64,000 nucleotides of DNA from a virus (Duplodnaviria > Caudoviricetes), in IMG/VR virus record IMGVR_UViG_3300042446_001529, positions 34,645-98,644 of that record. One strand, written 5' to 3'. The notes under the pieces were generated by a model. It had not been told where the DNA came from. It made no database searches and worked only from the letters and a program-made list of their open reading frames with translations. Positions 1 through 64,000 of this stretch are shown here, piece by piece. Position numbers and translations under genes: made by a program. The stretch's first letter is position 1. The number at the start of each line of letters is the position of its first letter.

Positions 1-2
1 GC

Positions 3-728
3 AATAGCAGTAATTGGCTTGATGTATCCGAGACATTGAATTTAGCTGCCGGCAAAGCAATGTATATTGGCGGAACTAAGGTAATAGATGGCAATAGTTT
101 AGGTTCTGCTATCACAAGTATCCCAGGGGTTAGTTCTTTTGGTACACAGACTGTGGTCAACATCGGACCGGGCGTGCCTGCAGTTACTCAGATGAGACTG
201 GAAAATCACAGAATCAGCACTGTGAGTACAAATTTTGATATTGAATTAGAACCAGATGGCACAGGAAATGTTGCATTGATCGGGGCTCCAAGAATCACCG
301 GCATGCAAGATCCTGTGTCTGCTCAAGATGCTGCTACTAAAGAATATGCAGATAACAAAGTGGAATCAAGACCTGTGATTTTTACTATTGATTTATCTGA
401 TGGTAAATCCAATACGTATATTATTACAAATATATTGAATAATCTTGCTCCTGTGAGTGAGTATAGGCCAAGCACATATGCCAGAATTTTATGTAATTTG
501 ATAAGCAACAACGCTCAATCTTTAAGCATAAATTCATTGCCACCATCGATTTCCACAGCACCATTTTTAACCAATCTTGGTGGAGCCAGTAGCCAAGCAA
601 TTACAAACATCAGCTTCCCCACAGCTAACATAGCCGCAGCAAGTGTCTCGGTAACAAGAATTATCAAAGTATTTCAAATAATCGGAGGAGTGTGGATATG
701 GCAGTCAGATCTACCATTACCTCCATAA
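3..728 (+). CDS. Tail fibre/virion structural protein, C-terminal part (5' truncated by window)
   Basis: Frame is open from the window edge; G/S/T-rich; PVSAQDAATKEYAD fibre-type motif. Confidence 0.7.
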   Translation, partial: NSSNWLDVSETLNLAAGKAMYIGGTKVIDGNSLGSAITSIPGVSSFGTQTVVNIGPGVPAVTQMRLENHRISTVSTNFDIELEPDGTGNVALIGAPRITGMQDPVSAQDAATKEYADNKVESRPVIFTIDLSDGKSNTYIITNILNNLAPVSEYRPSTYARILCNLISNNAQSLSINSLPPSISTAPFLTNLGGASSQAITNISFPTANIAAASVSVTRIIKVFQIIGGVWIWQSDLPLPP

Positions 729-747
729 TGAATCAGGAGTGGCATAA

Positions 748-2850
748 ATGGCCTATGTAATTAACAAGTTCAACAAGGAACAATTAGTGGTGCTGCAGGA
801 TGGCACCATTGATACTACCACAAGTCTGGGATTGGTTGGCAGAAACTATGTGGGCTATGGTGAAATACAGAATGAAAATTTTGTGTTTCTCTTGGAAAAT
901 TTTGCTAATACAGCTCCTCCATCGAGGCCTTTAACTGGACAGATATGGTTTAATACCACAGACTCTATAACCTATGCCTATGATGGCACACAGTGGAATC
1001 CCATAGGATCTGCTGTTGTAAGCGCCACAGTCCCTGTCAGCGCCAACCCGGGTTCTTTATGGTTTAAGACTCCGATTAATCAACTGTTTACATATACTGG
1101 TACAGCATGGAGATTGATAGGTCCAGAAGCTGTGGAAGGATTTGGATCTACTAAAGCAAGATCAGGAACCCTGGACGACAACACCGGTAATCCTCGCCCA
1201 GTGATATTCTTAGAAACCAATGGCGTGATATTTGCTATCTGCACTGCGACAGCTTTTACTATCAACACAAACGATCAAGTTACAGGATTCAGCGACAGTC
1301 TATTAGCGGGAATCAATCTTTCTAGCACGGCTAAGATCAATGGCAGCGTAACCGGCAATGCTGCCACAGCTGATCAGTTATCAACAGCTAGACTAATTAA
1401 CGGAGTGCCATTTACAGCCGCGTCAAATATCACAATCACAGCAAATACCACCAATGCATTGAAAAAAGGTGATTATATCCTAGGATCAGATTTCAATGGT
1501 TCGGTAGAAAGAACATGGAATGTGGATGCATCTCCTGCCAATCTCATAGGTAAGATAGTCGCTAGAAATTCACAAGGCGGATTTTCAGCAGGCACTATCA
1601 CAGCAGATCTAGTTGGCAACCTTACTGGAAATGTCACAGCAACCAGTGGAACCAGCACATTTAACATAGTTCAGGCCACCCAATTTATCGGCGCACAGTT
1701 GTCTGGAAATTCATCCACTGCTACACGATTAGCCACTTCTAGAACCATTAACGGCGTGGGATTTGATGGTTCTAATAATATCACAGTCACAGCTGATGCC
1801 GCAACCTTGACCGGAAGCAGTCTTAATAATTCTGTGACACTGAGTGGTTTGACACAGTTAGGAACATTGAGTTCTTTAAATGTCAGTGACACAGGAATAG
1901 TGTTAGGCAGTGGAAATCAACTGCGAGTGTTTGTTCATTCAACTGGTCCTACTATAAGATCTACTAGCGGAAAATTAAAATTTGATATGTTAGGAATAGG
2001 ACCTGAGTTATCATTTATAGGTGCTCCAGAATCATTATCTTTAGGCGGTCCCAACGATCCTGCAATTATTTCTGATAATCTATCAAATTTGGGTATTCCG
2101 AGTCATAAATTTAAAAATGTGTATGCAACATATTTTAAAGGTACCGATGCTGAAGTTACTAGCATAACGTCAGCAGATCCTAGTAATAATATAACTGCCA
2201 ACGGCAATTTAATTGTAACTGGAAATTTAACAGTTCAGGGAAATGTAACAGCAGTCAATTCCACAGAACTTACAATCGAAGACAAATTAATAACACTAGC
2301 CAGCGGAGCAGCTACAGCAGCTGAAGCTAGTGGTGCTGGTATATTCATTAACGGGTCTGGCGCTTCGGTTATGTATTCAAGCACAGGCAACAAATGGGTT
2401 TTAAACAGAGTTTTAGATACAGGTAGTAATGATATTTTCACTACTGGTTTGTTTAGGGGAACAGCAACAACTGCTCAGTATGCAGATCTAGCAGAAAATT
2501 ATGTAGCTGACAGAGAATACGAACCCGGCACAGTTTTAGAAATTGGCGGAGAATATGAAGTTACTCTAGCTCGACCAGAAACTAATAAAATTGCTGGTAT
2601 TGTTTCTACTGACCCCGCATATTTAATGAATTCTTCATGTGCAGGTAACCATGTAGTTGCTGTAGCATTACAAGGACGAGTTCCGTGTAAAGTTACAGGA
2701 AAAATTAATAAGGGTGATATATTAGTAAGCGCCGGTAACGGGTTCGCTAAATCAACTAATCAACCGCAGTTTGGTAATATAGTAGGTAAATCTTTAGAAA
2801 ATTTTAACGGAACTGACGGAATTATTGAAGTTTTAGTTGGAAGAAACTAA
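748..2850 (+). CDS. Tail fibre protein with C-terminal YADLAE chaperone-like domain
   Basis: N-term MAY..NKFN..DGTID..LVG.NY.GYGE..NENF; internal TARLINGV/SRTINGV fibre repeats; C-term QYADLAENY..GRVPCKV; SD AGGAG. Confidence 0.8.
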   Translation: MAYVINKFNKEQLVVLQDGTIDTTTSLGLVGRNYVGYGEIQNENFVFLLENFANTAPPSRPLTGQIWFNTTDSITYAYDGTQWNPIGSAVVSATVPVSANPGSLWFKTPINQLFTYTGTAWRLIGPEAVEGFGSTKARSGTLDDNTGNPRPVIFLETNGVIFAICTATAFTINTNDQVTGFSDSLLAGINLSSTAKINGSVTGNAATADQLSTARLINGVPFTAASNITITANTTNALKKGDYILGSDFNGSVERTWNVDASPANLIGKIVARNSQGGFSAGTITADLVGNLTGNVTATSGTSTFNIVQATQFIGAQLSGNSSTATRLATSRTINGVGFDGSNNITVTADAATLTGSSLNNSVTLSGLTQLGTLSSLNVSDTGIVLGSGNQLRVFVHSTGPTIRSTSGKLKFDMLGIGPELSFIGAPESLSLGGPNDPAIISDNLSNLGIPSHKFKNVYATYFKGTDAEVTSITSADPSNNITANGNLIVTGNLTVQGNVTAVNSTELTIEDKLITLASGAATAAEASGAGIFINGSGASVMYSSTGNKWVLNRVLDTGSNDIFTTGLFRGTATTAQYADLAENYVADREYEPGTVLEIGGEYEVTLARPETNKIAGIVSTDPAYLMNSSCAGNHVVAVALQGRVPCKVTGKINKGDILVSAGNGFAKSTNQPQFGNIVGKSLENFNGTDGIIEVLVGRN

Positions 2851-2863
2851 TAATATCTGAATA

Positions 2864-2871
2864 GATAAATA
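2864..2871 (+). promoter_or_regulatory. T4-like late promoter (GATAAATA)
   Basis: Intergenic TAAATA motif that recurs upstream of many genes in the window. Confidence 0.6.
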
Positions 2872-2898
2872 TAAAACATAGCAGAGGTTCTTAACAAC

Positions 2899-4701
2899 AT
2901 GGCATATGAAGTCAACAAATTTAACGGTGTGTTTTTAACGTCTGTAGCTGACGGCACTATCGACACCACCACTGATCTAAGGCTAGTGGGCAAAAATTAC
3001 GCAGGCTACGGCGAAGTGCAGAATGAAAATTTTGTTCATCTATTAGAAAATTTTGCTAATAACACAGCACCTCCAAAAGCTATTACCGGGCAAGTTTGGT
3101 TTGATACACAACTTAAAAAACTAAAGTTCTATGATGGTGCCAAGTTCAAAACAGCTGGCGGTGCTGAAGCCAGCGCATCAGCACCTAGTGGTTTGTCTGT
3201 AGGTGATTTTTGGTGGGACACATTAGCCAAACAGTTATATACCTATACCGGTAATGATTTCACTCTTATTGGACCTATAGCCAGTCCCGATTTAGGCACA
3301 TCAATTATCAGCCCGGCAGTGGTATATGGAACACTGACTACTGCAGAAGGCCCACATACTATACTTAAAGTCATAGCAGACAGCAAGACCATAGCTGTGA
3401 TCAGCAAGACTGCGTTTACTCTTGATAATAGTAAAAATGCCATAGATGATTTCACAGTGATTAAGAAAGGTATAACATTAGTAAAATCACAGACTGGTGT
3501 TTCTACGGATGATTTTACGTTTTGGGGCACTGCAAGCAATGCCACCAAGCTAGGCGGATTCACAGCTGACCAATATATCAAAACAGGTGAAAGCGCATTT
3601 ATTTCGGAAGTTGGTTTCAAAGATCCTGGCTTTCAAGTAGGCGACGGCAATGATCTTAGAGTTAGAGTTGAAAACGGCAGCGATGTAATTGTAGAAAATC
3701 GTTTAGGCAATGATATAACATTTAGGATCACAGTACAAGACGCTGTCGATGAGAGAGATATTGCAATTATAAAACGCACAGGAATAGAACCTGGTATCTC
3801 TAACGCATATGCTTTAGGATCGACTACCAAAAGGTGGAGTAATGTTTTCGCTACAGCATTCAATGGTGCCTTAACTGGAGCAGTGACGGGAAACACCACA
3901 GGTATACACAAAGGCAACGTATTGGCCAATGATGATACAGTGTTGATAGATGCTACAACAAAACAGATAGGATTTGCCGGAGCTAACATTGTTGGTACTC
4001 TTACTGGGTCGGTTACCGGGTCTGCGTCAACAGCAGTAAATGCTGGTAAACTAAACAATTTAGATCCCAGTGCTGTTATACCCGGATCAGCAATTTCAAC
4101 AGTAGCTGTACGAAACGCCAACGGTGATATATTAGCCAATCAATTTGTTGGTACTGCAGACCGCACCGATAGAACATTTATCGATAGAACCAATGCAATA
4201 TCTGATCCTACATGGGCAGATGGAACAGTCAGCACCCAATATAGAACCGCAAGAATTACAGCCACAGCTTACAGCATTGCGGCAAGAGATGTCAGCGGTA
4301 ACATCACTGCAAATATTTTCAATGGCACGGCCACAGCTGCTCGTTATGCAGACTTAGCTGAAAAATATCTTGCTGACAAAGAATACGAAGCAGGCACAGT
4401 GGTAATGATAGGCGGTGAAAAAGAAGTCACAGCTAGCGATGTCAATACTCGCGCTGTAGGAGTAGTTAGTGCAGATCCTGCTTTTATGATGAACAAAGAT
4501 CTTGAAGGTGGAATATACATTGCTCTCAAAGGCAGAGTTCCATGTAAGGCATACGGTTCAGTAGCAAAAGGTGATAGGCTGATAGCTGGCCCAGGCGGCA
4601 CAGCTATGGCAGCTCACGGTAATTATGCCAACGTGTTTGCAGTTGCTCTAGAATCAACCGGAACACGAACTGGCAACATCATTGAAGTATTGGTGCTGTA
4701 A
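2899..4701 (+). CDS. Tail fibre protein, paralog of 748..2850
   Basis: Same N-terminal module and C-terminal RYADLAEKY..GRVPCK domain. Confidence 0.8.
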   Translation: MAYEVNKFNGVFLTSVADGTIDTTTDLRLVGKNYAGYGEVQNENFVHLLENFANNTAPPKAITGQVWFDTQLKKLKFYDGAKFKTAGGAEASASAPSGLSVGDFWWDTLAKQLYTYTGNDFTLIGPIASPDLGTSIISPAVVYGTLTTAEGPHTILKVIADSKTIAVISKTAFTLDNSKNAIDDFTVIKKGITLVKSQTGVSTDDFTFWGTASNATKLGGFTADQYIKTGESAFISEVGFKDPGFQVGDGNDLRVRVENGSDVIVENRLGNDITFRITVQDAVDERDIAIIKRTGIEPGISNAYALGSTTKRWSNVFATAFNGALTGAVTGNTTGIHKGNVLANDDTVLIDATTKQIGFAGANIVGTLTGSVTGSASTAVNAGKLNNLDPSAVIPGSAISTVAVRNANGDILANQFVGTADRTDRTFIDRTNAISDPTWADGTVSTQYRTARITATAYSIAARDVSGNITANIFNGTATAARYADLAEKYLADKEYEAGTVVMIGGEKEVTASDVNTRAVGVVSADPAFMMNKDLEGGIYIALKGRVPCKAYGSVAKGDRLIAGPGGTAMAAHGNYANVFAVALESTGTRTGNIIEVLVL

Positions 4702-5603
4702 TGACTAGCGGAACATCAATATTTGCTTCGCAGTATGTGGCCATACAAGACAAAGCAGAGTCTTTGTTAGGCATTGGATCTACCACTAGGGGGTATGGTC
4801 AGACCGTGCAATCTTCAGATGTTTTCATTGGTAATGCTATAACCAAAGCACAATGGGATCTGTTGAGATTTGATATTATCAATATAAGACTGCACCAGGA
4901 TGGAGTAATTCCCTCGATAGTACAGGTCGCTGTCGGTGATGCAATTGGATTTGGACCAAGTTCTCCAAACACAAATTACGACATATTGTTAGAACAGGCC
5001 ATTACAAATAGATTCAATCTTGCCGACAACCAATCAGTAGTCACAGCTAAAGCCACACAGACATTCAGTTCTTCGTGGTCAACTCAAGCACAGACCACAT
5101 TGACTTGTAATTTTGCTGATGCTACCACAGCTAGGTATTTTTTCAACAGTGGAGGAAAAATTAGAATTACTTCGGCGTTGACAGCTGGCGCACCAACAGC
5201 ACAAGTTACAGCTTGGGTAAACTTTTTGAACAGTGTTGGAACACGAAGTTTTGGTGCCAATACGAATCCTACTGTCAATTATTACACATTGACTAATGTG
5301 TATCAGACATTTTATCAAGATTCTCTCAGTAGCCCGTATTCTGCAAACAATTATAGACTTGAAGCCAAGTCTGATGTAGCAAATAACTCCACAGGCACAG
5401 CCACTCAAGTCCAGATACGTATTACATTAACAGACACGTATACTGATCCCGGCCCAGAACCCAGTCCACCACCGGGGGATTCTGTAGTGGGCACGTTAAC
5501 AGTGAATGTGGCAGAAGTCAAAGCTTCTGGACTGTTACAGCCATCGGGCAATTTCACAATCACTAGTCCGACATATTCACTTTCAAGTATTGTAGCAGCA
5601 TAA
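4701..5603 (+). CDS. Virion structural (tail-associated) protein, S/T-rich
   Basis: RYFFNSGGKIRI motif shared with next gene; tail operon context. Confidence 0.6.
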   Translation: MTSGTSIFASQYVAIQDKAESLLGIGSTTRGYGQTVQSSDVFIGNAITKAQWDLLRFDIINIRLHQDGVIPSIVQVAVGDAIGFGPSSPNTNYDILLEQAITNRFNLADNQSVVTAKATQTFSSSWSTQAQTTLTCNFADATTARYFFNSGGKIRITSALTAGAPTAQVTAWVNFLNSVGTRSFGANTNPTVNYYTLTNVYQTFYQDSLSSPYSANNYRLEAKSDVANNSTGTATQVQIRITLTDTYTDPGPEPSPPPGDSVVGTLTVNVAEVKASGLLQPSGNFTITSPTYSLSSIVAA

Positions 5604-5619
5604 TCTCTTAAATATTCTC

Positions 5620-6600
5620 ATGCCAGCTGTTAACAGTGTAATAGTCCAAGCAGACTACAATTCAATAAGAAACAAAATCATTGCTGTGTTAGGTTCCGGC
5701 AGTGGAAACTCTGGATACGGTCAACAAATCAGAATCCAATCTACGGCTGTAACAGAAGGCACTAAAGTCACTATCAACGAGTGGGCAAATCTGAGATATG
5801 ACATTATCAATGCCTACAAGCACATTAACGGATCTAACCCAGTTACCGCTGTGGTCGCAGACGGTAATACTATTCGATATTCCAGTTCATTTACTCCCGA
5901 TATCGGAACCCTCGACGTACCGCAAAAGCAATATGATGATTGGGCCGATAATATCACAGCTAATAGATTCACAATAGCCACTAGTGAATCGGGTACCACA
6001 GCAGTGACCACATCAAGCAGAACCGGAGCATGGGTTAGCCAGTGCGAATGCGTCATACAATTTTATTGGTCCAATGCCAATGATGCTAGATATTGGTTCA
6101 ACAGTGGCGGTAAAATTAGGATCAGTGCGAGCCGAACCGGTGGGGTGCTTGGCACGGCTCAAAATACTAGTTGGACTAGTCTTCTCAGTGCCGCAGGCAC
6201 ACAGAGTTTTGGAGGCGCAGCGCCTAACGCAAGTCTTGTAACTTCCCCTAACGACGGTACAAACTGGTATAGAACCACTAACTCTTTCCAGACATTTTAC
6301 ACAGCCACAGCCAGCAGTCCCTATGGTTCTAACAACTATCGTCTACAGGCTAGGTGTGTTGATGTGCCTTCAAACAGCGGAGGCACCGCGGCCAGCGGTG
6401 AAATACGAATATTGTTCACAGACGGATACACCGACTCGGGTGCAGGGGGTAGTCCTAACCCACCCCCAGGTGATGACATAGATGGAACACTTACAGTAAG
6501 TGTTTCTACACTGTTTGCTACAGGTATTATGGTGCCTAGCAGCGCAGTATTCACTGTGACTCAACCCACAGTTTCTATTGGTGCTGTCACTGGCTCGTAA
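5620..6600 (+). CDS. Virion structural protein, paralog of 4701..5603
   Basis: RYWFNSGGKIRI, SSPY..NNYRL, PPPGD..GTLTV shared; TAAATA at 5609-5614. Confidence 0.6.
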   Translation: MPAVNSVIVQADYNSIRNKIIAVLGSGSGNSGYGQQIRIQSTAVTEGTKVTINEWANLRYDIINAYKHINGSNPVTAVVADGNTIRYSSSFTPDIGTLDVPQKQYDDWADNITANRFTIATSESGTTAVTTSSRTGAWVSQCECVIQFYWSNANDARYWFNSGGKIRISASRTGGVLGTAQNTSWTSLLSAAGTQSFGGAAPNASLVTSPNDGTNWYRTTNSFQTFYTATASSPYGSNNYRLQARCVDVPSNSGGTAASGEIRILFTDGYTDSGAGGSPNPPPGDDIDGTLTVSVSTLFATGIMVPSSAVFTVTQPTVSIGAVTGS

Positions 6601-6624
6601 TTTATTTCAGACCACATAATTCTC

Positions 6625-6632
6625 TATAAATA
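6625..6632 (+). promoter_or_regulatory. T4-type late promoter TATAAATA heading the glycosyltransferase/radical-SAM operon
   Basis: Exact T4 late consensus in intergenic DNA; SD AAGGAG follows. Confidence 0.7.
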
Positions 6633-6659
6633 AACTACGCAGTTTATCAAGGAGAACTC

Positions 6660-7007
6660 ATGAACGAACAGTTGAAAGCTGTATTGGATTTCGCCAATTA
6701 TCAGCAGACTTTTTCAATCCACAAAAAAATTCTCAAAGAACGCACAGCTGCCAAACTGATGTATGGTTTCTCTGGCGGGCTGTTTGCCATTGATAGAAAT
6801 CTGTTGACATTTGTTGAAATGCTGTGTAGCAAAGGCAGAGTTTCTGGAACAGTGCTGTTGGACAGCAACGAAAATCCCATTTTGATAGAAAATCTAGAAG
6901 CTTTTCGTGATGAAATCTTCAGCAGATATTTCGAAGTCACCAATGAATACTTTCAAGAATTTGACAAGATCAAGAAATCTAGATCTGTAGAAAAACTTAT
7001 CGCATAA
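6660..7007 (+). CDS. Hypothetical protein
   Basis: Strong SD; overlaps next start. Confidence 0.7.
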   Translation: MNEQLKAVLDFANYQQTFSIHKKILKERTAAKLMYGFSGGLFAIDRNLLTFVEMLCSKGRVSGTVLLDSNENPILIENLEAFRDEIFSRYFEVTNEYFQEFDKIKKSRSVEKLIA

Positions 7008-7867
7008 TGACCAATGGCATTTTAATTTTCGCACATAATAATCGTGAAGTAGATTACGGATTATTAGCAGTGATCAGTGGCGGGCTTGCAAAAAAACATC
7101 TTAATGTTCCAGTGTCATTGGTCACAGACCTTAGCACCAAGGAATGGTTGATCGAATCCCGCACATGGCAGCAGGTTGAAACAGTATTCGAACATGTTAT
7201 AATTGTTGATAAGCCTGTTACGGATAATCAACGTGGATTGCACGACGGTGTAATTAATAAAAAAATACCGTTTTGCAATACCAACAGACATTCTGTATGG
7301 GACCTTACACCCTATGATAGAACACTGCTGATAGACAGCGATTTTTTAATATTCAGTGATAATCTAAACAAATATTGGAATGTAGAAGCTGACGTTATGA
7401 TAGGAGATTCGATCAACGACATATATAGCGAAGATAGATTAGGATACCTTGATAGATACGTCTGTGAAACCAGCTGTAAAATGTATTGGGCAACCACAGT
7501 GATGTTCACGAAAAATCCACAGTCCAAACTGTTTTTTGATACGGTGAATTTAATCAAAGAAAATTACAAGCACTATGCTGATGTCTTTCGATTTGATCAT
7601 AGACAATATAGAAATGACATAGCGTTTAGTGTTGCCAAGCATATGCTAGATGGATTTGAAAACATGAACACACCAACGCTGCCGCCTGTGTTATCAGTGA
7701 TGGACAAAGACATACTCACAGCCGTCGACAAGGACAAATTGACATTCTTGATCGATCATCGATTGGATGCCACATATTGTGCAGCATCAGTGACTGGAGT
7801 TGATATACATGTGATGAATAAACAAAGTATATTGAGACATCAACAACAGTTAATGGAGTTGATATGA
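7007..7867 (+). CDS. GT-A-like nucleotide-diphospho-sugar transferase
   Basis: TPYDRTLLIDSD (DxD) motif; paralog of next gene. Confidence 0.65.
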   Translation: MTNGILIFAHNNREVDYGLLAVISGGLAKKHLNVPVSLVTDLSTKEWLIESRTWQQVETVFEHVIIVDKPVTDNQRGLHDGVINKKIPFCNTNRHSVWDLTPYDRTLLIDSDFLIFSDNLNKYWNVEADVMIGDSINDIYSEDRLGYLDRYVCETSCKMYWATTVMFTKNPQSKLFFDTVNLIKENYKHYADVFRFDHRQYRNDIAFSVAKHMLDGFENMNTPTLPPVLSVMDKDILTAVDKDKLTFLIDHRLDATYCAASVTGVDIHVMNKQSILRHQQQLMELI

Positions 7868-8703
7868 ACTTTGGGTATCTGTTATTTGTAGCACACAATG
7901 ATGACATTGATTATCTCAAGTGCGCCTATGCTCTAGCTCTGAGTATAAAAACCACACAAAAACCAGGGTATGACAAGGTGGCATTGGTAATTGACAACAA
8001 AAAATCGCTTGAAAAATTATCAAGTCCGTGGGTGTTTGACACAGTGATAGAATGGGACCAAGAGAAATATTGGGATGGTAGATCGTGGATGGATCAACTG
8101 TCTCCGTTTGATCACACAGTATGCCTTGACGCTGACATGTTATTCCTACGAGATTACAGTCATTGGATTGATTATTTTATTGCTAACAGTGAATTATATG
8201 TGGCCAACCAAGTCTATACCTATAGGGGCGAAACAATCACAGATCGCACATATAGAAAAACCTTTGACAGAAACTGCCTGCCAGATTTATACTCTATGTG
8301 GACTTTTTTCTCTAAAGGATCTGTGCTATGCCAAGAATTTTTTGATTTAGGCCGACAGATTATAAAAAATCCCAATGAATTCACTAATCAGTTTCTAAAT
8401 GAACATAGACCCAAGGTCGTTGGCACAGATGAAGCATTCGCACTGGCTGCTAAAATACTAGATATAACTGATGACGTCGCATACGATTTACCATTTCCTC
8501 GAGTAGTGCATATGAAACCAATGCTGCAAAATTGGCCGTGGCCGGCTGACACTTGGAGCGATCATGTGGGATTTTATCTCAATGCAGATGCTAGACTAAA
8601 GATAGGAAATTTTCAACAGAATGATATTGTGCATTACGTAGAGAAAAATTTAATCACAGATGAGTGCATACATATCTTGGAGACCAAAGCATGGAAACTA
8701 TAG
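7864..8703 (+). CDS. GT-A-like nucleotide-diphospho-sugar transferase
   Basis: SPFDHTVCLDAD (DxD), GTDEAF, VHMKP motifs. Confidence 0.65.
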   Translation: MNFGYLLFVAHNDDIDYLKCAYALALSIKTTQKPGYDKVALVIDNKKSLEKLSSPWVFDTVIEWDQEKYWDGRSWMDQLSPFDHTVCLDADMLFLRDYSHWIDYFIANSELYVANQVYTYRGETITDRTYRKTFDRNCLPDLYSMWTFFSKGSVLCQEFFDLGRQIIKNPNEFTNQFLNEHRPKVVGTDEAFALAAKILDITDDVAYDLPFPRVVHMKPMLQNWPWPADTWSDHVGFYLNADARLKIGNFQQNDIVHYVEKNLITDECIHILETKAWKL

Positions 8704-9308
8704 AAGATTTTGATAAATGGCTGAAAGAATACAAGCCACCGATTATACAATATGTAGCGGTGTTTGATCCAAATACGGGTCGAGTTATCAGCGTAGGACC
8801 AGATCATGCTTTTGCAGATCAAAAACATACAGTGCAGATATCACAAGAAATTGCTGAATCTATAATCACAGCTGAAACACAGATACACAACTGTCAAATA
8901 AATGTAGAGTCAGGACAGTTAGAGATAGCTGAAAAAAAGACACTAAACAAATTAGATGATGTATTGCATAGAATTCCTGACATCAAATATTTGGAAGAAT
9001 TTAAATCGGACATACATCTAACATACAGTTCGAAAAGCAAATATTTGAAAATTCAACTGTCTACAGAATACGGTGGAACTAAAAAACACAAAGGCAGCAT
9101 CGGAACAAGACAATTTATTTGGGATGGTTCTACCGATATGGATTTTTTAATCACCGATTACAACGATCCCAACTTGATTTTTCAGATGTTTTCTGTTAAA
9201 CTAAATGAACTAGTTGGGCATAATGTAACAATTAAAAACATTGAATATGATAGATTCAGTGTGTATACAAGACGCCTATTTAAGAATTATGTGATCGAAT
9301 ATAAATGA
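8691..9308 (+). CDS. Hypothetical protein
   Basis: ORF coupled to neighbours; ATG 8691 has GGAG SD. Confidence 0.65.
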   Translation: METIEDFDKWLKEYKPPIIQYVAVFDPNTGRVISVGPDHAFADQKHTVQISQEIAESIITAETQIHNCQINVESGQLEIAEKKTLNKLDDVLHRIPDIKYLEEFKSDIHLTYSSKSKYLKIQLSTEYGGTKKHKGSIGTRQFIWDGSTDMDFLITDYNDPNLIFQMFSVKLNELVGHNVTIKNIEYDRFSVYTRRLFKNYVIEYK

Positions 9309-10222
9309 AAGTAATCGAGTTTGATGTAGTTTTTTTAAGTTACGATGAGCCTAATGCAGATCTGCATTATGCTGATTTGTGTAACAAAGTTCCGTGGGCT
9401 AAACGCATTCACGGAGTCAAAGGATCTGACCATGCCCATAAAGCCGCAGCAGAAGCCAGTGAAACAGATTGGTTTATCACAGTTGATGCTGACAACATTG
9501 TAGATCCTAGATTTTTTAACATCGACCTTGACATGAGTGATCCCAAGATACAGGTCTATGGTTGGTGTGGTCGTAATGCAATTAACGGTCTTCGATATGG
9601 CAATGGTGGATTAAAAATCTGGCGTAAGGATTTTGTCTTGAACATGAAGACACATGAAAATTCCAACAGTGATCGCGGCCAAGTAGATTTTTGTTGGGAA
9701 GATGGATATAGAAATTTTCCATTAACGTTCAGTGAAAGTGTTATTACAGGATCATCATTTCAAGCATGGAGAGCAGGATTTCGAGAAGGTGTTAAAATGA
9801 CCTTGCTTGACGGCGTTAAAGTTCCTCCGATGGAAATTAAAGAACGCATATGGTGGCATAATATTCACAGACTGCGCATGTGGTCAACTGTGGGTGCTCA
9901 CGAAGAAAATGGAATCTATGCAGTCTATGGTGCTAGACTAGGAACATGGATGGCCAACTGCACTGAATGGAATTATGTTGATGTTCGAGATTTTGAAATA
10001 CTCAGAGATATATGGAATCAATATGGAAAACCTTATCAAGAAGTAAACGGTGACGGATTAATAGATGAGATTAAAAATTTAGGCGATAAAATAAAAATGA
10101 GTCTGGGATTAGATTGGCCTTTTCTTGATGCACAGCAGAGCAAATTTACTTTAGATTTGTATAATGAAACCATGAATCTCAACGACACTTATTTTAAGAT
10201 GCCGGTGCCTACGAATGTATGA
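9305..10222 (+). CDS. GT-A-like glycosyltransferase
   Basis: FLSYDEPNAD..HGVKGSD.AH..WFITVDAD..YGNGGLK. Confidence 0.65.
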   Translation: MKVIEFDVVFLSYDEPNADLHYADLCNKVPWAKRIHGVKGSDHAHKAAAEASETDWFITVDADNIVDPRFFNIDLDMSDPKIQVYGWCGRNAINGLRYGNGGLKIWRKDFVLNMKTHENSNSDRGQVDFCWEDGYRNFPLTFSESVITGSSFQAWRAGFREGVKMTLLDGVKVPPMEIKERIWWHNIHRLRMWSTVGAHEENGIYAVYGARLGTWMANCTEWNYVDVRDFEILRDIWNQYGKPYQEVNGDGLIDEIKNLGDKIKMSLGLDWPFLDAQQSKFTLDLYNETMNLNDTYFKMPVPTNV

Positions 10223-12518
10223 TATTTTTTATGTTTCAGCAAGCAACGGAAATGACAAAGACTGGTCAACAATAAAGTCTAGGTATCCACTTGCTCAAAA
10301 ATTAACAAACATAAAATCTTACGAAGAAATTCAATCTAAATCCTTTACAAAAATGTTCTGGGTTATCTGGGACGATATAAATCTTACAGAATTTAATTTA
10401 TTAGATTATAAAGCCACTAAGTGGGATGACATGTATGTTCACGTTTTTAAAAACGGAGAACACTATGATGGTATTTGTTTGTTTCCTAAATCGTTGACGA
10501 TTTCTCAGCGTGAATTTCATCATAGATTTTTTACAGCTAAAAAAGAAATTGATATTGTTGCTAGTATTCCAAAACAATATAAAACATACAGTCCTAATAC
10601 ATTCAACGAATACCAACACATAACCGACGACATGTTTTGGCTAGTATGGCCAGAAGTTACTGTAACTGACAAATCAATTTTTGACATATATTTTAGTCAT
10701 CATAATAGTTATGACCGCAGAGAAAATCATGTATTTAAAAATCTCTGCAATAGTGTTGAATCTTATCTCAGCGGAGTAATCCTTTGCAGCAAATATAAAC
10801 CTTTATCAAATCGAGAGTTTGATAAACAGTATGCTGTAGATAAAAAAGAGCACAACAAAGTTGTCAGCAAATATCAATACCCAGTTTATAAAATTAATTC
10901 TTATGCTGATTATTTAGAGATTATTGACAATGAAAAACAACAAATGTTTTGGTGTCAGTGGCCTAGTATAGAAATTATTGACGATACAATATTTGATTTT
11001 TATCTTGATCCTAACAATGGTGCATTAGATTATGATAGGCAAGAAAATCATGTATTTAAAAATTTATGCAATGATAAAGAATCATATCTAAGCGGAGTTG
11101 TTTTATTTTCTAAATCTAAAATTATTTCTAAGAAAGAATTTGATAGAAAATATTTAATTGACAAAAAAGAACATACCCGCATAGTTAGTAGGTATAGATA
11201 TAATCGATACAATATTTCCAGTTACGAAGAATATAAACAAATTATAGAAACAGAAACTCAACCTTTATTCTGGGGTATATGGCCCGAAATAAACATTATA
11301 GATGAAACAATTTTTGATTTATATTTTGATCCCAACGATGGAAAGTATGATCATGATAGAAAAGAAAATCACGTGTTTAAAAATCTATGCAATGACAAAG
11401 AAACATATTTGTGCGGGCTAGTTTTATTCTCAAAAGAAAAAGTTATTTCGCAAAAAGAATTTAACCGTAGATATTTAATAGACAAAAAAGAACATACAAC
11501 TGTTGTTAGTCGGTATAGATATAATAGATATGTTCTTTCGTCATACGACAACTACACAGACATTTTAAAAAATGAAACACAGCCGATGTTTTGGGGGATA
11601 TGGCCTGAGATAGATATTGTAGATGAATCTGTATTTGATCTATATTTTGATCCTAATGATGGAAAATATGATCATGATAGAAAAGAAAATCATACATTTA
11701 AGCATCTGTTTAACGGTAAAGAAATTCATACCAACGGACTAGTATTATTGTCTAAAGATAAAATTATAGGACAACGAGAATTTAAACATAGATTTTTAAT
11801 TGAGAAAAAAGAACATGATCGACTAGTATCTAAACATCGTTTATATGATGTTGTTTTTATTTCTTATAACGAGCCCAACGCTGACGAGAACTATAAAAAA
11901 TTAATAGATATGTGTCCTAGGGCCAAACGAGTGCGTGGCGTGAAAGGAATTCACAATGCACATATTAAAGCAGCAAGTATATGTGATACTGATATGATAT
12001 GGATAGTCGATGGCGATGCAATAATTGAAGACAGTTTTAGTTTTGATACAGTGATGTCAAGCTATGATATAGATTGTGTTCATGTGTGGCAAAGTAAAAA
12101 TCCTATTAACAATTTAGAATACGGTAACGGTGGTGTTAAATTATTACCAAGACACCTAACATTGAATATGAATGTTAATACTTCGGATATGACAACAAGT
12201 ATATCTGACAAGTTTAAAGCCATGAATACTGTGTCTAATATTAACTCTTTCAATACTGATGAGTTTGCAACATGGAGATCGGCCTTTAGAGAATGTTGTA
12301 AACTAGCTAGTCGTATTATTGAAAGGCAGTACGAAGAAGAAACTAAACTACGATTGGACATATGGTGTTCAGCTGGTGTTGAACAACCGTTTGGGGCATA
12401 TGCAATTGCCGGGGCACAGGCGGGTAGACATTACGGCGAAACTAATAAAAATAATCCAGACGCTCTTAATAAAATCAATGACTTTGAATGGTTACAGGAA
12501 CAGTTTAGTGGAATATAA
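10215..12518 (+). CDS. Multi-repeat glycosyltransferase-like protein with C-terminal GT-A domain
   Basis: 104-107 aa internal repeats; C-term FISYNEPNAD..IWIVDGD..YGNGGVK similar to 9305..10222. Confidence 0.7.
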   Translation: MYDIFYVSASNGNDKDWSTIKSRYPLAQKLTNIKSYEEIQSKSFTKMFWVIWDDINLTEFNLLDYKATKWDDMYVHVFKNGEHYDGICLFPKSLTISQREFHHRFFTAKKEIDIVASIPKQYKTYSPNTFNEYQHITDDMFWLVWPEVTVTDKSIFDIYFSHHNSYDRRENHVFKNLCNSVESYLSGVILCSKYKPLSNREFDKQYAVDKKEHNKVVSKYQYPVYKINSYADYLEIIDNEKQQMFWCQWPSIEIIDDTIFDFYLDPNNGALDYDRQENHVFKNLCNDKESYLSGVVLFSKSKIISKKEFDRKYLIDKKEHTRIVSRYRYNRYNISSYEEYKQIIETETQPLFWGIWPEINIIDETIFDLYFDPNDGKYDHDRKENHVFKNLCNDKETYLCGLVLFSKEKVISQKEFNRRYLIDKKEHTTVVSRYRYNRYVLSSYDNYTDILKNETQPMFWGIWPEIDIVDESVFDLYFDPNDGKYDHDRKENHTFKHLFNGKEIHTNGLVLLSKDKIIGQREFKHRFLIEKKEHDRLVSKHRLYDVVFISYNEPNADENYKKLIDMCPRAKRVRGVKGIHNAHIKAASICDTDMIWIVDGDAIIEDSFSFDTVMSSYDIDCVHVWQSKNPINNLEYGNGGVKLLPRHLTLNMNVNTSDMTTSISDKFKAMNTVSNINSFNTDEFATWRSAFRECCKLASRIIERQYEEETKLRLDIWCSAGVEQPFGAYAIAGAQAGRHYGETNKNNPDALNKINDFEWLQEQFSGI
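10620..11850 (+). repeat. About four intragenic tandem repeats, period 312-321 nt (boundaries approximate)
   Basis: TGGCC (Trp-Pro) anchors at 10647, 10959, 11280, 11601; ENH.FK and KKEH motifs in each unit. Confidence 0.85.
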
Positions 12519-13941
12519 TCGTAATATAAAAGGCAATGAACTTAAAGAGATTAATGGTAGATATGAATCTCGTTATCTTGCCGACGCTGAATATGTGTAT
12601 AAAGAACTAAACAAGGTTAGTCCTAGTTTCTGTCTTGCCAAATGGTATAACGTTAGTATACATATTCCCACAGGAAAGACTCATAGTTGTTATCATCCTA
12701 GAGCACATCAAATTCCATTAGATGAAATAGTGATCGATGTAAGTGCGTTGCATAATACCAAGTATAAAAAAGAACAACGTAAATTAATGCTAGAAGGGAC
12801 TCGTCCTAAAGAATGTGAATTTTGTTGGCAAATCGAAGACAGTGGCAATCAACTCAGCGATCGCGCATATCGCAGTAAGGACGTTTACGAAGACGGACTA
12901 ATTGAGGAAGCCAAGGCATTGGGATTTGAAGGTGATGCAATACCTCGATATGTTGAAGTAAACTTCAATCAGGCCTGCAATTTTAAATGCAGCTATTGTA
13001 GTCCGCACCTAAGCACAGCATGGCAACAGGATATAGAACAAAGCGGTGCTATCACTTTATCTGATCGCTGGCACAATGACATTACATGGGTAAAAAAACT
13101 CAATATCGACAACGGTCCTGACAATCCTTATCTAAAAGCCTTTTGGAAATGGATGCCTGTAGTTTATCCAAAGCTACAAACGTTCCGTATGACTGGTGGC
13201 GAACCGTTGATGGATAAAAATACTTTTAAAATGTTTGATTATGTATACGAGCACCCACATCCTGCCTTAAACCTGTCTATAACGTCAAATTGCTGCCCGC
13301 CTGGAAATCAGTGGAATAAGTTCATGATATCATTGAAGAAAATCACTGAAAAAAATGCAATTGACCACTTTATGTTGTTTTGCAGTTTAGACTCGTGGGG
13401 CAAACAGGCTGAATATATACGTAACGGCATGAACTTTGACATGCTATACACCAATGTAACTGATTATCTCCAAAACAGCGATAAACATAGTTTGACATTT
13501 ATTATCACTTTTAATGCGTTGTCGTACACACGATTTTACGAATACATGGAAAATATATTAAAATTACGCAAACAATTTAACAGTGGTCGTCAGTTGGTTT
13601 GGTTTGATGTGCCTCAGTTAATTGATCCCGATTTTTTGAATCCTAAATTATTACCTGATTTAGTTTCTGAGTTAGAACGCACAATTGAGTTTATGAAATA
13701 TAATCCAGAAACCAAATGGAACGAGTTTAAAGGATTTAGCGACTTTGAAATTAGCAAAGTACAGAGATTGATCGATTGGATTAAATCAGACACTGGATTT
13801 AACAGTGAATTAGCTAAAGAGAATTTTTATTTATTTTTTAGCCAGCAAGACAAGCGTCAAGACACAAATTTTTTAAATACATTTCCAGAGTTAGAAACTT
13901 TCTGGAAAGAATGCGAGGCAAAATGCAAGAAAACAGAGTAA
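12508..13941 (+). CDS. Radical SAM protein with N-terminal Cys-rich (SPASM/twitch-like) domain
   Basis: CNFKCSYC, TGGEPL; N-term FCLAKW..SCYHP..CEFCW; GTG start 12508 with AGGA SD. Confidence 0.85.
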   Translation: MEYNRNIKGNELKEINGRYESRYLADAEYVYKELNKVSPSFCLAKWYNVSIHIPTGKTHSCYHPRAHQIPLDEIVIDVSALHNTKYKKEQRKLMLEGTRPKECEFCWQIEDSGNQLSDRAYRSKDVYEDGLIEEAKALGFEGDAIPRYVEVNFNQACNFKCSYCSPHLSTAWQQDIEQSGAITLSDRWHNDITWVKKLNIDNGPDNPYLKAFWKWMPVVYPKLQTFRMTGGEPLMDKNTFKMFDYVYEHPHPALNLSITSNCCPPGNQWNKFMISLKKITEKNAIDHFMLFCSLDSWGKQAEYIRNGMNFDMLYTNVTDYLQNSDKHSLTFIITFNALSYTRFYEYMENILKLRKQFNSGRQLVWFDVPQLIDPDFLNPKLLPDLVSELERTIEFMKYNPETKWNEFKGFSDFEISKVQRLIDWIKSDTGFNSELAKENFYLFFSQQDKRQDTNFLNTFPELETFWKECEAKCKKTE

Positions 13942-15278
13942 CGTTTATTAAAAACGTAAGAGATAGATTAAACAAAGTTGGTTCGGGATTCTGTGCAATG
14001 AAGTGGTTGCACCAAACTCTGTATCTACACACCGGTGATAATCATAGTTGCTATCATCCACGCCCGCATCATATTGGCTTAGATGAAATTGCAGCAGATC
14101 CTAGTGCGTTACACAATACAAGATGGAAAAAAGAACAGCGTAAAACTATGTTAGAAGGAGGTCGCCCTAACGAATGCCAATATTGTTGGAATATTGAAGA
14201 TCTACCAGGCGAGCATATCAGTGACAGAATGATACATAGTTCAAGTGATTTTAGCGAACCGCTGATTGAAAAACTAGCAGAGCTTCCCTGGGATGCACCA
14301 GTTAATCCTCGTTACCTAGAAGTTAGTTTTGGTAATGGCTGTAATTATCGTTGCGGTTATTGCTGCCCACAAGCAAGCACCATGTGGACAGAAGAAATCA
14401 AGAAGCATGGTAATTACGATCTAACCTATAATCAGTATGGCATTGAGTTTATGACCAACGGAACATACTATGGTCCTAAAGACGAAAATCCCTACATTGA
14501 AGCATTCTGGAAATGGTGGCCCAGTCTGCGTAAAGATCTACACACACTCCGCATCACAGGCGGTGAACCTCTAATGAATCCAGGTGCAATGCAGTTTTTT
14601 GATCTGTTAGAAGACGAACCAGCCCCTCACTTAGAAATTACATTAAACAGTAATCTAGGTGTAACATTCGATCGTGTTGACAGACTTATTCAAAGAGTAA
14701 CTAGTCTGGTTCGTCAAAAGAAAATTCGTAAGTTTAGTTTCTTTACCAGCATTGATAGTTGGGGCGAGCAAGCAGAGTATATGCGTACAGGACTTAAATG
14801 TGATCACTGGGAACGCAACATGATAGAAGTAATCAAAGCAGGTGCTACTGTAAACTTAATGTGTACATATAATGTTCTTTGTGTAACTAACTTTCAACAA
14901 CTATTAGAAAAGGTGATTGAATGGCGTGAGAAGTTTGGATTTGAATCAGTCTCCTTTGATACCCCTTACTTAAAAGAACCACCACACTGGATGATTAATA
15001 TTCTTACAGACGATTTCATAAAACATCAAGAACGTCAACTACAATTTATTGTAGATAATAAAAAATGGTTTACAGATGTTGAATATGAAAAAATGCTTCG
15101 TGTTACAGATTATATGAAGGAAAAAACAATTCCTGCAGAAAAAATTCGTGCTGGTCGCAGAGACTTTTACAGCTTCTTTTCAGAAAACGACAAGCGGTTA
15201 AATACTAACTTATTAAAGACCTTTCCAGAATATAAAGATTTTTACGAATTGTGCAAAACAGTTTACAATGAATATTAA
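13923..15278 (+). CDS. Radical SAM protein, paralog of preceding gene
   Basis: CNYRCGYC, TGGEPL; N-term FCAMKW..SCYHP..CQYCW. Confidence 0.85.
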   Translation: MQENRVTFIKNVRDRLNKVGSGFCAMKWLHQTLYLHTGDNHSCYHPRPHHIGLDEIAADPSALHNTRWKKEQRKTMLEGGRPNECQYCWNIEDLPGEHISDRMIHSSSDFSEPLIEKLAELPWDAPVNPRYLEVSFGNGCNYRCGYCCPQASTMWTEEIKKHGNYDLTYNQYGIEFMTNGTYYGPKDENPYIEAFWKWWPSLRKDLHTLRITGGEPLMNPGAMQFFDLLEDEPAPHLEITLNSNLGVTFDRVDRLIQRVTSLVRQKKIRKFSFFTSIDSWGEQAEYMRTGLKCDHWERNMIEVIKAGATVNLMCTYNVLCVTNFQQLLEKVIEWREKFGFESVSFDTPYLKEPPHWMINILTDDFIKHQERQLQFIVDNKKWFTDVEYEKMLRVTDYMKEKTIPAEKIRAGRRDFYSFFSENDKRLNTNLLKTFPEYKDFYELCKTVYNEY

Positions 15279-16017
15279 AAAACATCTTGGAATTTTTGGA
15301 GATAGCTTTGCAAGTAAAGACCTATCTCCTCTACCCATATCTGGAGAGCCATGGGCGAAAACTCTTTCTGATTTATTAAATATTGATTCTACTTTATACG
15401 CACTACATGGAACAAGTATCTGGTGGAGTTTTAATAATTTTATAAAACATTACAAAGACTACTCACACATAGTATTTGTATATAGTCAGCACAATCGGTG
15501 GCATAGTCTCCAAAAAGAATACGAAACAATGCACCATATTACTGTAAATAAATTATTCGTTCCTAATATAGCCAAAGAAAAACGTGATGTTGCAAAAATT
15601 CTTTTAGATACATACCCCATCGTAAACTCGGAAGAGTTTGATCTTTTTGTATATCAAAAAATATTTAATGATGTGAATCAACTATGTCGCGATAATAACA
15701 TAAAATTGATAAATTTCATGCCGTTTGATAACGGTACGTTGATTAATTATGAAAGCAGAGCAGGATTTTGCATATATAATGCTATTGACCTAATCCAATT
15801 TGAACAACAACAATTAACACCTGTAGAACAAGAACAATTTATAAAAATGATATACTCAGGCGATATGCGATATTGCCACATGAATTGGAAAAATAATAAA
15901 TTAGTTGCCGATCGCATGTATGAAAATTTAAATAATACATCGACTATGATAGATATCCTTAAAGATAAAAATGTTTCAAACGACCCAAACTGTATTAGAG
16001 AACTATTAAAATTATGA
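15268..16017 (+). CDS. SGNH/GDSL-like hydrolase or acyltransferase
   Basis: GIFGDSF block I; C-terminal CHMN His motif. Confidence 0.55.
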   Translation: MNIKKHLGIFGDSFASKDLSPLPISGEPWAKTLSDLLNIDSTLYALHGTSIWWSFNNFIKHYKDYSHIVFVYSQHNRWHSLQKEYETMHHITVNKLFVPNIAKEKRDVAKILLDTYPIVNSEEFDLFVYQKIFNDVNQLCRDNNIKLINFMPFDNGTLINYESRAGFCIYNAIDLIQFEQQQLTPVEQEQFIKMIYSGDMRYCHMNWKNNKLVADRMYENLNNTSTMIDILKDKNVSNDPNCIRELLKL

Positions 16018-17231
16018 TAAACGAACAAAATAAAACTACCTGGTGTGTAAACGCTGACCACGCAATGAGTGGAAATAATACTGGTACAACAAAAATTTGT
16101 TGCATGTATCGAGATCAAGATCTAAAACATTCATTAGGTGCTGAACCTATTGCAATTAATTTTAATCAGAAAGCATTTCAGGAAGTGAGAGATACATTGG
16201 GTTCCGGAAAGAGACACGATAAGTGCAGTTGGTGTTTCGAAGAAGAAGACGCTGGTCGTAAAAGTAAGCGTCAGCGCGATAACGACAAATACGTTGACTG
16301 GTTACGTAAAGGAAATGCACCCTTTAAAGGTCTTGCCAAAGTTGAATTAAACTTGGGCAATACCTGCAATTTAAAATGCAGAACCTGCGGAAGTCATTCT
16401 AGTAGTACTTGGATGGAAGAGGACTACGATGTTTATGAAAACCAGAGATATTCTACATATAAATTATTTGCTCAAAGTATGAAAAAGTATCATCAGCACT
16501 ACGATGACGAAAGTCCGTTTTGGGATGATCTAGAAAATAACTTAGCAACGATTAAACAGTTCGACTTCTATGGCGGTGAGCCTTTCATGAGTAAAAAAAT
16601 GTGGCGTATCTTAGAAGTTGCTGTTGAAAAAGGATATGCTAAAGATATCGAAGTACACTATGCTACCAACGGCACACAGTGGCCTGCTGAAAAAGTTGAA
16701 ATATTCAAACATTTTAGACACGTACATTTATCATTCAGTGTCGACGGTATAGGAGAACAATTCGAATACATGCGTTATCCTGCTAAATGGAGCGAAGTAA
16801 AAGAAAATATGAAAAAGGCAGTAGAACTTAGTAATAGAACAGGTAACATCTATCTAGGTTGGTGTATTACTTTGAGTACAATAAACATTACAGGATTGCC
16901 AGCAATATTAAAAGAACACAATACAAATTTTAAAGAATTTGGACCCTATCTTAATTTAGTACACGGACCAATACAATATAACTTAACTCAACTGCCAACG
17001 GACGTAAAATCCTATGTTGTTGATATACTCAAGTCAATTCCTAAAGAAGATGTTGATGGGTATATGTATGAGTATCATATTCCAGGAATTATTAATTTTA
17101 TTATTAACGGCACTGCTAAATCAGAAAATTGGGAAAAGTTTAATCGACATGTAAAAGCACACGATGAATATCGAGGACAAAATTTTGCAACAGTATATCC
17201 AGAATATGCAAAGACAATAAACTATGAATAA
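16014..17231 (+). CDS. Radical SAM protein with N-terminal Cys-rich domain
   Basis: CNLKCRTC, YGGEPF; N-term WC..ICC..CSWC. Confidence 0.85.
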   Translation: MINEQNKTTWCVNADHAMSGNNTGTTKICCMYRDQDLKHSLGAEPIAINFNQKAFQEVRDTLGSGKRHDKCSWCFEEEDAGRKSKRQRDNDKYVDWLRKGNAPFKGLAKVELNLGNTCNLKCRTCGSHSSSTWMEEDYDVYENQRYSTYKLFAQSMKKYHQHYDDESPFWDDLENNLATIKQFDFYGGEPFMSKKMWRILEVAVEKGYAKDIEVHYATNGTQWPAEKVEIFKHFRHVHLSFSVDGIGEQFEYMRYPAKWSEVKENMKKAVELSNRTGNIYLGWCITLSTINITGLPAILKEHNTNFKEFGPYLNLVHGPIQYNLTQLPTDVKSYVVDILKSIPKEDVDGYMYEYHIPGIINFIINGTAKSENWEKFNRHVKAHDEYRGQNFATVYPEYAKTINYE

Positions 17232-18486
17232 TAACTTTTTTAATTTTGATCAACTAGATCAATTACACATCGAGCTGTCTAATGCGTGTAATGCTGCGTG
17301 TCCAATGTGTACTCGATTTCATGTTAACAGTCCACTTACTCGTCCAGATTTAGAAATAGATCAAATTACTATTGAAAAATTTAAACAATATTTTCCACCA
17401 GAAGTTGTTAACAAGTGTGAAGTAATTTTGTTTTGCGGTGTTCACGGTGACCCCGGCATGGCAAAAGATCTATACGAGATTTGCGAATACATAGATCAAG
17501 TAAGTCCAACAACTGTCATTCGTATGAATACGAACGGTGGAATGCGTAAACCAGAATTCTGGGCTAAGATGGGAACTTTGTTTTCAAAGAAACTAAGAGA
17601 TCACTGGTCATGGCAAATTACATTTAGTATCGACGGACTAGCAGACACAAACCACTTGTACAGAAGAAACGTAGAGTGGGATAAGCTCATAGCAAATGCA
17701 AAAGCATTCATAGATGCAGGTGGTCGTGCAGAATGGGACTACTTGATTTTTAAACATAACGAACATCAAATCGACGAAGCTAAACAACTTTCTAAAGACA
17801 TGGGATTTCATGCATTTGTTCCTAAGAAAGCATTGGGCGTTGATAACGGTACAAGTTTAGTACGCATGAGTGCAATGACTCGCGAGGGTGAATTTGATTA
17901 TTGGATCGATGCTCCTGTAGACCCAAAGAATAGAAATTTGGAAAATCCTCAAGGACAAGTACAAGATCAATTTTGGAAATTTAGTATAGATGATTACAAA
18001 CGTCTTAAAGAAAATAAACTAACACACAACAATCATCCTGAACGTGTTGCCAACGTATATGACATGCTACGTTCAGAAGATAATTCTATATTAGATAGTG
18101 CTAGCATCAAGTGTAAAGCCGAAACTAGAAATGGTGGTAGAGAAATATTTGTTGATCAAAAGGGTCGTGTTATCCCTTGTTGTTACATGGGCACACACTT
18201 AAACGGCGTACATTCAGATAGCCAAAGCCTGCAACTGCATTACGAGATTGAAAAGTACGGCTGGGATCACTTCGACCTTAACAAACATAGCCTTCAAGAA
18301 ATCATGGAAGGTCATCACCTGGATCGGGTGTTTACGGACTCATGGACCAAGTCTAGCTGTGCCGAAGGCAAAATGGCATATTGTGCTAACATATGCGGAA
18401 CCTTTAGTCGAGTAGATAGAATTTATACACACGAAAAGATGGACGACAAATCTAGAAATTGGCGGGAAATAAAGGTATCTAAATGA
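17224..18486 (+). CDS. Radical SAM protein with C-terminal SPASM/twitch domain
   Basis: CNAACPMC; C-term C..GRVIPCC..CANIC. Confidence 0.85.
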   Translation: MNNNFFNFDQLDQLHIELSNACNAACPMCTRFHVNSPLTRPDLEIDQITIEKFKQYFPPEVVNKCEVILFCGVHGDPGMAKDLYEICEYIDQVSPTTVIRMNTNGGMRKPEFWAKMGTLFSKKLRDHWSWQITFSIDGLADTNHLYRRNVEWDKLIANAKAFIDAGGRAEWDYLIFKHNEHQIDEAKQLSKDMGFHAFVPKKALGVDNGTSLVRMSAMTREGEFDYWIDAPVDPKNRNLENPQGQVQDQFWKFSIDDYKRLKENKLTHNNHPERVANVYDMLRSEDNSILDSASIKCKAETRNGGREIFVDQKGRVIPCCYMGTHLNGVHSDSQSLQLHYEIEKYGWDHFDLNKHSLQEIMEGHHLDRVFTDSWTKSSCAEGKMAYCANICGTFSRVDRIYTHEKMDDKSRNWREIKVSK

Positions 18487-19616
18487 ACAAAGAAACATTT
18501 TGTTCTTTGCCGTTCACTGAGATTTTCTTAGGACCGGATGGCCACGTCAAGACTTGTTGTTCGGCATCTAATTCTATAGGATCGTTACATACAAACACAA
18601 TTGACGAACTAATCAACGGAAAGGTTGCAACCGATATTCGACAGCATATTCTTGATGGTAAATGGCATGAGTCTTGCAGACAATGTAAACAACAAGAATC
18701 TCAAAATGCTAGATCAGAAAGAGACAGTGATTTGGAAAGATTTCAAACTGACTACGGACCTGTTGATAATTCTTTTTTTAAATTGAGAAGATTAGATCTA
18801 CGCTGGAGTAACACTTGTAATTTATCTTGTACTTATTGTTATGAATATTTTAGTTCTAAGTGGGCAACGTTGAAGGGTTTAAAAATTAATACAATCAAAG
18901 ATGAAAACGAAAATAGTTTATTTCTCATGATTGAAAAAAACATAGACTCTATAGAAAATATCTTAATGTTAGGCGGCGAACCGTTATTACAAAAACAAAA
19001 TCTACGATTAGTTAATACTATAACAGATGATAGAAGTTTTTACATCTTATCCAATCTAGCAATACCATTAGAATCTAACTCAATTGCACAAACATTAATA
19101 AATGAACGAACTACAAAATGGGGAGTTAGTTTTGAAACAGTTGGCAACAGATACGAGTATGTAAGACGAGGAGCATCTTGGGATCTATTTGCAAAAAATA
19201 TAAATTACATACAAGAAAAAACATCCAATAATATAGATGCACATAGTTTATATTCGATATATTCTGCATTTAATCTTGTTGAATTTTATGAGTTTATACA
19301 GGAAAATAAAATTAAAAATGTATTTTGGAATTTATTAGAGTCGTCGGGAGAAAATTCTACAGCTAGTGTTCTTAAATTATCTCCTGAATTAAAGCAACGT
19401 GCAATCGACGAAATCACTCAATGTGAAAAATTATTTCCAGATGCTCCCGGATTAGAGTGGTTATTGACTTTTAAGAAAAATCTCACATTAAAAACAAAAT
19501 CAACAAATAAAAGTTTTGTAGAAGAAATATATTCATTAGAAACTACCTATTTAAAAAATGAAACTTTAAAATTTGAAAAATTGTGGCCTACTGAATGGGA
19601 GTTATTAAACAAATGA
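18483..19616 (+). CDS. Radical SAM protein with N-terminal SPASM-like domain
   Basis: CNLSCTYC, LGGEPL; N-term FCSLPF..DGHVKTCC..IGSL..CRQC. Confidence 0.85.
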   Translation: MNKETFCSLPFTEIFLGPDGHVKTCCSASNSIGSLHTNTIDELINGKVATDIRQHILDGKWHESCRQCKQQESQNARSERDSDLERFQTDYGPVDNSFFKLRRLDLRWSNTCNLSCTYCYEYFSSKWATLKGLKINTIKDENENSLFLMIEKNIDSIENILMLGGEPLLQKQNLRLVNTITDDRSFYILSNLAIPLESNSIAQTLINERTTKWGVSFETVGNRYEYVRRGASWDLFAKNINYIQEKTSNNIDAHSLYSIYSAFNLVEFYEFIQENKIKNVFWNLLESSGENSTASVLKLSPELKQRAIDEITQCEKLFPDAPGLEWLLTFKKNLTLKTKSTNKSFVEEIYSLETTYLKNETLKFEKLWPTEWELLNK

Positions 19617-20338
19617 AACTATGGGCATACGGTGATAGTTTTGTAGCAGGTGATCAGGATATTCCTGATCGGATCGACGCTATACTAGAAAACATGGAAT
19701 ATAATAGATATAATGTTAGTTTTGCATCAGTACTAGCAAAAAAACTTAATGTAACTTTAACAAATCGAGCAATTAGTGGGTGTAGTAATTTTGTTCAATT
19801 AGATCAGTTATGGTTAGATTGCACTAACATGTCTTCTGATGATCTAATATTGTTTGGCATTACTACACCTCTGCGTGATAGATTTATGATACCTCATCTA
19901 GCTCCTGAATTTTTAAGAAAAACTCGTGGACCGGGATTAATAAATCGATCATTATTACACGACCACCCTGACACTAGGATTTGCACAATTGACACATTCT
20001 ATACATTTTCTGTATTAGAAAAACTAGAAAAAATGTATAATCTTAATATAGTTAAATTTAATTTGTTTCATGACCCATTACAAGATGCATCAGAAGAAGA
20101 TATAAAAAAATTTAATTTCAACAACTATATTGGGCTTGCCACGCCGGGAAACACCCTACTCGATATATTAACTGACAATTGGGGCAACGGTGTTCCAAGG
20201 ATTTCTGATCACAGCAAGTGGAAGCCCCCAGTTGAATACAAACATTTATTCACTCAAAATTCTCATCCCAATATCGAAGGCCACAAAAAAATAGCTGTAT
20301 GGTTGGAAAATGAATTAAAAAAAATGCAGGCTATTTAA
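19613..20338 (+). CDS. SGNH/GDSL-like hydrolase
   Basis: AYGDSF, NRAISGCSN, SHPNIEGH motifs; ATGA overlap. Confidence 0.65.
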   Translation: MKLWAYGDSFVAGDQDIPDRIDAILENMEYNRYNVSFASVLAKKLNVTLTNRAISGCSNFVQLDQLWLDCTNMSSDDLILFGITTPLRDRFMIPHLAPEFLRKTRGPGLINRSLLHDHPDTRICTIDTFYTFSVLEKLEKMYNLNIVKFNLFHDPLQDASEEDIKKFNFNNYIGLATPGNTLLDILTDNWGNGVPRISDHSKWKPPVEYKHLFTQNSHPNIEGHKKIAVWLENELKKMQAI

Positions 20339-20339
20339 A

Positions 20340-21116
20340 ATGGAATTTACATTAGATCGAAATTGGCGTAAAGGGTTGGGAACAGAGTTAATAGTCTTAT
20401 GTACCTTACTAGACTATAAAGTTTCACAGCTTAATATTAATAAAAGTTTAAATAACACCAATTTTGAAAAATATAAAAAAATTTTTAATATCTCAGACGA
20501 TATATTACGAATACATCAAACAACTGATTTACAAAATGAAATAGAACCTAGCGATATTTTTAAAATCTATAGTCCCTATTACAAACTATCAAATAATAAA
20601 CAAAACAAAAGATTTATCGGTATTGCCGCTTATCAAGATAGTCAAGCATTTGAAAATCCAGGACTAGTATACCCTGAATCAAAATACTATCCTATACAAA
20701 AATATTCAGAATTATACAAACTTTTAAAATTATTTGGTTGGGAAGTAATTACATTAGATAGTAAAGATGTTTCTGTAGAAGAAAAAGTTAATCTAATATC
20801 AAATTATTGTGAATGTGTTATTGGATACGAAGGTGGTATTGCTCATTTGTGTCATATGCTAGATGTACCTTACATAATGTTTCCTTGGAAAACTTCATTT
20901 GACGCCAAATTGCTTCACTTAGATAAAAAAACTTTTTTCTTAGATTCATTTGATCGAATACTATCTTGGACCAAGGAAGATCTAGATAAATGTATTAATG
21001 ACTTACACAGCGGAATAACTAACAATGAGTTAGTAAATAACAAACAATTAATAACAAAAAGACTAATTGGCCATTCAGTGTCTAACGAAGAAAAAAAATT
21101 TCTATCATCTAAATGA
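20340..21116 (+). CDS. GT-B (GT9-like) glycosyltransferase
   Basis: CECVIGYEGGIAHLCHMLDVP resembles the GT9 C-terminal motif. Confidence 0.5.
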   Translation: MEFTLDRNWRKGLGTELIVLCTLLDYKVSQLNINKSLNNTNFEKYKKIFNISDDILRIHQTTDLQNEIEPSDIFKIYSPYYKLSNNKQNKRFIGIAAYQDSQAFENPGLVYPESKYYPIQKYSELYKLLKLFGWEVITLDSKDVSVEEKVNLISNYCECVIGYEGGIAHLCHMLDVPYIMFPWKTSFDAKLLHLDKKTFFLDSFDRILSWTKEDLDKCINDLHSGITNNELVNNKQLITKRLIGHSVSNEEKKFLSSK

Positions 21117-21784
21117 ATAAAATAAATTTTACATACAACAACATACGTGAAGAATTAAAACAATGTTTCTTAGAAAAACCATTTAGTTGTACTTATGGGT
21201 GGATTATTAATTGGATTAATTTAGAAATTTCTAAATTGCCGCAAGGATCTTTGATTTTAGAAATGGGTACGTTTGTTGGAGGATCTACTTGTTTATTAGC
21301 GAAAGATAATCAACACGTGATTATACATACAATTGATTTAAATAAATTCGAAGAAAATAACCATATGTTAGAATCAATGAGGAGTTCACATAATCTACCT
21401 CTACTAACATCCTTAGATTTATTAGAAATTCAAAAAATGCATATTGAAGATTTTCCAAATATTATACCTCATACAGGAGATAGTAAATCTTTAGATCTTA
21501 AAGATCTTTCAGTGGTGTTTATTGATGCTGGACACAGTGAAGATGAGGTTACTGCAGATTTAAACTATGCATGGGATCGATTATTAGACGGCGGCTGCAT
21601 ATTTGGCGACGATATTAATTCTCCTATGGTTTATAATGCTTTTACAAAATTTGCAAGAACAAAAGATGTAGAATTAACCTTATACAGTAAATGTGCTAGG
21701 ATTCGAAAAACTGATAAAATAAGTCCAGATATTAGATTTTTTGATTTTGAACTTTCTAGTGATATATTAATTGCAAAATTTTAA
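21113..21784 (+). CDS. Class I SAM-dependent methyltransferase (Methyltransf_24-like)
   Basis: LEMGTFVGGST, VFIDAGHS, GGCIFGDD. Confidence 0.8.
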   Translation: MNKINFTYNNIREELKQCFLEKPFSCTYGWIINWINLEISKLPQGSLILEMGTFVGGSTCLLAKDNQHVIIHTIDLNKFEENNHMLESMRSSHNLPLLTSLDLLEIQKMHIEDFPNIIPHTGDSKSLDLKDLSVVFIDAGHSEDEVTADLNYAWDRLLDGGCIFGDDINSPMVYNAFTKFARTKDVELTLYSKCARIRKTDKISPDIRFFDFELSSDILIAKF

Positions 21785-23826
21785 TGAAAAAAAATATTCC
21801 AATAGTCAAAGCAACACTACACAAACCTGTAGATTTAGATGATAAACATTTAAAAATAATGGAAGCTATACTTCCTTATGCTAGATCTACACCTCAGAAA
21901 AATCTCACAGAAGTAGTTATTAATAATGTTACTAGAAAATCTAAAGTAAGATTTTTCTTATTGCCTGAATGGGCCATTAATTTTCCACCTTACAATCTAG
22001 CAAGATTGATATCGGTTGCCAAAGAAGCAGGATACAGTGCTGACGGAGTTGATTTAAACATCAAAGCATACAAAGATAAATCTAATTGGGATATCGACTT
22101 TAATCCTTGGCACGGCAGCAAAGAGTGGAGATGGATGGGAGAGTCATATCATCAGCACCTGCACAAATATATGCAGCCATTGATGGAAAAATATATAAAA
22201 CAAATTGAAACAGACAGGGTGGATATTGTTGGATTCAGTTTATATTACTGCAATCAAGAACCAACGGATTGGATGGCATCTGAAATTAAACGAAGATATC
22301 CGCATGTTAAAATTATGGTAGGCGGCCCGCAGTGCCACGCATTTCCTCCTGGACCAGATAAACCGTATTATGATTATGTTGTATCTGGAGAAGGCGAAGA
22401 AATGCTGCTTAAAGTTTTAGATGAAATAGAGACAGATAACGCATCGTCTTTACAGGTAACTATAGCACAACAAGAAGGACAGAGATTAGATCTAGATCGA
22501 TTACCTTGGGCAGATTACAGTCATTTTGAGTTGTCAGAATATCAAATGCCCAACGGAGTTAACGCTGAATTTAGTAGAGGATGTACTGCCAAGTGTGTGT
22601 TTTGCAGTGAAACACATTTTTGGAAATACAGAGGACGATCGGCTAAAAACACCTTAAATGAAATTGTTCATTTGTACAACAACTACGGAATAGATTTTGT
22701 TTGGTTCCTTGACAGCCTAGTGAATGGTAACATAAATGAATTAAGAGCATTTTGTAAAGGAGTCATTGCCAGCGGAATTAAAATTAATTGGACTGGATAT
22801 GCTCGTTGTAATGAAAAGATGGACTTTAAATATTATCAAGACCTTGCAGGATCTGGATGTAAGATGTTGAGTTACGGAATAGAATCTGGGTCTAACAAAG
22901 TTCTTAAAGACATGGATAAACGTGTTACTGTTGATGAAATAGAACAAAACCTGTATCACGGGTCATTGGTCGGAGTAGAAGCTCATACTAATTGGATCAT
23001 AGGATTTCCTACAGAAGAGATGCAACACTTTTACGAGTCTTTGAATCTAATATGGCGTAATCGTTCTTACATAGAAGTAATTGCGTGTGGACACGGATTC
23101 ACAGAGCCGCCCGATACAATTTTATCTCAAAACTCTGAAAAATACGGAATGATAAAAGCCTATTATATGAATAATTGGATCACACATGATTTTAGAAATT
23201 CAAAAGTTCATCGAGCAATAAGATTAGTTACATTTAATATCTTTTTAGAACATACTCCAAAAGCTGGATTGGTTAATAAACTAACAGGCGGTAATTTTGC
23301 TAATTTTAGCACAGACAAATATCACAAAATTAAATTTCACAAGAATAGGGTATTAAACTCTATAGAATATGAAAATTTTGATTTTAATATAATTAACCCT
23401 AATATTAATCCGTTGGCCGATAGCGTAGTAAATGAAATATGGCCTTTGTTACGATTGCTATGGAGAGCACGTGGAGGATACGAAATTGACGTAGCAATTA
23501 CTCCAGACGATATTAATAACGAGTTTGGAACTAGACTAGGGTGTAATTTAACAGCCATTTACAATTTTAAAATAACAGCCTCAGGAGAATGGTTGGCCGA
23601 TTTTAAATTTAATTTTAAACAAGATACCGATGCTTGGAAATATCAGGATTATTCTAGAGAAACTTCTATGTCGGCTAAACGTGCTAGAACATTAGCAGTG
23701 CCAGGGAGTAATGGTGAAAGTGATTGGACTACAGCAAAGTATGACGTGCATTTAAAACTAATTGAAGAATTAAAAGACACAGATTTCAGTTTTAATTACC
23801 ACTACCAAGATTCTGGTAAATGGTAA
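21784..23826 (+). CDS. B12-binding radical SAM enzyme (class B methyltransferase-like)
   Basis: N-term cobalamin-binding-type VGFS..VGGP..GEGE; SRGCTAKCVFC; GIESGS; IIGFPTE. Confidence 0.85.
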   Translation: MKKNIPIVKATLHKPVDLDDKHLKIMEAILPYARSTPQKNLTEVVINNVTRKSKVRFFLLPEWAINFPPYNLARLISVAKEAGYSADGVDLNIKAYKDKSNWDIDFNPWHGSKEWRWMGESYHQHLHKYMQPLMEKYIKQIETDRVDIVGFSLYYCNQEPTDWMASEIKRRYPHVKIMVGGPQCHAFPPGPDKPYYDYVVSGEGEEMLLKVLDEIETDNASSLQVTIAQQEGQRLDLDRLPWADYSHFELSEYQMPNGVNAEFSRGCTAKCVFCSETHFWKYRGRSAKNTLNEIVHLYNNYGIDFVWFLDSLVNGNINELRAFCKGVIASGIKINWTGYARCNEKMDFKYYQDLAGSGCKMLSYGIESGSNKVLKDMDKRVTVDEIEQNLYHGSLVGVEAHTNWIIGFPTEEMQHFYESLNLIWRNRSYIEVIACGHGFTEPPDTILSQNSEKYGMIKAYYMNNWITHDFRNSKVHRAIRLVTFNIFLEHTPKAGLVNKLTGGNFANFSTDKYHKIKFHKNRVLNSIEYENFDFNIINPNINPLADSVVNEIWPLLRLLWRARGGYEIDVAITPDDINNEFGTRLGCNLTAIYNFKITASGEWLADFKFNFKQDTDAWKYQDYSRETSMSAKRARTLAVPGSNGESDWTTAKYDVHLKLIEELKDTDFSFNYHYQDSGKW

Positions 23827-24132
23827 TTAAAATAGTTTGTTTGTTTCGCTAGCAATATCGTTTTTCAAACGAGATATATCAACTTTAAAATCGATCTTTT
23901 TGATTTCATCCTTGTATTCTTGGAGTGTGTTAAGCAATACGTCAGCAATGCTTTCGGAAGTTTGTTTGGTCAATTCGCTTTTCACATCGATTTCCCATAC
24001 TCTGCCATCTATAAAATCCAGTCGTACTGAATCCAGATACGCCACAGGCATGGTATTCATATAAAGATCTTCAAAAACCTCCGGCCATTCTTTCACAAGA
24101 TGGCGTGGAGGTTTGAACAAAGGATTAGGCAT
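23827..24132 (-). CDS. Hypothetical protein
   Basis: Likely start MPNPLF overlapping upstream stop; abuts convergent gene. Confidence 0.65.
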   Translation of the reverse strand: MPNPLFKPPRHLVKEWPEVFEDLYMNTMPVAYLDSVRLDFIDGRVWEIDVKSELTKQTSESIADVLLNTLQEYKDEIKKIDFKVDISRLKNDIASETNKLF

Positions 24133-24766
24133 CAGCAGTTTCTTCTGCCTTTTTAACCTTCTTGACTGTGGGATCAAGATCTTCTGCTTCTTTACGTAAT
24201 CTTGCTGCTTCTTTATACATGGCATCAGCTTGACTGCGATAGCTCTTGGCAATATCTTTATCAGATAATGCTTCGTTTGATGCAGCTTGAGCACGTAATG
24301 GTGCAGGAATGTCTGAATCTACTGCAGGAGCGATATCATTTACTGAAGCTACATCGGCTTTAGCGGACGGAGCACCTGCTACAAATGTGCATAGATCATC
24401 TACGGTGCAGTTCTTCTGTTCTGCTATCAGTGTGTTAAGATTAGCTAACAGCACAGTATCGTTGGTAGTAGGAGTCATCATCACAGCATCAGTGGCTACT
24501 TTTACTAGTCTGTTATCAGCCTGCATGGCCCGCAGCATAGGTCTGCCGTCTGGGAATGGGCGTATGTGCATGATTTCGCCAAACTCAAATGCGTCCTGCG
24601 CTTGATCAGTTTCTATCAAAGTCATAATTGAATCATGATACTGATCTGGCAGTTGCGCTACCGGTAATACTAGAGCCATATTTGACTCTCCTGGCAGAGT
24701 TCTAAACACCACTATGACTTTAGCACCTGTGTTTTGAATTCTGCCTATGTGTTTTAAGCTTCTCAT
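24125..24766 (-). CDS. Hypothetical phage protein
   Basis: 213 aa ORF in tight operon. Confidence 0.7.
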   Translation of the reverse strand: MRSLKHIGRIQNTGAKVIVVFRTLPGESNMALVLPVAQLPDQYHDSIMTLIETDQAQDAFEFGEIMHIRPFPDGRPMLRAMQADNRLVKVATDAVMMTPTTNDTVLLANLNTLIAEQKNCTVDDLCTFVAGAPSAKADVASVNDIAPAVDSDIPAPLRAQAASNEALSDKDIAKSYRSQADAMYKEAARLRKEAEDLDPTVKKVKKAEETADA

Positions 24767-25006
24767 TTAGGCTTCCTTTTTAGATACAGCTTCAAGGAAG
24801 GCATTTAGTTTGTTGAAACTTTTACCAACTGCTTCCAATTCTGCTGCTTTGAACGCTCCTCTACTTGTTGCAACTTCGATGATATTTTTTACGGCTAACA
24901 GATCGCTGATATTTAAATCAGGACCTTGTGCTGCAGGTGCTTCTGTTGCCGCAGGCGCTGCTTGGGCTGGTGTCTCTACGACTTGATCTTTAACTTCTTC
25001 TGACAT
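24767..25006 (-). CDS. Hypothetical protein
   Basis: MSEEVK start with AAGGAG SD. Confidence 0.7.
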   Translation of the reverse strand: MSEEVKDQVVETPAQAAPAATEAPAAQGPDLNISDLLAVKNIIEVATSRGAFKAAELEAVGKSFNKLNAFLEAVSKKEA

Positions 25007-25275
25007 TAGTTTCTCCTTAGATGTGGGCATGCAAGCATGAAATAGGTTAATTCTTTTTGATCTTCAAAACCTACGAAATGCGAAGATCTTAAATTTCCAC
25101 TCTGGTCTAGAGCAGGTTTTTTGCAGATATAATATCTGCCCTTGAGTTTGACTTTGATCCAATCTTCGATGCCTTCAAATATTTCAGATTCTGAAATATT
25201 CAATTCAGTGAAATGTGGGGCCACAGTCTTCAGCTTGCGCTGTTGCAGTACGTCCATTGGATTAAGGTCAAACAT
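25006..25275 (-). CDS. Hypothetical protein
   Basis: ORF just downstream of a TATAAATA motif. Confidence 0.65.
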   Translation of the reverse strand: MFDLNPMDVLQQRKLKTVAPHFTELNISESEIFEGIEDWIKVKLKGRYYICKKPALDQSGNLRSSHFVGFEDQKELTYFMLACPHLRRN

Positions 25276-25283
25276 AGTGAAAA

Positions 25284-25291
25284 TATTTATA
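25284..25291 (-). promoter_or_regulatory. Late promoter TATAAATA
   Basis: Exact consensus 8 nt before ATG 25275. Confidence 0.65.
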
Positions 25292-25299
25292 CAGGGGGA

Positions 25300-25698
25300 T
25301 TATTCGGGGGTGGATTCTTGGCTAAGTCTTTTGCTCATGGCTCTATTGTGCCCTAGCTTTCTAACATCACCACTGAGTAGATATAGTTCAAAAGCAGCTT
25401 TTTCCTTCATTACTATGATGTGTTTTTTATTGACGAAGAAAGGTGAATCGATATAGTTGTCTAACCAAAGCAGTACCTGTGGAGTAAATGCAAATTCTTT
25501 GGGGAATTCTATCTTGTAGGTTTTAATTTTGGCATGTTTCTCAATGAATTCGAGAGCCTGTTCGGTTAGTCTTAAACCGCCTTGATCTTTTTTTCGAAAA
25601 CTCCACCACCATACAGCTTTGTAGTCTTTGATGTTTTTTTCATTAACGGGTAATTCTGCTGCCTGCAAGAACGCCTTAGTGTAGGCATCTTTGTTCAT
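25300..25698 (-). CDS. Hypothetical protein
   Basis: ORF; probable start MNKDAY. Confidence 0.65.
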   Translation of the reverse strand: MNKDAYTKAFLQAAELPVNEKNIKDYKAVWWWSFRKKDQGGLRLTEQALEFIEKHAKIKTYKIEFPKEFAFTPQVLLWLDNYIDSPFFVNKKHIIVMKEKAAFELYLLSGDVRKLGHNRAMSKRLSQESTPE

Positions 25699-25699
25699 G

Positions 25700-25984
25700 T
25701 CATTTAATCTCTTCACCTGCAGTGAGTTTATATACAGCAAAGTCTTTGGTCTTGAATAATCGATTTAATTTTTTTGCCAAATTATGTGCGTGACCTGGAT
25801 TTGAAAAAGAAACTTTTTTATATTTGGGTCCAGGATAACTAGCAATTAAACTACCGCTCTTGAGATTGAAAGGCTGGCCGTTGTAGAACACAGCCCAGAT
25901 AGCTTCTGAATCGAGAATTTGCTCAACCTTGTAGGTTTCTTTGTTAGCATATTCTAAAAGAATTTTAGGTTTGGGTCTACTCAT
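25700..25984 (-). CDS. Hypothetical basic protein
   Basis: ORF downstream of late promoter and hairpin. Confidence 0.7.
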   Translation of the reverse strand: MSRPKPKILLEYANKETYKVEQILDSEAIWAVFYNGQPFNLKSGSLIASYPGPKYKKVSFSNPGHAHNLAKKLNRLFKTKDFAVYKLTAGEEIK

Positions 25985-26019
25985 ATACGTGTTCCTAATT
26001 AACCACGTATATATTTATA
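25983..26019 (-). promoter_or_regulatory. Late promoter TATAAATA (26012-26019) overlapping a 9-bp hairpin that covers the start region
   Basis: ATATACGTG (25983-25991) / CACGTATAT (26004-26012) inverted repeat. Confidence 0.6.
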
Positions 26020-26024
26020 TCTTT

Positions 26025-26273
26025 TTAGAACTTGCCGCCGTCGAATTTTACGTCTATTTGAGTGGTTGATTCTTTGATTGCTGCTAGCATTTGATGTATT
26101 TCGCCCACAGTCTTGCTTAGTTTAGCAGACATGAGTGCTAGTTCTGTGGTCAGATCACGTGCTTCTTGTAAACTAATGCGTATTTCTTTTTGTTGACTGC
26201 GTTCAGCTACTTGAATTCTCTGCAACAGTTTCTGTATAGTGGGCAGTGTATCTGGTAGATTATTTTGCGACAT
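26025..26273 (-). CDS. Hypothetical coiled-coil protein
   Basis: ORF overlapping upstream gene end. Confidence 0.65.
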   Translation of the reverse strand: MSQNNLPDTLPTIQKLLQRIQVAERSQQKEIRISLQEARDLTTELALMSAKLSKTVGEIHQMLAAIKESTTQIDVKFDGGKF

Positions 26274-26736
26274 TAGCCAACACCTGTTTCATTTCTAATT
26301 CTGTTTTGAACGGACCTTTATATGGATATCGTTCCAGCGTGATTTTTTTTGGACAAAAACTTTTGACCCATCCTTTGTCAAATTTTATACAGTAGTAACC
26401 TGCACAGTATAAACTCTTGGAATCGCTGCTCTTAGTGAATAGCGGCAGCTTCTTACGAATATCAAACATGGCATTGTGAGGTTCGGCACTGGTGGCGTAT
26501 CCATGAACCTCATTAGGTAGAGCTGTGTCGGCTTCCTTGACAATTTTTACTGTGAAAAACTTTTTACCAAACTGACGAGTTAGACTGTCTTTGGTTTCGT
26601 AAATTGTTACCCCTGTCTCATTGCTCATAAAAAATCTATTGTCGTCGTCTTTTCTTAGAGTGGCAATCTTTTCACCGTTCTCCTCTACGATCCAAAATTT
26701 ATTTGCTATGATAGGTTTAGCATGTATGTCTGTCAT
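26260..26736 (-). CDS. Hypothetical protein
   Basis: ORF with ATGA coupling. Confidence 0.7.
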   Translation of the reverse strand: MTDIHAKPIIANKFWIVEENGEKIATLRKDDDNRFFMSNETGVTIYETKDSLTRQFGKKFFTVKIVKEADTALPNEVHGYATSAEPHNAMFDIRKKLPLFTKSSDSKSLYCAGYYCIKFDKGWVKSFCPKKITLERYPYKGPFKTELEMKQVLANVAK

Positions 26737-27719
26737 TGTGTATATCTCGCATTAAGTGGTTCTGCATAACTCTGTGCCTGATCAGCAATCTTTTTCAAAT
26801 CCCATAGATTACAGAACTTGATTAATCTTATACCAACTTGACTCACGTTCTTTTGTTCAGCAGTGGCAGTGGCAATAGTGTTTACAATTATCTCTTTGAT
26901 GTCGTCGGGTTGGTGACTTAGATCGATCAGTCGACGATTGCGTTCATAATCTTCTAACACACGATGTTCTTCACCGTTGTGATCAGACCACCTCTGAAGC
27001 ATGAGATTGTTCCACGCATATCCTTTGCTGTTACGATCTTCGAACGCTTCACTAAGACCCACTTTTTTGCTTGTGCCTTTAGTACGCACACCTGGATACG
27101 CCGAGAAGACATTATCACTGGTATCACCACGCATGCATTTTTCAAACAACAACCATTCTGGATTAGGTGCTGCTTTTGGCTCTTGTGTTTTTTTGTCAAT
27201 GATGGGCTTGCCTTTGTCATCAAAAATTCCTTTGTCAGTGATAACATGTTCCATAACACCATTGTATTGTGTGACATTGGGTGCAATCAATTGAACGAAG
27301 TCTGTGTCTGTGCTGATGATCACATGTTTGTCATTTGGATGTGTTTGTATCCAACCAGCAATTAAATCATCTGCTTCTAATTGTGAATTTTGTAAAACAG
27401 TGCAGTTAGTTTTTTCTGCGATAAAGTCTTTGAACGTGTCAAATGCTTCCCAGAAGATTTTGTCTTCTTCTTGTTCTTTTTCTGTGTGTGCGGCACGAGC
27501 ATCTGAACGATTACGCTTGTAAGGAGCATAGTAGTCCTTGCGCCACGATCTACCCTCTAAACAGAAGATAACATGACTACCTTCGAACTGCTGCCATGCT
27601 TTGCGAATACTGTTTAATGTGATGTGAAATGCCATGCCTAGTTTGATATCAGCGTCACCGTTGATAACGTGACGAGCACGAAAGAATGTGTTTGCTGTAT
27701 CAACTAAGATATAATTCAT
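26733..27719 (-). CDS. rnh: 5'-3' exonuclease / T4-type RNase H
   Basis: ILVD, SWRKDYYAPYKRNR, EADDLI, STDTDF, GDTSDN motifs. Confidence 0.9.
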   Translation of the reverse strand: MNYILVDTANTFFRARHVINGDADIKLGMAFHITLNSIRKAWQQFEGSHVIFCLEGRSWRKDYYAPYKRNRSDARAAHTEKEQEEDKIFWEAFDTFKDFIAEKTNCTVLQNSQLEADDLIAGWIQTHPNDKHVIISTDTDFVQLIAPNVTQYNGVMEHVITDKGIFDDKGKPIIDKKTQEPKAAPNPEWLLFEKCMRGDTSDNVFSAYPGVRTKGTSKKVGLSEAFEDRNSKGYAWNNLMLQRWSDHNGEEHRVLEDYERNRRLIDLSHQPDDIKEIIVNTIATATAEQKNVSQVGIRLIKFCNLWDLKKIADQAQSYAEPLNARYTQ

Positions 27720-28159
27720 AGATTATCTTTCTTCACTGTTTTAATATCAATTACGCCTGTGTTTACAGGACCGCCGAAATCGCCATCGACTACTACATTG
27801 GCACACAGTTCACGGAACCAACGATCTATAATTTCTTCGTCTTTGTCTCCGTCCTCACCATATCCCTCTTGCTTTAATTTTAACACAAAAAGGTCGTTCC
27901 AGTCAAGCTCAAAAAAGCCATTACGAACATTATCTTTGTTGACATGTGTTTCGATTACGCCTACCCACGGTTCTTTTTTACGTGTTGCACGTTCTTTTGG
28001 AGATAATTTGGCCTGTGCCTCTGCTTCTGTAGCACGTTCGGCAGCTTCAGTGGCTGCTTTGGCTGTTTCAGAGGCTTGTGCTGCAATGCCTATTGATCGT
28101 TCTGCTTCTGCTCTGATCTTGTCAATACCAAATAATTTTTCAATCCATTTATTCATCAT
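27716..28159 (-). CDS. Hypothetical protein
   Basis: ORF coupled between queE and rnh. Confidence 0.65.
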   Translation of the reverse strand: MMNKWIEKLFGIDKIRAEAERSIGIAAQASETAKAATEAAERATEAEAQAKLSPKERATRKKEPWVGVIETHVNKDNVRNGFFELDWNDLFVLKLKQEGYGEDGDKDEEIIDRWFRELCANVVVDGDFGGPVNTGVIDIKTVKKDNL

Positions 28160-29010
28160 GTTCCCCACTCATTTTTAAATAGCGGCACTTGCAGTCTATC
28201 ACTGTAACGTAGTCCCATCTTCATTGCTAATTCTGCCACCCGGCGATTATTTAGTGTATATACACTTTCAACTCCGCCCACAGGCATGAGATAACAATGT
28301 CCGGTAAATCCTTCTGCACGATATATATCTAAAGTTTCTAAGGCTTCTTCGGCATCTTCTTCTGTGGCTATTACAAATTTAAGATAGGTATAACCAGCTT
28401 CTTGATATTCACAAACAACGTCCGGCTTTATCGCTTCGTGTCTTTCCTCTCCGGAACAGCTGAGCTTGGCACTGACTGAAAATGTAACTTCTCTAGAAGC
28501 GAATGGAGGATTCTGACCCCACTCTTGTAGGAATGTTTTAAATTCTGGAGTGAGTTTTTGAGTGCCGTTGGTTTCAAACGTAATTTCTTTAAGTTTGATC
28601 ATACTAGGATGGTTAAGTAATTCTGGATAAGCACGTTGCCAACCCAACAAAGGCTCACCGCCTGTAATAACTAGATGTTCAGCCTGCCACTGATTAAAAG
28701 GTAAGATTTCCATTATACGCTCAGCGATAGCATCACTAGTAAGCATAGGACTAAGATCCTTAAACCTTGGATCCCAGCTTGCATAGCTATCACAGCCAGT
28801 ACTGACAAGTGGTAGTTCTTCATATGTTTTAAATTTATCTACGATTTGTGCAATAGAATCAACTTCGGTACTTAGTTTATCTTTAGGCATACCAAAGCCC
28901 GCACATTTAAAGTTGCAGCCAAATGTGCGTAAGAAAACAGAAGGCACACCCATATAGCGTCCTTCACCCTGAATGCTGTAAAACAGCTCTGCAATTTTAA
29001 TTTTACTCAT
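28156..29010 (-). CDS. queE: 7-carboxy-7-deazaguanine synthase (radical SAM)
   Basis: ELFYSIQGEG..G.PSVFLRTFGCNFKC, ITGGEPLL, FETNGT, SAKL, RLQV. Confidence 0.9.
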   Translation of the reverse strand: MSKIKIAELFYSIQGEGRYMGVPSVFLRTFGCNFKCAGFGMPKDKLSTEVDSIAQIVDKFKTYEELPLVSTGCDSYASWDPRFKDLSPMLTSDAIAERIMEILPFNQWQAEHLVITGGEPLLGWQRAYPELLNHPSMIKLKEITFETNGTQKLTPEFKTFLQEWGQNPPFASREVTFSVSAKLSCSGEERHEAIKPDVVCEYQEAGYTYLKFVIATEEDAEEALETLDIYRAEGFTGHCYLMPVGGVESVYTLNNRRVAELAMKMGLRYSDRLQVPLFKNEWGT

Positions 29011-29015
29011 AGTTT

Positions 29016-29044
29016 ATTATACACTCTTTTTCTGTAATTGCCAA
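29016..29044 (-). promoter_or_regulatory. Sigma70-type promoter TTGGCA-17-TATAAT, 5 nt before queE ATG
   Basis: -35 at 29039-29044, -10 at 29016-29021, TG extension. Confidence 0.6.
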
Positions 29045-29181
29045 GAGCCATTGCCCTGATCTATCCATTCTAATGTGTCGCCTTCGCCCCAACCTTGCAG
29101 ATCCAACACTTCCTGTGGTATTGGCATAATGAGATCACCGGTATCAGGATCTTCTTCTAATACAACTGTCCAATTTTTCAA
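29017..29181 (-). CDS. Small AbrB/MazE-like protein (54 aa; not in ORF track)
   Basis: TTG start with CAGGAG SD; MKNWTVVLEEDPDTGDLIMPIPQEVLDLQGWGEGDTLEW. Confidence 0.65.
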   Translation of the reverse strand: MKNWTVVLEEDPDTGDLIMPIPQEVLDLQGWGEGDTLEWIDQGNGSWQLQKKSV

Positions 29182-29194
29182 TGTTAACTCCTGA

Positions 29195-29392
29195 TCAAAT
29201 AGTATTGTCGTTCTTATTTTTCCAATCCAAATATCTACGTTTACGACATTCTTCTTTAACGTCAGTTGGAATATCTGGATGCCATTCTGCCATGCCGCAG
29301 TCGTAGACTCGATATTCTGGCATTTCTACTTGAGAAAGAAAGAGAATCCAAAGGACGCAGGCAACAACAAACCCAATGAAATATTTCTTCAT
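29195..29392 (-). CDS. Small membrane-anchored protein
   Basis: N-terminal hydrophobic helix. Confidence 0.6.
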   Translation of the reverse strand: MKKYFIGFVVACVLWILFLSQVEMPEYRVYDCGMAEWHPDIPTDVKEECRKRRYLDWKNKNDNTI

Positions 29393-29595
29393 ACTCTATC
29401 GCTTAACAATATTTTACACAGCATTGCATCGTGTTCGTTATAAAATTTAAATGTCATTTGATCTGTTTCTGGATGGCTGGTATATCGATCGCCTGGAAGG
29501 CCAAAGTGTTCCAACACCATGACACAGGTTTCATTCCACCAAAATCCAGTTTGTTCTTTTTTCCAAGGAACTAAAATTGTTTTTAGATCAGACAC
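29389..29595 (-). CDS. Hypothetical protein
   Basis: ORF with ATGA coupling. Confidence 0.6.
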   Translation of the reverse strand: MSDLKTILVPWKKEQTGFWWNETCVMVLEHFGLPGDRYTSHPETDQMTFKFYNEHDAMLCKILLSDRV

Positions 29596-29605
29596 AATAT
29601 TTCAC

Positions 29606-29983
29606 TCATTTTTTATAATTACCTTTTTCTGGAATGACATGTCTGACACCGCCTGTAGGGTCTTCCATGTCGCCTTTACGTCGGGGAATCAAATGAACAT
29701 GTGGATACGGCACAGTTTGTCCAGCAGCTTCGCCCCAATTAAGGCCAATATTGAATCCATCCCACTCACCTGCTTTGACTTTTTCCTGCCCTACTCTTAG
29801 AGCATCAGCGAAACAATCTTCAATCACTCCCACAGCTGAATATTTAGGCACAAACAACAAGTGACCTTCTGTTACAGGATACTTGTCTTTAAAAACAACC
29901 ACATGAAAGTCATCTTGTAAAACATCGTTCCATGGTGCCTGCCCTGCATCACGTGCATCGTCTAACGAATAATGTAAGTTCAT
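29606..29983 (-). CDS. HIT family nucleotide hydrolase
   Basis: DKYPVTEGHLLFVP; AAGQTV.YPHVHLIPR. Confidence 0.9.
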   Translation of the reverse strand: MNLHYSLDDARDAGQAPWNDVLQDDFHVVVFKDKYPVTEGHLLFVPKYSAVGVIEDCFADALRVGQEKVKAGEWDGFNIGLNWGEAAGQTVPYPHVHLIPRRKGDMEDPTGGVRHVIPEKGNYKK

Positions 29984-30207
29984 CGTTTATACTCCTGTTT
30001 TTCTCTAGGAAGATCATCTTCGCGTACAACAAACTCACGGCCGCCTAGACTGCCTGCAAATGCTTTAGTACGTTCCATGTAAGCTAATCGTAGTTTAAGA
30101 GTTTGAAATGCAACATCTAAAAATACTTTAGGCTTGTAACCTAGAACATGCATGTCAAAATCTTTACCTGCGTCGGTGCAATGAACTTTAATTTTAGAAT
30201 CAATCAT
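29980..30207 (-). CDS. Hypothetical protein
   Basis: ORF with ATGA overlaps on both sides. Confidence 0.6.
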   Translation of the reverse strand: MIDSKIKVHCTDAGKDFDMHVLGYKPKVFLDVAFQTLKLRLAYMERTKAFAGSLGGREFVVREDDLPREKQEYKR

Positions 30208-30743
30208 TTGGTCCACCAATCTTCCCAAGGAAAATCAATCCATACATTGTTTTCTGCCTTGTTGACTTCCATGCCAACGAAATCCATCTTAACATTGCAT
30301 TTGCTGGCGAGATTATCTACTAACACAGCGAATTTAACATTGTTATTCCACACTTCTTCCCAGGCCGGATCATCTGGGAAGCAACCACTTGGCCAATCTT
30401 TCATAATCCAGTTAAGTGTAGTACCTTGATCGTTGATATCATCTACAATTAAAATGTTTTTAAAAGCGGTATCTTTATCAGCTGCACGATCCTTAGACAA
30501 CGGACCTAGCGCATCTTCAGCCATCCATAAATTGCTCTCCGGACCAATCTCGCTATCTCGTAGACTTACATTGAGAGTATGTAACGGAATATTAAAATAT
30601 TGACTGATCATAACAGCAGGAATCAATCCCCCTCGAGTAATACCTACGATATAATCGGGCCTCCATGTTCCTGTAGCAAGTTCTCTACAAATCTTGCCGA
30701 CTAGTCCTGTTACTTCATGCTGGTTGATTTTGAGTTTGTTCAT
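30204..30743 (-). CDS. Type I phosphoribosyltransferase (xanthine/guanine PRT-like)
   Basis: VGITRGGLIPA, ILIVDDINDQGTT, WIDFPWE. Confidence 0.85.
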   Translation of the reverse strand: MNKLKINQHEVTGLVGKICRELATGTWRPDYIVGITRGGLIPAVMISQYFNIPLHTLNVSLRDSEIGPESNLWMAEDALGPLSKDRAADKDTAFKNILIVDDINDQGTTLNWIMKDWPSGCFPDDPAWEEVWNNNVKFAVLVDNLASKCNVKMDFVGMEVNKAENNVWIDFPWEDWWTK

Positions 30744-31182
30744 TTCTATCCTTGAGATATTGTTCGTGTTGTATCCATTTGTTGTTGACTAAAAATCCCC
30801 ATTCACGCTTATGTGGACCTGGCATAAACAATGTCCAGGCAGTTACACCAGGTTTAAGTTCGATGCGATGATAGCTATTAGAACTACAGGTGCGAAAGTG
30901 ACCAGGTCCCCGCCAATGCTTGGTCTCTCCAATCATTTGGCCATTTTCGAAATCAGGAGTATATTCATAGTATCCACCTTTTAGTATTAGTGTAGCATAG
31001 GGCCACGGATGATCATGAACATCGTCAGGATCACCTTTGAGGAATTTATGTAAAAATACATTAAATGGAAAACGATTTCTTTCTTTCAAGAATAGATAAT
31101 ACCGTTCGAGATACGGTTCGTTATTAACACGATCATAAATGATACGCTTACGGCCCAGTCGTTCAAGCAGTTTCAAAAACAT
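30715..31182 (-). CDS. Cupin-fold protein
   Basis: LHKF..D..VHDHPW..GGYYE..HRIEL metal-binding pattern. Confidence 0.65.
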   Translation of the reverse strand: MFLKLLERLGRKRIIYDRVNNEPYLERYYLFLKERNRFPFNVFLHKFLKGDPDDVHDHPWPYATLILKGGYYEYTPDFENGQMIGETKHWRGPGHFRTCSSNSYHRIELKPGVTAWTLFMPGPHKREWGFLVNNKWIQHEQYLKDRNEQTQNQPA

Positions 31183-31588
31183 TATTAACTTCTTCCTTGA
31201 GATATCTTATTAATTCTTTATCCGTGGGCAATACACTATAATTGTTCTTGTAAAAGATTTCATAGCTGTCGCTGCCGTATTTCCCAATGCCATATAACAT
31301 TGTAGCATCATTTCCGTCCCAAGTCAAGTAGTCTTGACTCATTCTAAGCAAGCGGGTATATCGGACATTAACCATCCCGAGTGGTTGGATAATGCTTTTG
31401 ACAAAGTCTTCGTCTGCTTGTAGCAATGCCAGTGCTGTAGGAAACCAATATAGAAATTCTGGCAGAGTGGTCTTCACGGCTTTGCGGCCAGTTTGATTCA
31501 ACATGATCACCCCAACAAAATGCTGCCAAGCATCATCCACTTGTTGTTGGACCATTAGATCATCGCGCAAGGGTTTAATAAATGTCAT
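31163..31588 (-). CDS. HhH-GPD DNA glycosylase, MBD4-like
   Basis: W..VGVIMLNQT, PLGM, LYGIGKYGSDSYEIF. Confidence 0.75.
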   Translation of the reverse strand: MTFIKPLRDDLMVQQQVDDAWQHFVGVIMLNQTGRKAVKTTLPEFLYWFPTALALLQADEDFVKSIIQPLGMVNVRYTRLLRMSQDYLTWDGNDATMLYGIGKYGSDSYEIFYKNNYSVLPTDKELIRYLKEEVNNVFETA

Positions 31589-31659
31589 TGTCTACGAATC
31601 CAGACCCAAATTACTATGCCTATAATAACACCAACAATCATACCTAGAGAAAATAACAT
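31585..31659 (-). CDS. 24-aa membrane peptide (not in ORF track)
   Basis: MLFSLGMIVGVIIGIVIWVWIRRQ; fills the gap with overlaps at both ends. Confidence 0.5.
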   Translation of the reverse strand: MLFSLGMIVGVIIGIVIWVWIRRQ

Positions 31660-31877
31660 TATTCTACTTCCTCACCGAACCAGTCATCTACCTGACGTTC
31701 AGCTTCTTCTTGTGTGAGAGCATGAACAAAAATTCTAGCAGGTTTTCCCACAGTGTGCTGAATATTAAATTTTATCACACCAGCGGGGATAAGATTCCAA
31801 TCTCGTTCTACAACAAACTCTTGTAGATTTTTTGCACGAAAGATTAGATTGTCTGTGATGTCTTTTGCAGTATTCAT
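31659..31877 (-). CDS. Hypothetical protein
   Basis: ORF, GAGG SD. Confidence 0.6.
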   Translation of the reverse strand: MNTAKDITDNLIFRAKNLQEFVVERDWNLIPAGVIKFNIQHTVGKPARIFVHALTQEEAERQVDDWFGEEVE

Positions 31878-32068
31878 TGCTGACCTCGAATTATATTCTT
31901 GTTCTCTGCTTCATTATCACTGCGCAGTTGATCTTCCATCCACAACATTTTTTGATGTGCATACATTTCTTCTGAAAGTCCATGCCATCCACAACATTTT
32001 CCAGTTGGACTACGGCCGCAGCCGCACTTGCCAAATTCTTCTGTATTTTCTTTGACTCGTATTTGCAT
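31874..32068 (-). CDS. CDGSH-like Fe-S/zinc-binding small protein
   Basis: [15 protein letters not shown] resembles CxCxxS..CDGSH. Confidence 0.55.
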
Positions 32069-32069
32069 A

Positions 32070-32576
32070 TTATTCCTCGGGATTAGGGTTATCTATACTC
32101 CACGGCCATGAAGTTCTCGGATCGGGCCTGGGTCTAAGTTTAACATTCTCTTCAATAACATCGCCTGTTATTTCATCACATAGACTAACTTGATATGGTG
32201 CAATAATGTGAACAGCACAGTCTTCTTCTGACCAATCGTGTTCACCGTCATAGAGCCAACCAGCCCCACCTTCGTAGTATGCTTCTCGAATTGCATCTTG
32301 TTCGTCTTCATCGATATCGTCACTAAATTCAATTTCGATATTAATACTGTCGTCGAACTCACAACCCCAACCGCAATCAGTTCGAGCATAGGCAACAGGA
32401 TCACCTAACCAAGGAAGGTTGCAATCTAAATCACCTTCCACAAAGCCTTGCCCCCAGCGGTAGGTTTCATCTATGTTAAACCAACTGATGCTATCATCGG
32501 AGTTCTTACGATACATTTCTACATGGTAGACAATGCTTTTCTTTTCCAGTGGTTTAATTAGATATACTTGACTCAT
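32070..32576 (-). CDS. Acidic hypothetical protein
   Basis: ORF, AAGGA SD. Confidence 0.65.
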
Positions 32577-32584
32577 GATATTCC

Positions 32585-33331
32585 TTATCGTGGTGAAAAT
32601 TCTTGCTGCATTTTAATATTGTCAAAGAATTCTTTTTTAGTACCTGGGTCATCTTTGAATGCACCCTTGAGTACAGTGGTCTGTGTTAGACTCGAATGCG
32701 CCATAATGCCACGATTCTCACAGCAACCGTGAGTGGCTTGTATGTATACTCCGATGTTTTCACTATCTGTAGCTCGACTTATTTCTCTTGCAATATCGTT
32801 GCAGAGTTCTTCCTGGAGAGTGCCACGCCTAGCGCACCACTGAGCAATACGAGTATACTTGCTAAGGCCAATAAGTTTGTTGGCAGCAATGATACCAATA
32901 TAAGCCACCCCAGATACAGGCTGATGATGATGAGAGCACATACTACGCAATTCACTTCTAACAACTAACATGCCTTCATATCTATCCTCACTATCATTTG
33001 GAAACGCTGTTGCATCTGGAGCAGGTTCGTATCTACCTGACATGATTTCATTAAAATACATTTTAGCAAGTCTACGTGCTGTGCCTTGACTGTTGGGATC
33101 ATTTTCACGATCAATAAGCAAACTGTCTAGCACTTGTTCAAATGCAGGAGTTGCTTCGTCGATTAGTTTTTCTAAGTCACCGTCATGCAGATAATCACTG
33201 ATGTTGTCACCGGCCCAGAAACGCTTGCCTTCACGTTTCATCTTAAAACGAATGTGATCACCTAGATATGCTTCCGAATATCCACCATCGCCTGCCATTG
33301 CGTCCAGGCCTGTTTCTTTTTTATCTATCAA
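32585..33331 (-). CDS. folE: GTP cyclohydrolase I
   Basis: SMCSHHHQP, IGLSKY.RI, LQEEL, HGCCENRG. Confidence 0.95.
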   Translation of the reverse strand: MIDKKETGLDAMAGDGGYSEAYLGDHIRFKMKREGKRFWAGDNISDYLHDGDLEKLIDEATPAFEQVLDSLLIDRENDPNSQGTARRLAKMYFNEIMSGRYEPAPDATAFPNDSEDRYEGMLVVRSELRSMCSHHHQPVSGVAYIGIIAANKLIGLSKYTRIAQWCARRGTLQEELCNDIAREISRATDSENIGVYIQATHGCCENRGIMAHSSLTQTTVLKGAFKDDPGTKKEFFDNIKMQQEFSPR

Positions 33332-33372
33332 TTAAATTCTCCGAGTTTATGTCGTGGATGACATTTATAATA

Positions 33373-34449
33373 TTATTTTAACATCTCTAATAGTGTATTA
33401 CAACTAAAAAAGTTTTCTTGTAGTATAGCTACCTGTTTATTTAGGCTAGGCAGTCGAGTTTCATAATTATCCATATGCTGGATTATTTCTCTACAAATAT
33501 CTGGACGATATACAGTATATGCATCGTAGCTCTCAGTCCATTTGCTAGGATACTTAAATGTATCTAAAGCCATTTCACTGTAGCTGAGTCTATCAGGCAC
33601 CATAGGAATGGCACCTACAATAGCACCTTCATACCAGCTGATGCCTAGGGTTTCTTGCAGGTTTGCACTAAACACCAATTTGGCTTCCCCTAGCAAATTA
33701 TGATATTCGTTTTTTGTTAGTTGTTGATCTTGACAGACGACAAACTCATATTGCGGTAAGTGTTCTTTCAAGTCACGAAAGATTTCAACCTGTTTCTCGG
33801 GAGCAATACGATGCGGGAATAAGATAAGATCACGCTTGGGCATATTCTTATACATGTTCAACGTATCTTCCATATACTCCATGGGCCATCCTGTGCGAAC
33901 AATCTTGCCTAATTCTTTAAAGCCTTCAATCGACTGTGGCATAGAAAGATGTAGCAAGTTCTTGCAGAACAAATCGACATGAAAGTCTGTGGCAAAGTAA
34001 TTGTGATCAAATGATTCGAAGAAACTCTTCTCAGCAAATCTAACCCAAGGCTTATCTCCCACAAGACGTCCTAGGAAGTCTTGAGGATCATAACTGCCAG
34101 CATGCCATAAGCCGTGTGTAACCACTGGAATACCCAGCAACTCACTCATGTACTTTAAGTTTATGATACCAGGATGCCAAGCATCAGTAAAGATAAAGTG
34201 ATCGCCGGGATGAACGGATCCGTTACAAAATAAACGACCCATCTGCTCAACTTGACTAGCCTTGTATATATTAGTGCCGCCAAAGTTGAGAAATGCTCCA
34301 GGAGTGGTAGCACTAGGAATGTCCGTAGGACCTGATATAATGTTGACATGGTGCCCTGCTTTTTTAAGGATTGCCGGCACGTGAGTTTTCCACTGACCCG
34401 TGTATCTAGTCTCTACTGCTTCAAGATCAATGAGAAAAACTCGTGCCAT
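33373..34449 (-). CDS. GT-B fold glycosyltransferase within the deazaguanine locus
   Basis: FPHRIAPEKQ, AKLVFS..LQETLGIS..EG..G..P GT-B C-terminal motif. Confidence 0.75.
   Translation of the reverse strand: MARVFLIDLEAVETRYTGQWKTHVPAILKKAGHHVNIISGPTDIPSATTPGAFLNFGGTNIYKASQVEQMGRLFCNGSVHPGDHFIFTDAWHPGIINLKYMSELLGIPVVTHGLWHAGSYDPQDFLGRLVGDKPWVRFAEKSFFESFDHNYFATDFHVDLFCKNLLHLSMPQSIEGFKELGKIVRTGWPMEYMEDTLNMYKNMPKRDLILFPHRIAPEKQVEIFRDLKEHLPQYEFVVCQDQQLTKNEYHNLLGEAKLVFSANLQETLGISWYEGAIVGAIPMVPDRLSYSEMALDTFKYPSKWTESYDAYTVYRPDICREIIQHMDNYETRLPSLNKQVAILQENFFSCNTLLEMLK
33375..33403 (-). promoter_or_regulatory. Possible sigma70 promoter TTGTAA-17-TAAAAT for folE
   Basis: Near-consensus boxes with 17-nt spacing. 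Confidence 0.45.
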
Positions 34450-34452
34450 TAA

Positions 34453-34677
34453 TTAACCTCTTTTTTGAAAGTGTGGTCTGTTGCCTTGATATGGACGTCT
34501 TGGCCGTTTGCTGGCAAGATAGGATCCATAGTTTTGACTATCTCTGCGATAGAGATCTGCAGGATTAAAATCGCAGAGTTGGAATCTGCACCAATCGTGG
34601 TAGGCCTCGAGGTCCTCCCACACCTTTACAACGTCAGGACGATTTTCAAAGTACCTGTAGTCCTTGTAGTTTTTCAT
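34453..34677 (-). CDS. Hypothetical protein
   Basis: ORF, AAGGA SD. Confidence 0.6.
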   Translation of the reverse strand: MKNYKDYRYFENRPDVVKVWEDLEAYHDWCRFQLCDFNPADLYRRDSQNYGSYLASKRPRRPYQGNRPHFQKRG

Positions 34678-34688
34678 CGATGTTCCTT

Positions 34689-35078
34689 TTAGTATTTGAT
34701 GAATGAACCATTTTCTCCGTCTTCGGAGACCTCAATCCAAATCTCACGACCTGGATACTTTTTGCTAATGACGTCATATAAGTCGCCTGACATCATTTCA
34801 CAACTCTTATAATCTAAACTTAGTGTAGCATCTTTGTAGAGATTTAGCAACCATCGTTTAAACTGAATAAACTCAATATCACGATCGTCGTGTGTAACGC
34901 CAATCCAAACTTTGAAGTGAAAGATGTGACGATGCGGATAACCTAGAAAACTTACATCATATTCATCACCTGTAGCAAGTGCTGGGTCTGTAAGTGCAGC
35001 TGGATATTTGTGCATACCTTCTTTCTGAAAGGTAACCCAAATCATTTTGTTAGGTCTAACGTCTTGCCGAATGTTCAT
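34689..35078 (-). CDS. T-fold QueD/PTPS-like protein with LxxxHRHxF motif
   Basis: LGYPHRHIFHF, SCE, EVSEDGENG; lacks canonical QueD CxxxHGH. Confidence 0.7.
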   Translation of the reverse strand: MNIRQDVRPNKMIWVTFQKEGMHKYPAALTDPALATGDEYDVSFLGYPHRHIFHFKVWIGVTHDDRDIEFIQFKRWLLNLYKDATLSLDYKSCEMMSGDLYDVISKKYPGREIWIEVSEDGENGSFIKY

Positions 35079-35449
35079 CTTAGTTGTTCCATGGTTATAA
35101 TTTTAGATAATTCTTCACCGAGATCTTTATCTTCAGTGACCACATGTAGACTGTGTCGATTCTCATCGTTCTTTCGGTCATACTTAGTAGTTTCAATGAT
35201 AGTACCGCCACTAGCGCCATAGACATTTAGTCGAAAACCTTGTGATGCAATGTTTAGGCCTTCGCTGTCAACTGAAATAAGCTGATTACTGTAATCTTCT
35301 TCGTCGTTCATTAGCCAGTTGCGAATTTTTTGTTTAAATGTTAATTTCATAGGTTTCTTTTCTACTACACTTCTTGCACGATTAATTTTATTAGCACCGC
35401 GGATTCTTGGAACCTTTGTCACCGATGCTACTGCGTAGCCACCACTCAT
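35075..35449 (-). CDS. Hypothetical protein
   Basis: ATGA-coupled ORF. Confidence 0.65.
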   Translation of the reverse strand: MSGGYAVASVTKVPRIRGANKINRARSVVEKKPMKLTFKQKIRNWLMNDEEDYSNQLISVDSEGLNIASQGFRLNVYGASGGTIIETTKYDRKNDENRHSLHVVTEDKDLGEELSKIITMEQLR

Positions 35450-35979
35450 TTGATAATCTCATCTTTACCATATTGATCCCAACTAGTAAACTTATTTCTA
35501 TCTAGTAGGTCATGGAGGTTATGGCACCACACTCCGTGATTAGTTGCTTTAAAGTCTTTGTCATCAATTTTCAGCGTAGCGTTATAGCCTAGTTGATTAA
35601 TATAAGGTAATTTTACACTAATCTGCGGAATAAATCTACGCTTTTCGGTAAGACCACTTTCAAGCAATCCTTCCGTTTCACGAACATCAAAGTCTAAGGT
35701 ACACCAAAATTCGTCCTCTGCATCTAAGCAGACATAGATCATATCTTCCCAAGGACGCCATGTTTCTGTATCGTTAACACCATTAGTCTTAAAACTTTGA
35801 TTAGCACCAAAGTAAATATGTTTGCACCTGTTGTTACGAGCCAATTCCATAATAATATATGGATCATGCACACCTACAACAAACAGTGTTTTCATTCCGT
35901 AGGCAGGAGTATGTTCAATCTCTACGCCGGTGAAGAAGGTAATGCTATCAGCAACACCCGAATCGTAATTTCTTTTCAT
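35446..35979 (-). CDS. Hypothetical protein in the deazaguanine locus
   Basis: ATGA-coupled ORF; FFTGVEIEHTPAYG, HIYFGANQSF. Confidence 0.7.
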   Translation of the reverse strand: MKRNYDSGVADSITFFTGVEIEHTPAYGMKTLFVVGVHDPYIIMELARNNRCKHIYFGANQSFKTNGVNDTETWRPWEDMIYVCLDAEDEFWCTLDFDVRETEGLLESGLTEKRRFIPQISVKLPYINQLGYNATLKIDDKDFKATNHGVWCHNLHDLLDRNKFTSWDQYGKDEIIK

Positions 35980-36122
35980 TTTTTAAATAAATTTTGAATT
36001 GATCGGATTAGATTAAGAAATCGAAAATGATAGTTGGTTAAGAATGGAGTTCGATGCGGACAACGACCTTGTTGCCAATCACAGTTAACTGTGATTTCTT
36101 GCCTGCATGTGTCGCATTTCAT
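35976..36122 (-). CDS. 48-aa Cys-rich (zinc-finger-like) protein (not in ORF track)
   Basis: MKCDTCRQEITVNCDWQQGRCPH...; ATGA overlaps at both ends. Confidence 0.6.
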   Translation of the reverse strand: MKCDTCRQEITVNCDWQQGRCPHRTPFLTNYHFRFLNLIRSIQNLFKK

Positions 36123-36346
36123 AGTTCTAGTCCATTTCTTCTTGCTTCTTGTTCTGCCTGCGCTTCTTGCATCACTGCTTCGTGCTTGTGTTTAAGTATA
36201 ACAATATCATCCTTTAAACGCAACCTTTGTTTCTTCAATTCTTCTATTTTTAGGTCATCAAAGATACCAGTTTTTTCCATACTGTCTATCTGTTTGTCCA
36301 AAGCACGGTGAGCTTCTTCTAGATGCTTGATTCTATTTTGATACAT
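36119..36346 (-). CDS. DUF465/YdcH-like coiled-coil protein
   Basis: L...H..LD.QI...LKKQRLRLKDDI pattern. Confidence 0.6.
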   Translation of the reverse strand: MYQNRIKHLEEAHRALDKQIDSMEKTGIFDDLKIEELKKQRLRLKDDIVILKHKHEAVMQEAQAEQEARRNGLEL

Positions 36347-36355
36347 ATCAACTCC

Positions 36356-37966
36356 TTATTCTACAACCAAACTGTTTAATTCGTCATCGTCTGGATTGGC
36401 AAAATCAATTTCGCCTGCTTTCTTACCATCATCGAAATCAAATAAGTTACCAAATGTGTTAGCAGCAGGACCGCCTTGTAAACGTGAACCTTCTAGTGAT
36501 TTCAAGAACTGCGCACCAGTTTCAATCATATCAAACGCTTCTGCTTTGGTTTTGGTATTGAATAGTTCTTCAACAAATGTACCGAAGTAAAGAATTTTAT
36601 TTGGAACCCAATCGCTGAATTCAATTTCTTTCTTGCCTTCAATGCTCTTCATACGCCAGTCTGGAGTAAACCTAGCACATTCAATATCCATTAACTGTTG
36701 AGCACGTTGCACCGCTTTGATATGACATTCGACATTATGCCCCATCATTAGTGCGTAACTGAAACTATCCCAACTAGTCTTGTTCGGAATCTTACCTAGC
36801 TTGTTAAGTCTCGGAACTTCGTGATAGTGTTCTGGATTCAAGTGATTAAACTTAACATCTCCGAGTTCGGCATCTGTCTTGCGAACACCGTAATTGTAAT
36901 ATGCAATATCGCCCATGGTCAAACGACTTGCAAACTCACTTTCAAACGGAAACGGAATATCAAATCGTCCTGAAAGTGCTTTGTTATCAGGAGCCTTGTC
37001 CATGATCACTGACCAACGCTTGTTGGTATGTTGTGCATTTGTGTAAACTAATCCGTGAGCAGTAGCAATGAACGGGCTTGCACAGTCAAAACTGATTGTG
37101 AGTTCTGGATTGATATGCTTACGGATCTGCCGTTGAATTTGAGTTAGATAGCATGACCAATCTAATTGTGCTGTGCCCAAGAAGTGAATCCAGTTCTTTC
37201 CGTCTAGCATGCCTTCATCACGCATGGTCATTAGACGTTTGAGTGTGATATCCATCTTACACATATTAGCACCACCAAATGCCCAACCTTCTGCTTCTTT
37301 TCCTGCAAATGGTCCTTTAGGGTCGCTAAACTCTACAACACCACGATACCACTTTTCCGCAGTATCCCAGTCACCACCTTGTAGCACGTTAAGCCACTTG
37401 GTGGCTCCTAGGCGATTATCTAGAAAATACTTGTTATTATAACGAGTCTTTTCTAAACAGTCTTCGAAAGTTTTCAATCCAGTCTTAGGACTGTGAATAT
37501 GATCACAGGCCCATGTAGGCACGTCTAACATCATTGACCAATCAGCAGTTGCTTCTAGCCATTCAAGAATCTTTTGACGTGTCTTGGTAGCTTCTGCACC
37601 TTCAAAGTTCAACCAATCAAACTTGAGAACACCTTTACCGATCTGATAACCACCGGAGTCGCCTAAAATCATTGTTTGTCCGCGATCACGCTGTTGTATC
37701 ATTGATTCCTGATCTTGTGCTTTAATAACATCAAGTTGGGCGTGTCCTGCTGAATACAGAGCATACTTATAGGTAAAGTATCCTTGATCTGGATTAAGAA
37801 AGTTCATTCCTTCAATTCCTTGATCAAAGCCTGCAGGAATACGATCCTTTGGTACAAACTCTTCTAGTCGCTGTTTTGCAACATAGGTAGAATAAAAAGA
37901 ACTAATTGCCGGCAGATATACTGCATAGTCCTTTTGTAATGGTGTTAGATTAACTGGTGGTTTCAT
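36356..37966 (-). CDS. TGT-fold guanine transglycosylase (DpdA-like, probably DNA-targeting)
   Basis: GDSGGYQ, MLDVP, NVLQG, GWAFGG, IHFLG, SFDCASP; linked to folE/queE and replication genes. Confidence 0.8.
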   Translation of the reverse strand: MKPPVNLTPLQKDYAVYLPAISSFYSTYVAKQRLEEFVPKDRIPAGFDQGIEGMNFLNPDQGYFTYKYALYSAGHAQLDVIKAQDQESMIQQRDRGQTMILGDSGGYQIGKGVLKFDWLNFEGAEATKTRQKILEWLEATADWSMMLDVPTWACDHIHSPKTGLKTFEDCLEKTRYNNKYFLDNRLGATKWLNVLQGGDWDTAEKWYRGVVEFSDPKGPFAGKEAEGWAFGGANMCKMDITLKRLMTMRDEGMLDGKNWIHFLGTAQLDWSCYLTQIQRQIRKHINPELTISFDCASPFIATAHGLVYTNAQHTNKRWSVIMDKAPDNKALSGRFDIPFPFESEFASRLTMGDIAYYNYGVRKTDAELGDVKFNHLNPEHYHEVPRLNKLGKIPNKTSWDSFSYALMMGHNVECHIKAVQRAQQLMDIECARFTPDWRMKSIEGKKEIEFSDWVPNKILYFGTFVEELFNTKTKAEAFDMIETGAQFLKSLEGSRLQGGPAANTFGNLFDFDDGKKAGEIDFANPDDDELNSLVVE

Positions 37967-38704
37967 TTAAGCAGCCTGTGCTGGGATAATATATTTGTAA
38001 GTTGCTAGTCCGCTATCGAGAGTGATCTGGATAGCACCTTCATTGCTCAAACTCATCTTTGTGGTGTTGGTGTCTGCAATCTTAAGTATGCTCAAGATTG
38101 GTAATACAGGCCAAGTCCAACCGCGATCTAGTTTACCTGCAACGTTCTGAGCAAACACAAACTCACCACCGTGTGTTGATGCATCGCCGAATGTAAATTT
38201 AAGATTACCACCTTCTGTTTTAGCAAGGAATGTAGGATGCTCTGAGTTAGCACCTGCTTGAAAGTTGAAACGAATCACAGAAGTCACTGACGGTTCAATT
38301 TCAACATCCCACTTGACACCACGGAACTTCACAGTTTTCATCTTTTCGTTAATGATTTCTTGATTCATAAAGCGATAGTCGTTCTTGAAGTCGCCGTCTT
38401 TGTTTTCAAAGTGCAGGCCCACTGGCAAAGTTTCACCATTGCGTTCTGCTGTGGTAATACTGATCTTTGCACCTTCTTTGTATTCTGCACCTTCCAACAG
38501 ATATTTCAACTTGTTCAGTTGCGGCATACCAAACACACCGATCATATCTGGATATGGATTAGCAGTTTCTGCCTCCATGATCACTGAACGGTCATCTGCC
38601 ATTGAGTTAACAGTTGTGCCTTTATCTGTGCCTGTGACCTTAACTGTGGTCAAGAAGCCTAGATTCTGCGTATGGCTAACGATGTCTTGTAGTATATCTT
38701 TCAT
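37967..38704 (-). CDS. Probable sliding clamp (gp45/PCNA-like)
   Basis: 245 aa, beta-rich, ends YKYIIPA; adjacent to DNA polymerase. Confidence 0.6.
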   Translation of the reverse strand: MKDILQDIVSHTQNLGFLTTVKVTGTDKGTTVNSMADDRSVIMEAETANPYPDMIGVFGMPQLNKLKYLLEGAEYKEGAKISITTAERNGETLPVGLHFENKDGDFKNDYRFMNQEIINEKMKTVKFRGVKWDVEIEPSVTSVIRFNFQAGANSEHPTFLAKTEGGNLKFTFGDASTHGGEFVFAQNVAGKLDRGWTWPVLPILSILKIADTNTTKMSLSNEGAIQITLDSGLATYKYIIPAQAA

Positions 38705-38727
38705 TAAGAATTCTCCTGTATATTAAG

Positions 38728-38756
38728 ATTATATTTAGATCTTGAGTAAAAAGCAA
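38728..38756 (-). promoter_or_regulatory. Sigma70 promoter TTGCTT-17-TATAAT with overlapping TAAATA
   Basis: -35 at 38751-38756, -10 at 38728-38733; SD CAGGAG. Confidence 0.6.
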
Positions 38757-38764
38757 CCTAGAAA

Positions 38765-41434
38765 TCACTCAAAATCGAATAGTTTTGCGAATGTATTGTC
38801 CGACCTTGTTGAACTGATGTCCCATTCCAAAACACCAATAAGGTTTCCTAACTTCTCATCTATCACAGTGGTTTCCATCTCTGCATCATTGAAAGGCAGA
38901 TCCTTGAACCACTGCGGCAATCTCAGTTCATCCACAGGATAGGCCACGGAAGTATGCCCCATAGGATTGTCTTTGATCTTACATACAATTACTTTCATGC
39001 CATCTACTATCTGCATGGAGTATTTGTCATCCATCATACGCCTGAGAGTGTTCCAATTCAACGAAGCTCTAACATGCCCGGGCATATTGGTCTTGCCTGC
39101 TTTCTTTTCTTTGGCAGCGTATTCTGTGATATTGTTAGCTCGTTTAGGCGAGCCCTTTTCCCAACCCGGTCGAGTTTTAAATTCTGTGCGGAAATCAGTG
39201 ATATATTGCAGTATCTCTTCTTTGGTCACACCGGTTAGAGTTTTAGTCAGCACCTCACTCAAGAAGTCTTGTATAACAACCGGGGTATCTGAACGCTTGA
39301 GGTCAAGGCCCATGGCTTTGATCTTGCCTGGTTTGCCTTCTGTGTCTGCTCGTTTGCCTTCTTTGTCGTAGTAGAGCACTGCATATCGCTTCTTGGTAAT
39401 GAACAGTCCTTTGCTTGCAACAATCTCGCGACCTGCTTTGATGACCTCGGCTCTGGTTCGAGGAACATGAAATGCGTCCTGCATGAATTTGACAAATGTG
39501 CCATTGACTGTATCTCCTATAGTATCATAAAGTTCGACCACTGATTCTCTGTTCCAGGGAATCAGACCTTTCTCAATGTCTTTTTTCAGGGTAGCATACG
39601 CTGAAAAATAACAAGAGTCTGTGTCACCGTAGATTACTGCTCGACCAATATGGTCATACTCTCCAGTGATAATTTCGTTTACTTTTGATGCCATGTGTTT
39701 GGCAATTTGCCGGCCGGTCAGTGTAGTTGACTGTCCGATTCGGTTATCAAAGAATCTACAGCCTGGATTTAAAATCGCACCATAGAGACTGTTCAACAGA
39801 ATCTTCTTGACCAACTGTCGTTTGTCCCAGTATTCTTCTTCAATCTTGTTGCCAGCTTGGATACATTCTTTGAGCTTGGCCTGCATTTCTTTACGTTCTT
39901 TATACCAACGAGCCAGCAGTCCTGATATCACTCCTTCAGTTTCATATGTGAATATAGTGCCGTTAGCTGAGATCATCCAGGGTTGGTTGCTGTCAAATAT
40001 AAGATCATAGGCCTGAGCCGCACTTAGCGTATCCGAACCACCACCTTCCCAATCAACAGTGACTTCACGACCTACTTCTCTGTTCATCACGGCAGAATAT
40101 TCAAGACTACCAAATATACCTTCCCATGCTGATGCAAATGACTTGCCCTTGGACATTTCTGCTGCAATAAAATCCTTGGTTCCATCCTGTCTCAACTGAC
40201 CCACGATGGTTTCAGGACCCATATTCAAAGCCCGAATAGCACTAGGATAGAGACTGTTAATGTCAAGAGAGCCAATCCACTCATGTATACCTTTCTTAGG
40301 ATATGCAACGTAAGCCCCAGCAGCCTGCGTGTCTCCGTGCTCTTCCATCTTTTTGCGATTAGGAACTATCATACCTCTGCGGTGAGCTTCGTTGATGATA
40401 GCTTGTTCAGTCACAGCCACCGCACCCATAGTAGTTGCTAACAGCACTGTGTTTTCGTGTGCAATAGTATTAGCTAAGTCGATGAATTTCAGTTTCTTAT
40501 CTAGATCATCTAGCAGTTTACAATCGTTGATGTTGTATTCGACGAATGTTTTAAAGTCATTGTTGTATAGTTGATCAAGTGTACCTTCATACTGAGTCTT
40601 TCTCTGACCTAGTTCATATTCGGCAATGGCATCTAATCGATAGGTGTGACGTTCTTCATAGGTATACTTGCGATAAAGTTCAAGACTGTCTATATGCACA
40701 CGACCAATGAAGTCATATGTAGTGGCAGTTTTACCGAACTTTTCATATTCGCGTTTCTTAGGCAAACAGTTCCATAGACAAAATCGTTTGGTATCCTCTT
40801 TGCTGAGAACCTTGGTGACACGATTAACTGTGTATGGAATATCGAACCCTTCTGAATTCCACCCACTTAGAACATCTGCATCTTGTATAAGATCCAAGAA
40901 TGTGTTTAACATGTCTGCTTCGTTGTCAAACAGCATGGTGTTGGGGAATTCTTCAACCTGCTTGGTAGCTTCAGCCATGCTGAGTGTTTTAGGAGGTATG
41001 GCTAGGCATACCATGGTCTCCATCCATTGTAGATACACAGCGATAGCAGTGATGGGCATGAATGCATCATCTGGTGAAGCATAGCCCCGTTCAGGATCAA
41101 AGTCTACCTCAATGTCGAAAAATGCTACATTTAGTTTAGGAGCATCTTGATTGAGATAATGATCTTCTAGACATCTATAGATAGGATTGATGTCTGACTC
41201 GTGGAGTTTCTTGTTTGAATGTATGGCAAGTTCTTTGCGATGTTCTTTGACATTCTTTGAACTTACACGGCTAAGAGGTTCACCCTTGATGGATTGGAAC
41301 TTGCCTTTGGGGTCGTTGTAATAGAATATATGTTTGGCAGCATAGTCTTTGAAATGTCTCTGCCCTTTGTCGTCACGCTCAACGACACGTATCATGTCAT
41401 CGTCGCGATCGTAGTATGCGTCCACGAAACTCAT
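38765..41434 (-). CDS. Family B DNA polymerase (T4 gp43-like)
   Basis: FFDIEV exonuclease, GWNS.GFD, DINSLYPS, KILLNSLYG, YGDTDS, KKRYA. Confidence 0.97.
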   Translation of the reverse strand: MSFVDAYYDRDDDMIRVVERDDKGQRHFKDYAAKHIFYYNDPKGKFQSIKGEPLSRVSSKNVKEHRKELAIHSNKKLHESDINPIYRCLEDHYLNQDAPKLNVAFFDIEVDFDPERGYASPDDAFMPITAIAVYLQWMETMVCLAIPPKTLSMAEATKQVEEFPNTMLFDNEADMLNTFLDLIQDADVLSGWNSEGFDIPYTVNRVTKVLSKEDTKRFCLWNCLPKKREYEKFGKTATTYDFIGRVHIDSLELYRKYTYEERHTYRLDAIAEYELGQRKTQYEGTLDQLYNNDFKTFVEYNINDCKLLDDLDKKLKFIDLANTIAHENTVLLATTMGAVAVTEQAIINEAHRRGMIVPNRKKMEEHGDTQAAGAYVAYPKKGIHEWIGSLDINSLYPSAIRALNMGPETIVGQLRQDGTKDFIAAEMSKGKSFASAWEGIFGSLEYSAVMNREVGREVTVDWEGGGSDTLSAAQAYDLIFDSNQPWMISANGTIFTYETEGVISGLLARWYKERKEMQAKLKECIQAGNKIEEEYWDKRQLVKKILLNSLYGAILNPGCRFFDNRIGQSTTLTGRQIAKHMASKVNEIITGEYDHIGRAVIYGDTDSCYFSAYATLKKDIEKGLIPWNRESVVELYDTIGDTVNGTFVKFMQDAFHVPRTRAEVIKAGREIVASKGLFITKKRYAVLYYDKEGKRADTEGKPGKIKAMGLDLKRSDTPVVIQDFLSEVLTKTLTGVTKEEILQYITDFRTEFKTRPGWEKGSPKRANNITEYAAKEKKAGKTNMPGHVRASLNWNTLRRMMDDKYSMQIVDGMKVIVCKIKDNPMGHTSVAYPVDELRLPQWFKDLPFNDAEMETTVIDEKLGNLIGVLEWDISSTRSDNTFAKLFDFE

Positions 41435-41445
41435 TTTTTCTCCTA

Positions 41446-41495
41446 TGCAATTTTAGGCTTGCAAATACCAATGTGCGGTTTATGGCCCGCCTACC
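41446..41495 (-). promoter_or_regulatory. Twin hairpins with 8-nt loops in polymerase leader (putative translational operator)
   Basis: GCGG-GCCATAAA-CCGC and TGCAA-GCCTAAAA-TTGCA directly 5' of SD AGGAG. Confidence 0.6.
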
Positions 41496-41507
41496 TTCTT
41501 ACTTTAT

Positions 41508-41798
41508 TTAATTAATTAGCATTCTTGCTAGGCCGAATGTGTCAATTGCGGTTAGCAAGATGTAGTTAGCCAACATGCCAAACGATTTCCGAGTATAAGC
41601 AGCCCAAGCATACATGGCACAGCCAGCGATCCAAATAGGATACAAAACAAGTAAAGGCGGATTGGGAACTGTAAGCGCCATAGTGATTGAGCAGCCGATA
41701 CTAACAGCCCAAGCAAGCAGCTCAATAACGAAACGGAAGCGATTGCTTTGCCAGTCATCTCTGATCCAATCAAAAGTTGGTTTTAATAATTCATTCAT
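41508..41798 (-). CDS. Membrane protein
   Basis: Three hydrophobic segments. Confidence 0.7.
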   Translation of the reverse strand: MNELLKPTFDWIRDDWQSNRFRFVIELLAWAVSIGCSITMALTVPNPPLLVLYPIWIAGCAMYAWAAYTRKSFGMLANYILLTAIDTFGLARMLIN

Positions 41799-42055
41799 TC
41801 AGGAAGTTTTTTAGTAACACCGAGAATCATTTCAATCTCGCTCCACTCTGCTTCATGGTCTTTCCAATTGTCTTTGTGTGCGATGCGTATGGCTTTGTTG
41901 ATCCAACTGGGTTTGATTTGTAATTCTTCTGCGACAGCTTTAACAGTTTCTTTAAGACCTTCGTTGAGATCTTCTACTTCACGAAGCACATTAGATCCTT
42001 CGTTGATTAATCTTTCGAGTTTGGCTTTTTCTTCCGGTCCATACATTTTTGACAT
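41795..42055 (-). CDS. dsDNA-binding protein (T4 DsbA-like)
   Basis: Small helical protein, E.LKE.VKAVAEEL.IKP..INKAIR.AHK. Confidence 0.55.
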   Translation of the reverse strand: MSKMYGPEEKAKLERLINEGSNVLREVEDLNEGLKETVKAVAEELQIKPSWINKAIRIAHKDNWKDHEAEWSEIEMILGVTKKLPE

Positions 42056-42075
42056 TTGTTCTCTCCTATACGACT

Positions 42076-42104
42076 ATTATATAGTCAAAGAAAAAGCCGG
42101 TCAA
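42076..42104 (-). promoter_or_regulatory. Sigma70 promoter TTGACC-17-TATAAT overlapping terminator
   Basis: -35 at 42099-42104, -10 at 42076-42081. Confidence 0.7.
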
Positions 42105-42119
42105 CTAATTGCCGGCTTT
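42088..42119 (-). terminator. Intrinsic terminator AAAGCCGG..CCGGCTTTTTCTTT
   Basis: GC stem plus U-tract after gene 42143..43522. Confidence 0.75.
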
Positions 42120-42142
42120 ATGTTACCAAACGGTAAATCTAT

Positions 42143-43522
42143 TTAACTAGAACCGTCTCGGTCCATTCCAATTTGAGACAAGAACATAATACCTAGTACT
42201 CCTGGAATAATTAACCAAGCCGGGCCACCGAATATTCCTGCGATTGTTGCGGCTGCGCCTCCTAGTATTCCTGTTAAACTTGAAAGTTTTTCACCTAGTG
42301 TAGCACTCGGTGCCCAAGCATCAATGCCACCTAATGTTCCTCGGCCACTCTTTGGATCTTTTTTCTTTTGACCGAAGAAGTCACCTACTGGACCTTCTTC
42401 GATAGATTCTGCAGCAGTTTCAGGTTTAGCACCCAGTGCTTTGGCCACTGCTTTGATATTTGCTAATGTGAAATCACTTTTATCTGCACGGTCTTTACCT
42501 AACACTTGTTTAGCAACATCTGCCATTTTATCTTTTTCTTGATCTGAAAGCTTTGGTGCCAGTTTAGACATTAGCAGGCTTTTGACTTTGTCCATCGTGC
42601 CTTCATCTAAACGTGAGCGATTTTCAACTATTTTTTTTCTCGACTCGCTCAATACATCATACATTTCAAATACGCCACCGTTGCGTTCATAGACCAGTCC
42701 TGCGTATAGATCAGCTTTCATGCCTTCGCCTAGTTTGCTCTGAGCCACACGTTCGGCCCAGGTAAACAATGCTTTGTCTACAGGATCGATCTGTTGTTGG
42801 CCACCACTTTCTTGAACTAGTTGGACCATCTGTTTGAAAGATAATTTTGTTTCTACACTTTCTTTAACAGTTTTCTTCTTGCCTTTTGGCATCATTGCGC
42901 TTTCAGTTTTAGATGCAATGGCTTTTTGTAGTCCTGGGGGAAGTTTTTTCTGCTTGTCTGAAAGGCCTTTTTTATCTGCGGGCTTGTCGTTACCTTTTTC
43001 ACCAGCAGCTTTTTTCATTGGCTCTTTCTTGTCGCCGTCTTTGTCAATGTCTAGGAAGTCTGGCTTGGCACCTTCTGCCATCTTTTCTTTCTTGGCCATT
43101 TTCTTTTTCTTGTCAGCAGCTTCTTCTTTCTTGGCTTCGACCATCTTCATGAACTTGCTTTTAAATTCTGGTTCTACACTTTCTTTCTTGGCTTTCTTCT
43201 TTGGCTTGTCATCTTCGTCATCGGCTTCTTTTTCTTCACTACCGCCATAGGCCTTGCTGCTCTTGTGAACAATGCCTGTTTTTGTTTTTTCAACAGTGCC
43301 AGTAGCGATGTTTTTCTTATCGCCTACTTTCATGTCGCTCTCTTCTTTGACATCTTCTTCAGCTTTCTTTTTAGCTTCAGCAACGTAAGTAGTGCGGCCG
43401 CTTAGAACACGCAGTTGTGCGTCTTCGTTTAGTTGCACAGATTTTGGCAGCTCTGGTGCTTTTGGAGTATCGATCTTACCGTCGATACTTTCTATTTTGC
43501 TGATTAACGATTTGAAGTCCAT
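42143..43522 (-). CDS. K/E-rich putative prohead-core/internal polyprotein with C-terminal TM segments
   Basis: Many (L/V/I/M)-x-E|(G/S/A/D) sites, DIDKDGD motif, hydrophobic tail; GATAAATA at 43549-43556. Confidence 0.6.
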   Translation of the reverse strand: MDFKSLISKIESIDGKIDTPKAPELPKSVQLNEDAQLRVLSGRTTYVAEAKKKAEEDVKEESDMKVGDKKNIATGTVEKTKTGIVHKSSKAYGGSEEKEADDEDDKPKKKAKKESVEPEFKSKFMKMVEAKKEEAADKKKKMAKKEKMAEGAKPDFLDIDKDGDKKEPMKKAAGEKGNDKPADKKGLSDKQKKLPPGLQKAIASKTESAMMPKGKKKTVKESVETKLSFKQMVQLVQESGGQQQIDPVDKALFTWAERVAQSKLGEGMKADLYAGLVYERNGGVFEMYDVLSESRKKIVENRSRLDEGTMDKVKSLLMSKLAPKLSDQEKDKMADVAKQVLGKDRADKSDFTLANIKAVAKALGAKPETAAESIEEGPVGDFFGQKKKDPKSGRGTLGGIDAWAPSATLGEKLSSLTGILGGAAATIAGIFGGPAWLIIPGVLGIMFLSQIGMDRDGSS

Positions 43523-43551
43523 GTTCACATTCCTAAAAGTGTATTATATAT

Positions 43552-43737
43552 TTATCTTTTTACTAAAGACCCACCAGTTAACAGATTAGTTCCTTTGAGA
43601 TCTAATGCGTTTTTTGCGGTTCCGTCTTTGTTTTTTGCCGTTTTTCCGGGTTTATTTTTGTATACAGCACCTATAGCTACGTTACCAGCACTGGTAGCGC
43701 CTGCTGTTGCTGATTCTACAATTTCACGTATTTTCAT
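43552..43737 (-). CDS. Small basic protein, MKIREIVE N-terminus
   Basis: Capsid-targeting-like leader; AATAAATA 5 nt upstream. Confidence 0.6.
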   Translation of the reverse strand: MKIREIVESATAGATSAGNVAIGAVYKNKPGKTAKNKDGTAKNALDLKGTNLLTGGSLVKR

Positions 43738-43741
43738 ACTA

Positions 43742-44062
43742 TTATTTATTCTTCTTGGCACGGCCTGCTTTCATGTTAGCTAACCAGTGCGCTAGTTGTC
43801 CTTTGCGCCCGCCTTGTTTTGCAGTTTTACGCAATGAACTTACACTAGCTTTGGTATTGATACCGTGACGTTTACTATCGCCTTTGTCTTGTGGATTCTT
43901 TCCATCAGCAAAGTTTTCACCCACGCCACCACCGTCTCCAGCACCACCGTCGCCACTGTAGCCAGCATAGTATCCGTAACCACCGTAAGGACCCGGGCCG
44001 TAAGCAGCCCAACGCGGTCTACGTTTCTTTTTTCTTTCAACTATAAATTCACTTGCTCTCAT
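43742..44062 (-). CDS. Small basic/Gly-rich protein, [10 protein letters not shown]-terminus
   Basis: Capsid-targeting-like leader; internal VGE|N site. Confidence 0.65.
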   Translation of the reverse strand: MRASEFIVERKKKRRPRWAAYGPGPYGGYGYYAGYSGDGGAGDGGGVGENFADGKNPQDKGDSKRHGINTKASVSSLRKTAKQGGRKGQLAHWLANMKAGRAKKNK

Positions 44063-44136
44063 ACTGGGCTATAAGGATTCTTTGGAGTGTCGTATCCGTC
44101 ATCTTCTGGATACACTGGATAATTGTTTGGGTTCAT
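44059..44136 (-). CDS. 25-aa Pro/Tyr/Asp peptide (not in ORF track)
   Basis: [25 protein letters not shown]; ATGA overlaps at both ends. Confidence 0.55.
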
Positions 44137-44459
44137 ACTGAAAAACTTGATCCACACCCGCAGGTAGATTGTGCATTGGGATTACTAATAACAAACTGAC
44201 TGCCCATGGCTTCTTCTTTGTAATCAATAACAGCACCTTGTAGATATTGCATACTCATTGCATCAACAAACACGTTGTATTGTTCGTTGATAGGAAATTC
44301 AAAGTCGTCTTCGTTCTTTGTTTCGTCAAAGGTAAAGCCATAACTGAAGCCACTGCAACCGCCACCTTGCACAAAGGTGCGCAATGCCAGCTTGGGATTA
44401 TTTTCTTCTAGCAGCAAATCCATAATCTTTGATTTCGCTGATTGTGTTATTTCAACCAT
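44133..44459 (-). CDS. A-type Fe-S carrier protein (IscA/ErpA/HesB family)
   Basis: [35 protein letters not shown]. Confidence 0.95.
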
Positions 44460-44667
44460 TTTGTTTTCCAATAGGCTTTTCGCCTGTTAAGTAAGGCAAA
44501 CTAAACCATAGCTTGAACCATTCTTCGGTGCCTGGTCTAATATCATGTTTTTTCATAAGTTCACCTTTTTCATTGCCAGTTATACTTATGTTGCTGCCAG
44601 CATATGGTTGATATCCTTGATATTCTGTGATACCAGCTAGTTTTTTCAGTTCATCTAGTTCTGACAT
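44452..44667 (-). CDS. Small protein, [10 protein letters not shown] leader
   Basis: Start [15 protein letters not shown] with AGGAG SD. Confidence 0.65.
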
Positions 44668-45019
44668 TTTTAGCTGCTCCTTTGCGATTGGCATTGGGGT
44701 CTTCACGACGTTTGCGAGCAGCAGCAGTGGCACGACCTTTCTTGCCTAGTGCGTGTGCTTTGGACTGAGGTAGACACTTGGGCTTGCCTTCTTTCTCACT
44801 ATCTCTAGCACAGTCGCCACGTATCTTGCCATCTGGACCAAAGCGGACCCATTTGTCTTTGAACCACTTACGCAGATTTTCATCTACGGGTTCTATGTCT
44901 TCTGATTTTTTACGACCTTGGCAGTAAGCTTGTTGACTAAACCCTTTGGGGTTAGAACAGTTTATGGACTTTTTATATTTTTTAGTCCACTTCTCAGTGA
45001 CAAACTCATATGCTCTCAC
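44651..45019 (-). CDS. Basic two-module protein, MRAYEFVTE N-terminus
   Basis: Capsid-targeting-like leader; Cys-pair modules split at VDE|N. Confidence 0.65.
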   Translation of the reverse strand: MRAYEFVTEKWTKKYKKSINCSNPKGFSQQAYCQGRKKSEDIEPVDENLRKWFKDKWVRFGPDGKIRGDCARDSEKEGKPKCLPQSKAHALGKKGRATAAARKRREDPNANRKGAAKNVRTR

Positions 45020-45396
45020 TTCTTCTTGCCCTTGCCATAATTAGCAGCACCTGCTTTGCGACACTGTACCAATCGTCCTGACGCATAGGCACTGGGCCAA
45101 ACCTTGGACGAAGCTTTGATCTTGTGATAGCAGGCATCTTTCTTGCCTTCTTCAAGTTGGTCTTCTGAGACCATGTCTCCGTGACATATAGGGCATACAC
45201 CTGCTTCTATGTAGTCTTGAAGACTTTTACCTTCCGCTACATCTTGCTCCATAGGAATCAAATCTTTCTTATGTTTAGTGTCGCCCTGTTTCTCTGCCCG
45301 CTTTTTATCTTTGTGAGCGCCAGCACCTGCGCTTTTAGAATTTTTAGCAACAAAGTTTCTAGGCCGGCTAGCTGGTATAATGTCTTTGGCTCTCAT
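45016..45396 (-). CDS. Basic three-module protein
   Basis: Modules separated by VAE|G and LEE|G; CPICHG; CYHK..WPSAYASG.LVQCRK. Confidence 0.65.
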   Translation of the reverse strand: MRAKDIIPASRPRNFVAKNSKSAGAGAHKDKKRAEKQGDTKHKKDLIPMEQDVAEGKSLQDYIEAGVCPICHGDMVSEDQLEEGKKDACYHKIKASSKVWPSAYASGRLVQCRKAGAANYGKGKKK

Positions 45397-46535
45397 ACTG
45401 TAATACCTCTTGATCTGATGCCACCTTTACGTTTTACTTTACCTAATTCTTCGAGAGCGTGACGTATTTGTTCCATGTTCATTTTCAATTCTTCAAACTG
45501 ACGTGCCATCAGTTGCCACTCACCTGGACTAGCATTTTCTGCGCGAGCAGCAAGATCCTTTAACTGGCCAGCAGCACGTAGCATACGATATTTTAATTTA
45601 GCAGGATTTGCTTTGTCGTGACTGTGAATCATTGGATCCATTGGATCTGCTGGGTCCATTTCAATAGGAGATTCTTTAACTTCTTCTTTCTTTTTAGGAT
45701 ATCCGTGTTTGATATCTAATGTATAGCCCTGCAGTCCTTGTTTATCTAAAACTCCGCTGATAAATTTTTCTGCTTCTCTAGCATTATCGAATCTATCACC
45801 TAAATTATATTTTCGAACCTCGCCGTCAATCATTACATAAGCAATGGTAATTGGCTTTGTTGGTTCTTCTGCTTGGGCAGGACTTAAAAGATTCGCAGCA
45901 GCCAGTGCCGCTGCCGCTGCTTGACTTTTCCAACCTTCCTCTATACCTTCGTTGATGCCCATGCCTTTACGCACCGCAGCAAACAAAGGCTTGGCAAGTT
46001 CGCCTGCTCCTGTGGCTTCTTGGAACCCTTCGAAGTCGTTGTTGGCAGCAGCTGCTCTTGCACCGCTGGCACTGACTCCTGCCACTCCTTCAGCGCCGTC
46101 TTCACGGTCTCCGCTGCTGGCAAAATCGATGACATCAAATTTATAAAATCCGTGCGCTTTGCCTTCAACACCGTTGTATTGTGTGAGAAGATTTTTCATA
46201 TCTTCTAGGCGATCCGATCCTGCTACGAATGTTACCGCGGAGTAGCCCTGATCGTGTAGATAGCTAGCCACTTTACCAATGGTGTTTAGTGCTGCATTCT
46301 CTACTACATTGCTGGCATACTGGGGAAACATTTCCTTGATAAACTTTATCTTAGTGCTGTAGTCTAGTGGATTTTTCTTTTTATCTTGACTTTGACTGAC
46401 AAAAACTTTCATTTCTCCGCCCTGGCTTTTCATGGTATCTAATACCTGTTTGTGACCAATGGTAGGCGGATTCATTCTGCCAAAGCAGAATGTAACATGT
46501 TTGGTTTCAGCTTCAAACAGTTGTCGTAACAGCAT
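45393..46535 (-). CDS. HIGH-class nucleotidyltransferase (cytidylyltransferase-like) fused to extra modules
   Basis: FGRMNPPTIGH, KKNPL, VAGSDR, SAS..R; leader MLLRQLFE; INE|GIEE|G and VKE|S junctions. Confidence 0.75.
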   Translation of the reverse strand: MLLRQLFEAETKHVTFCFGRMNPPTIGHKQVLDTMKSQGGEMKVFVSQSQDKKKNPLDYSTKIKFIKEMFPQYASNVVENAALNTIGKVASYLHDQGYSAVTFVAGSDRLEDMKNLLTQYNGVEGKAHGFYKFDVIDFASSGDREDGAEGVAGVSASGARAAAANNDFEGFQEATGAGELAKPLFAAVRKGMGINEGIEEGWKSQAAAAALAAANLLSPAQAEEPTKPITIAYVMIDGEVRKYNLGDRFDNAREAEKFISGVLDKQGLQGYTLDIKHGYPKKKEEVKESPIEMDPADPMDPMIHSHDKANPAKLKYRMLRAAGQLKDLAARAENASPGEWQLMARQFEELKMNMEQIRHALEELGKVKRKGGIRSRGITV

Positions 46536-46870
46536 TAGTCGTAGTCGCCTTTTTCTATGTATTTTTCTTGTTCGCCGGCAATACGTTTAGCCAAATCTAT
46601 AATTTTATCTTTAGGGAATTTCTTATCTGTATCATCGATATCGTATTTGTCACAATAATGACCCATGCACTTTTCTAATGGTCGGATGTAGACTTTGAAC
46701 ACATTGGGATTGCCTCTGTGCTCACGATGACGTTTCACCGCAGGGAAAAAATACTGGTCCAGCATTTTTGAATCGTTGTCGATGAAAAATTTTAAATCAT
46801 CCAACCAATCGATTTCTTGTTGTTCGTCTTTGGGTGCGCCAATGGCACTGAACATTTCTTTTAATAACAT
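46535..46870 (-). CDS. Hypothetical protein, MLLKEMF N-terminus
   Basis: TAATG-coupled ORF. Confidence 0.65.
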   Translation of the reverse strand: MLLKEMFSAIGAPKDEQQEIDWLDDLKFFIDNDSKMLDQYFFPAVKRHREHRGNPNVFKVYIRPLEKCMGHYCDKYDIDDTDKKFPKDKIIDLAKRIAGEQEKYIEKGDYD

Positions 46871-47967
46871 TACCAGCTCCGGCAAGACCAGTATCTAGCT
46901 TTATGACGAGGTCCTGGATTAGCACAATTATGACGAGCACGGAATGATTTTCTACGTGCAGGATTGGATTTTTTGATACGCATTTTCTTGTCACCGAAGT
47001 TTACTTTGACAATGTTACCATTAGGCTTGCGAACATATACTTTGGATTTCTTGACATCGCCTGCCATCTTTTTACCCAAGGGCACTTCACGTCCTTGGTA
47101 TTTGGCTTCATCGACATCACCTTCCGCCACACCTTCTTCGTAGTTCTGGGCTTTCATGTAATCGCGAGCTGTATCAATGTAGTCCACAGCTTTAGTGATC
47201 TTGCTTTGCACCCATTCTGGAAGATTGTCGTCTGCTCGTAGGATACTGTATAGTTCTTCAGCAGCATCGTCTATGGTGCGCAAATCATCTTTGGCCATGT
47301 CGCCTTCGCGATCATATTCACCGTAATTTACGGGGTCTTTTGGATTCTCAGGACCGTGATCTTCTTTCTTAACTTTACCCTTATGTGCTTTACTCAACCT
47401 ATCCTTAAGAGCACCTAATTCTTCTTGACTGGCACCGTCACGGCCTGCGGCCGCCGCGGCTTTCATATATTCTTCACCGTGTTTCTTAACTCCAGTAAAA
47501 TATTGAAGACCGCTTTCACCTATTTTCTTACAGTCATTGGCACCAACTCTGCGATAGCCTTTCCAACAGGCACGGCCGCCTGTGCCTTTATCTTTGTCTT
47601 CTACAAGTTCACCTTCAAAGAATTGTAAGCCTTCATTAGTCAGCATCTCTAGTGCGGTGTCATCTAATTCGATTACAATGCCATCTTCTAGAATATCTAC
47701 AATAGTAGTGGCAATCTCATGATCTTCTGAAAAGCTGATACCAAACTCGTCACCTACTTCAAATGATTCTGCAAATCCTTTAGATTTGGCCTCTTTTTCG
47801 AGATCTGTTTTTCTTTGTGTAATTGCACTGCTGATTTCTGGATCGGTGCTAGCCACAGGATCTTTTTCAAGATCTGCCAGGGCTTTGCGTTTGGCCTGAA
47901 GATCTTCAGGATTTTTTAATGCTGTTTCGCTTACTATAGCGTCTAATTTAGATAACAGGTCTCTCAT
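46870..47967 (-). CDS. Modular putative head-internal polyprotein
   Basis: IVSE|T, FAE|S, LVE|D, IGE|S, VAE|G, VDE|A junctions; CWKGY and RKSFRARHNC..YWSC modules; GATAAATA at 47992-47999. Confidence 0.65.
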   Translation of the reverse strand: MRDLLSKLDAIVSETALKNPEDLQAKRKALADLEKDPVASTDPEISSAITQRKTDLEKEAKSKGFAESFEVGDEFGISFSEDHEIATTIVDILEDGIVIELDDTALEMLTNEGLQFFEGELVEDKDKGTGGRACWKGYRRVGANDCKKIGESGLQYFTGVKKHGEEYMKAAAAAGRDGASQEELGALKDRLSKAHKGKVKKEDHGPENPKDPVNYGEYDREGDMAKDDLRTIDDAAEELYSILRADDNLPEWVQSKITKAVDYIDTARDYMKAQNYEEGVAEGDVDEAKYQGREVPLGKKMAGDVKKSKVYVRKPNGNIVKVNFGDKKMRIKKSNPARRKSFRARHNCANPGPRHKARYWSCRSW

Positions 47968-48011
47968 AGTATTCCTCTCGAGGTCATACTATATTTATCG
48001 TCTCAAACAGT

Positions 48012-48377
48012 TTAGTGATTATACCGAACTTCGGTGATTATGCCCTGTTCCAGCTGATACGCCACACGTATGAACACAAATTTACCAGTGAATGTGCAGG
48101 CAGCGTTAGTAGTAACAGGTGTGCTATCTATAGCAGTTAACACAGTGTCTGAACTATCGAGAACTACATCAACCCAGTCGTTGACACCGGGATTTAGGTC
48201 TAGAGTGGCCTGTATTTTAATGCTGCCCTTGAAATTATTCAGCTCAAAAGTCATAGTATGCACACCGTTACCGTTTTTGTAATAGCCTGCACCTATGTGT
48301 TTTTCGCCGTATTGCCACGTAGAGGGCTGACTATCGTCGGTGATGTTTGATAATAATACTATAGTTTCTCTGCTCAT
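48012..48377 (-). CDS. Probable virion structural protein (beta-sandwich)
   Basis: GSIKIQATL..W..FTGKFVFIR; late promoter at 48382-48389. Confidence 0.55.
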   Translation of the reverse strand: MSRETIVLLSNITDDSQPSTWQYGEKHIGAGYYKNGNGVHTMTFELNNFKGSIKIQATLDLNPGVNDWVDVVLDSSDTVLTAIDSTPVTTNAACTFTGKFVFIRVAYQLEQGIITEVRYNH

Positions 48378-48380
48378 CAA

Positions 48381-49064
48381 CTATTTATCGCATACTATAA
48401 AGTTATATACTCTGCCCACAACGTCAGCACCACGCAGTTTCATCATTAGCAGTGTGGATTCATCTTCAACTAATACATATCTACGGTCCCAATTCCAATC
48501 TGTGGTCAAGAACCAACGTTCGATCGCAGGAGTGCAGGTTATTCTAGGGGCTTGTGATTTCAGCCAGGCTAGATATTTCTGTTTGCCTTCACGATCTTTG
48601 GCCATTTTATGCGGCATGAGATACACGCGATAGCGATATCTGTCCTTGGGCAGTTTACTCACTGTGATACAGTTCTGTGAATTATTCAACACATCGAGAT
48701 TGTTGATGTTGGGTTCAAATCTATGCACCAAGTAATCTTGGCTAGCTAGGCTGAGTTTTTCGTAGAACTCGGCATCGTTGGTATAAACATCTAGTCTATT
48801 CCTTTCAACTCTTGTTGCGTATGCATCTTCGTCGTAGGAATTCAAAAAGTCACAGATGCTGCTTAATATTTCTTTATTAGCCGTGGCCCTACGCCAATTA
48901 TCATAATGATAACCGCTGTCACTGTTGGAATTTTCTAACCAGTCCTTGATATTTGAAATAGGTTGTGTGCGAAATATCACACAACCGTCTATTTGCAGGC
49001 TGATTTTGTATAACCATTTGTTATAAAACTTACGACTGGTCGATTTGGTTTTCAGTTGTAGCAT
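48381..49064 (-). CDS. Hypothetical protein
   Basis: Long ORF overlapping clpA end. Confidence 0.65.
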   Translation of the reverse strand: MLQLKTKSTSRKFYNKWLYKISLQIDGCVIFRTQPISNIKDWLENSNSDSGYHYDNWRRATANKEILSSICDFLNSYDEDAYATRVERNRLDVYTNDAEFYEKLSLASQDYLVHRFEPNINNLDVLNNSQNCITVSKLPKDRYRYRVYLMPHKMAKDREGKQKYLAWLKSQAPRITCTPAIERWFLTTDWNWDRRYVLVEDESTLLMMKLRGADVVGRVYNFIVCDK

Positions 49065-51387
49065 CTTGTTCTTGTGTATTTGCTGCTTCAGCAATTCGTT
49101 GCGCCCTAAGAGCTTTTCTTTCTTCCTTGGTCAACGGTTTTGGTATCTCAACCACTGTGAAATCTAATTTGTCATCGATGATATCCACGGTAACTCTTCC
49201 GCCATTTACTAGATCACCGAATAACACTCTGCGACTTAGTGGGCTCTTGATCTCGTTGTCTATGATCCGTGCCAATGGTCTTGCCCCCATCTTTTTGTCG
49301 TAGCCTCGATCTGCTAGCCAACGTGTGGCCTTGGCGTTAACCACGATCTCAATGCCTTTGTCTTTGAGTTGACTGTTGAGATCAGCCACAAACTTCTTGA
49401 CGATCTGGATCACAGTGTCGCCACTGAGCTTAGAGAACTTGATCACAGCATCTAGTCTATTGCGGAATTCTGGGCTGAAATGTTTCTTAATAGCTTTGTC
49501 ATCTTCGCCATCGCGTTCTAGTTCGCCAAACCCGATGGTGTTGAGTTCATTGTCTGCTGCGCCGAGATTTGATGTCATGATCAATATTGTGTTACGACCA
49601 TCAGCTACTTTGCCATTGGATCCTGTGATAAAACCGTTGTCCATGAATGCCAACAGAATGTTCATGACATCTGGATGAGCTTTTTCAACTTCGTCTAACA
49701 GTAAGATGGCATTAGGTGTTTCTTGTAGTTTAGTGATCAACATACCAGCATTATCTTCGTAACCAACATAACCCGGAGGAGCACCGATCAATCTTGCCAC
49801 TGAATGCTTTTCCTGATACTCGCCCATGTCAAATCGTATCAACTGCATGCCCATTTTATCTGATAATTGTTTAGCAGTTTCGGTTTTGCCGCAGCCTGTG
49901 GGTCCTAAGAATAGGAATGACCCAATAGGCTTGTTAGGTGCCTTCATGCCAGCCTGACTCACAAAGATTTTATCTAACAATGTATCTACAGCATTATCTT
50001 GTCCGTAGACCACACCCTTCATCTGAGTGTCTAACTCTGAAAGATTTTTGCTTTCTTTTTGCGCCACGGTTTCTAATGGCATGTTAATCATCTTACTGAG
50101 TTCGTAGGTGACCTGTTCGATGTCTACAATCTGTGTAACACCTTCCATGCCCTCATCATCTTTGAGCTTATATCTAGCACAGGCACAGTCAATAATATCA
50201 ATAGCCTTGTCAGGCAGTTTTTTATCACTCATATATTTGACACTGAGCTTAACTGCTTGTTCGATGGCTGCATCGGATATTTTTACATTGTGATGTTGCT
50301 CGTAGTATTTCTTTAGACCTTTAAGGATCTTCACAGCCATTTCTGGTGTAGGCTCTTCAACGGTCACACGTTGGAATCGACGCATCAGCGCACGATCGCC
50401 TTCGAAGTGCTTGCGATATTCTTCCCATGTGGTAGATGCTATCAGCTTGAGAACACCTTTGGTAAGTATGGGTTTCAACATATTGGCCATGTCGTTTGAA
50501 CTGCCATTTGCAGCACCCGCACCGTTCATCATGTGTGCTTCGTCGATGAACAAGATGATCTTGCCTTTTTTCTCTAGTGCAGCCAACACCGCTTTAACTC
50601 GTTCTTCGAAATCACCACGATACTTTGATCCTGCTAGGAGAGCACTGATGTCCAAAGTATAGACTTGATGGTCCTTGATAAATTTAGGAACCTTGCCTTC
50701 GTGAATCTTACGAGCAATGCCCTCAGCAATAGCAGTTTTACCCACTCCGGGATCACCTACCATTAACACGTTGGCCTTGTTTCGACGTGCCAATACCAAT
50801 TGTATTTTTTCTATTTCGTCATCACGGCCTATTACAGGATCAAGTTTTCGCTGTTTGGCCTTGAGACTGAGATTGGTACAAAACTGATTCAATATTCGAT
50901 CTATTTGATTTGAGTTCACTATTCTTGTTTCAACTTCGGCGTCTTCGGTAACCTGCACATTTTCTTGGAAATACTTTACAAACTTTTCTTTAGTCACCCC
51001 GGCCTTGGTAAGAAAGTAGTAACCGAAACTGTTTTTCTCTGACAGCACACTGATAATGATATCTGATATCTCCATGCGCTGTCTACCGCTAAACAACACC
51101 TGTGTAAAGCAACGATTCAACACACGTTCTACGCTGTTGGTCTTTTTAGGTTTTGCGTTGGCATTAGTAGTTTTAATATCATTGAGATTGTTTTTTAAGT
51201 AGTGTTCTATATTTGTTTTAACAAATTTAGCATCAGCACCAAAACTTTCTAATAGTTTATAAGAATCCTCATCATCCATGATGCCATAGATAATATGTTC
51301 AATGGTTATGTACTCGTGACTCAAAGTCTTGGCCATCTCTATAGATTTTTCAAAAATTTCTTGTAGGCTCTTACTGGGTTCAATCAT
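49030..51387 (-). CDS. clpA: ATP-dependent Clp protease ATPase subunit
   Basis: Clp N-domain, GDPGVGKT, FIDEAH, GPTGCGKT, RLIGAPPGYVGY, IGF loop; no ClpB M-domain. Confidence 0.92.
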   Translation of the reverse strand: MIEPSKSLQEIFEKSIEMAKTLSHEYITIEHIIYGIMDDEDSYKLLESFGADAKFVKTNIEHYLKNNLNDIKTTNANAKPKKTNSVERVLNRCFTQVLFSGRQRMEISDIIISVLSEKNSFGYYFLTKAGVTKEKFVKYFQENVQVTEDAEVETRIVNSNQIDRILNQFCTNLSLKAKQRKLDPVIGRDDEIEKIQLVLARRNKANVLMVGDPGVGKTAIAEGIARKIHEGKVPKFIKDHQVYTLDISALLAGSKYRGDFEERVKAVLAALEKKGKIILFIDEAHMMNGAGAANGSSNDMANMLKPILTKGVLKLIASTTWEEYRKHFEGDRALMRRFQRVTVEEPTPEMAVKILKGLKKYYEQHHNVKISDAAIEQAVKLSVKYMSDKKLPDKAIDIIDCACARYKLKDDEGMEGVTQIVDIEQVTYELSKMINMPLETVAQKESKNLSELDTQMKGVVYGQDNAVDTLLDKIFVSQAGMKAPNKPIGSFLFLGPTGCGKTETAKQLSDKMGMQLIRFDMGEYQEKHSVARLIGAPPGYVGYEDNAGMLITKLQETPNAILLLDEVEKAHPDVMNILLAFMDNGFITGSNGKVADGRNTILIMTSNLGAADNELNTIGFGELERDGEDDKAIKKHFSPEFRNRLDAVIKFSKLSGDTVIQIVKKFVADLNSQLKDKGIEIVVNAKATRWLADRGYDKKMGARPLARIIDNEIKSPLSRRVLFGDLVNGGRVTVDIIDDKLDFTVVEIPKPLTKEERKALRAQRIAEAANTQEQDATTENQIDQS

Positions 51388-52223
51388 TACATATTTCCTT
51401 GTTTGATCTGTTTTATTAGGTCGATTTGCTCGGGTTGTAGAATTTTTGGGATTGATACTTTAATTTTTATCAATAAGTTACCTCGCTGCCTTGTGCGCAT
51501 ATTGGGCAAACCTTCACCTCTGCAACTCATTACTGTATCCGGTTGTGTACCGGGTGGCAAGTTCATTGATAATGTTTTACGATCTAGTGTTTGTATTTCT
51601 ATACTGGCTCCCAGCAATGCATCCCATACACTTACTTCTCGTTCTACAATCAACGATGTGCCTTCTCGTCGGTATATGGAGTGTTCACGCACTATGACAT
51701 TAACCAATAAATCTCCTGGTTTGAGACTGGGTATTGAATCATCGCCCATGCCTTCGTATCTAATTTGTTGTCCATGCTCTATGCCCGGAGGAATCTGAAT
51801 GTTGATCATCTTATTCTTACCAGGGATTGAAACTTCAGCGGTAAAGTCTTTGCCGTTAAGCACATCTTCTAAGGTAATTTCTACATTGATGTTCAAGGAT
51901 CTATTTCTGCGTTGAGGCTGGCGACCAAATCCGCCAAAGCCAAAGTTACCGAAAATGTCATGCATATTACCAGTGTCGAAATGAAACTCAAACGGATTTT
52001 GACCTCTACCCATGCCCGGCTGTGCATTAGGATCACCGCCAAGGTCTATGATTTGTTTTTTCTGGGGGTCGCTAAGAAATTCGTAAGCCTGTGATATTTC
52101 TTTGAACTTCTTTTCATCACCGCCTCGATCTGGGTGATATTTCATGGCCATGCTTCGGTATGCCTTTTTTATTTCGGCATCACTGGCGTTTCGTTTTAGT
52201 CCTAGGGTAGCGTAGTAATCCAT
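51387..52223 (-). CDS. DnaJ-class (type II, CbpA-like) co-chaperone
   Basis: DYY..LG, HPDRGG J-domain, G/F linker, C-terminal domain; no zinc finger. Confidence 0.9.
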   Translation of the reverse strand: MDYYATLGLKRNASDAEIKKAYRSMAMKYHPDRGGDEKKFKEISQAYEFLSDPQKKQIIDLGGDPNAQPGMGRGQNPFEFHFDTGNMHDIFGNFGFGGFGRQPQRRNRSLNINVEITLEDVLNGKDFTAEVSIPGKNKMINIQIPPGIEHGQQIRYEGMGDDSIPSLKPGDLLVNVIVREHSIYRREGTSLIVEREVSVWDALLGASIEIQTLDRKTLSMNLPPGTQPDTVMSCRGEGLPNMRTRQRGNLLIKIKVSIPKILQPEQIDLIKQIKQGNM

Positions 52224-52229
52224 GTTTAT

Positions 52230-52258
52230 ATTATATGATAAAAAAAGGACTGTGTCAA
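52230..52258 (-). promoter_or_regulatory. Consensus sigma70 promoter TTGACA-17-TATAAT; leaderless dnaJ-clpA transcript likely
   Basis: -35 at 52253-52258, -10 at 52230-52235, ATG 6 nt later, no SD. Confidence 0.8.
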
Positions 52259-52269
52259 GCAGTCCTTTT
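52240..52269 (-). terminator. Intrinsic terminator AAAAGGACTG-loop-CAGTCCTTTTTTT
   Basis: 10-bp stem, 7-nt loop, U7 tract after lysis operon. Confidence 0.8.
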
Positions 52270-52293
52270 ATTTAATTAGAAATTTACTGAGCT

Positions 52294-52518
52294 TTATTTT
52301 TTCTTTTCAGGAACTGCTGTGCCTTCATGTTTTTCACGTATTTTGACTTCTTTGCAGTTTTGTTTTGGTTTGTTGGTCTTAGGATCTATTACAGGCTTAC
52401 CATCTTTGCCCTGTTGATCCACACAGACTTTTTTAGTTTTTGGTTTGGTATCATCGGCTGCATATATAGGGAATGACATCGCTAATGCAAGTCCTGCTAC
52501 AAAAATAATGTTCTTCAT
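52294..52518 (-). CDS. Small secreted/periplasmic protein
   Basis: Sec-type signal peptide; two Cys. Confidence 0.65.
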   Translation of the reverse strand: MKNIIFVAGLALAMSFPIYAADDTKPKTKKVCVDQQGKDGKPVIDPKTNKPKQNCKEVKIREKHEGTAVPEKKK

Positions 52519-52519
52519 A

Positions 52520-52642
52520 TTAGTCTCCTTTTTTAGCTATCATAGCTTGAATTTTTTCTTGAATAATCTTTGCCCAAAATGGCTGTGGAAAATTCCATCC
52601 TACAAATGCTCCTACTGCTATCCATAGTAATGTATCTAACAT
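52520..52642 (-). CDS. 40-aa membrane protein (not in ORF track)
   Basis: MLDTLLWIAVGAFVGWNFPQPFWAK...; AAGGAG SD. Confidence 0.65.
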   Translation of the reverse strand: MLDTLLWIAVGAFVGWNFPQPFWAKIIQEKIQAMIAKKGD

Positions 52643-52654
52643 ATCCTGCTCCTT

Positions 52655-53197
52655 TTAAATTTCCGGTTGCTCTGGCTGTGCAGGCATTGGTTTGCCACTG
52701 CTAGAAACGCCTACTGATGGTTTAGCCGCTGGCGTTCCGAATCCTGGACTGCCACCAAAGCTGCTCGGTGCTGGAGTAGTAGATGTGCTTCCAAAGCTGC
52801 CTCCGAAACTGCCACTTGATGCTGGAGCACTGAAGCTTCCTGCCTGTGCACCAAATCCTGGTTGAGGTGCGCCATATGTTGTTGTGACGCTCTGTGCCAC
52901 TGGTTGCATGCCGCCATTGTTTGCTCCATTTAGTTTTTCTTGTGTGCGACCAAATGCCGCAATACCTAAAACAGCACCCATTGCGATGTGAAACAAACCA
53001 GCACCTTGTAGTGTTAATGGATTCCATTGAGTGATTGGAGTATGAGTTGCTGTTTGTAACAAACTCCATAGTACTGGGAATAAGATCATGTCAAACATAC
53101 ATACCAACATATACATCCAACCCATCATTGGACGCCACTTGCTGTTCATCCAATCTTCTTTCTTTTGTTCGCTTTCGCTTTTCACTGCTTCTGACAT
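52655..53197 (-). CDS. Holin-like membrane protein (3TM GTA-holin-like) with low-complexity tail
   Basis: WRPMMGWMY, MGAVLGIAAFGRTQEK; lysis cassette context. Confidence 0.65.
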   Translation of the reverse strand: MSEAVKSESEQKKEDWMNSKWRPMMGWMYMLVCMFDMILFPVLWSLLQTATHTPITQWNPLTLQGAGLFHIAMGAVLGIAAFGRTQEKLNGANNGGMQPVAQSVTTTYGAPQPGFGAQAGSFSAPASSGSFGGSFGSTSTTPAPSSFGGSPGFGTPAAKPSVGVSSSGKPMPAQPEQPEI

Positions 53198-53223
53198 AGT
53201 TCGCTCCTATTTGTCTTTACTAT

Positions 53224-53787
53224 TTAAAACCAAAGGTATAAACCGTTTAGGCTTAATAATATTCCAAATCCTGCTACAGCAAAGCTGCCCCAGAACATGG
53301 CCATACTAACTGCAAGAATACTTGCTGATAACACAACGATTGCTAATTGATATGCTGTTGATGCATAACCGATCCATGGACTAGACTTTTTAGCCTCTTC
53401 ACGTGCTGCTTCCATGGCACGAGCCTTTTCGGCAATTTCTTTCTTGTCAGCATCCATGCGTTCTTTTTCAGCCATGAACTCTGCTTTGATCTTTGGATCG
53501 GCTGTTGTCTTAGCCGCAATTTCGTAGCTAACACCGCGACCTGCTTTGGCTTGATACTGTGCCCAAGTATTGTTAGCACCTAGTGTATTATTTAATACTG
53601 TGCTGGACAGCTTGCCACCATACCATGCGTTAACTGCTAGTAACAAGGCAAATACAGAAATAACCATACCTGCTTTGTCTTTTAATTTTGCTTCACGCTC
53701 TGAACGTGAGCCAACTGGTGGCTTTGGTGCGTCTGGATCTTTTGGTTGTTTGTTAACTAAATTTAATACTGAATCTATCAATGCCAT
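53224..53787 (-). CDS. Membrane protein (DUF4337-like)
   Basis: TM, N.WAQYQAK, coiled coil, QLAIVVLSASIL. Confidence 0.55.
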   Translation of the reverse strand: MALIDSVLNLVNKQPKDPDAPKPPVGSRSEREAKLKDKAGMVISVFALLLAVNAWYGGKLSSTVLNNTLGANNTWAQYQAKAGRGVSYEIAAKTTADPKIKAEFMAEKERMDADKKEIAEKARAMEAAREEAKKSSPWIGYASTAYQLAIVVLSASILAVSMAMFWGSFAVAGFGILLSLNGLYLWF

Positions 53788-53811
53788 TTTTCGCTCCTAC
53801 TTAATGTCCTA

Positions 53812-54438
53812 TTATTTAACTGATTCGAAGATTTTCTTCTGTTCTCGATACCATTCCTGCCACATTCTCAATTTTTCTGCATTTTCGTGGCAGGCACCGT
53901 AGTTTTCAACGACTCTGTCGAGGAGCCGACTGGCTTCAATTCCGCTGGGGGTTCCATCAGTTGCGGCGGCACGTTCGGGAACTTCATTACGACTGGCGCT
54001 GTCGTGCAAGCTGACAGTAGACTTAGGCAAAGTACACTGAGCATCCAATTGCTTACCCGCAACTTCTTTGATAATTTCTCTGTTGACATAGACATTTTCC
54101 TTGACTACTTTAATTTTTTCTACAATTTTAGTTTCTATTACTGTGTTTACTTGCTGACTCTTTTCTTCAGCGGCTTTTACTTTTGCTTCTAATTCTTTAA
54201 CACGTTCGCGCCAAGCCATTTCTGTTCCATGGCTTCCGAACAAATAACTACCTGCTACCAGTAATACAACTCCAACTAGTTCTGCAGGTAGTTTGTATTG
54301 AGATATTAGAGGAATCCATGTAACCAACTTGCTGGCCACATACAATCCAACTCCAACAGCAATCAATAGGTAAGTGATCCAGAGAAAAAAACTATCTGGA
54401 ATCAGCGCCAGCACCCATTGAATCTGCCACACGATCAA
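53812..54438 (-). CDS. Inner-membrane spanin (Rz-like)
   Basis: N-terminal TM segments and coiled coil; follows endolysin. Confidence 0.75.
   Translation of the reverse strand: MIVWQIQWVLALIPDSFFLWITYLLIAVGVGLYVASKLVTWIPLISQYKLPAELVGVVLLVAGSYLFGSHGTEMAWRERVKELEAKVKAAEEKSQQVNTVIETKIVEKIKVVKENVYVNREIIKEVAGKQLDAQCTLPKSTVSLHDSASRNEVPERAAATDGTPSGIEASRLLDRVVENYGACHENAEKLRMWQEWYREQKKIFESVK
53868..54095 (-). CDS. Embedded outer-membrane spanin lipoprotein (Rz1-like); real start probably 54044-54062
   Basis: +1 frame inside Rz; lipobox LSAC followed by Pro-rich TTAPVVMKFPNVPPQLMEPP. Confidence 0.75.
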   Translation of the reverse strand: MSMSTEKLSKKLRVSNWMLSVLCLSLLSACTTAPVVMKFPNVPPQLMEPPAELKPVGSSTESLKTTVPATKMQKN

Positions 54439-55064
54439 TGTGCTCCGAATATATGCAGAGCGTGTTCGTAGTGTTTGATTCTATCCTCAAGACCAATAGT
54501 GCCACCGTTGATACGCTTGGTCAATGTGAGAATATCACCCTTATCTGCCCATTGGTTGAGATTGTTTTGATCCCAGAAGAAGCATGCGCTTTGTACAGCA
54601 CCTTCAAATGTCTGAAGATATTCTGATGCTTCTTCTACAGGTACCTCAATACTGGCCGCAAAGAATGTATAGTTGTCTTTGCCAGTGAGCTGTATCAGCC
54701 CACGACCGCAGTATTTGAATCCGTCGCCACTTGCTTCGTCTCCGTTACCCATGCGATTAGCATATACTCTGTTGGCAATTTTTTCGGGCTTGTTAGCGTA
54801 TGCGGCTGCAATAGCATCATCTGGAAAGTATTTGGGAAACACTTTTCTAAGACTGGCTGCTTTGTAGTTTAAATTTTCTTTGAGGAACACAAATCCACCG
54901 CTTTCGTGAGCGCATTGTGCTAGGAAAGCTGCCACACGCTGTGGAGTATTGATATCATATTCTGGAAGTATGGCATTTAGTGCATCATACCAGTTCTGTA
55001 GATACGGATTCTTTGGCAGCATTTCTTTCAGCTGCTCTTTGGTAAAATCAAATGTAAAGCTCAT
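54435..55064 (-). CDS. Glycoside hydrolase family 19 endolysin
   Basis: AAFLAQCAHESGGF..ENLNY, GRGLIQLTGKDNY, TKRINGG..GL.DR. Confidence 0.93.
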   Translation of the reverse strand: MSFTFDFTKEQLKEMLPKNPYLQNWYDALNAILPEYDINTPQRVAAFLAQCAHESGGFVFLKENLNYKAASLRKVFPKYFPDDAIAAAYANKPEKIANRVYANRMGNGDEASGDGFKYCGRGLIQLTGKDNYTFFAASIEVPVEEASEYLQTFEGAVQSACFFWDQNNLNQWADKGDILTLTKRINGGTIGLEDRIKHYEHALHIFGAH

Positions 55065-55066
55065 TA

Positions 55067-55819
55067 TCAGATCCTTTTTAATAACATTGAACGTTCGCCG
55101 TTGTTGAACACGAATGTGTCACCTACTTTGTTTATAGTGTAGTCTCCTAACACCTTTGTAAGCCAAAATGCTTCGCTGGTAGCTGCTTGGTCTACACTGT
55201 ATCCATCTGTGATGCCTTCTAAGATAGATTCTGTGTTGCCGTCTTTGACAATTTCTAATCGCACTTGAGAACCAAACGGTTTAATTATAGTTATCACGTT
55301 GCCGTCGAGATTCAGATCGTCCATCAATGTCTTTGAAAAGAATCTTTTTACATCTTCGGTGCGATTTTTATTTATAAAATCTCGATATTCATTGACACTT
55401 GAGGGAATCTTATCCTTGAGATTGCCTGTGCTGGCTTCATGCACATGATTTTGTTTATAGTATTTAAATTTAAATTCATCTAATCCAGTAAGTCTTTTCA
55501 CACCATAGGTTAGTTCCTGAATGTGTTCTGCTAGTTTAGGTGTCCTGCCAATTTCTACAAATACAGAATATTCGCCGTTGTTGTCCTCGCCACTACTGAC
55601 ATCTGCATCTAGCACGAAATTGTAGCCCTTTTCGATAAACTCCATGAGATCCTTGGCAGGAGATCGATCTTTGACTTTGAAGCTGACTACGCAGACATCT
55701 TGATCCTCGCCCATTTTTGATCTAAAGGCATCTACTTCAAATACATCGTGGACCATCTCTTTCAGGTCTGTGGGTCTCAGCCCTTCGTTAAGCTGCTGGT
55801 TGTTCTGCTGGTTGTGCAT
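55067..55819 (-). CDS. Hypothetical protein (LNE|G near N-terminus)
   Basis: Long ORF in late operon. Confidence 0.7.
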   Translation of the reverse strand: MHNQQNNQQLNEGLRPTDLKEMVHDVFEVDAFRSKMGEDQDVCVVSFKVKDRSPAKDLMEFIEKGYNFVLDADVSSGEDNNGEYSVFVEIGRTPKLAEHIQELTYGVKRLTGLDEFKFKYYKQNHVHEASTGNLKDKIPSSVNEYRDFINKNRTEDVKRFFSKTLMDDLNLDGNVITIIKPFGSQVRLEIVKDGNTESILEGITDGYSVDQAATSEAFWLTKVLGDYTINKVGDTFVFNNGERSMLLKRI

Positions 55820-56327
55820 TTGCCATATCCTGTGCTTGTTGTTCTGCTGGATCGATCGAAGCATTGATGCTGTTGGCATTTACGATGTCTTCAATCTTAT
55901 TCTTATCAAGTTCTGTGTAGCCTCGGTTGATATCACTCATGAGTTTCTTGGGCATGCTAATCTTTATCATCCATATGTCTTTGTGATCGATTTTGCCTTT
56001 GCGTGTGCCTGGCCTAATATCATCCGGAGTTTTGATCTTCCGCACTGTCGCAATCTTGCTTTCTGCTACTTGCACTCTACACCCGTATTCTAACAGACGT
56101 TTTCCGCCTGCGGGTTCAGGTAGCTGATCGTGTGGCCACATAAATGTGCATTCCACATAATATCTGCTTTCTCTCGGACCTTCTACAATTTCTCCGTCGA
56201 TCCAGTTATCGAACACGTATACATCTAATTCATCTAGTACACGCTCGAAGTCTTTGAGCAGTTGTAGGCTGTTGTTAGACCCGTAGATCTGTTCAATATT
56301 GCTGATTATGTCTTTGATATCTGCCAT
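55788..56327 (-). CDS. Hypothetical protein
   Basis: GGGAG SD; late promoter GATAAATA at 56342-56349. Confidence 0.7.
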   Translation of the reverse strand: MADIKDIISNIEQIYGSNNSLQLLKDFERVLDELDVYVFDNWIDGEIVEGPRESRYYVECTFMWPHDQLPEPAGGKRLLEYGCRVQVAESKIATVRKIKTPDDIRPGTRKGKIDHKDIWMIKISMPKKLMSDINRGYTELDKNKIEDIVNANSINASIDPAEQQAQDMANAQPAEQPAA

Positions 56328-56390
56328 AGTATCTCCCGTTGTATTTATCGTCAAAATACAAACATAACATATAACTTTTAGATCCGGGAG

Positions 56391-56456
56391 TTAAATACAC
56401 ATGTGTTCGGTCACGGACACTACGGTTTGAGGTCCGTGCCTAACACTTACAGGAGG
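56391..56456 (+). promoter_or_regulatory. TTAAATA promoter-like motif and long hairpin in phoH leader
   Basis: GTGTT/AACAC and CACGGAC/GTCCGTG stems, then AGGAGG. Confidence 0.5.
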
Positions 56457-56467
56457 GCTAACCTTAT

Positions 56468-57208
56468 ATGAAGCGAAAAAGAGCGCAAGTTCAGCAAAAC
56501 GAGCAATATGATCCACGATTTAACACAAACGTAATAAATATTGATCATAGGTTAAATGAAAAACGCAGAAGAGTACAGATTTATCCCAAGAGTCTAAGCC
56601 AAGAGACTTATCTACTTAAACTAAACGATCCCAACAAAATGATTGTATTCGCTATTGGTCCAGCCGGTACGGGTAAAACCATGCTGGCGGTTCAGTGGGC
56701 CATAGATCAACTCAAATATGGATCTGCAGATAAAATCATAGTTACTCGACCTGCTGTGAGTGTTGATGAAGAACACGGATTCTTGCCCGGGGACCTAAAC
56801 GAAAAAATGGCACCTTGGACCAAGCCAATATTTGATGTAATCGCAGAAAATTTCAATGCCAGAGAAATAGAAAATTTTATCAAAGAGGGGGTGATAGAAA
56901 CCAGTCCTTTGGCCTACATGCGAGGTAGAACTTTTAAAAATGCGGTAGTTGTAGCTGACGAGATGCAGAATGCAACGCCTAGTCAGATGAAGATGTTGCT
57001 GACGAGATTAGGACAGAACAGCAAGATGGTAGTTACAGGAGACCTACAACAAGCTGATCGTCCTAGCAACAACGGCCTACTAGAATTTTTAGGATTGTAT
57101 AATAATTTCCAAGGCCACAGATATGTGGATCTAGTAAAATTTGATGTGCAGGATGTTGAACGTCACGAAGCTGTTAAGGAGATATTAGCAATCTACGGCG
57201 ACGATTAA
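56468..57208 (+). CDS. phoH: PhoH-like ATPase
   Basis: GPAGTGKT, TRPAV, GFLPGDL.EK, AYMRGRTF, DEMQN, TGD..Q.D. Confidence 0.95.
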   Translation: MKRKRAQVQQNEQYDPRFNTNVINIDHRLNEKRRRVQIYPKSLSQETYLLKLNDPNKMIVFAIGPAGTGKTMLAVQWAIDQLKYGSADKIIVTRPAVSVDEEHGFLPGDLNEKMAPWTKPIFDVIAENFNAREIENFIKEGVIETSPLAYMRGRTFKNAVVVADEMQNATPSQMKMLLTRLGQNSKMVVTGDLQQADRPSNNGLLEFLGLYNNFQGHRYVDLVKFDVQDVERHEAVKEILAIYGDD

Positions 57209-57447
57209 TCTTTAGGGAGGTAGGGGGTCAAGCGATCCCCTAACATTCTTTTATAAAACTCGATCATGTCATCATATCCTGCATCAGGATTGAGCCCGTT
57301 TTTGATCACAGTTTTCTTTTCAAAGTCTAGTATAACCTTGGAAGTCTGGATATCTGTGGTTCTGTAGTGCCTTTTGAATTCAGTGACTTCGTCGTATTTG
57401 CCATCAGGCTTCTTGATGTATTTCACTATCATGTATCTATTATCCAT
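57205..57447 (-). CDS. Hypothetical protein
   Basis: ORF converging on phoH. Confidence 0.65.
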   Translation of the reverse strand: MDNRYMIVKYIKKPDGKYDEVTEFKRHYRTTDIQTSKVILDFEKKTVIKNGLNPDAGYDDMIEFYKRMLGDRLTPYLPKD

Positions 57448-57934
57448 TTACGCTATTTCCTTCTTGATCTATTTCCATCCAGGTATGATCGCCCATGTAT
57501 TTTACTCGAGCCTGATATTCATAGTCTTCTGGAGCACTACTGGACCAGTCGTTGGGACCATGTTGTGTTAGCAATGTATATTGCTTTCTCTTGTCCCATG
57601 CTAGCCAATAGATATTACCCATCACCGGTTGAAACTGATACACCGCGGCATGAACGGCATCTGTGATATCTAATCTACGCTTGATAGCCTGCGCCTGTTT
57701 TTCTAACACATTAACCAATTCCACAATTCGATCGTATTCCTGCTGTGCATACATCCTAGCATGATTGATCATTAGATCTTTCTGTTTGGTTACCGGAACT
57801 AACTCGAATTTAACTCCTCCGGCTTCCGTGGGATACTCTGATACGTTTCTATTGAAGAAAGGCACCATTGTTCCACCTATATCGGCATCAAAACTATTTC
57901 TGCCTTTGGCAAGATTAGATTTTTTATCCGCCAT
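57440..57934 (-). CDS. Hypothetical protein (DUF2452-like)
   Basis: YQFQPVMG.IY.L..P.DW..DHTW pattern. Confidence 0.55.
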   Translation of the reverse strand: MADKKSNLAKGRNSFDADIGGTMVPFFNRNVSEYPTEAGGVKFELVPVTKQKDLMINHARMYAQQEYDRIVELVNVLEKQAQAIKRRLDITDAVHAAVYQFQPVMGNIYWLAWDKRKQYTLLTQHGPNDWSSSAPEDYEYQARVKYMGDHTWMEIDQEGNSVNG

Positions 57935-58847
57935 TAATCTTTGATAATTTTACCAGAGTAGATGCTAAATTAATTTCTGGATCGATGATCAATGTGTGAT
58001 CTACCAGAGCCTGCTTAATGACATGCAAAGCCTTGTCCTGATGTTCTTCTGATCCAAAAATATCTAAATGGTTGTATAGCCACACATATACTTCTTGCAT
58101 CTCTTCAGCACGTAGTTTACCGCACAACATCTTACGTGCTTCTTGGATCTTTCCTGCTCTGAACAACTCGACCATATCAAACTTCCACTCTGCAGATCCT
58201 ACATCTTCCTTAGTAGCACTGTGCAGTTTGGCATCGTTGGTATTTTGTTGCAATAAATTTAGACATTTACGCAGATCAGGGTATGTGGTAGACACATACA
58301 TATCTAGGGTGTCTAAATCAAATTCAACGTTTTCTTCAACCAACACAGTGGCAGCTCTAGCGGTAAACTCTGTTTGATCAAGTTTTGAGAAATGCCATTG
58401 TTGGCAACGACTGTGCAATGCTGGCACAATCATATTAGGATTATTACAGGTTAAAATAAAGCGAGCATAATTGCTGTATTCTTCTATGATGCCTTTTAAC
58501 GAATCCTGCGCCTGCGGACTAAGACGATCTGCTTCGTCTAACAGCACCACCTTAAAGGCACCCCAAGCGATACTGCTGATAAATGGCACTATCTTGTTGC
58601 GTATGAAATCAATACCTGTTTCTCTACTGGCGTTTACTTCTAGCACATCAGCATCGAGAATTTCGATTTCGTTGACCAGAATCTTAGCCATGGTGGTTTT
58701 ACCAATGCCTGGAGGCCCGCTTAACAGTAGATGAGGAATGCTTTTTTCAGCCACCCATGTTTCGACCTGTTTACGTTGTGCAGAGTCACGCCATACATAC
58801 CCTTCCATCTTTTTAGGACGATACTTCTCAACCCATAGTTCTTTCAT
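57924..58847 (-). CDS. Clamp loader AAA+ subunit (RFC small/gp44-like)
   Basis: LWVEKYRP, GPPGIGKTT, NAS, LDEAD, SRC. Confidence 0.92.
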   Translation of the reverse strand: MKELWVEKYRPKKMEGYVWRDSAQRKQVETWVAEKSIPHLLLSGPPGIGKTTMAKILVNEIEILDADVLEVNASRETGIDFIRNKIVPFISSIAWGAFKVVLLDEADRLSPQAQDSLKGIIEEYSNYARFILTCNNPNMIVPALHSRCQQWHFSKLDQTEFTARAATVLVEENVEFDLDTLDMYVSTTYPDLRKCLNLLQQNTNDAKLHSATKEDVGSAEWKFDMVELFRAGKIQEARKMLCGKLRAEEMQEVYVWLYNHLDIFGSEEHQDKALHVIKQALVDHTLIIDPEINLASTLVKLSKINGG

Positions 58848-59035
58848 TCTTTTGCCTTGTTAATAATGTCTTGTGTAATTATACTATTTTCTGCATCATA
58901 CAGCGAGAGGTTATGCAATCGATCTGCGCATGATCGAATGTCGTCGCTTAACTGGCCTCGACCAATTTCTCTTTCTACTGTGCGAGCAATGTCGTGTAAT
59001 GCAATCACCGCATCAACTAATTCAATATTCCTCAT
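58844..59035 (-). CDS. Hypothetical protein
   Basis: Probable start MRNIEL with GAGG SD. Confidence 0.55.
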   Translation of the reverse strand: MRNIELVDAVIALHDIARTVEREIGRGQLSDDIRSCADRLHNLSLYDAENSIITQDIINKAKE

Positions 59036-59199
59036 ACCAATTCCTCTACCACACCGAGTATCTCTGCTGAAATAATAAGAGCGCCTGCCCAATACAAATT
59101 ACCAGCAATTAATACTGCACCAGCAATAATTCGTAATCCGCTTTTTACAAGACTAACATAAAAATGTCCTTTGCTGGTATCTTTAGGTTGGATTTCCAT
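59032..59199 (-). CDS. 55-aa membrane protein (not in ORF track)
   Basis: MEIQPKDTSKGHFYVSLVKSGLRIIAG..AEILGVVEELV. Confidence 0.6.
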   Translation of the reverse strand: MEIQPKDTSKGHFYVSLVKSGLRIIAGAVLIAGNLYWAGALIISAEILGVVEELV

Positions 59200-59629
59200 C
59201 TTTTAGTCCTTTATTAATTTCTGCTGCAATAACACGTTGTCTAAGTTCGCTAGTTGAGAAATTGTGTTCACGTTTGTTAAAATAAAATTCAATGCCTCGA
59301 TCGTCACATTCCCATCGACCTGTAAAATCTTTTTCTGCGTATTCCTGTCCTAATATTCTAACATTAATAGGATAAGAAAGCAAGATATTTACAAGATCGG
59401 CTTCCGTTTCGTAGACAAGTATCTCGTCAATATACTTACAGGCTTTCAGTTGTTCGTAGCGTTCAAATACACTTTGAATAGGTTTATTTTTTTCAGTAGG
59501 ACGATCAATGGTGGGATCTGTTTGCAACCCCACAATCAAATGATCGCATTGTGTCTTTGCTTCCTTGAGCATCATGATATGCCCAGCATGAAACAGGTCA
59601 AAGGTTGAGCAGGTAAAGCCTACTGTCAT
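59183..59629 (-). CDS. Cytidylyltransferase (TagD-like)
   Basis: STFDLFHAGH, LIVGLQTD, R.H.FSTS.LR. Confidence 0.85.
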   Translation of the reverse strand: MTVGFTCSTFDLFHAGHIMMLKEAKTQCDHLIVGLQTDPTIDRPTEKNKPIQSVFERYEQLKACKYIDEILVYETEADLVNILLSYPINVRILGQEYAEKDFTGRWECDDRGIEFYFNKREHNFSTSELRQRVIAAEINKGLKDGNPT

Positions 59630-59997
59630 TTTCTACTCAAAAACTCTTTGAGATTTGGTGGAGTCCAACCATCGGGCTTGAGAACTTTGCCATCTTCACG
59701 TTTAATTACTTTACCTGTCTTTTTATCAATTTTAGCAAAGTTGGTACGCATAACTTCTTTCCAGGCACCTTCTGCATCTGCACCCATTGAGTGAATAGCA
59801 CCGATAGTTACAACTAAGATGTCAATTAGCGCATCTAGAGATTCTACTTTGTCGTTATTATCTATTGCTACAGCAAGTTCTCTAGTTTCTTCCTCAATGA
59901 GTTTTAGATACATATTGAACTGATCTTGATTGAGGGATTCAACCGTTTGGTCGCAGGCCCGCATGAATTTTTCTTGATCACGAAATGGATTGGTCAT
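59626..59997 (-). CDS. MazG-like/PRA-PH NTP pyrophosphohydrolase
   Basis: LIEEE..EL, DALID..VV..G, EV..TN..K, REDGKVLKP.GW. Confidence 0.8.
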   Translation of the reverse strand: MTNPFRDQEKFMRACDQTVESLNQDQFNMYLKLIEEETRELAVAIDNNDKVESLDALIDILVVTIGAIHSMGADAEGAWKEVMRTNFAKIDKKTGKVIKREDGKVLKPDGWTPPNLKEFLSRK

Positions 59998-60006
59998 TGT
60001 ATCTCC

Positions 60007-60246
60007 TTAAGACTTTAATATCTTAATGATACATTTTTTTTCCTGTTCCTGCAACCACTCTTTTTCCAAATCTCCGAAGTCTGGAGAATCTGCCAAGGCA
60101 ATATCTACCAGGACCTTGATCTGATACAGATCTTGTTTGGCGTAAAAGGCAGTGAAATGATCATTGTACGGATCTCGGCATTCTCTAACCAAGGCACGTA
60201 GTTGATTTGAGATATCAGCGATATCCGAACTTTTACGTAATTCCAT
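60007..60246 (-). CDS. Hypothetical protein
   Basis: TAATG-coupled ORF. Confidence 0.6.
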   Translation of the reverse strand: MELRKSSDIADISNQLRALVRECRDPYNDHFTAFYAKQDLYQIKVLVDIALADSPDFGDLEKEWLQEQEKKCIIKILKS

Positions 60247-60665
60247 TAGTTAATTCTTGACATGTTTCCAGGTAGGAAGTCTTGTGGATCGATATTCATG
60301 CTTGATCCGTTTGAAAATTCCTGACCGATGTAGAAATCATTTGGTCTTTCGTCAGCAACTGCAATAACAGCTGTGGTTTCTACTTTTTGAAATTCTTTAT
60401 CACCGTTGCCGTCGTTGATTTTAATCTTACGAGTCCAACGACCGTGTTCAATAAGAACCCACTGACCGATCTTGACATCGAGGTCACATTTATCACCGAC
60501 TTTATAAACTTCAGCCCAACGAGGTTTAACACCGTGTGCTTTACCATCGTCACTTTGAATAACGATGCCGCCGGCAGTTTTCATTTCGCCCATGTCCATG
60601 TTAATAACAAGAAGGTCCTTTGGCAGAGGACGAACCTGCATGTGTCGTGCTTCGAGATTGAACAT
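60246..60665 (-). CDS. GroES-like co-chaperonin
   Basis: VRPL, KTAGGIVI mobile loop, V..VG..VKIG.WVL. Confidence 0.8.
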   Translation of the reverse strand: MFNLEARHMQVRPLPKDLLVINMDMGEMKTAGGIVIQSDDGKAHGVKPRWAEVYKVGDKCDLDVKIGQWVLIEHGRWTRKIKINDGNGDKEFQKVETTAVIAVADERPNDFYIGQEFSNGSSMNIDPQDFLPGNMSRIN

Positions 60666-60673
60666 AGTTTACC

Positions 60674-60904
60674 TTATTTCTTGTTGCTGCGAGCAGCCAC
60701 TTCTTCATGTAATGCGTTGGGATTTTGTGCATAATAGTCTGCCAGCACTTGTTCGCGTGTGCGTATCACTCTGCCACCTTCGCCAATTTCGTCACCTCGA
60801 GCGTTGACTTTCATGTTGCCCACAGCCGGAGTTTTTTCAAATCTCAAGCTCATCTTTTCCATGTCAATTTCTTTGCCTCTCATTGAGGTATAAGTTCTTC
60901 CCAT
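60674..60904 (-). CDS. Hypothetical protein
   Basis: MGRTYTSMRGK start with AGGAG SD. Confidence 0.65.
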   Translation of the reverse strand: MGRTYTSMRGKEIDMEKMSLRFEKTPAVGNMKVNARGDEIGEGGRVIRTREQVLADYYAQNPNALHEEVAARSNKK

Positions 60905-60905
60905 T

Positions 60906-61367
60906 TTATTCTCCTTTAAAGAATTCGTTAATTGGTAGCTTGTATTTAACACTGTCTATTTTGTGTACGCCAATTATGAATAGCACATAACTGGCTACAG
61001 AACTGCCTCTTCCTACTCCCCATACAATATTATTGCTTCTGAGAGTATCTACCACATATTTCATTGCTCGCAACACAGGAATCAAATTATGATTTCTATA
61101 TAATTCGATCTCTTGTAATAATCTATCATAGTTTTGTTCTGGACAGTGATCCACCAAAAATGCTTCTATGTCCATGCATTGATATTCTTTGGGTATAAAC
61201 CATTCAGTGCAGTCTATGTCAGTGGGGGGAATTGGATAGTTCAAATGCTCTTGATGCAATCTATTCACATACTGTGAAAGATCATCAGAAGTTTGGCAAT
61301 GTTCCAGTATGTCCGGCCCATGCTGCATCACACCCTGTATGAGTTGTTGAGTAGTATTAGTCCACAT
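60906..61367 (-). CDS. Stand-alone DNA polymerase III alpha (DnaE) fragment
   Basis: RL..E..L, GVGRGSSVASYV.F.IG..ID..KY.L..EF; ends before the PDxDxD catalytic motif. Confidence 0.75.
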   Translation of the reverse strand: MWTNTTQQLIQGVMQHGPDILEHCQTSDDLSQYVNRLHQEHLNYPIPPTDIDCTEWFIPKEYQCMDIEAFLVDHCPEQNYDRLLQEIELYRNHNLIPVLRAMKYVVDTLRSNNIVWGVGRGSSVASYVLFIIGVHKIDSVKYKLPINEFFKGE

Positions 61368-61587
61368 TGATCAATTGACCTAAATCACCATCTGCCTGTT
61401 TCAATTTCTGAGCATGCCTCTTTGCGAGTTCTTCTCTATATATTGTAACAAAAGTAGATAGCTGTGTCAAGAGATCTCTACTGCCCATTCTTGCAGCAGC
61501 GTGATATTTTTTATTCAATTCGATGAGACGATTTTCAATGTCTTGATCTTTATACTCTGACAAATCGCCGCTCAGTGGATGAAACAT
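61357..61587 (-). CDS. Hypothetical protein
   Basis: Probable start MFHPLSG. Confidence 0.6.
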   Translation of the reverse strand: MFHPLSGDLSEYKDQDIENRLIELNKKYHAAARMGSRDLLTQLSTFVTIYREELAKRHAQKLKQADGDLGQLINVD

Positions 61588-62168
61588 TAGCTGTATAATC
61601 CTAAATAATTCATCCAAATTACAGTAGCACTGTGTTGCCAAACTTCGATGATCACTGGGTTTGTAGCAGATGTGACTGTAACTGATACAGGAAAACCTGG
61701 TGATTTTTTAATCACAGTGCCGCCTGAAGTAATAAATGTAATTGTTCTAGCAGTACCATCTCCGTAGAGTTCTAGAGTGGCTTTACCGATCTGTCCGAGT
61801 CCTGTGACATCCACTGCTCCGGTAGGAAATTCAGAGAATGACAAACTGGTGTTTGCTCCGAACTTTACTATGTGATACATGGCCTGTTTAAAACTGATGT
61901 CTTGTGTGCCTGCCACTATTGGAGAACCATAGTCCTTTTTACGCAGATAAGCATCTTGTAGTGTTACAGATCCTACTACATTATACAAGAAATCGTTGTC
62001 TTCGTCTATCCGGGCTGCATTATCCTGCAGATCTGTAATCTCAGTCTTGGCAGCAGAGAAGTTGGTTTTGATAGTATCAAAGTTATCTCTAAACACCTGA
62101 GTGTCGTTGTCCTGGCCAGCTACAGGAAAGTTTTCATTTATTGCTGCGAAATTGATAAGGCTTGTCAA
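61587..62168 (-). CDS. Virion structural protein
   Basis: FPVAGQDNDTQ.FRDNF..IK.NF..A..EI..LQ; late promoter at 62202-62209. Confidence 0.6.
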   Translation of the reverse strand: MTSLINFAAINENFPVAGQDNDTQVFRDNFDTIKTNFSAAKTEITDLQDNAARIDEDNDFLYNVVGSVTLQDAYLRKKDYGSPIVAGTQDISFKQAMYHIVKFGANTSLSFSEFPTGAVDVTGLGQIGKATLELYGDGTARTITFITSGGTVIKKSPGFPVSVTVTSATNPVIIEVWQHSATVIWMNYLGLYS

Positions 62169-64000
62169 GGTAATTTTTCTCCACGTTGCGGGAATGCAAG
62201 GTATTTATCCTCTATTTCTCCGTCTATAATATCTATTATATAGCGATCTGCTACAAAGTCAATGGTTTTAAAATCAAAGCCACTGGCTTTGATTCTGGCC
62301 ACTATATTTTCAGCCGGGCTGGCTGCTGCATCATTATCCGATCCTGGTTTGCAATAACACAGGGGTAAGGCTGATACATATCCTGTCTCAAAAGATGCTT
62401 GGTCTTGTGTGCTGCGCATCCATAAGGGCAAAAATTCTCGATCTCTGTCCCCTATTGCGCTGATGCGTGATCTCATGTTTTTAATAGAATTAGGAAACAC
62501 TCGCTGATGATCACTGTCGCTGACCAAGGGAATGTCGCTGTCTATTTTGATACTGTCATAGCTGATCAATACCTTGCTGTTAATGTTATTGGGTAGATTC
62601 ACTGTTTGGCTGATGCTGCGACCGTTTTTTTCTAGGTCGTCTATGATTTCTACATAGATGACTTCATAGATGGTCTCTTGTGTTACAGGATCTTTGGCTT
62701 TGGCAGTTTTAAGACTACCAAATTTCAATCTCTTGTGATAATGATTGCGACTCATGGCCTGCACAAATTTCACAGCTGTAACACTTTCTATACCTGCATA
62801 TATCAAAACTCGAAGATCTGTCTGCACACTGAAATTAACGTCACCATATCGATAGATGTCTGTGGGGCGGAATATTGTTGCATCGGTGATGAAATTAAAC
62901 CATGCTAATCTTTTGGGTTTTGATTGTAGGGCTTTGACATAGAGATTGGCAAAAGTTTTATTGTTTGCAACCAACACAGATAAATTAAATGTGCGATTTA
63001 ATGTGGCAAAATTCACACTGTCTCTGGCTCGCACAGTAAATGTAAACTTGAGATCATATGTTGTGGTAGAATTGTCGAATATCGAGGAATAATCTCTACT
63101 GAGTGTGGAACTGTCTTCAGCGGGTGACAGATTGTCTGTGCGTTCGAAAAATCTTGTTAGTCCCGGACCAGCGTCATCTGCAAACTGTTTGATCTTGCCT
63201 TGTATTGCACCTGTAGGCAAAAATTGCAGTCCAGCAGGTAGATTGCCTGACACAAATTCATAGCTGATTCTTCCGCCGTAGAGTAGACTTGTTGCTTGAA
63301 TGAATTTGTCAGAAGCAATGTTTGGTTTAATTGTTCCAAGATCGCTGTCAGTGATCCATTCTACTGCGCTGTCAATTTCTCCGATCACTGTGACAGTGAA
63401 AGTTTTTTCAGTCTTGGAAGTGCTGGCTCGCCAGTATTCTTCATCAGTGGGTAGTCTGTTAACATGAACTTTCACACTGATATATGTTACTCCAACGAAT
63501 TCCACAGCATCGTTGATTATGTAAGTAGTGGAGTTATTCCATGTGCCTTTATAAACATAATTTGTGTATGCCAGATCTGCTGGATAATTCACAGCACGGA
63601 CAGTGAATTGATAATTTTTCGAGATTCTAGCCTGATATGGCACAGAACCTGCTATATCGCCTGTGGTAGTATCTAGTTCCATGCCAGGAGGCAGTTGGCT
63701 CTGTGAACCGTCGGGATTGACGGGCAACAGAAAGTATGCGATGGTGCCGGATAAAGTGGGAGGATCGTAGACATCCAAGAATATGGTCACATAGTTATTG
63801 GCACGGAATCGGCCTAGATCACTGTCAGTGATCCAAATTGGCACACGAGCACTGCTGGCATCTGCCTGAAATATATTGGTGTCAACCTGCACTATTGAGT
63901 TATCGGCCTGTAGGAACTCTTCAGTGACCACATAGATTTTAAACAGTCTAGTTTCTGTATACACTCCGTCAGTGACAGCCACTATGAAATTGTAGATCCT
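62165..64000 (-). CDS. Large baseplate-wedge-like protein with Ig-like repeats (5' end outside window)
   Basis: Repeated WITDSDLG, LPPG/LPAG, FTVRA, F...V motifs. Confidence 0.65.
   Translation of the reverse strand, partial: RIYNFIVAVTDGVYTETRLFKIYVVTEEFLQADNSIVQVDTNIFQADASSARVPIWITDSDLGRFRANNYVTIFLDVYDPPTLSGTIAYFLLPVNPDGSQSQLPPGMELDTTTGDIAGSVPYQARISKNYQFTVRAVNYPADLAYTNYVYKGTWNNSTTYIINDAVEFVGVTYISVKVHVNRLPTDEEYWRASTSKTEKTFTVTVIGEIDSAVEWITDSDLGTIKPNIASDKFIQATSLLYGGRISYEFVSGNLPAGLQFLPTGAIQGKIKQFADDAGPGLTRFFERTDNLSPAEDSSTLSRDYSSIFDNSTTTYDLKFTFTVRARDSVNFATLNRTFNLSVLVANNKTFANLYVKALQSKPKRLAWFNFITDATIFRPTDIYRYGDVNFSVQTDLRVLIYAGIESVTAVKFVQAMSRNHYHKRLKFGSLKTAKAKDPVTQETIYEVIYVEIIDDLEKNGRSISQTVNLPNNINSKVLISYDSIKIDSDIPLVSDSDHQRVFPNSIKNMRSRISAIGDRDREFLPLWMRSTQDQASFETGYVSALPLCYCKPGSDNDAAASPAENIVARIKASGFDFKTIDFVADRYIIDIIDGEIEDKYLAFPQRGEKLP

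Follow-up and report, generated by a model that had tools for sequence, protein, structure and literature searches.

A row of nine genes at positions 42143–47967 (minus strand) raises the question of why a phage should encode, side by side, proteins that begin with similar short leaders and continue as strings of unrelated modules. The 64-kb stretch of DNA that contains the row (the window) comes from a marine jumbo myophage related to T4, of which a 98.6-kb fragment is on record. The genes form a single overlapping, operon-like row, and six or seven of them have a short leader that resembles the capsid-targeting sequence (CTS) of T4. The answer toward which we lean is that the row encodes cargo for the interior of the phage head that is tagged, modular and cut by a protease. 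The DNA polymerase of the phage is closest to those of jumbo T4-related phages (Phosso, 50%; Atu_ph07, 47%; 121Q/Asteriusvirus group, 43%), and polymerase and synteny together place the phage with the Atu_ph07/121Q-like relatives of T4. The 98.6-kb record, on which 109 ORFs were called, is 28% complete according to CheckV and contains no match to Peptidase_S77 or to head genes, which counts against the head-cargo reading, so the protease was taken from relatives. One of these relatives, the 260-kb G001, matches 47 of the 109 ORFs. Its head genes are arranged in the order portal, core protein, protease, scaffold and capsid, and its protease is a Peptidase_S77 (gp21-type prohead protease; E 8e-29), which is also found in cyanophages S-RIM2 and S-SCSM1. 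The comparison set consisted of about 1,850 proteins encoded on related contigs.

Leaders and genes of the row

The seven N-termini quoted in the original prediction were all found at their genes on the minus strand, three of them (MKIREIVE at 43737, MLLKEMF at 46870 and MSELDELKK at 44667) with an internal start that is supported by homologues. The leaders are 8–14 residues long, and their pattern comprises Met, Lys/Arg, an acidic residue, two hydrophobic residues, any residue and Glu at position 8–10. The CTS of T4 is MKTYQEFIAE (PMC8442874); its residues 4 and 7 are described as important for targeting and residues 8 and 10 for processing, which is blocked by Asp at the end of the sequence (PMC9026906). 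Judged by aromatic or hydrophobic residues at the equivalents of T4 residues 4 and 7 and by a hydrophobic-x-Glu end, three proteins of the row (122, 106 and 61 aa) and two genes beyond the window (record positions 1229–1654 and 1651–2550) carry a clear tag. The fit is looser for the proteins of 380 and 365 aa, and the tags of the 126-aa and 111-aa proteins are incomplete, as they lack the final Glu. The missing Glu in the leaders MRAKDII and MLLKEMF, and an Asp at this position in one relative, count against the head-cargo reading. Among the 109 ORFs of the record, [VILMF]-x-E ends at residue 8 or 9 in eight, six of which belong to the leader class (four in the row and the two outside the window) and two of which are unrelated proteins. 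In the related contigs, 30 of 112 module proteins show the leader pattern, versus 40 of 1,491 other proteins, and most of these 40 are likewise uncharacterised small proteins that carry the tag. The tag is thus carried by dozens of unrelated small proteins, and comparison of the window with the related loci L005 and L007 indicated that the cargo behind the conserved tag is hypervariable.

All genes described here are on the minus strand. The first one (46870–47967) encodes a 365-aa modular protein in which a 14-aa leader ending in V-S-E is followed by an acidic N-terminal part, a CW-x-GY mini-module, a middle part and, directly after V-D-E, a basic Cys-bearing C-terminal module that corresponds to a stand-alone 79-aa gene in pelagiphage Kolga. 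The 111-aa protein (46535–46870; start MLLKEMF, in an ORF that extends up to 46885) contains no junction motif and has no homologue beyond the four near-identical loci L004–L007, which were left out of the homologue listing. The 380-aa protein (45393–46535) is composed of an 8-aa leader, a cytidylyltransferase-like domain (Pfam CTP_transf_like at residues 17–114, E 2.6e-8; PHROG cytidyltransferase, E 3e-47), a swappable middle module and a conserved C-terminal module. In the basic 126-aa protein (45016–45396; +11, four Cys), the leader and a DUF7230-like basic module precede a junction between V-A-E and G, a CxxC mini-module and a conserved KKDACY...WPSAYASG module; this protein has at least 1,200 database relatives with many different partner modules, and its AlphaFold model is poor (pLDDT 55.8). 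The very basic 122-aa protein (44651–45019; +19, four Cys) has the leader MRAYEFVTE and two modules that are split between V-D-E and N, and the 71-aa protein (44452–44667) bears a second recurrent short motif. The basic 106-aa protein (43742–44062; +15) contains the leader MRASEFIVE, a Gly/Tyr-rich part, a junction between V-G-E and N, and the NFADGK module. The basic 61-aa protein (43552–43737) starts with MKIREIVE, at the same Met as its homologues in L008 and L013, and its 69-aa ORF has a net charge of +9. The row ends with a Lys/Glu-rich 461-aa protein (42143–43528) that has an LRVLSG motif, many x-x-E sites and two C-terminal hydrophobic segments. An IscA/HesB-type gene for Fe-S assembly located inside the row (44133–44471; Pfam Fe-S_biosyn, E 4e-18) does not belong to the system. 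This family and CTP_transf_like were the only ones assigned by Pfam to proteins of the region, and the other modules are DUFs or have no assignment. Many modules had been described as very basic with Cys pairs; when checked per whole protein, a strongly basic net charge (+9 to +19) was found for five of the nine, and Cys occurs in four, three of which have four Cys each.

A DsbA-like late regulator adjoins the row, and a candidate late-promoter-like heptamer, ATAAATA, is located at 47992–47998 (minus strand), 25–32 nt upstream of the first gene. TAAATA/ATAAATA motifs were present at 43549, 43743 and 47992 on the minus strand, as had been noted, with no enrichment: the 64 kb contain 10 copies of ATAAATA on the minus strand and three on the plus strand, and the expectation estimated from composition is ∼11 per strand. 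Of the full T4 late box, TATAAATA, the window has four copies (5.4 expected), none of them in the row region. By these counts the late-promoter claim is weak.

Module boundaries and module exchange

The proposal that the modules are joined at hydrophobic-x-Glu sites was borne out by motif counts. [VILMF]-x-E-[GSADN] is found 31 times in the nine cluster proteins versus 11.0 expected, and none of 500 composition-preserving shuffles reached 31. The corresponding numbers are 372 versus 161.6 in shuffles (z 17.7) for 109 module proteins, and 1,232 versus 1,122 for 566 other proteins. The P3 residue of the junctions is mostly V/I/L; in some of them, e.g. I-P-M-E, it is Pro and not hydrophobic, which counts against the head-cargo reading. 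The L(K/R)xL(A/S)G motif is, as originally noted, present in the 93-aa and 461-aa proteins, and its looser form, [LIM][KRQ]x[LIM][AS]G[ILVQR], occurs 25 times in the 1,850 related proteins. The boundaries are further defined by recurrent modules, since one and the same module can follow many unrelated upstream partners, always after Glu. All 13 distinct contexts of the NFADGK module have Glu directly before it, and in two of them a leader is fused straight to the module. Glu also precedes the AKYQGR module in five of six contexts, and the W-x-KYK module is separated from Glu by one residue in nine of ten, with the remaining context in both cases being a gene start.

The mix-and-match character of the row was confirmed by near-identical relatives, between which modules are inserted, deleted and swapped exactly at x-x-E. 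In L005 and L007, whole-module indels or swaps at x-x-E distinguish four of five aligned genes from those of the window, and in the fifth, the 126-aa gene, L007 differs by an additional N-terminal module. The L007 locus has a 144-aa insertion in the 365-aa gene at the junction between E and GVAEG, a 106-aa module inserted in the 106-aa gene precisely between V-G-E and N, a deletion of the body of the 71-aa gene and an exchanged middle module in the 380-aa protein. The last ∼170 residues of the 461-aa protein are absent in L005, L008, L010 and L013. Three Tat-like segments and one Sec-like segment begin directly after a junction. The Sec-signal-like segment (45870–45935, minus strand; Lys, an Ala/Leu-rich run and A-x-A) comprises approximately residues 201–222 of the 380-aa protein, directly after I-E-E, and the module swapped in at this point in L007 starts with a twin-arginine Tat-like segment. 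Signals of this kind are meaningful only where the N-terminus is free, and their position counts in favour of the head-cargo reading.

The commonest junction, GVAEG, is encoded by a single, nearly invariant 15-nt word. Its copy in the window (GGTGTGGCGGAAGG + T) is located at 47119–47133 (minus strand) within the 365-aa gene. The same 14-nt word is used in 15 of 18 independent GVAEG-type junctions, and in the same genes GTG accounts for 12% of Val codons and GCG for 6% of Ala codons. The word has 20 occurrences in 1.5 Mb, all of them in frame, and in a scan of IMG/VR about 86 of 94 matches were in long ORFs in that frame. The insertion in L007 has the word at one edge and an 11-of-14 copy at the other. 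This DNA-level conservation suggests that something in place of, or in addition to, recognition by the protease constrains the sequence, and it counts against the head-cargo reading.

Packaging, processing and alternative explanations

Mass spectrometry (MS) of S-SCSM1 virions is the source of the virion annotation of gp029, gp280 and gp281 (PMC9602691), and these proteins match modules of the 122-, 126-, 461- and 380-aa proteins of the window. Specifically, gp029 matches the second module of the 122-aa protein, and gp280 matches a 28-aa module of the 461-aa protein (78.6% identity, E 4e-7). The third, gp281, is the cytidylyltransferase/NMNAT homologue of the 380-aa protein, and proteins of this type were detected repeatedly, in three different cyanophage virion proteomes (PMC9602691). 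A T4-like leader is present at the N-terminus of gp281. However, it is the only one of 47 translated virion-flagged S-SCSM1 proteins in which such a leader is clean, and the small leader-bearing gp030 has no virion flag; both points weigh against the head-cargo reading. The multi-module gp029 and its S-RIM2 homologue begin without a leader, so a leader is not required for every packaged module protein. These cyanophage multi-module homologues sit between terS and terL. In small phages, the same modules are found as individual small genes, without leaders or junctions, within the head-gene cluster. The set comprises G020 (48 kb, 88% complete), the four fragments L028, L029, L032 and L054, which are similar to it, L078 (G035), and pelagiphage Kolga; G036 (L081) has a separate DUF6321-type gene, with ambiguous gene calls at the match. 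Peptidase_S77 was not found in G020, G035, G036 or Kolga. This amounts to a natural control, with fused modules in genomes that have the S77 protease and separate genes in genomes that do not, but the separate forms also show that modules can work without a polyprotein stage, which counts against the head-cargo reading.

Packaging of the predicted cargo in the head is well supported, if indirectly, by leaders like the T4 CTS, the gp21-type protease of the relative and the MS-detected homologues. Of the original interpretation, mix-and-match assembly is directly confirmed, capsid targeting gains indirect support and the late promoters lack statistical support. Cutting into mini-proteins at the junctions is strongly suggested by Glu at module starts and by the specificity of the protease family, as the gp21-family proteases of T4, phiKZ, 201phi2-1 and SPN3US are all described as cutting C-terminal to Glu (PMC5694885). 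Leader-driven targeting, injection into the host and roles of the modules, for which DNA condensation and anti-defence were originally put forward, are what we infer in addition. In the proposed mechanism, the genes would be transcribed as one late operon, and the leader would act as a T4-type CTS that brings the precursor into the prohead scaffolding core. A gp21-like Peptidase S77 would then cut after Glu, removing the leader and dividing precursors at hydrophobic-x-Glu junctions. The head would contain a collection of small proteins, most of them basic, together with at least one enzyme (cytidylyltransferase/NMNAT-like) alongside the DNA, with which the cargo would probably exit at infection. 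This is a likely way of packing and delivering many mini-proteins together. Because the joints are standardised, modules could be added, lost or swapped in frame, which would give rise to a hypervariable locus like that of the T4 internal proteins.

It is unlikely, in our assessment, that the row simply encodes multi-domain virion or late proteins of an ordinary kind that stay intact, with x-x-E/GVAEG as flexible acidic linkers and the N-terminal tag as a short helix with another role (folding, docking or translation start context). Such a view is in agreement with the virion detection of gp029, for which the available text of PMC9602691 does not mention processing, with the leader-less cyanophage proteins, and with the AF2 model of the 126-aa protein, whose confidence near the linkers is low, as is usual where a linker is flexible. 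However, Glu is located exactly at −1 of module starts (13/13 and 5/5 internal contexts), a precision that one would not expect from a mere linker, and the leaders share the same end motif and are fused straight to modules. Moreover, fusion tracks genomes with S77 and separate genes those without it, and the Tat- and Sec-like signals come after junctions. The leader and junction sequences might instead be mainly DNA-level recombination joints for in-frame cassette shuffling, with a secondary amino-acid reading and no proteolysis. The recurrence of one word despite its rare GTG and GCG codons, its nearly constant frame and the L007 flanks would all be expected from such joints. Most junctions, however, are not GVAEG and have only hydrophobic-x-Glu in common; their likeness in amino-acid pattern alone speaks for selection on the peptide. 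A joint role and protease cutting are also compatible and could both apply at once, and we regard joints without proteolysis as very unlikely.

Equally small is the probability that we assign to unpackaged proteins, i.e. small late cytoplasmic or exported effectors, cut by another Glu-specific protease or uncut, with virion detection of the homologues due to carry-over. The Tat/Sec-like segments would serve export from the infected cell equally well, but the NMNAT-like proteins of three different virion proteomes, the location of modules in head-gene clusters of small phages and between terS and terL in cyanophages, and the resemblance of the leaders to the T4 CTS argue for head cargo. An extension of the head-cargo reading, which we consider doubtful, is an in-frame cassette exchanger. 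The 15-nt word (GGTGTGGCGGAAGGC) and its looser relatives would be recombination joints that double as prohead-protease sites, and new combinations would be automatically packaged via the leader and cut into parts, some with Tat/Sec signals. If so, phages would swap mini-protein modules with the reading frame kept intact, and proteins that enter with the DNA would be exported back into the periplasm by the new host, a route that is not known for phage cargo.

Comparison with known systems

The cyanophage multi-module homologues are located exactly in the hyperplastic region between g16 and g17 of T4-like cyanophages, which Millard et al. in 2009 reportedly described for its gene-content plasticity, not for tags, junctions or processing. 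Polyvalent proteins (Iyer et al. 2017, PMC5512222) are predicted to be packaged and injected, and some to be cut into parts, and they resemble the row in having several unrelated domains per chain. They differ in their mostly enzymatic conflict domains, in their linkage to MuF, portal or their own zincin-like peptidase, and in having no known T4-type tag or Glu junctions; identity with them was rejected, as Pfam identified none of their hallmark domains in the row. The phiKZ-like giant phages (phiKZ, 201phi2-1 and SPN3US), whose inner-body/ejection proteins are processed by gp175/gp245, resemble the row in that a gp21-related protease acts on numerous proteins of the head interior, recognising a short motif and cleaving behind its Glu at several places in each precursor (PMC5694885, PMC9026906). 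These phages belong to another lineage, and their proteins have an A/S/G-x-E motif, propeptides of ∼100 residues or more and large fragments in place of shuffled mini-modules. A phiKZ-type identity was therefore rejected on the basis of the Atu_ph07/121Q-like lineage, a P3 that is mostly V/I/L and leaders of 8–14 residues.

The row is probably a variant of the T4 internal-protein system. Like IPI, IPII and IPIII of T4, its proteins have an N-terminal tag of ∼10 residues ending in hydrophobic-x-Glu and a basic cargo, in a T4-related background with an S77 protease (for the row, in relatives). The T4 internal-protein locus is likewise hypervariable, with only the tag conserved (PMC3012670). T4 internal proteins are described as single proteins with one cut each (PMC8442874), whereas the cargoes of the row are often strings of two to more than five mini-modules with repeated junction sites. 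The leaders of the row are also one residue shorter than the T4 CTS and more varied, one of its junction types is fixed at the DNA level, and some of its modules have export-like signals.

The gene row and its phage

Ten genes lie on the minus strand between positions 42143 and 47967. Nine of them are members of the candidate cargo system, and one, an IscA-type Fe-S gene (44133–44471, minus strand; Pfam Fe-S_biosyn, E 4e-18), is not. In the order of transcription, the row encodes proteins of 365, 111 (ORF of 116), 380, 126, 122 and 71 (ORF of 93) aa, then the IscA-type protein, and finally proteins of 106, 61 (ORF of 69) and 461 aa. Many of these genes abut or overlap (TAATG, ATGA, GTGA), so the row resembles a single operon. 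The only Pfam names within it are those of the IscA gene and of a cytidylyltransferase-like domain in the 380-aa protein (E 2.6e-8). The PHROGs that correspond to the 122- and 126-aa proteins (phrog_727, phrog_3477, phrog_38880 and phrog_12753) are long multi-module families with function-less annotation. An AlphaFold2 model of the 126-aa protein (32-row alignment) had a pLDDT of 55.8, too poor for a fold search, and sequence searches against solved structures with the 365-, 126-, 122- and 461-aa proteins gave weak matches only; the best had an E-value of 0.004 and was to a designed protein, and none was judged meaningful.

The original prediction had described many modules as very basic with pairs of cysteines. 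Counted per whole protein, five of the nine are strongly basic (+9 to +19), and cysteines occur in four, three of which have four each. It had also placed TAAATA late promoters at 43549, 43743 and 47992; the sites are present at these positions, but the motif is not enriched. T4 late promoters were rejected as support, as TATAAATA occurs in four copies (5.4 expected), none of them in the region, and ATAAATA is likewise unenriched. The single copy worth keeping as a reasonable promoter candidate is the TAAATA-type one located 25–32 nt upstream of the first gene of the row.

The window covers positions 34645–98644 of an IMG/VR virus record that is 98,644 bp long and has a CheckV completeness of 28%, which corresponds to a genome of ∼350 kb. 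The row is adjoined by a family-B DNA polymerase gene (889 aa; 38765–41434, minus strand), whose closest matches are in jumbo T4-related myophages, namely Sinorhizobium phage Phosso (50%), Agrobacterium phage Atu_ph07 (47%), Vibrio phage 2.275.O (44%) and members of the 121Q/Asteriusvirus group (43%). The gene at 41795–42055 encodes a DsbA-like late-transcription factor (Pfam Phage_DsbA). The record contains baseplate and fibre genes and is without head genes, and a search of this partial (28% complete) sequence for Peptidase_S77, the T4 gp21-type prohead protease, found nothing. The 260-kb contig G001 (74% complete) has a gene of the module type and is genuinely related to this phage, since 47 of the 109 ORFs of the record match it in synteny. 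Its gene order at ∼90.6–96.6 kb is T4-like, with portal, core protein, protease, scaffold and capsid. Among 33 records behind related loci, Pfam Gp23 (T4-type capsid protein) was matched in one, a count that says little because most of these records are 5–20% complete.

Several features of the surroundings were also recorded. Genes for a ClpA/ClpB-like ATPase (785 aa) and a DnaJ-like protein (278 aa) lie just upstream of the row (49030–52223, minus strand) and are conserved and syntenic in the related loci L005 and L007 and in G001. The IscA/HesB Fe-S assembly gene within the row has its equivalent region at 10652–11071 of L007, where the upstream 71-aa gene has lost its body and the residues at its start continue into the IscA frame; G001 has its IscA homologue elsewhere, upstream of an unannotated 771-aa gene. 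A 4,605-aa protein is encoded in the baseplate/fibre region outside the window (record G000 16930–30747, plus strand), with a counterpart of 5,439 aa in G001. A long gene block at 7007–23826 (plus strand) contains several genes with Cys-rich N-termini, radical-SAM enzymes by their look.

Module borders, leaders and joints

A search of a large protein collection with the 126-aa protein returned at least 1,200 relatives at E ≤ 0.001 (of 1,212 candidates). Among the matches listed (120), nearly all relatives carry a leader of the same kind, the GVAEG joint is recurrent, and entire modules are inserted between a pair of these joints (P0010 compared with P0002 is one example); the partner modules include Pterin_4a, DUF6321 and DUF7230. 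Border contexts were read by anchoring on conserved module starts in 1,850 distinct proteins, drawn from the window's record, G001 and 80 IMG/VR loci that were picked with the 126-aa protein as query from 586 confirmed stretches (of 600). The NFADGK module is immediately preceded by Glu in all 13 distinct contexts, two of which are leaders fused straight to the module. Glu also precedes the AKYQGR module in five of six contexts and, with one intervening residue, the W-x-KYK module in nine of ten, the remaining context being a gene start in both cases. The LR-x-WF, CW-x-GY, KKDACY and AAWTKK modules show the same border behaviour. The presence of Glu at module starts, including those fused to leaders, indicates that the leader ends share the motif that parts the modules. 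Sequence comparison with the relatives shows that both modules and borders are genuine.

The shuffling of modules among phages with borders at x-x-E sites, as originally predicted, was seen directly when the window was compared with L005, which is in essence the same phage, and L007, which is ∼81% identical in the 126-aa gene. In both loci the flanking polymerase, ClpA-like and DnaJ-like genes are kept and the differences are located inside the cluster. Relative to the window, L007 has 144 additional residues in the 365-aa gene, inserted exactly between E-E and GVAEG, and a 106-aa insertion in the 106-aa gene lies exactly between V-G-E and NFADG, the insert itself ending in N-V-E. In the 380-aa protein the middle module is replaced after E-E, and the 126-aa protein has gained an extra N-terminal module. 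The last ∼170 residues of the 461-aa protein are missing in L005, as they are in L008, L010 and L013, with the stop a few residues past an L-S-E site.

All leaders quoted in the original prediction were found at their genes. Among 109 ORFs called by us in the whole record, a hydrophobic-x-Glu site ending at residue 8 or 9 occurs in eight. Six of these belong to the leader class, four being encoded in the cluster and two beyond the window (record positions 1229–1654 and 1651–2550); the other two are unrelated proteins. The predicted junction motif, [VILMF]-x-E-[GSADN], was borne out by the counts, with 31 occurrences in the nine row proteins against 11.0 in shuffled sequences (none of 500 shuffles reached 31). 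In 109 module proteins the motif occurs 372 times against 161.6 in shuffles (2.3-fold, z 17.7), compared with 1.10-fold in 566 other proteins of the same contigs. Thirty of 112 module proteins have the leader pattern, as do 40 of the 1,491 others on the same contigs; most of these 40 are small unannotated proteins with a classic tag, such as those of a four-gene array in L049. This array (11204–13155) consists of four consecutive tagged cargo genes with a near-identical leader (MIKL-x-D/Q-L-I/L-x-E) and differing bodies. A second motif, [LIM][KRQ]-x-[LIM][AS]-G-[ILVQR], occurs 25 times in the 1,850 proteins (∼6 expected by a rough composition estimate), usually after acidic residues, at N-termini, between modules and at extreme C-termini, where it forms the very last residues; in the window it is present at 44452–44667 and 42143–43528 (both minus strand).

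The GVAEG joint is also conserved as DNA, in loci that were selected by protein similarity and not by DNA. Fifteen of 18 distinct GVAEG-type joints are encoded by GGTGTGGCGGAAGG, 12 of them with the exact 15-mer ending in C. This word runs against local usage, as elsewhere in the same genes GTG accounts for 12% of Val codons and GCG for 6% of Ala codons. The 14-mer is present in 20 copies in the 1.5 Mb examined, always in frame; one locus contains seven copies of the word within 2 kb, and a single gene can have as many as seven. An IMG/VR scan for the 15-mer found at least 128 stretches, including contigs of 120–425 kb. In 80 of these loci (L106–L185), ∼86 of 94 matches are within long ORFs and read in the GVAEG frame, usually following Q, E or K, and ∼8 look like chance. 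As a rough estimate, chance alone could yield on the order of 100 matches in a collection of this size, so the argument rests on frame and context rather than on the count. Carriers of the word noted so far are the window, with a single copy (47119–47133, minus strand), L037, L009, L015, L016, L007 and L106–L185. The alternative to a function of the word is that its fixed form is the outcome of recent copying. The insertion in L007 lies between the word itself and an 11-of-14 copy of it. Taken at the level of sequence, these features suggest that the joint may have a DNA- or RNA-level role, for example as an in-frame recombination site.

Virion homologues and the prohead protease

According to PMC9602691, mass spectrometry of CsCl-purified virions of cyanophage S-SCSM1 identified 45 proteins, and three cyanophage virion proteomes contained NMNAT- or cytidylyltransferase-like proteins. 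The virion proteins of S-SCSM1 are flagged in its GenBank record, and a tblastn comparison of the window's proteins with this phage gave four matches, all to virion proteins: the 380-aa protein to gp281, an NMNAT (E 2e-40), the 122- and 126-aa proteins to gp029 (E 7e-10 and 2e-14, respectively), and the 461-aa protein to gp280 (28 aa at 78.6% identity, E 4e-7). Both gp281 and its homologue in cyanophage S-RIM2 begin with a T4-like 10-residue tag that ends in hydrophobic-x-Glu-Ala. Counting against this link to virions, a clean T4-like tag is present in only one of 47 translated virion-flagged S-SCSM1 proteins, gp029 is untagged, and the small tagged gp030 is without a virion flag; the authors also allow for carry-over (PMC9602691). 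For the jumbo coliphages to which the polymerase is related, the virion proteins listed in PMC7247149 include a core scaffold and a protease of the prohead; according to this paper, a characteristic bubblegram, taken as radiation-sensitive proteins embedded in DNA, has been described only in phiKZ-like phages and coliphage 121Q.

In an isolate collection the KKDACY...WPSAYASG module matched 363 records, all cyanophage-type by organism name (Synechococcus 308, Cyanophage 36, Prochlorococcus 14, Marine 5). S-RIM2 and S-SCSM1 encode a multi-module protein between terS and terL, and the next gene begins with a leader very close to the T4 capsid-targeting sequence (CTS). In small phages, the same modules are encoded as separate genes of 32–100 aa in the head-gene cluster, without leader or joints. 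Separate module genes are found in pelagiphage Kolga (gp56 and gp57, adjoining a head morphogenesis gene), in L078 (G035), and in L081 (G036), where a 97-aa DUF6321-type gene is clearly separate and gene calls at the match itself are uncertain. In record G020 (48 kb, 88% complete) and in four fragments that resemble it (L028, L029, L032 and L054), three or four module genes separate the gene for the major head protein from virion/tail genes. These small, podovirus-like loci, L036 (9701–10751) included, have highly basic mini-genes there, comprising a DUF6321 or related module, a KKDACY module, an LRDWF module and, in most, a Lys/Gly-rich gene; as a set they look like head-internal DNA-associated proteins.

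Peptidase_S77 is present in S-SCSM1, S-RIM2 and G001, and it was not found in G020, G035, G036 and Kolga, of which Kolga is complete and the incomplete records are weaker evidence of absence. Fusion of the modules therefore goes with presence of the Glu-specific prohead protease and separate genes with its absence, and the small phages with separate module genes are a natural control.

Proposed packaging and processing, and known systems

From the observed sequence grammar, variability, co-occurrence with the protease and homologues in virions, we infer a pathway in which the row would be transcribed late and the leader would carry each precursor to the prohead core. The S77 protease would then cleave after Glu, both at the leader and at those joints that are exposed, and the small basic proteins and the nucleotidyltransferase would remain with the DNA and probably exit with it. 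We regard packaging and processing taken together as moderately probable, packaging alone as more likely than this, and effector roles of the modules as less likely.

Export signals behind joints bear on the cleavage step. Three twin-arginine segments (RR-x-F-L with an Ala/Gly-rich stretch) start directly after a joint. One belongs to the 380-aa protein as encoded in L007 (gene at 8439–9908), where it lies in the middle of the precursor; a second is in L176, and there is one further case. In the window's own 380-aa protein, the same place after a joint is taken by a Sec-like segment that includes an A-x-A site (45870–45935, minus strand). Signals of the Tat and Sec types normally function only at a free N-terminus, so their location in the middle of a precursor argues for cleavage and, at the sequence level, raises the idea that some cargo might be re-exported to the periplasm. 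A general rule of a junction followed by a hydrophobic signal-like segment was rejected, as a scan gave few candidates among module-type proteins; this is therefore a trait of some modules only.

If the pathway is correct, T4-related marine phages, from abundant cyanomyoviruses to uncultured jumbo phages, load a large, fast-changing set of mini-proteins and enzymes by the rule of tag, module and Glu joint. This would explain the recurrence of cytidylyltransferase/NMNAT-like enzymes in cyanophage virion proteomes, the role of some widespread DUFs and PHROGs (DUF6321, DUF7230, phrog_727 and phrog_3477) and the high variability of the regions that house these families. With the rule, head cargo and the ends of mature proteins could be predicted from genome sequence alone, and leaders and joints could act as parts with which the heads of marine phages are loaded with foreign proteins. 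Two new testable leads are the conservation of one joint as DNA and the presence of export signals behind joints. In the literature searched, subscription journals aside, we found no description of tag-plus-Glu-joint mini-module polyproteins, of the 15-nt DNA word or of export signals behind joints.

The nearest known system is that of the T4 internal proteins, CTS and gp21, which the window's genes resemble on every testable feature. The T4 internal proteins have the CTS alone in common (PMC3012670) and undergo a single cut at this sequence (PMC8442874), CTS residues 4, 7, 8 and 10 have described roles (PMC9026906), and the whole protease family cleaves after Glu (PMC5694885). Strict membership of the T4 system would further require a protease in the same genome together with virion and cleavage data. 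The phiKZ-type inner-body proteins and, as far as the available text describes them, the polyvalent proteins of Iyer et al. are analogous to the window's proteins but differ from them in lineage, motif and domain content.
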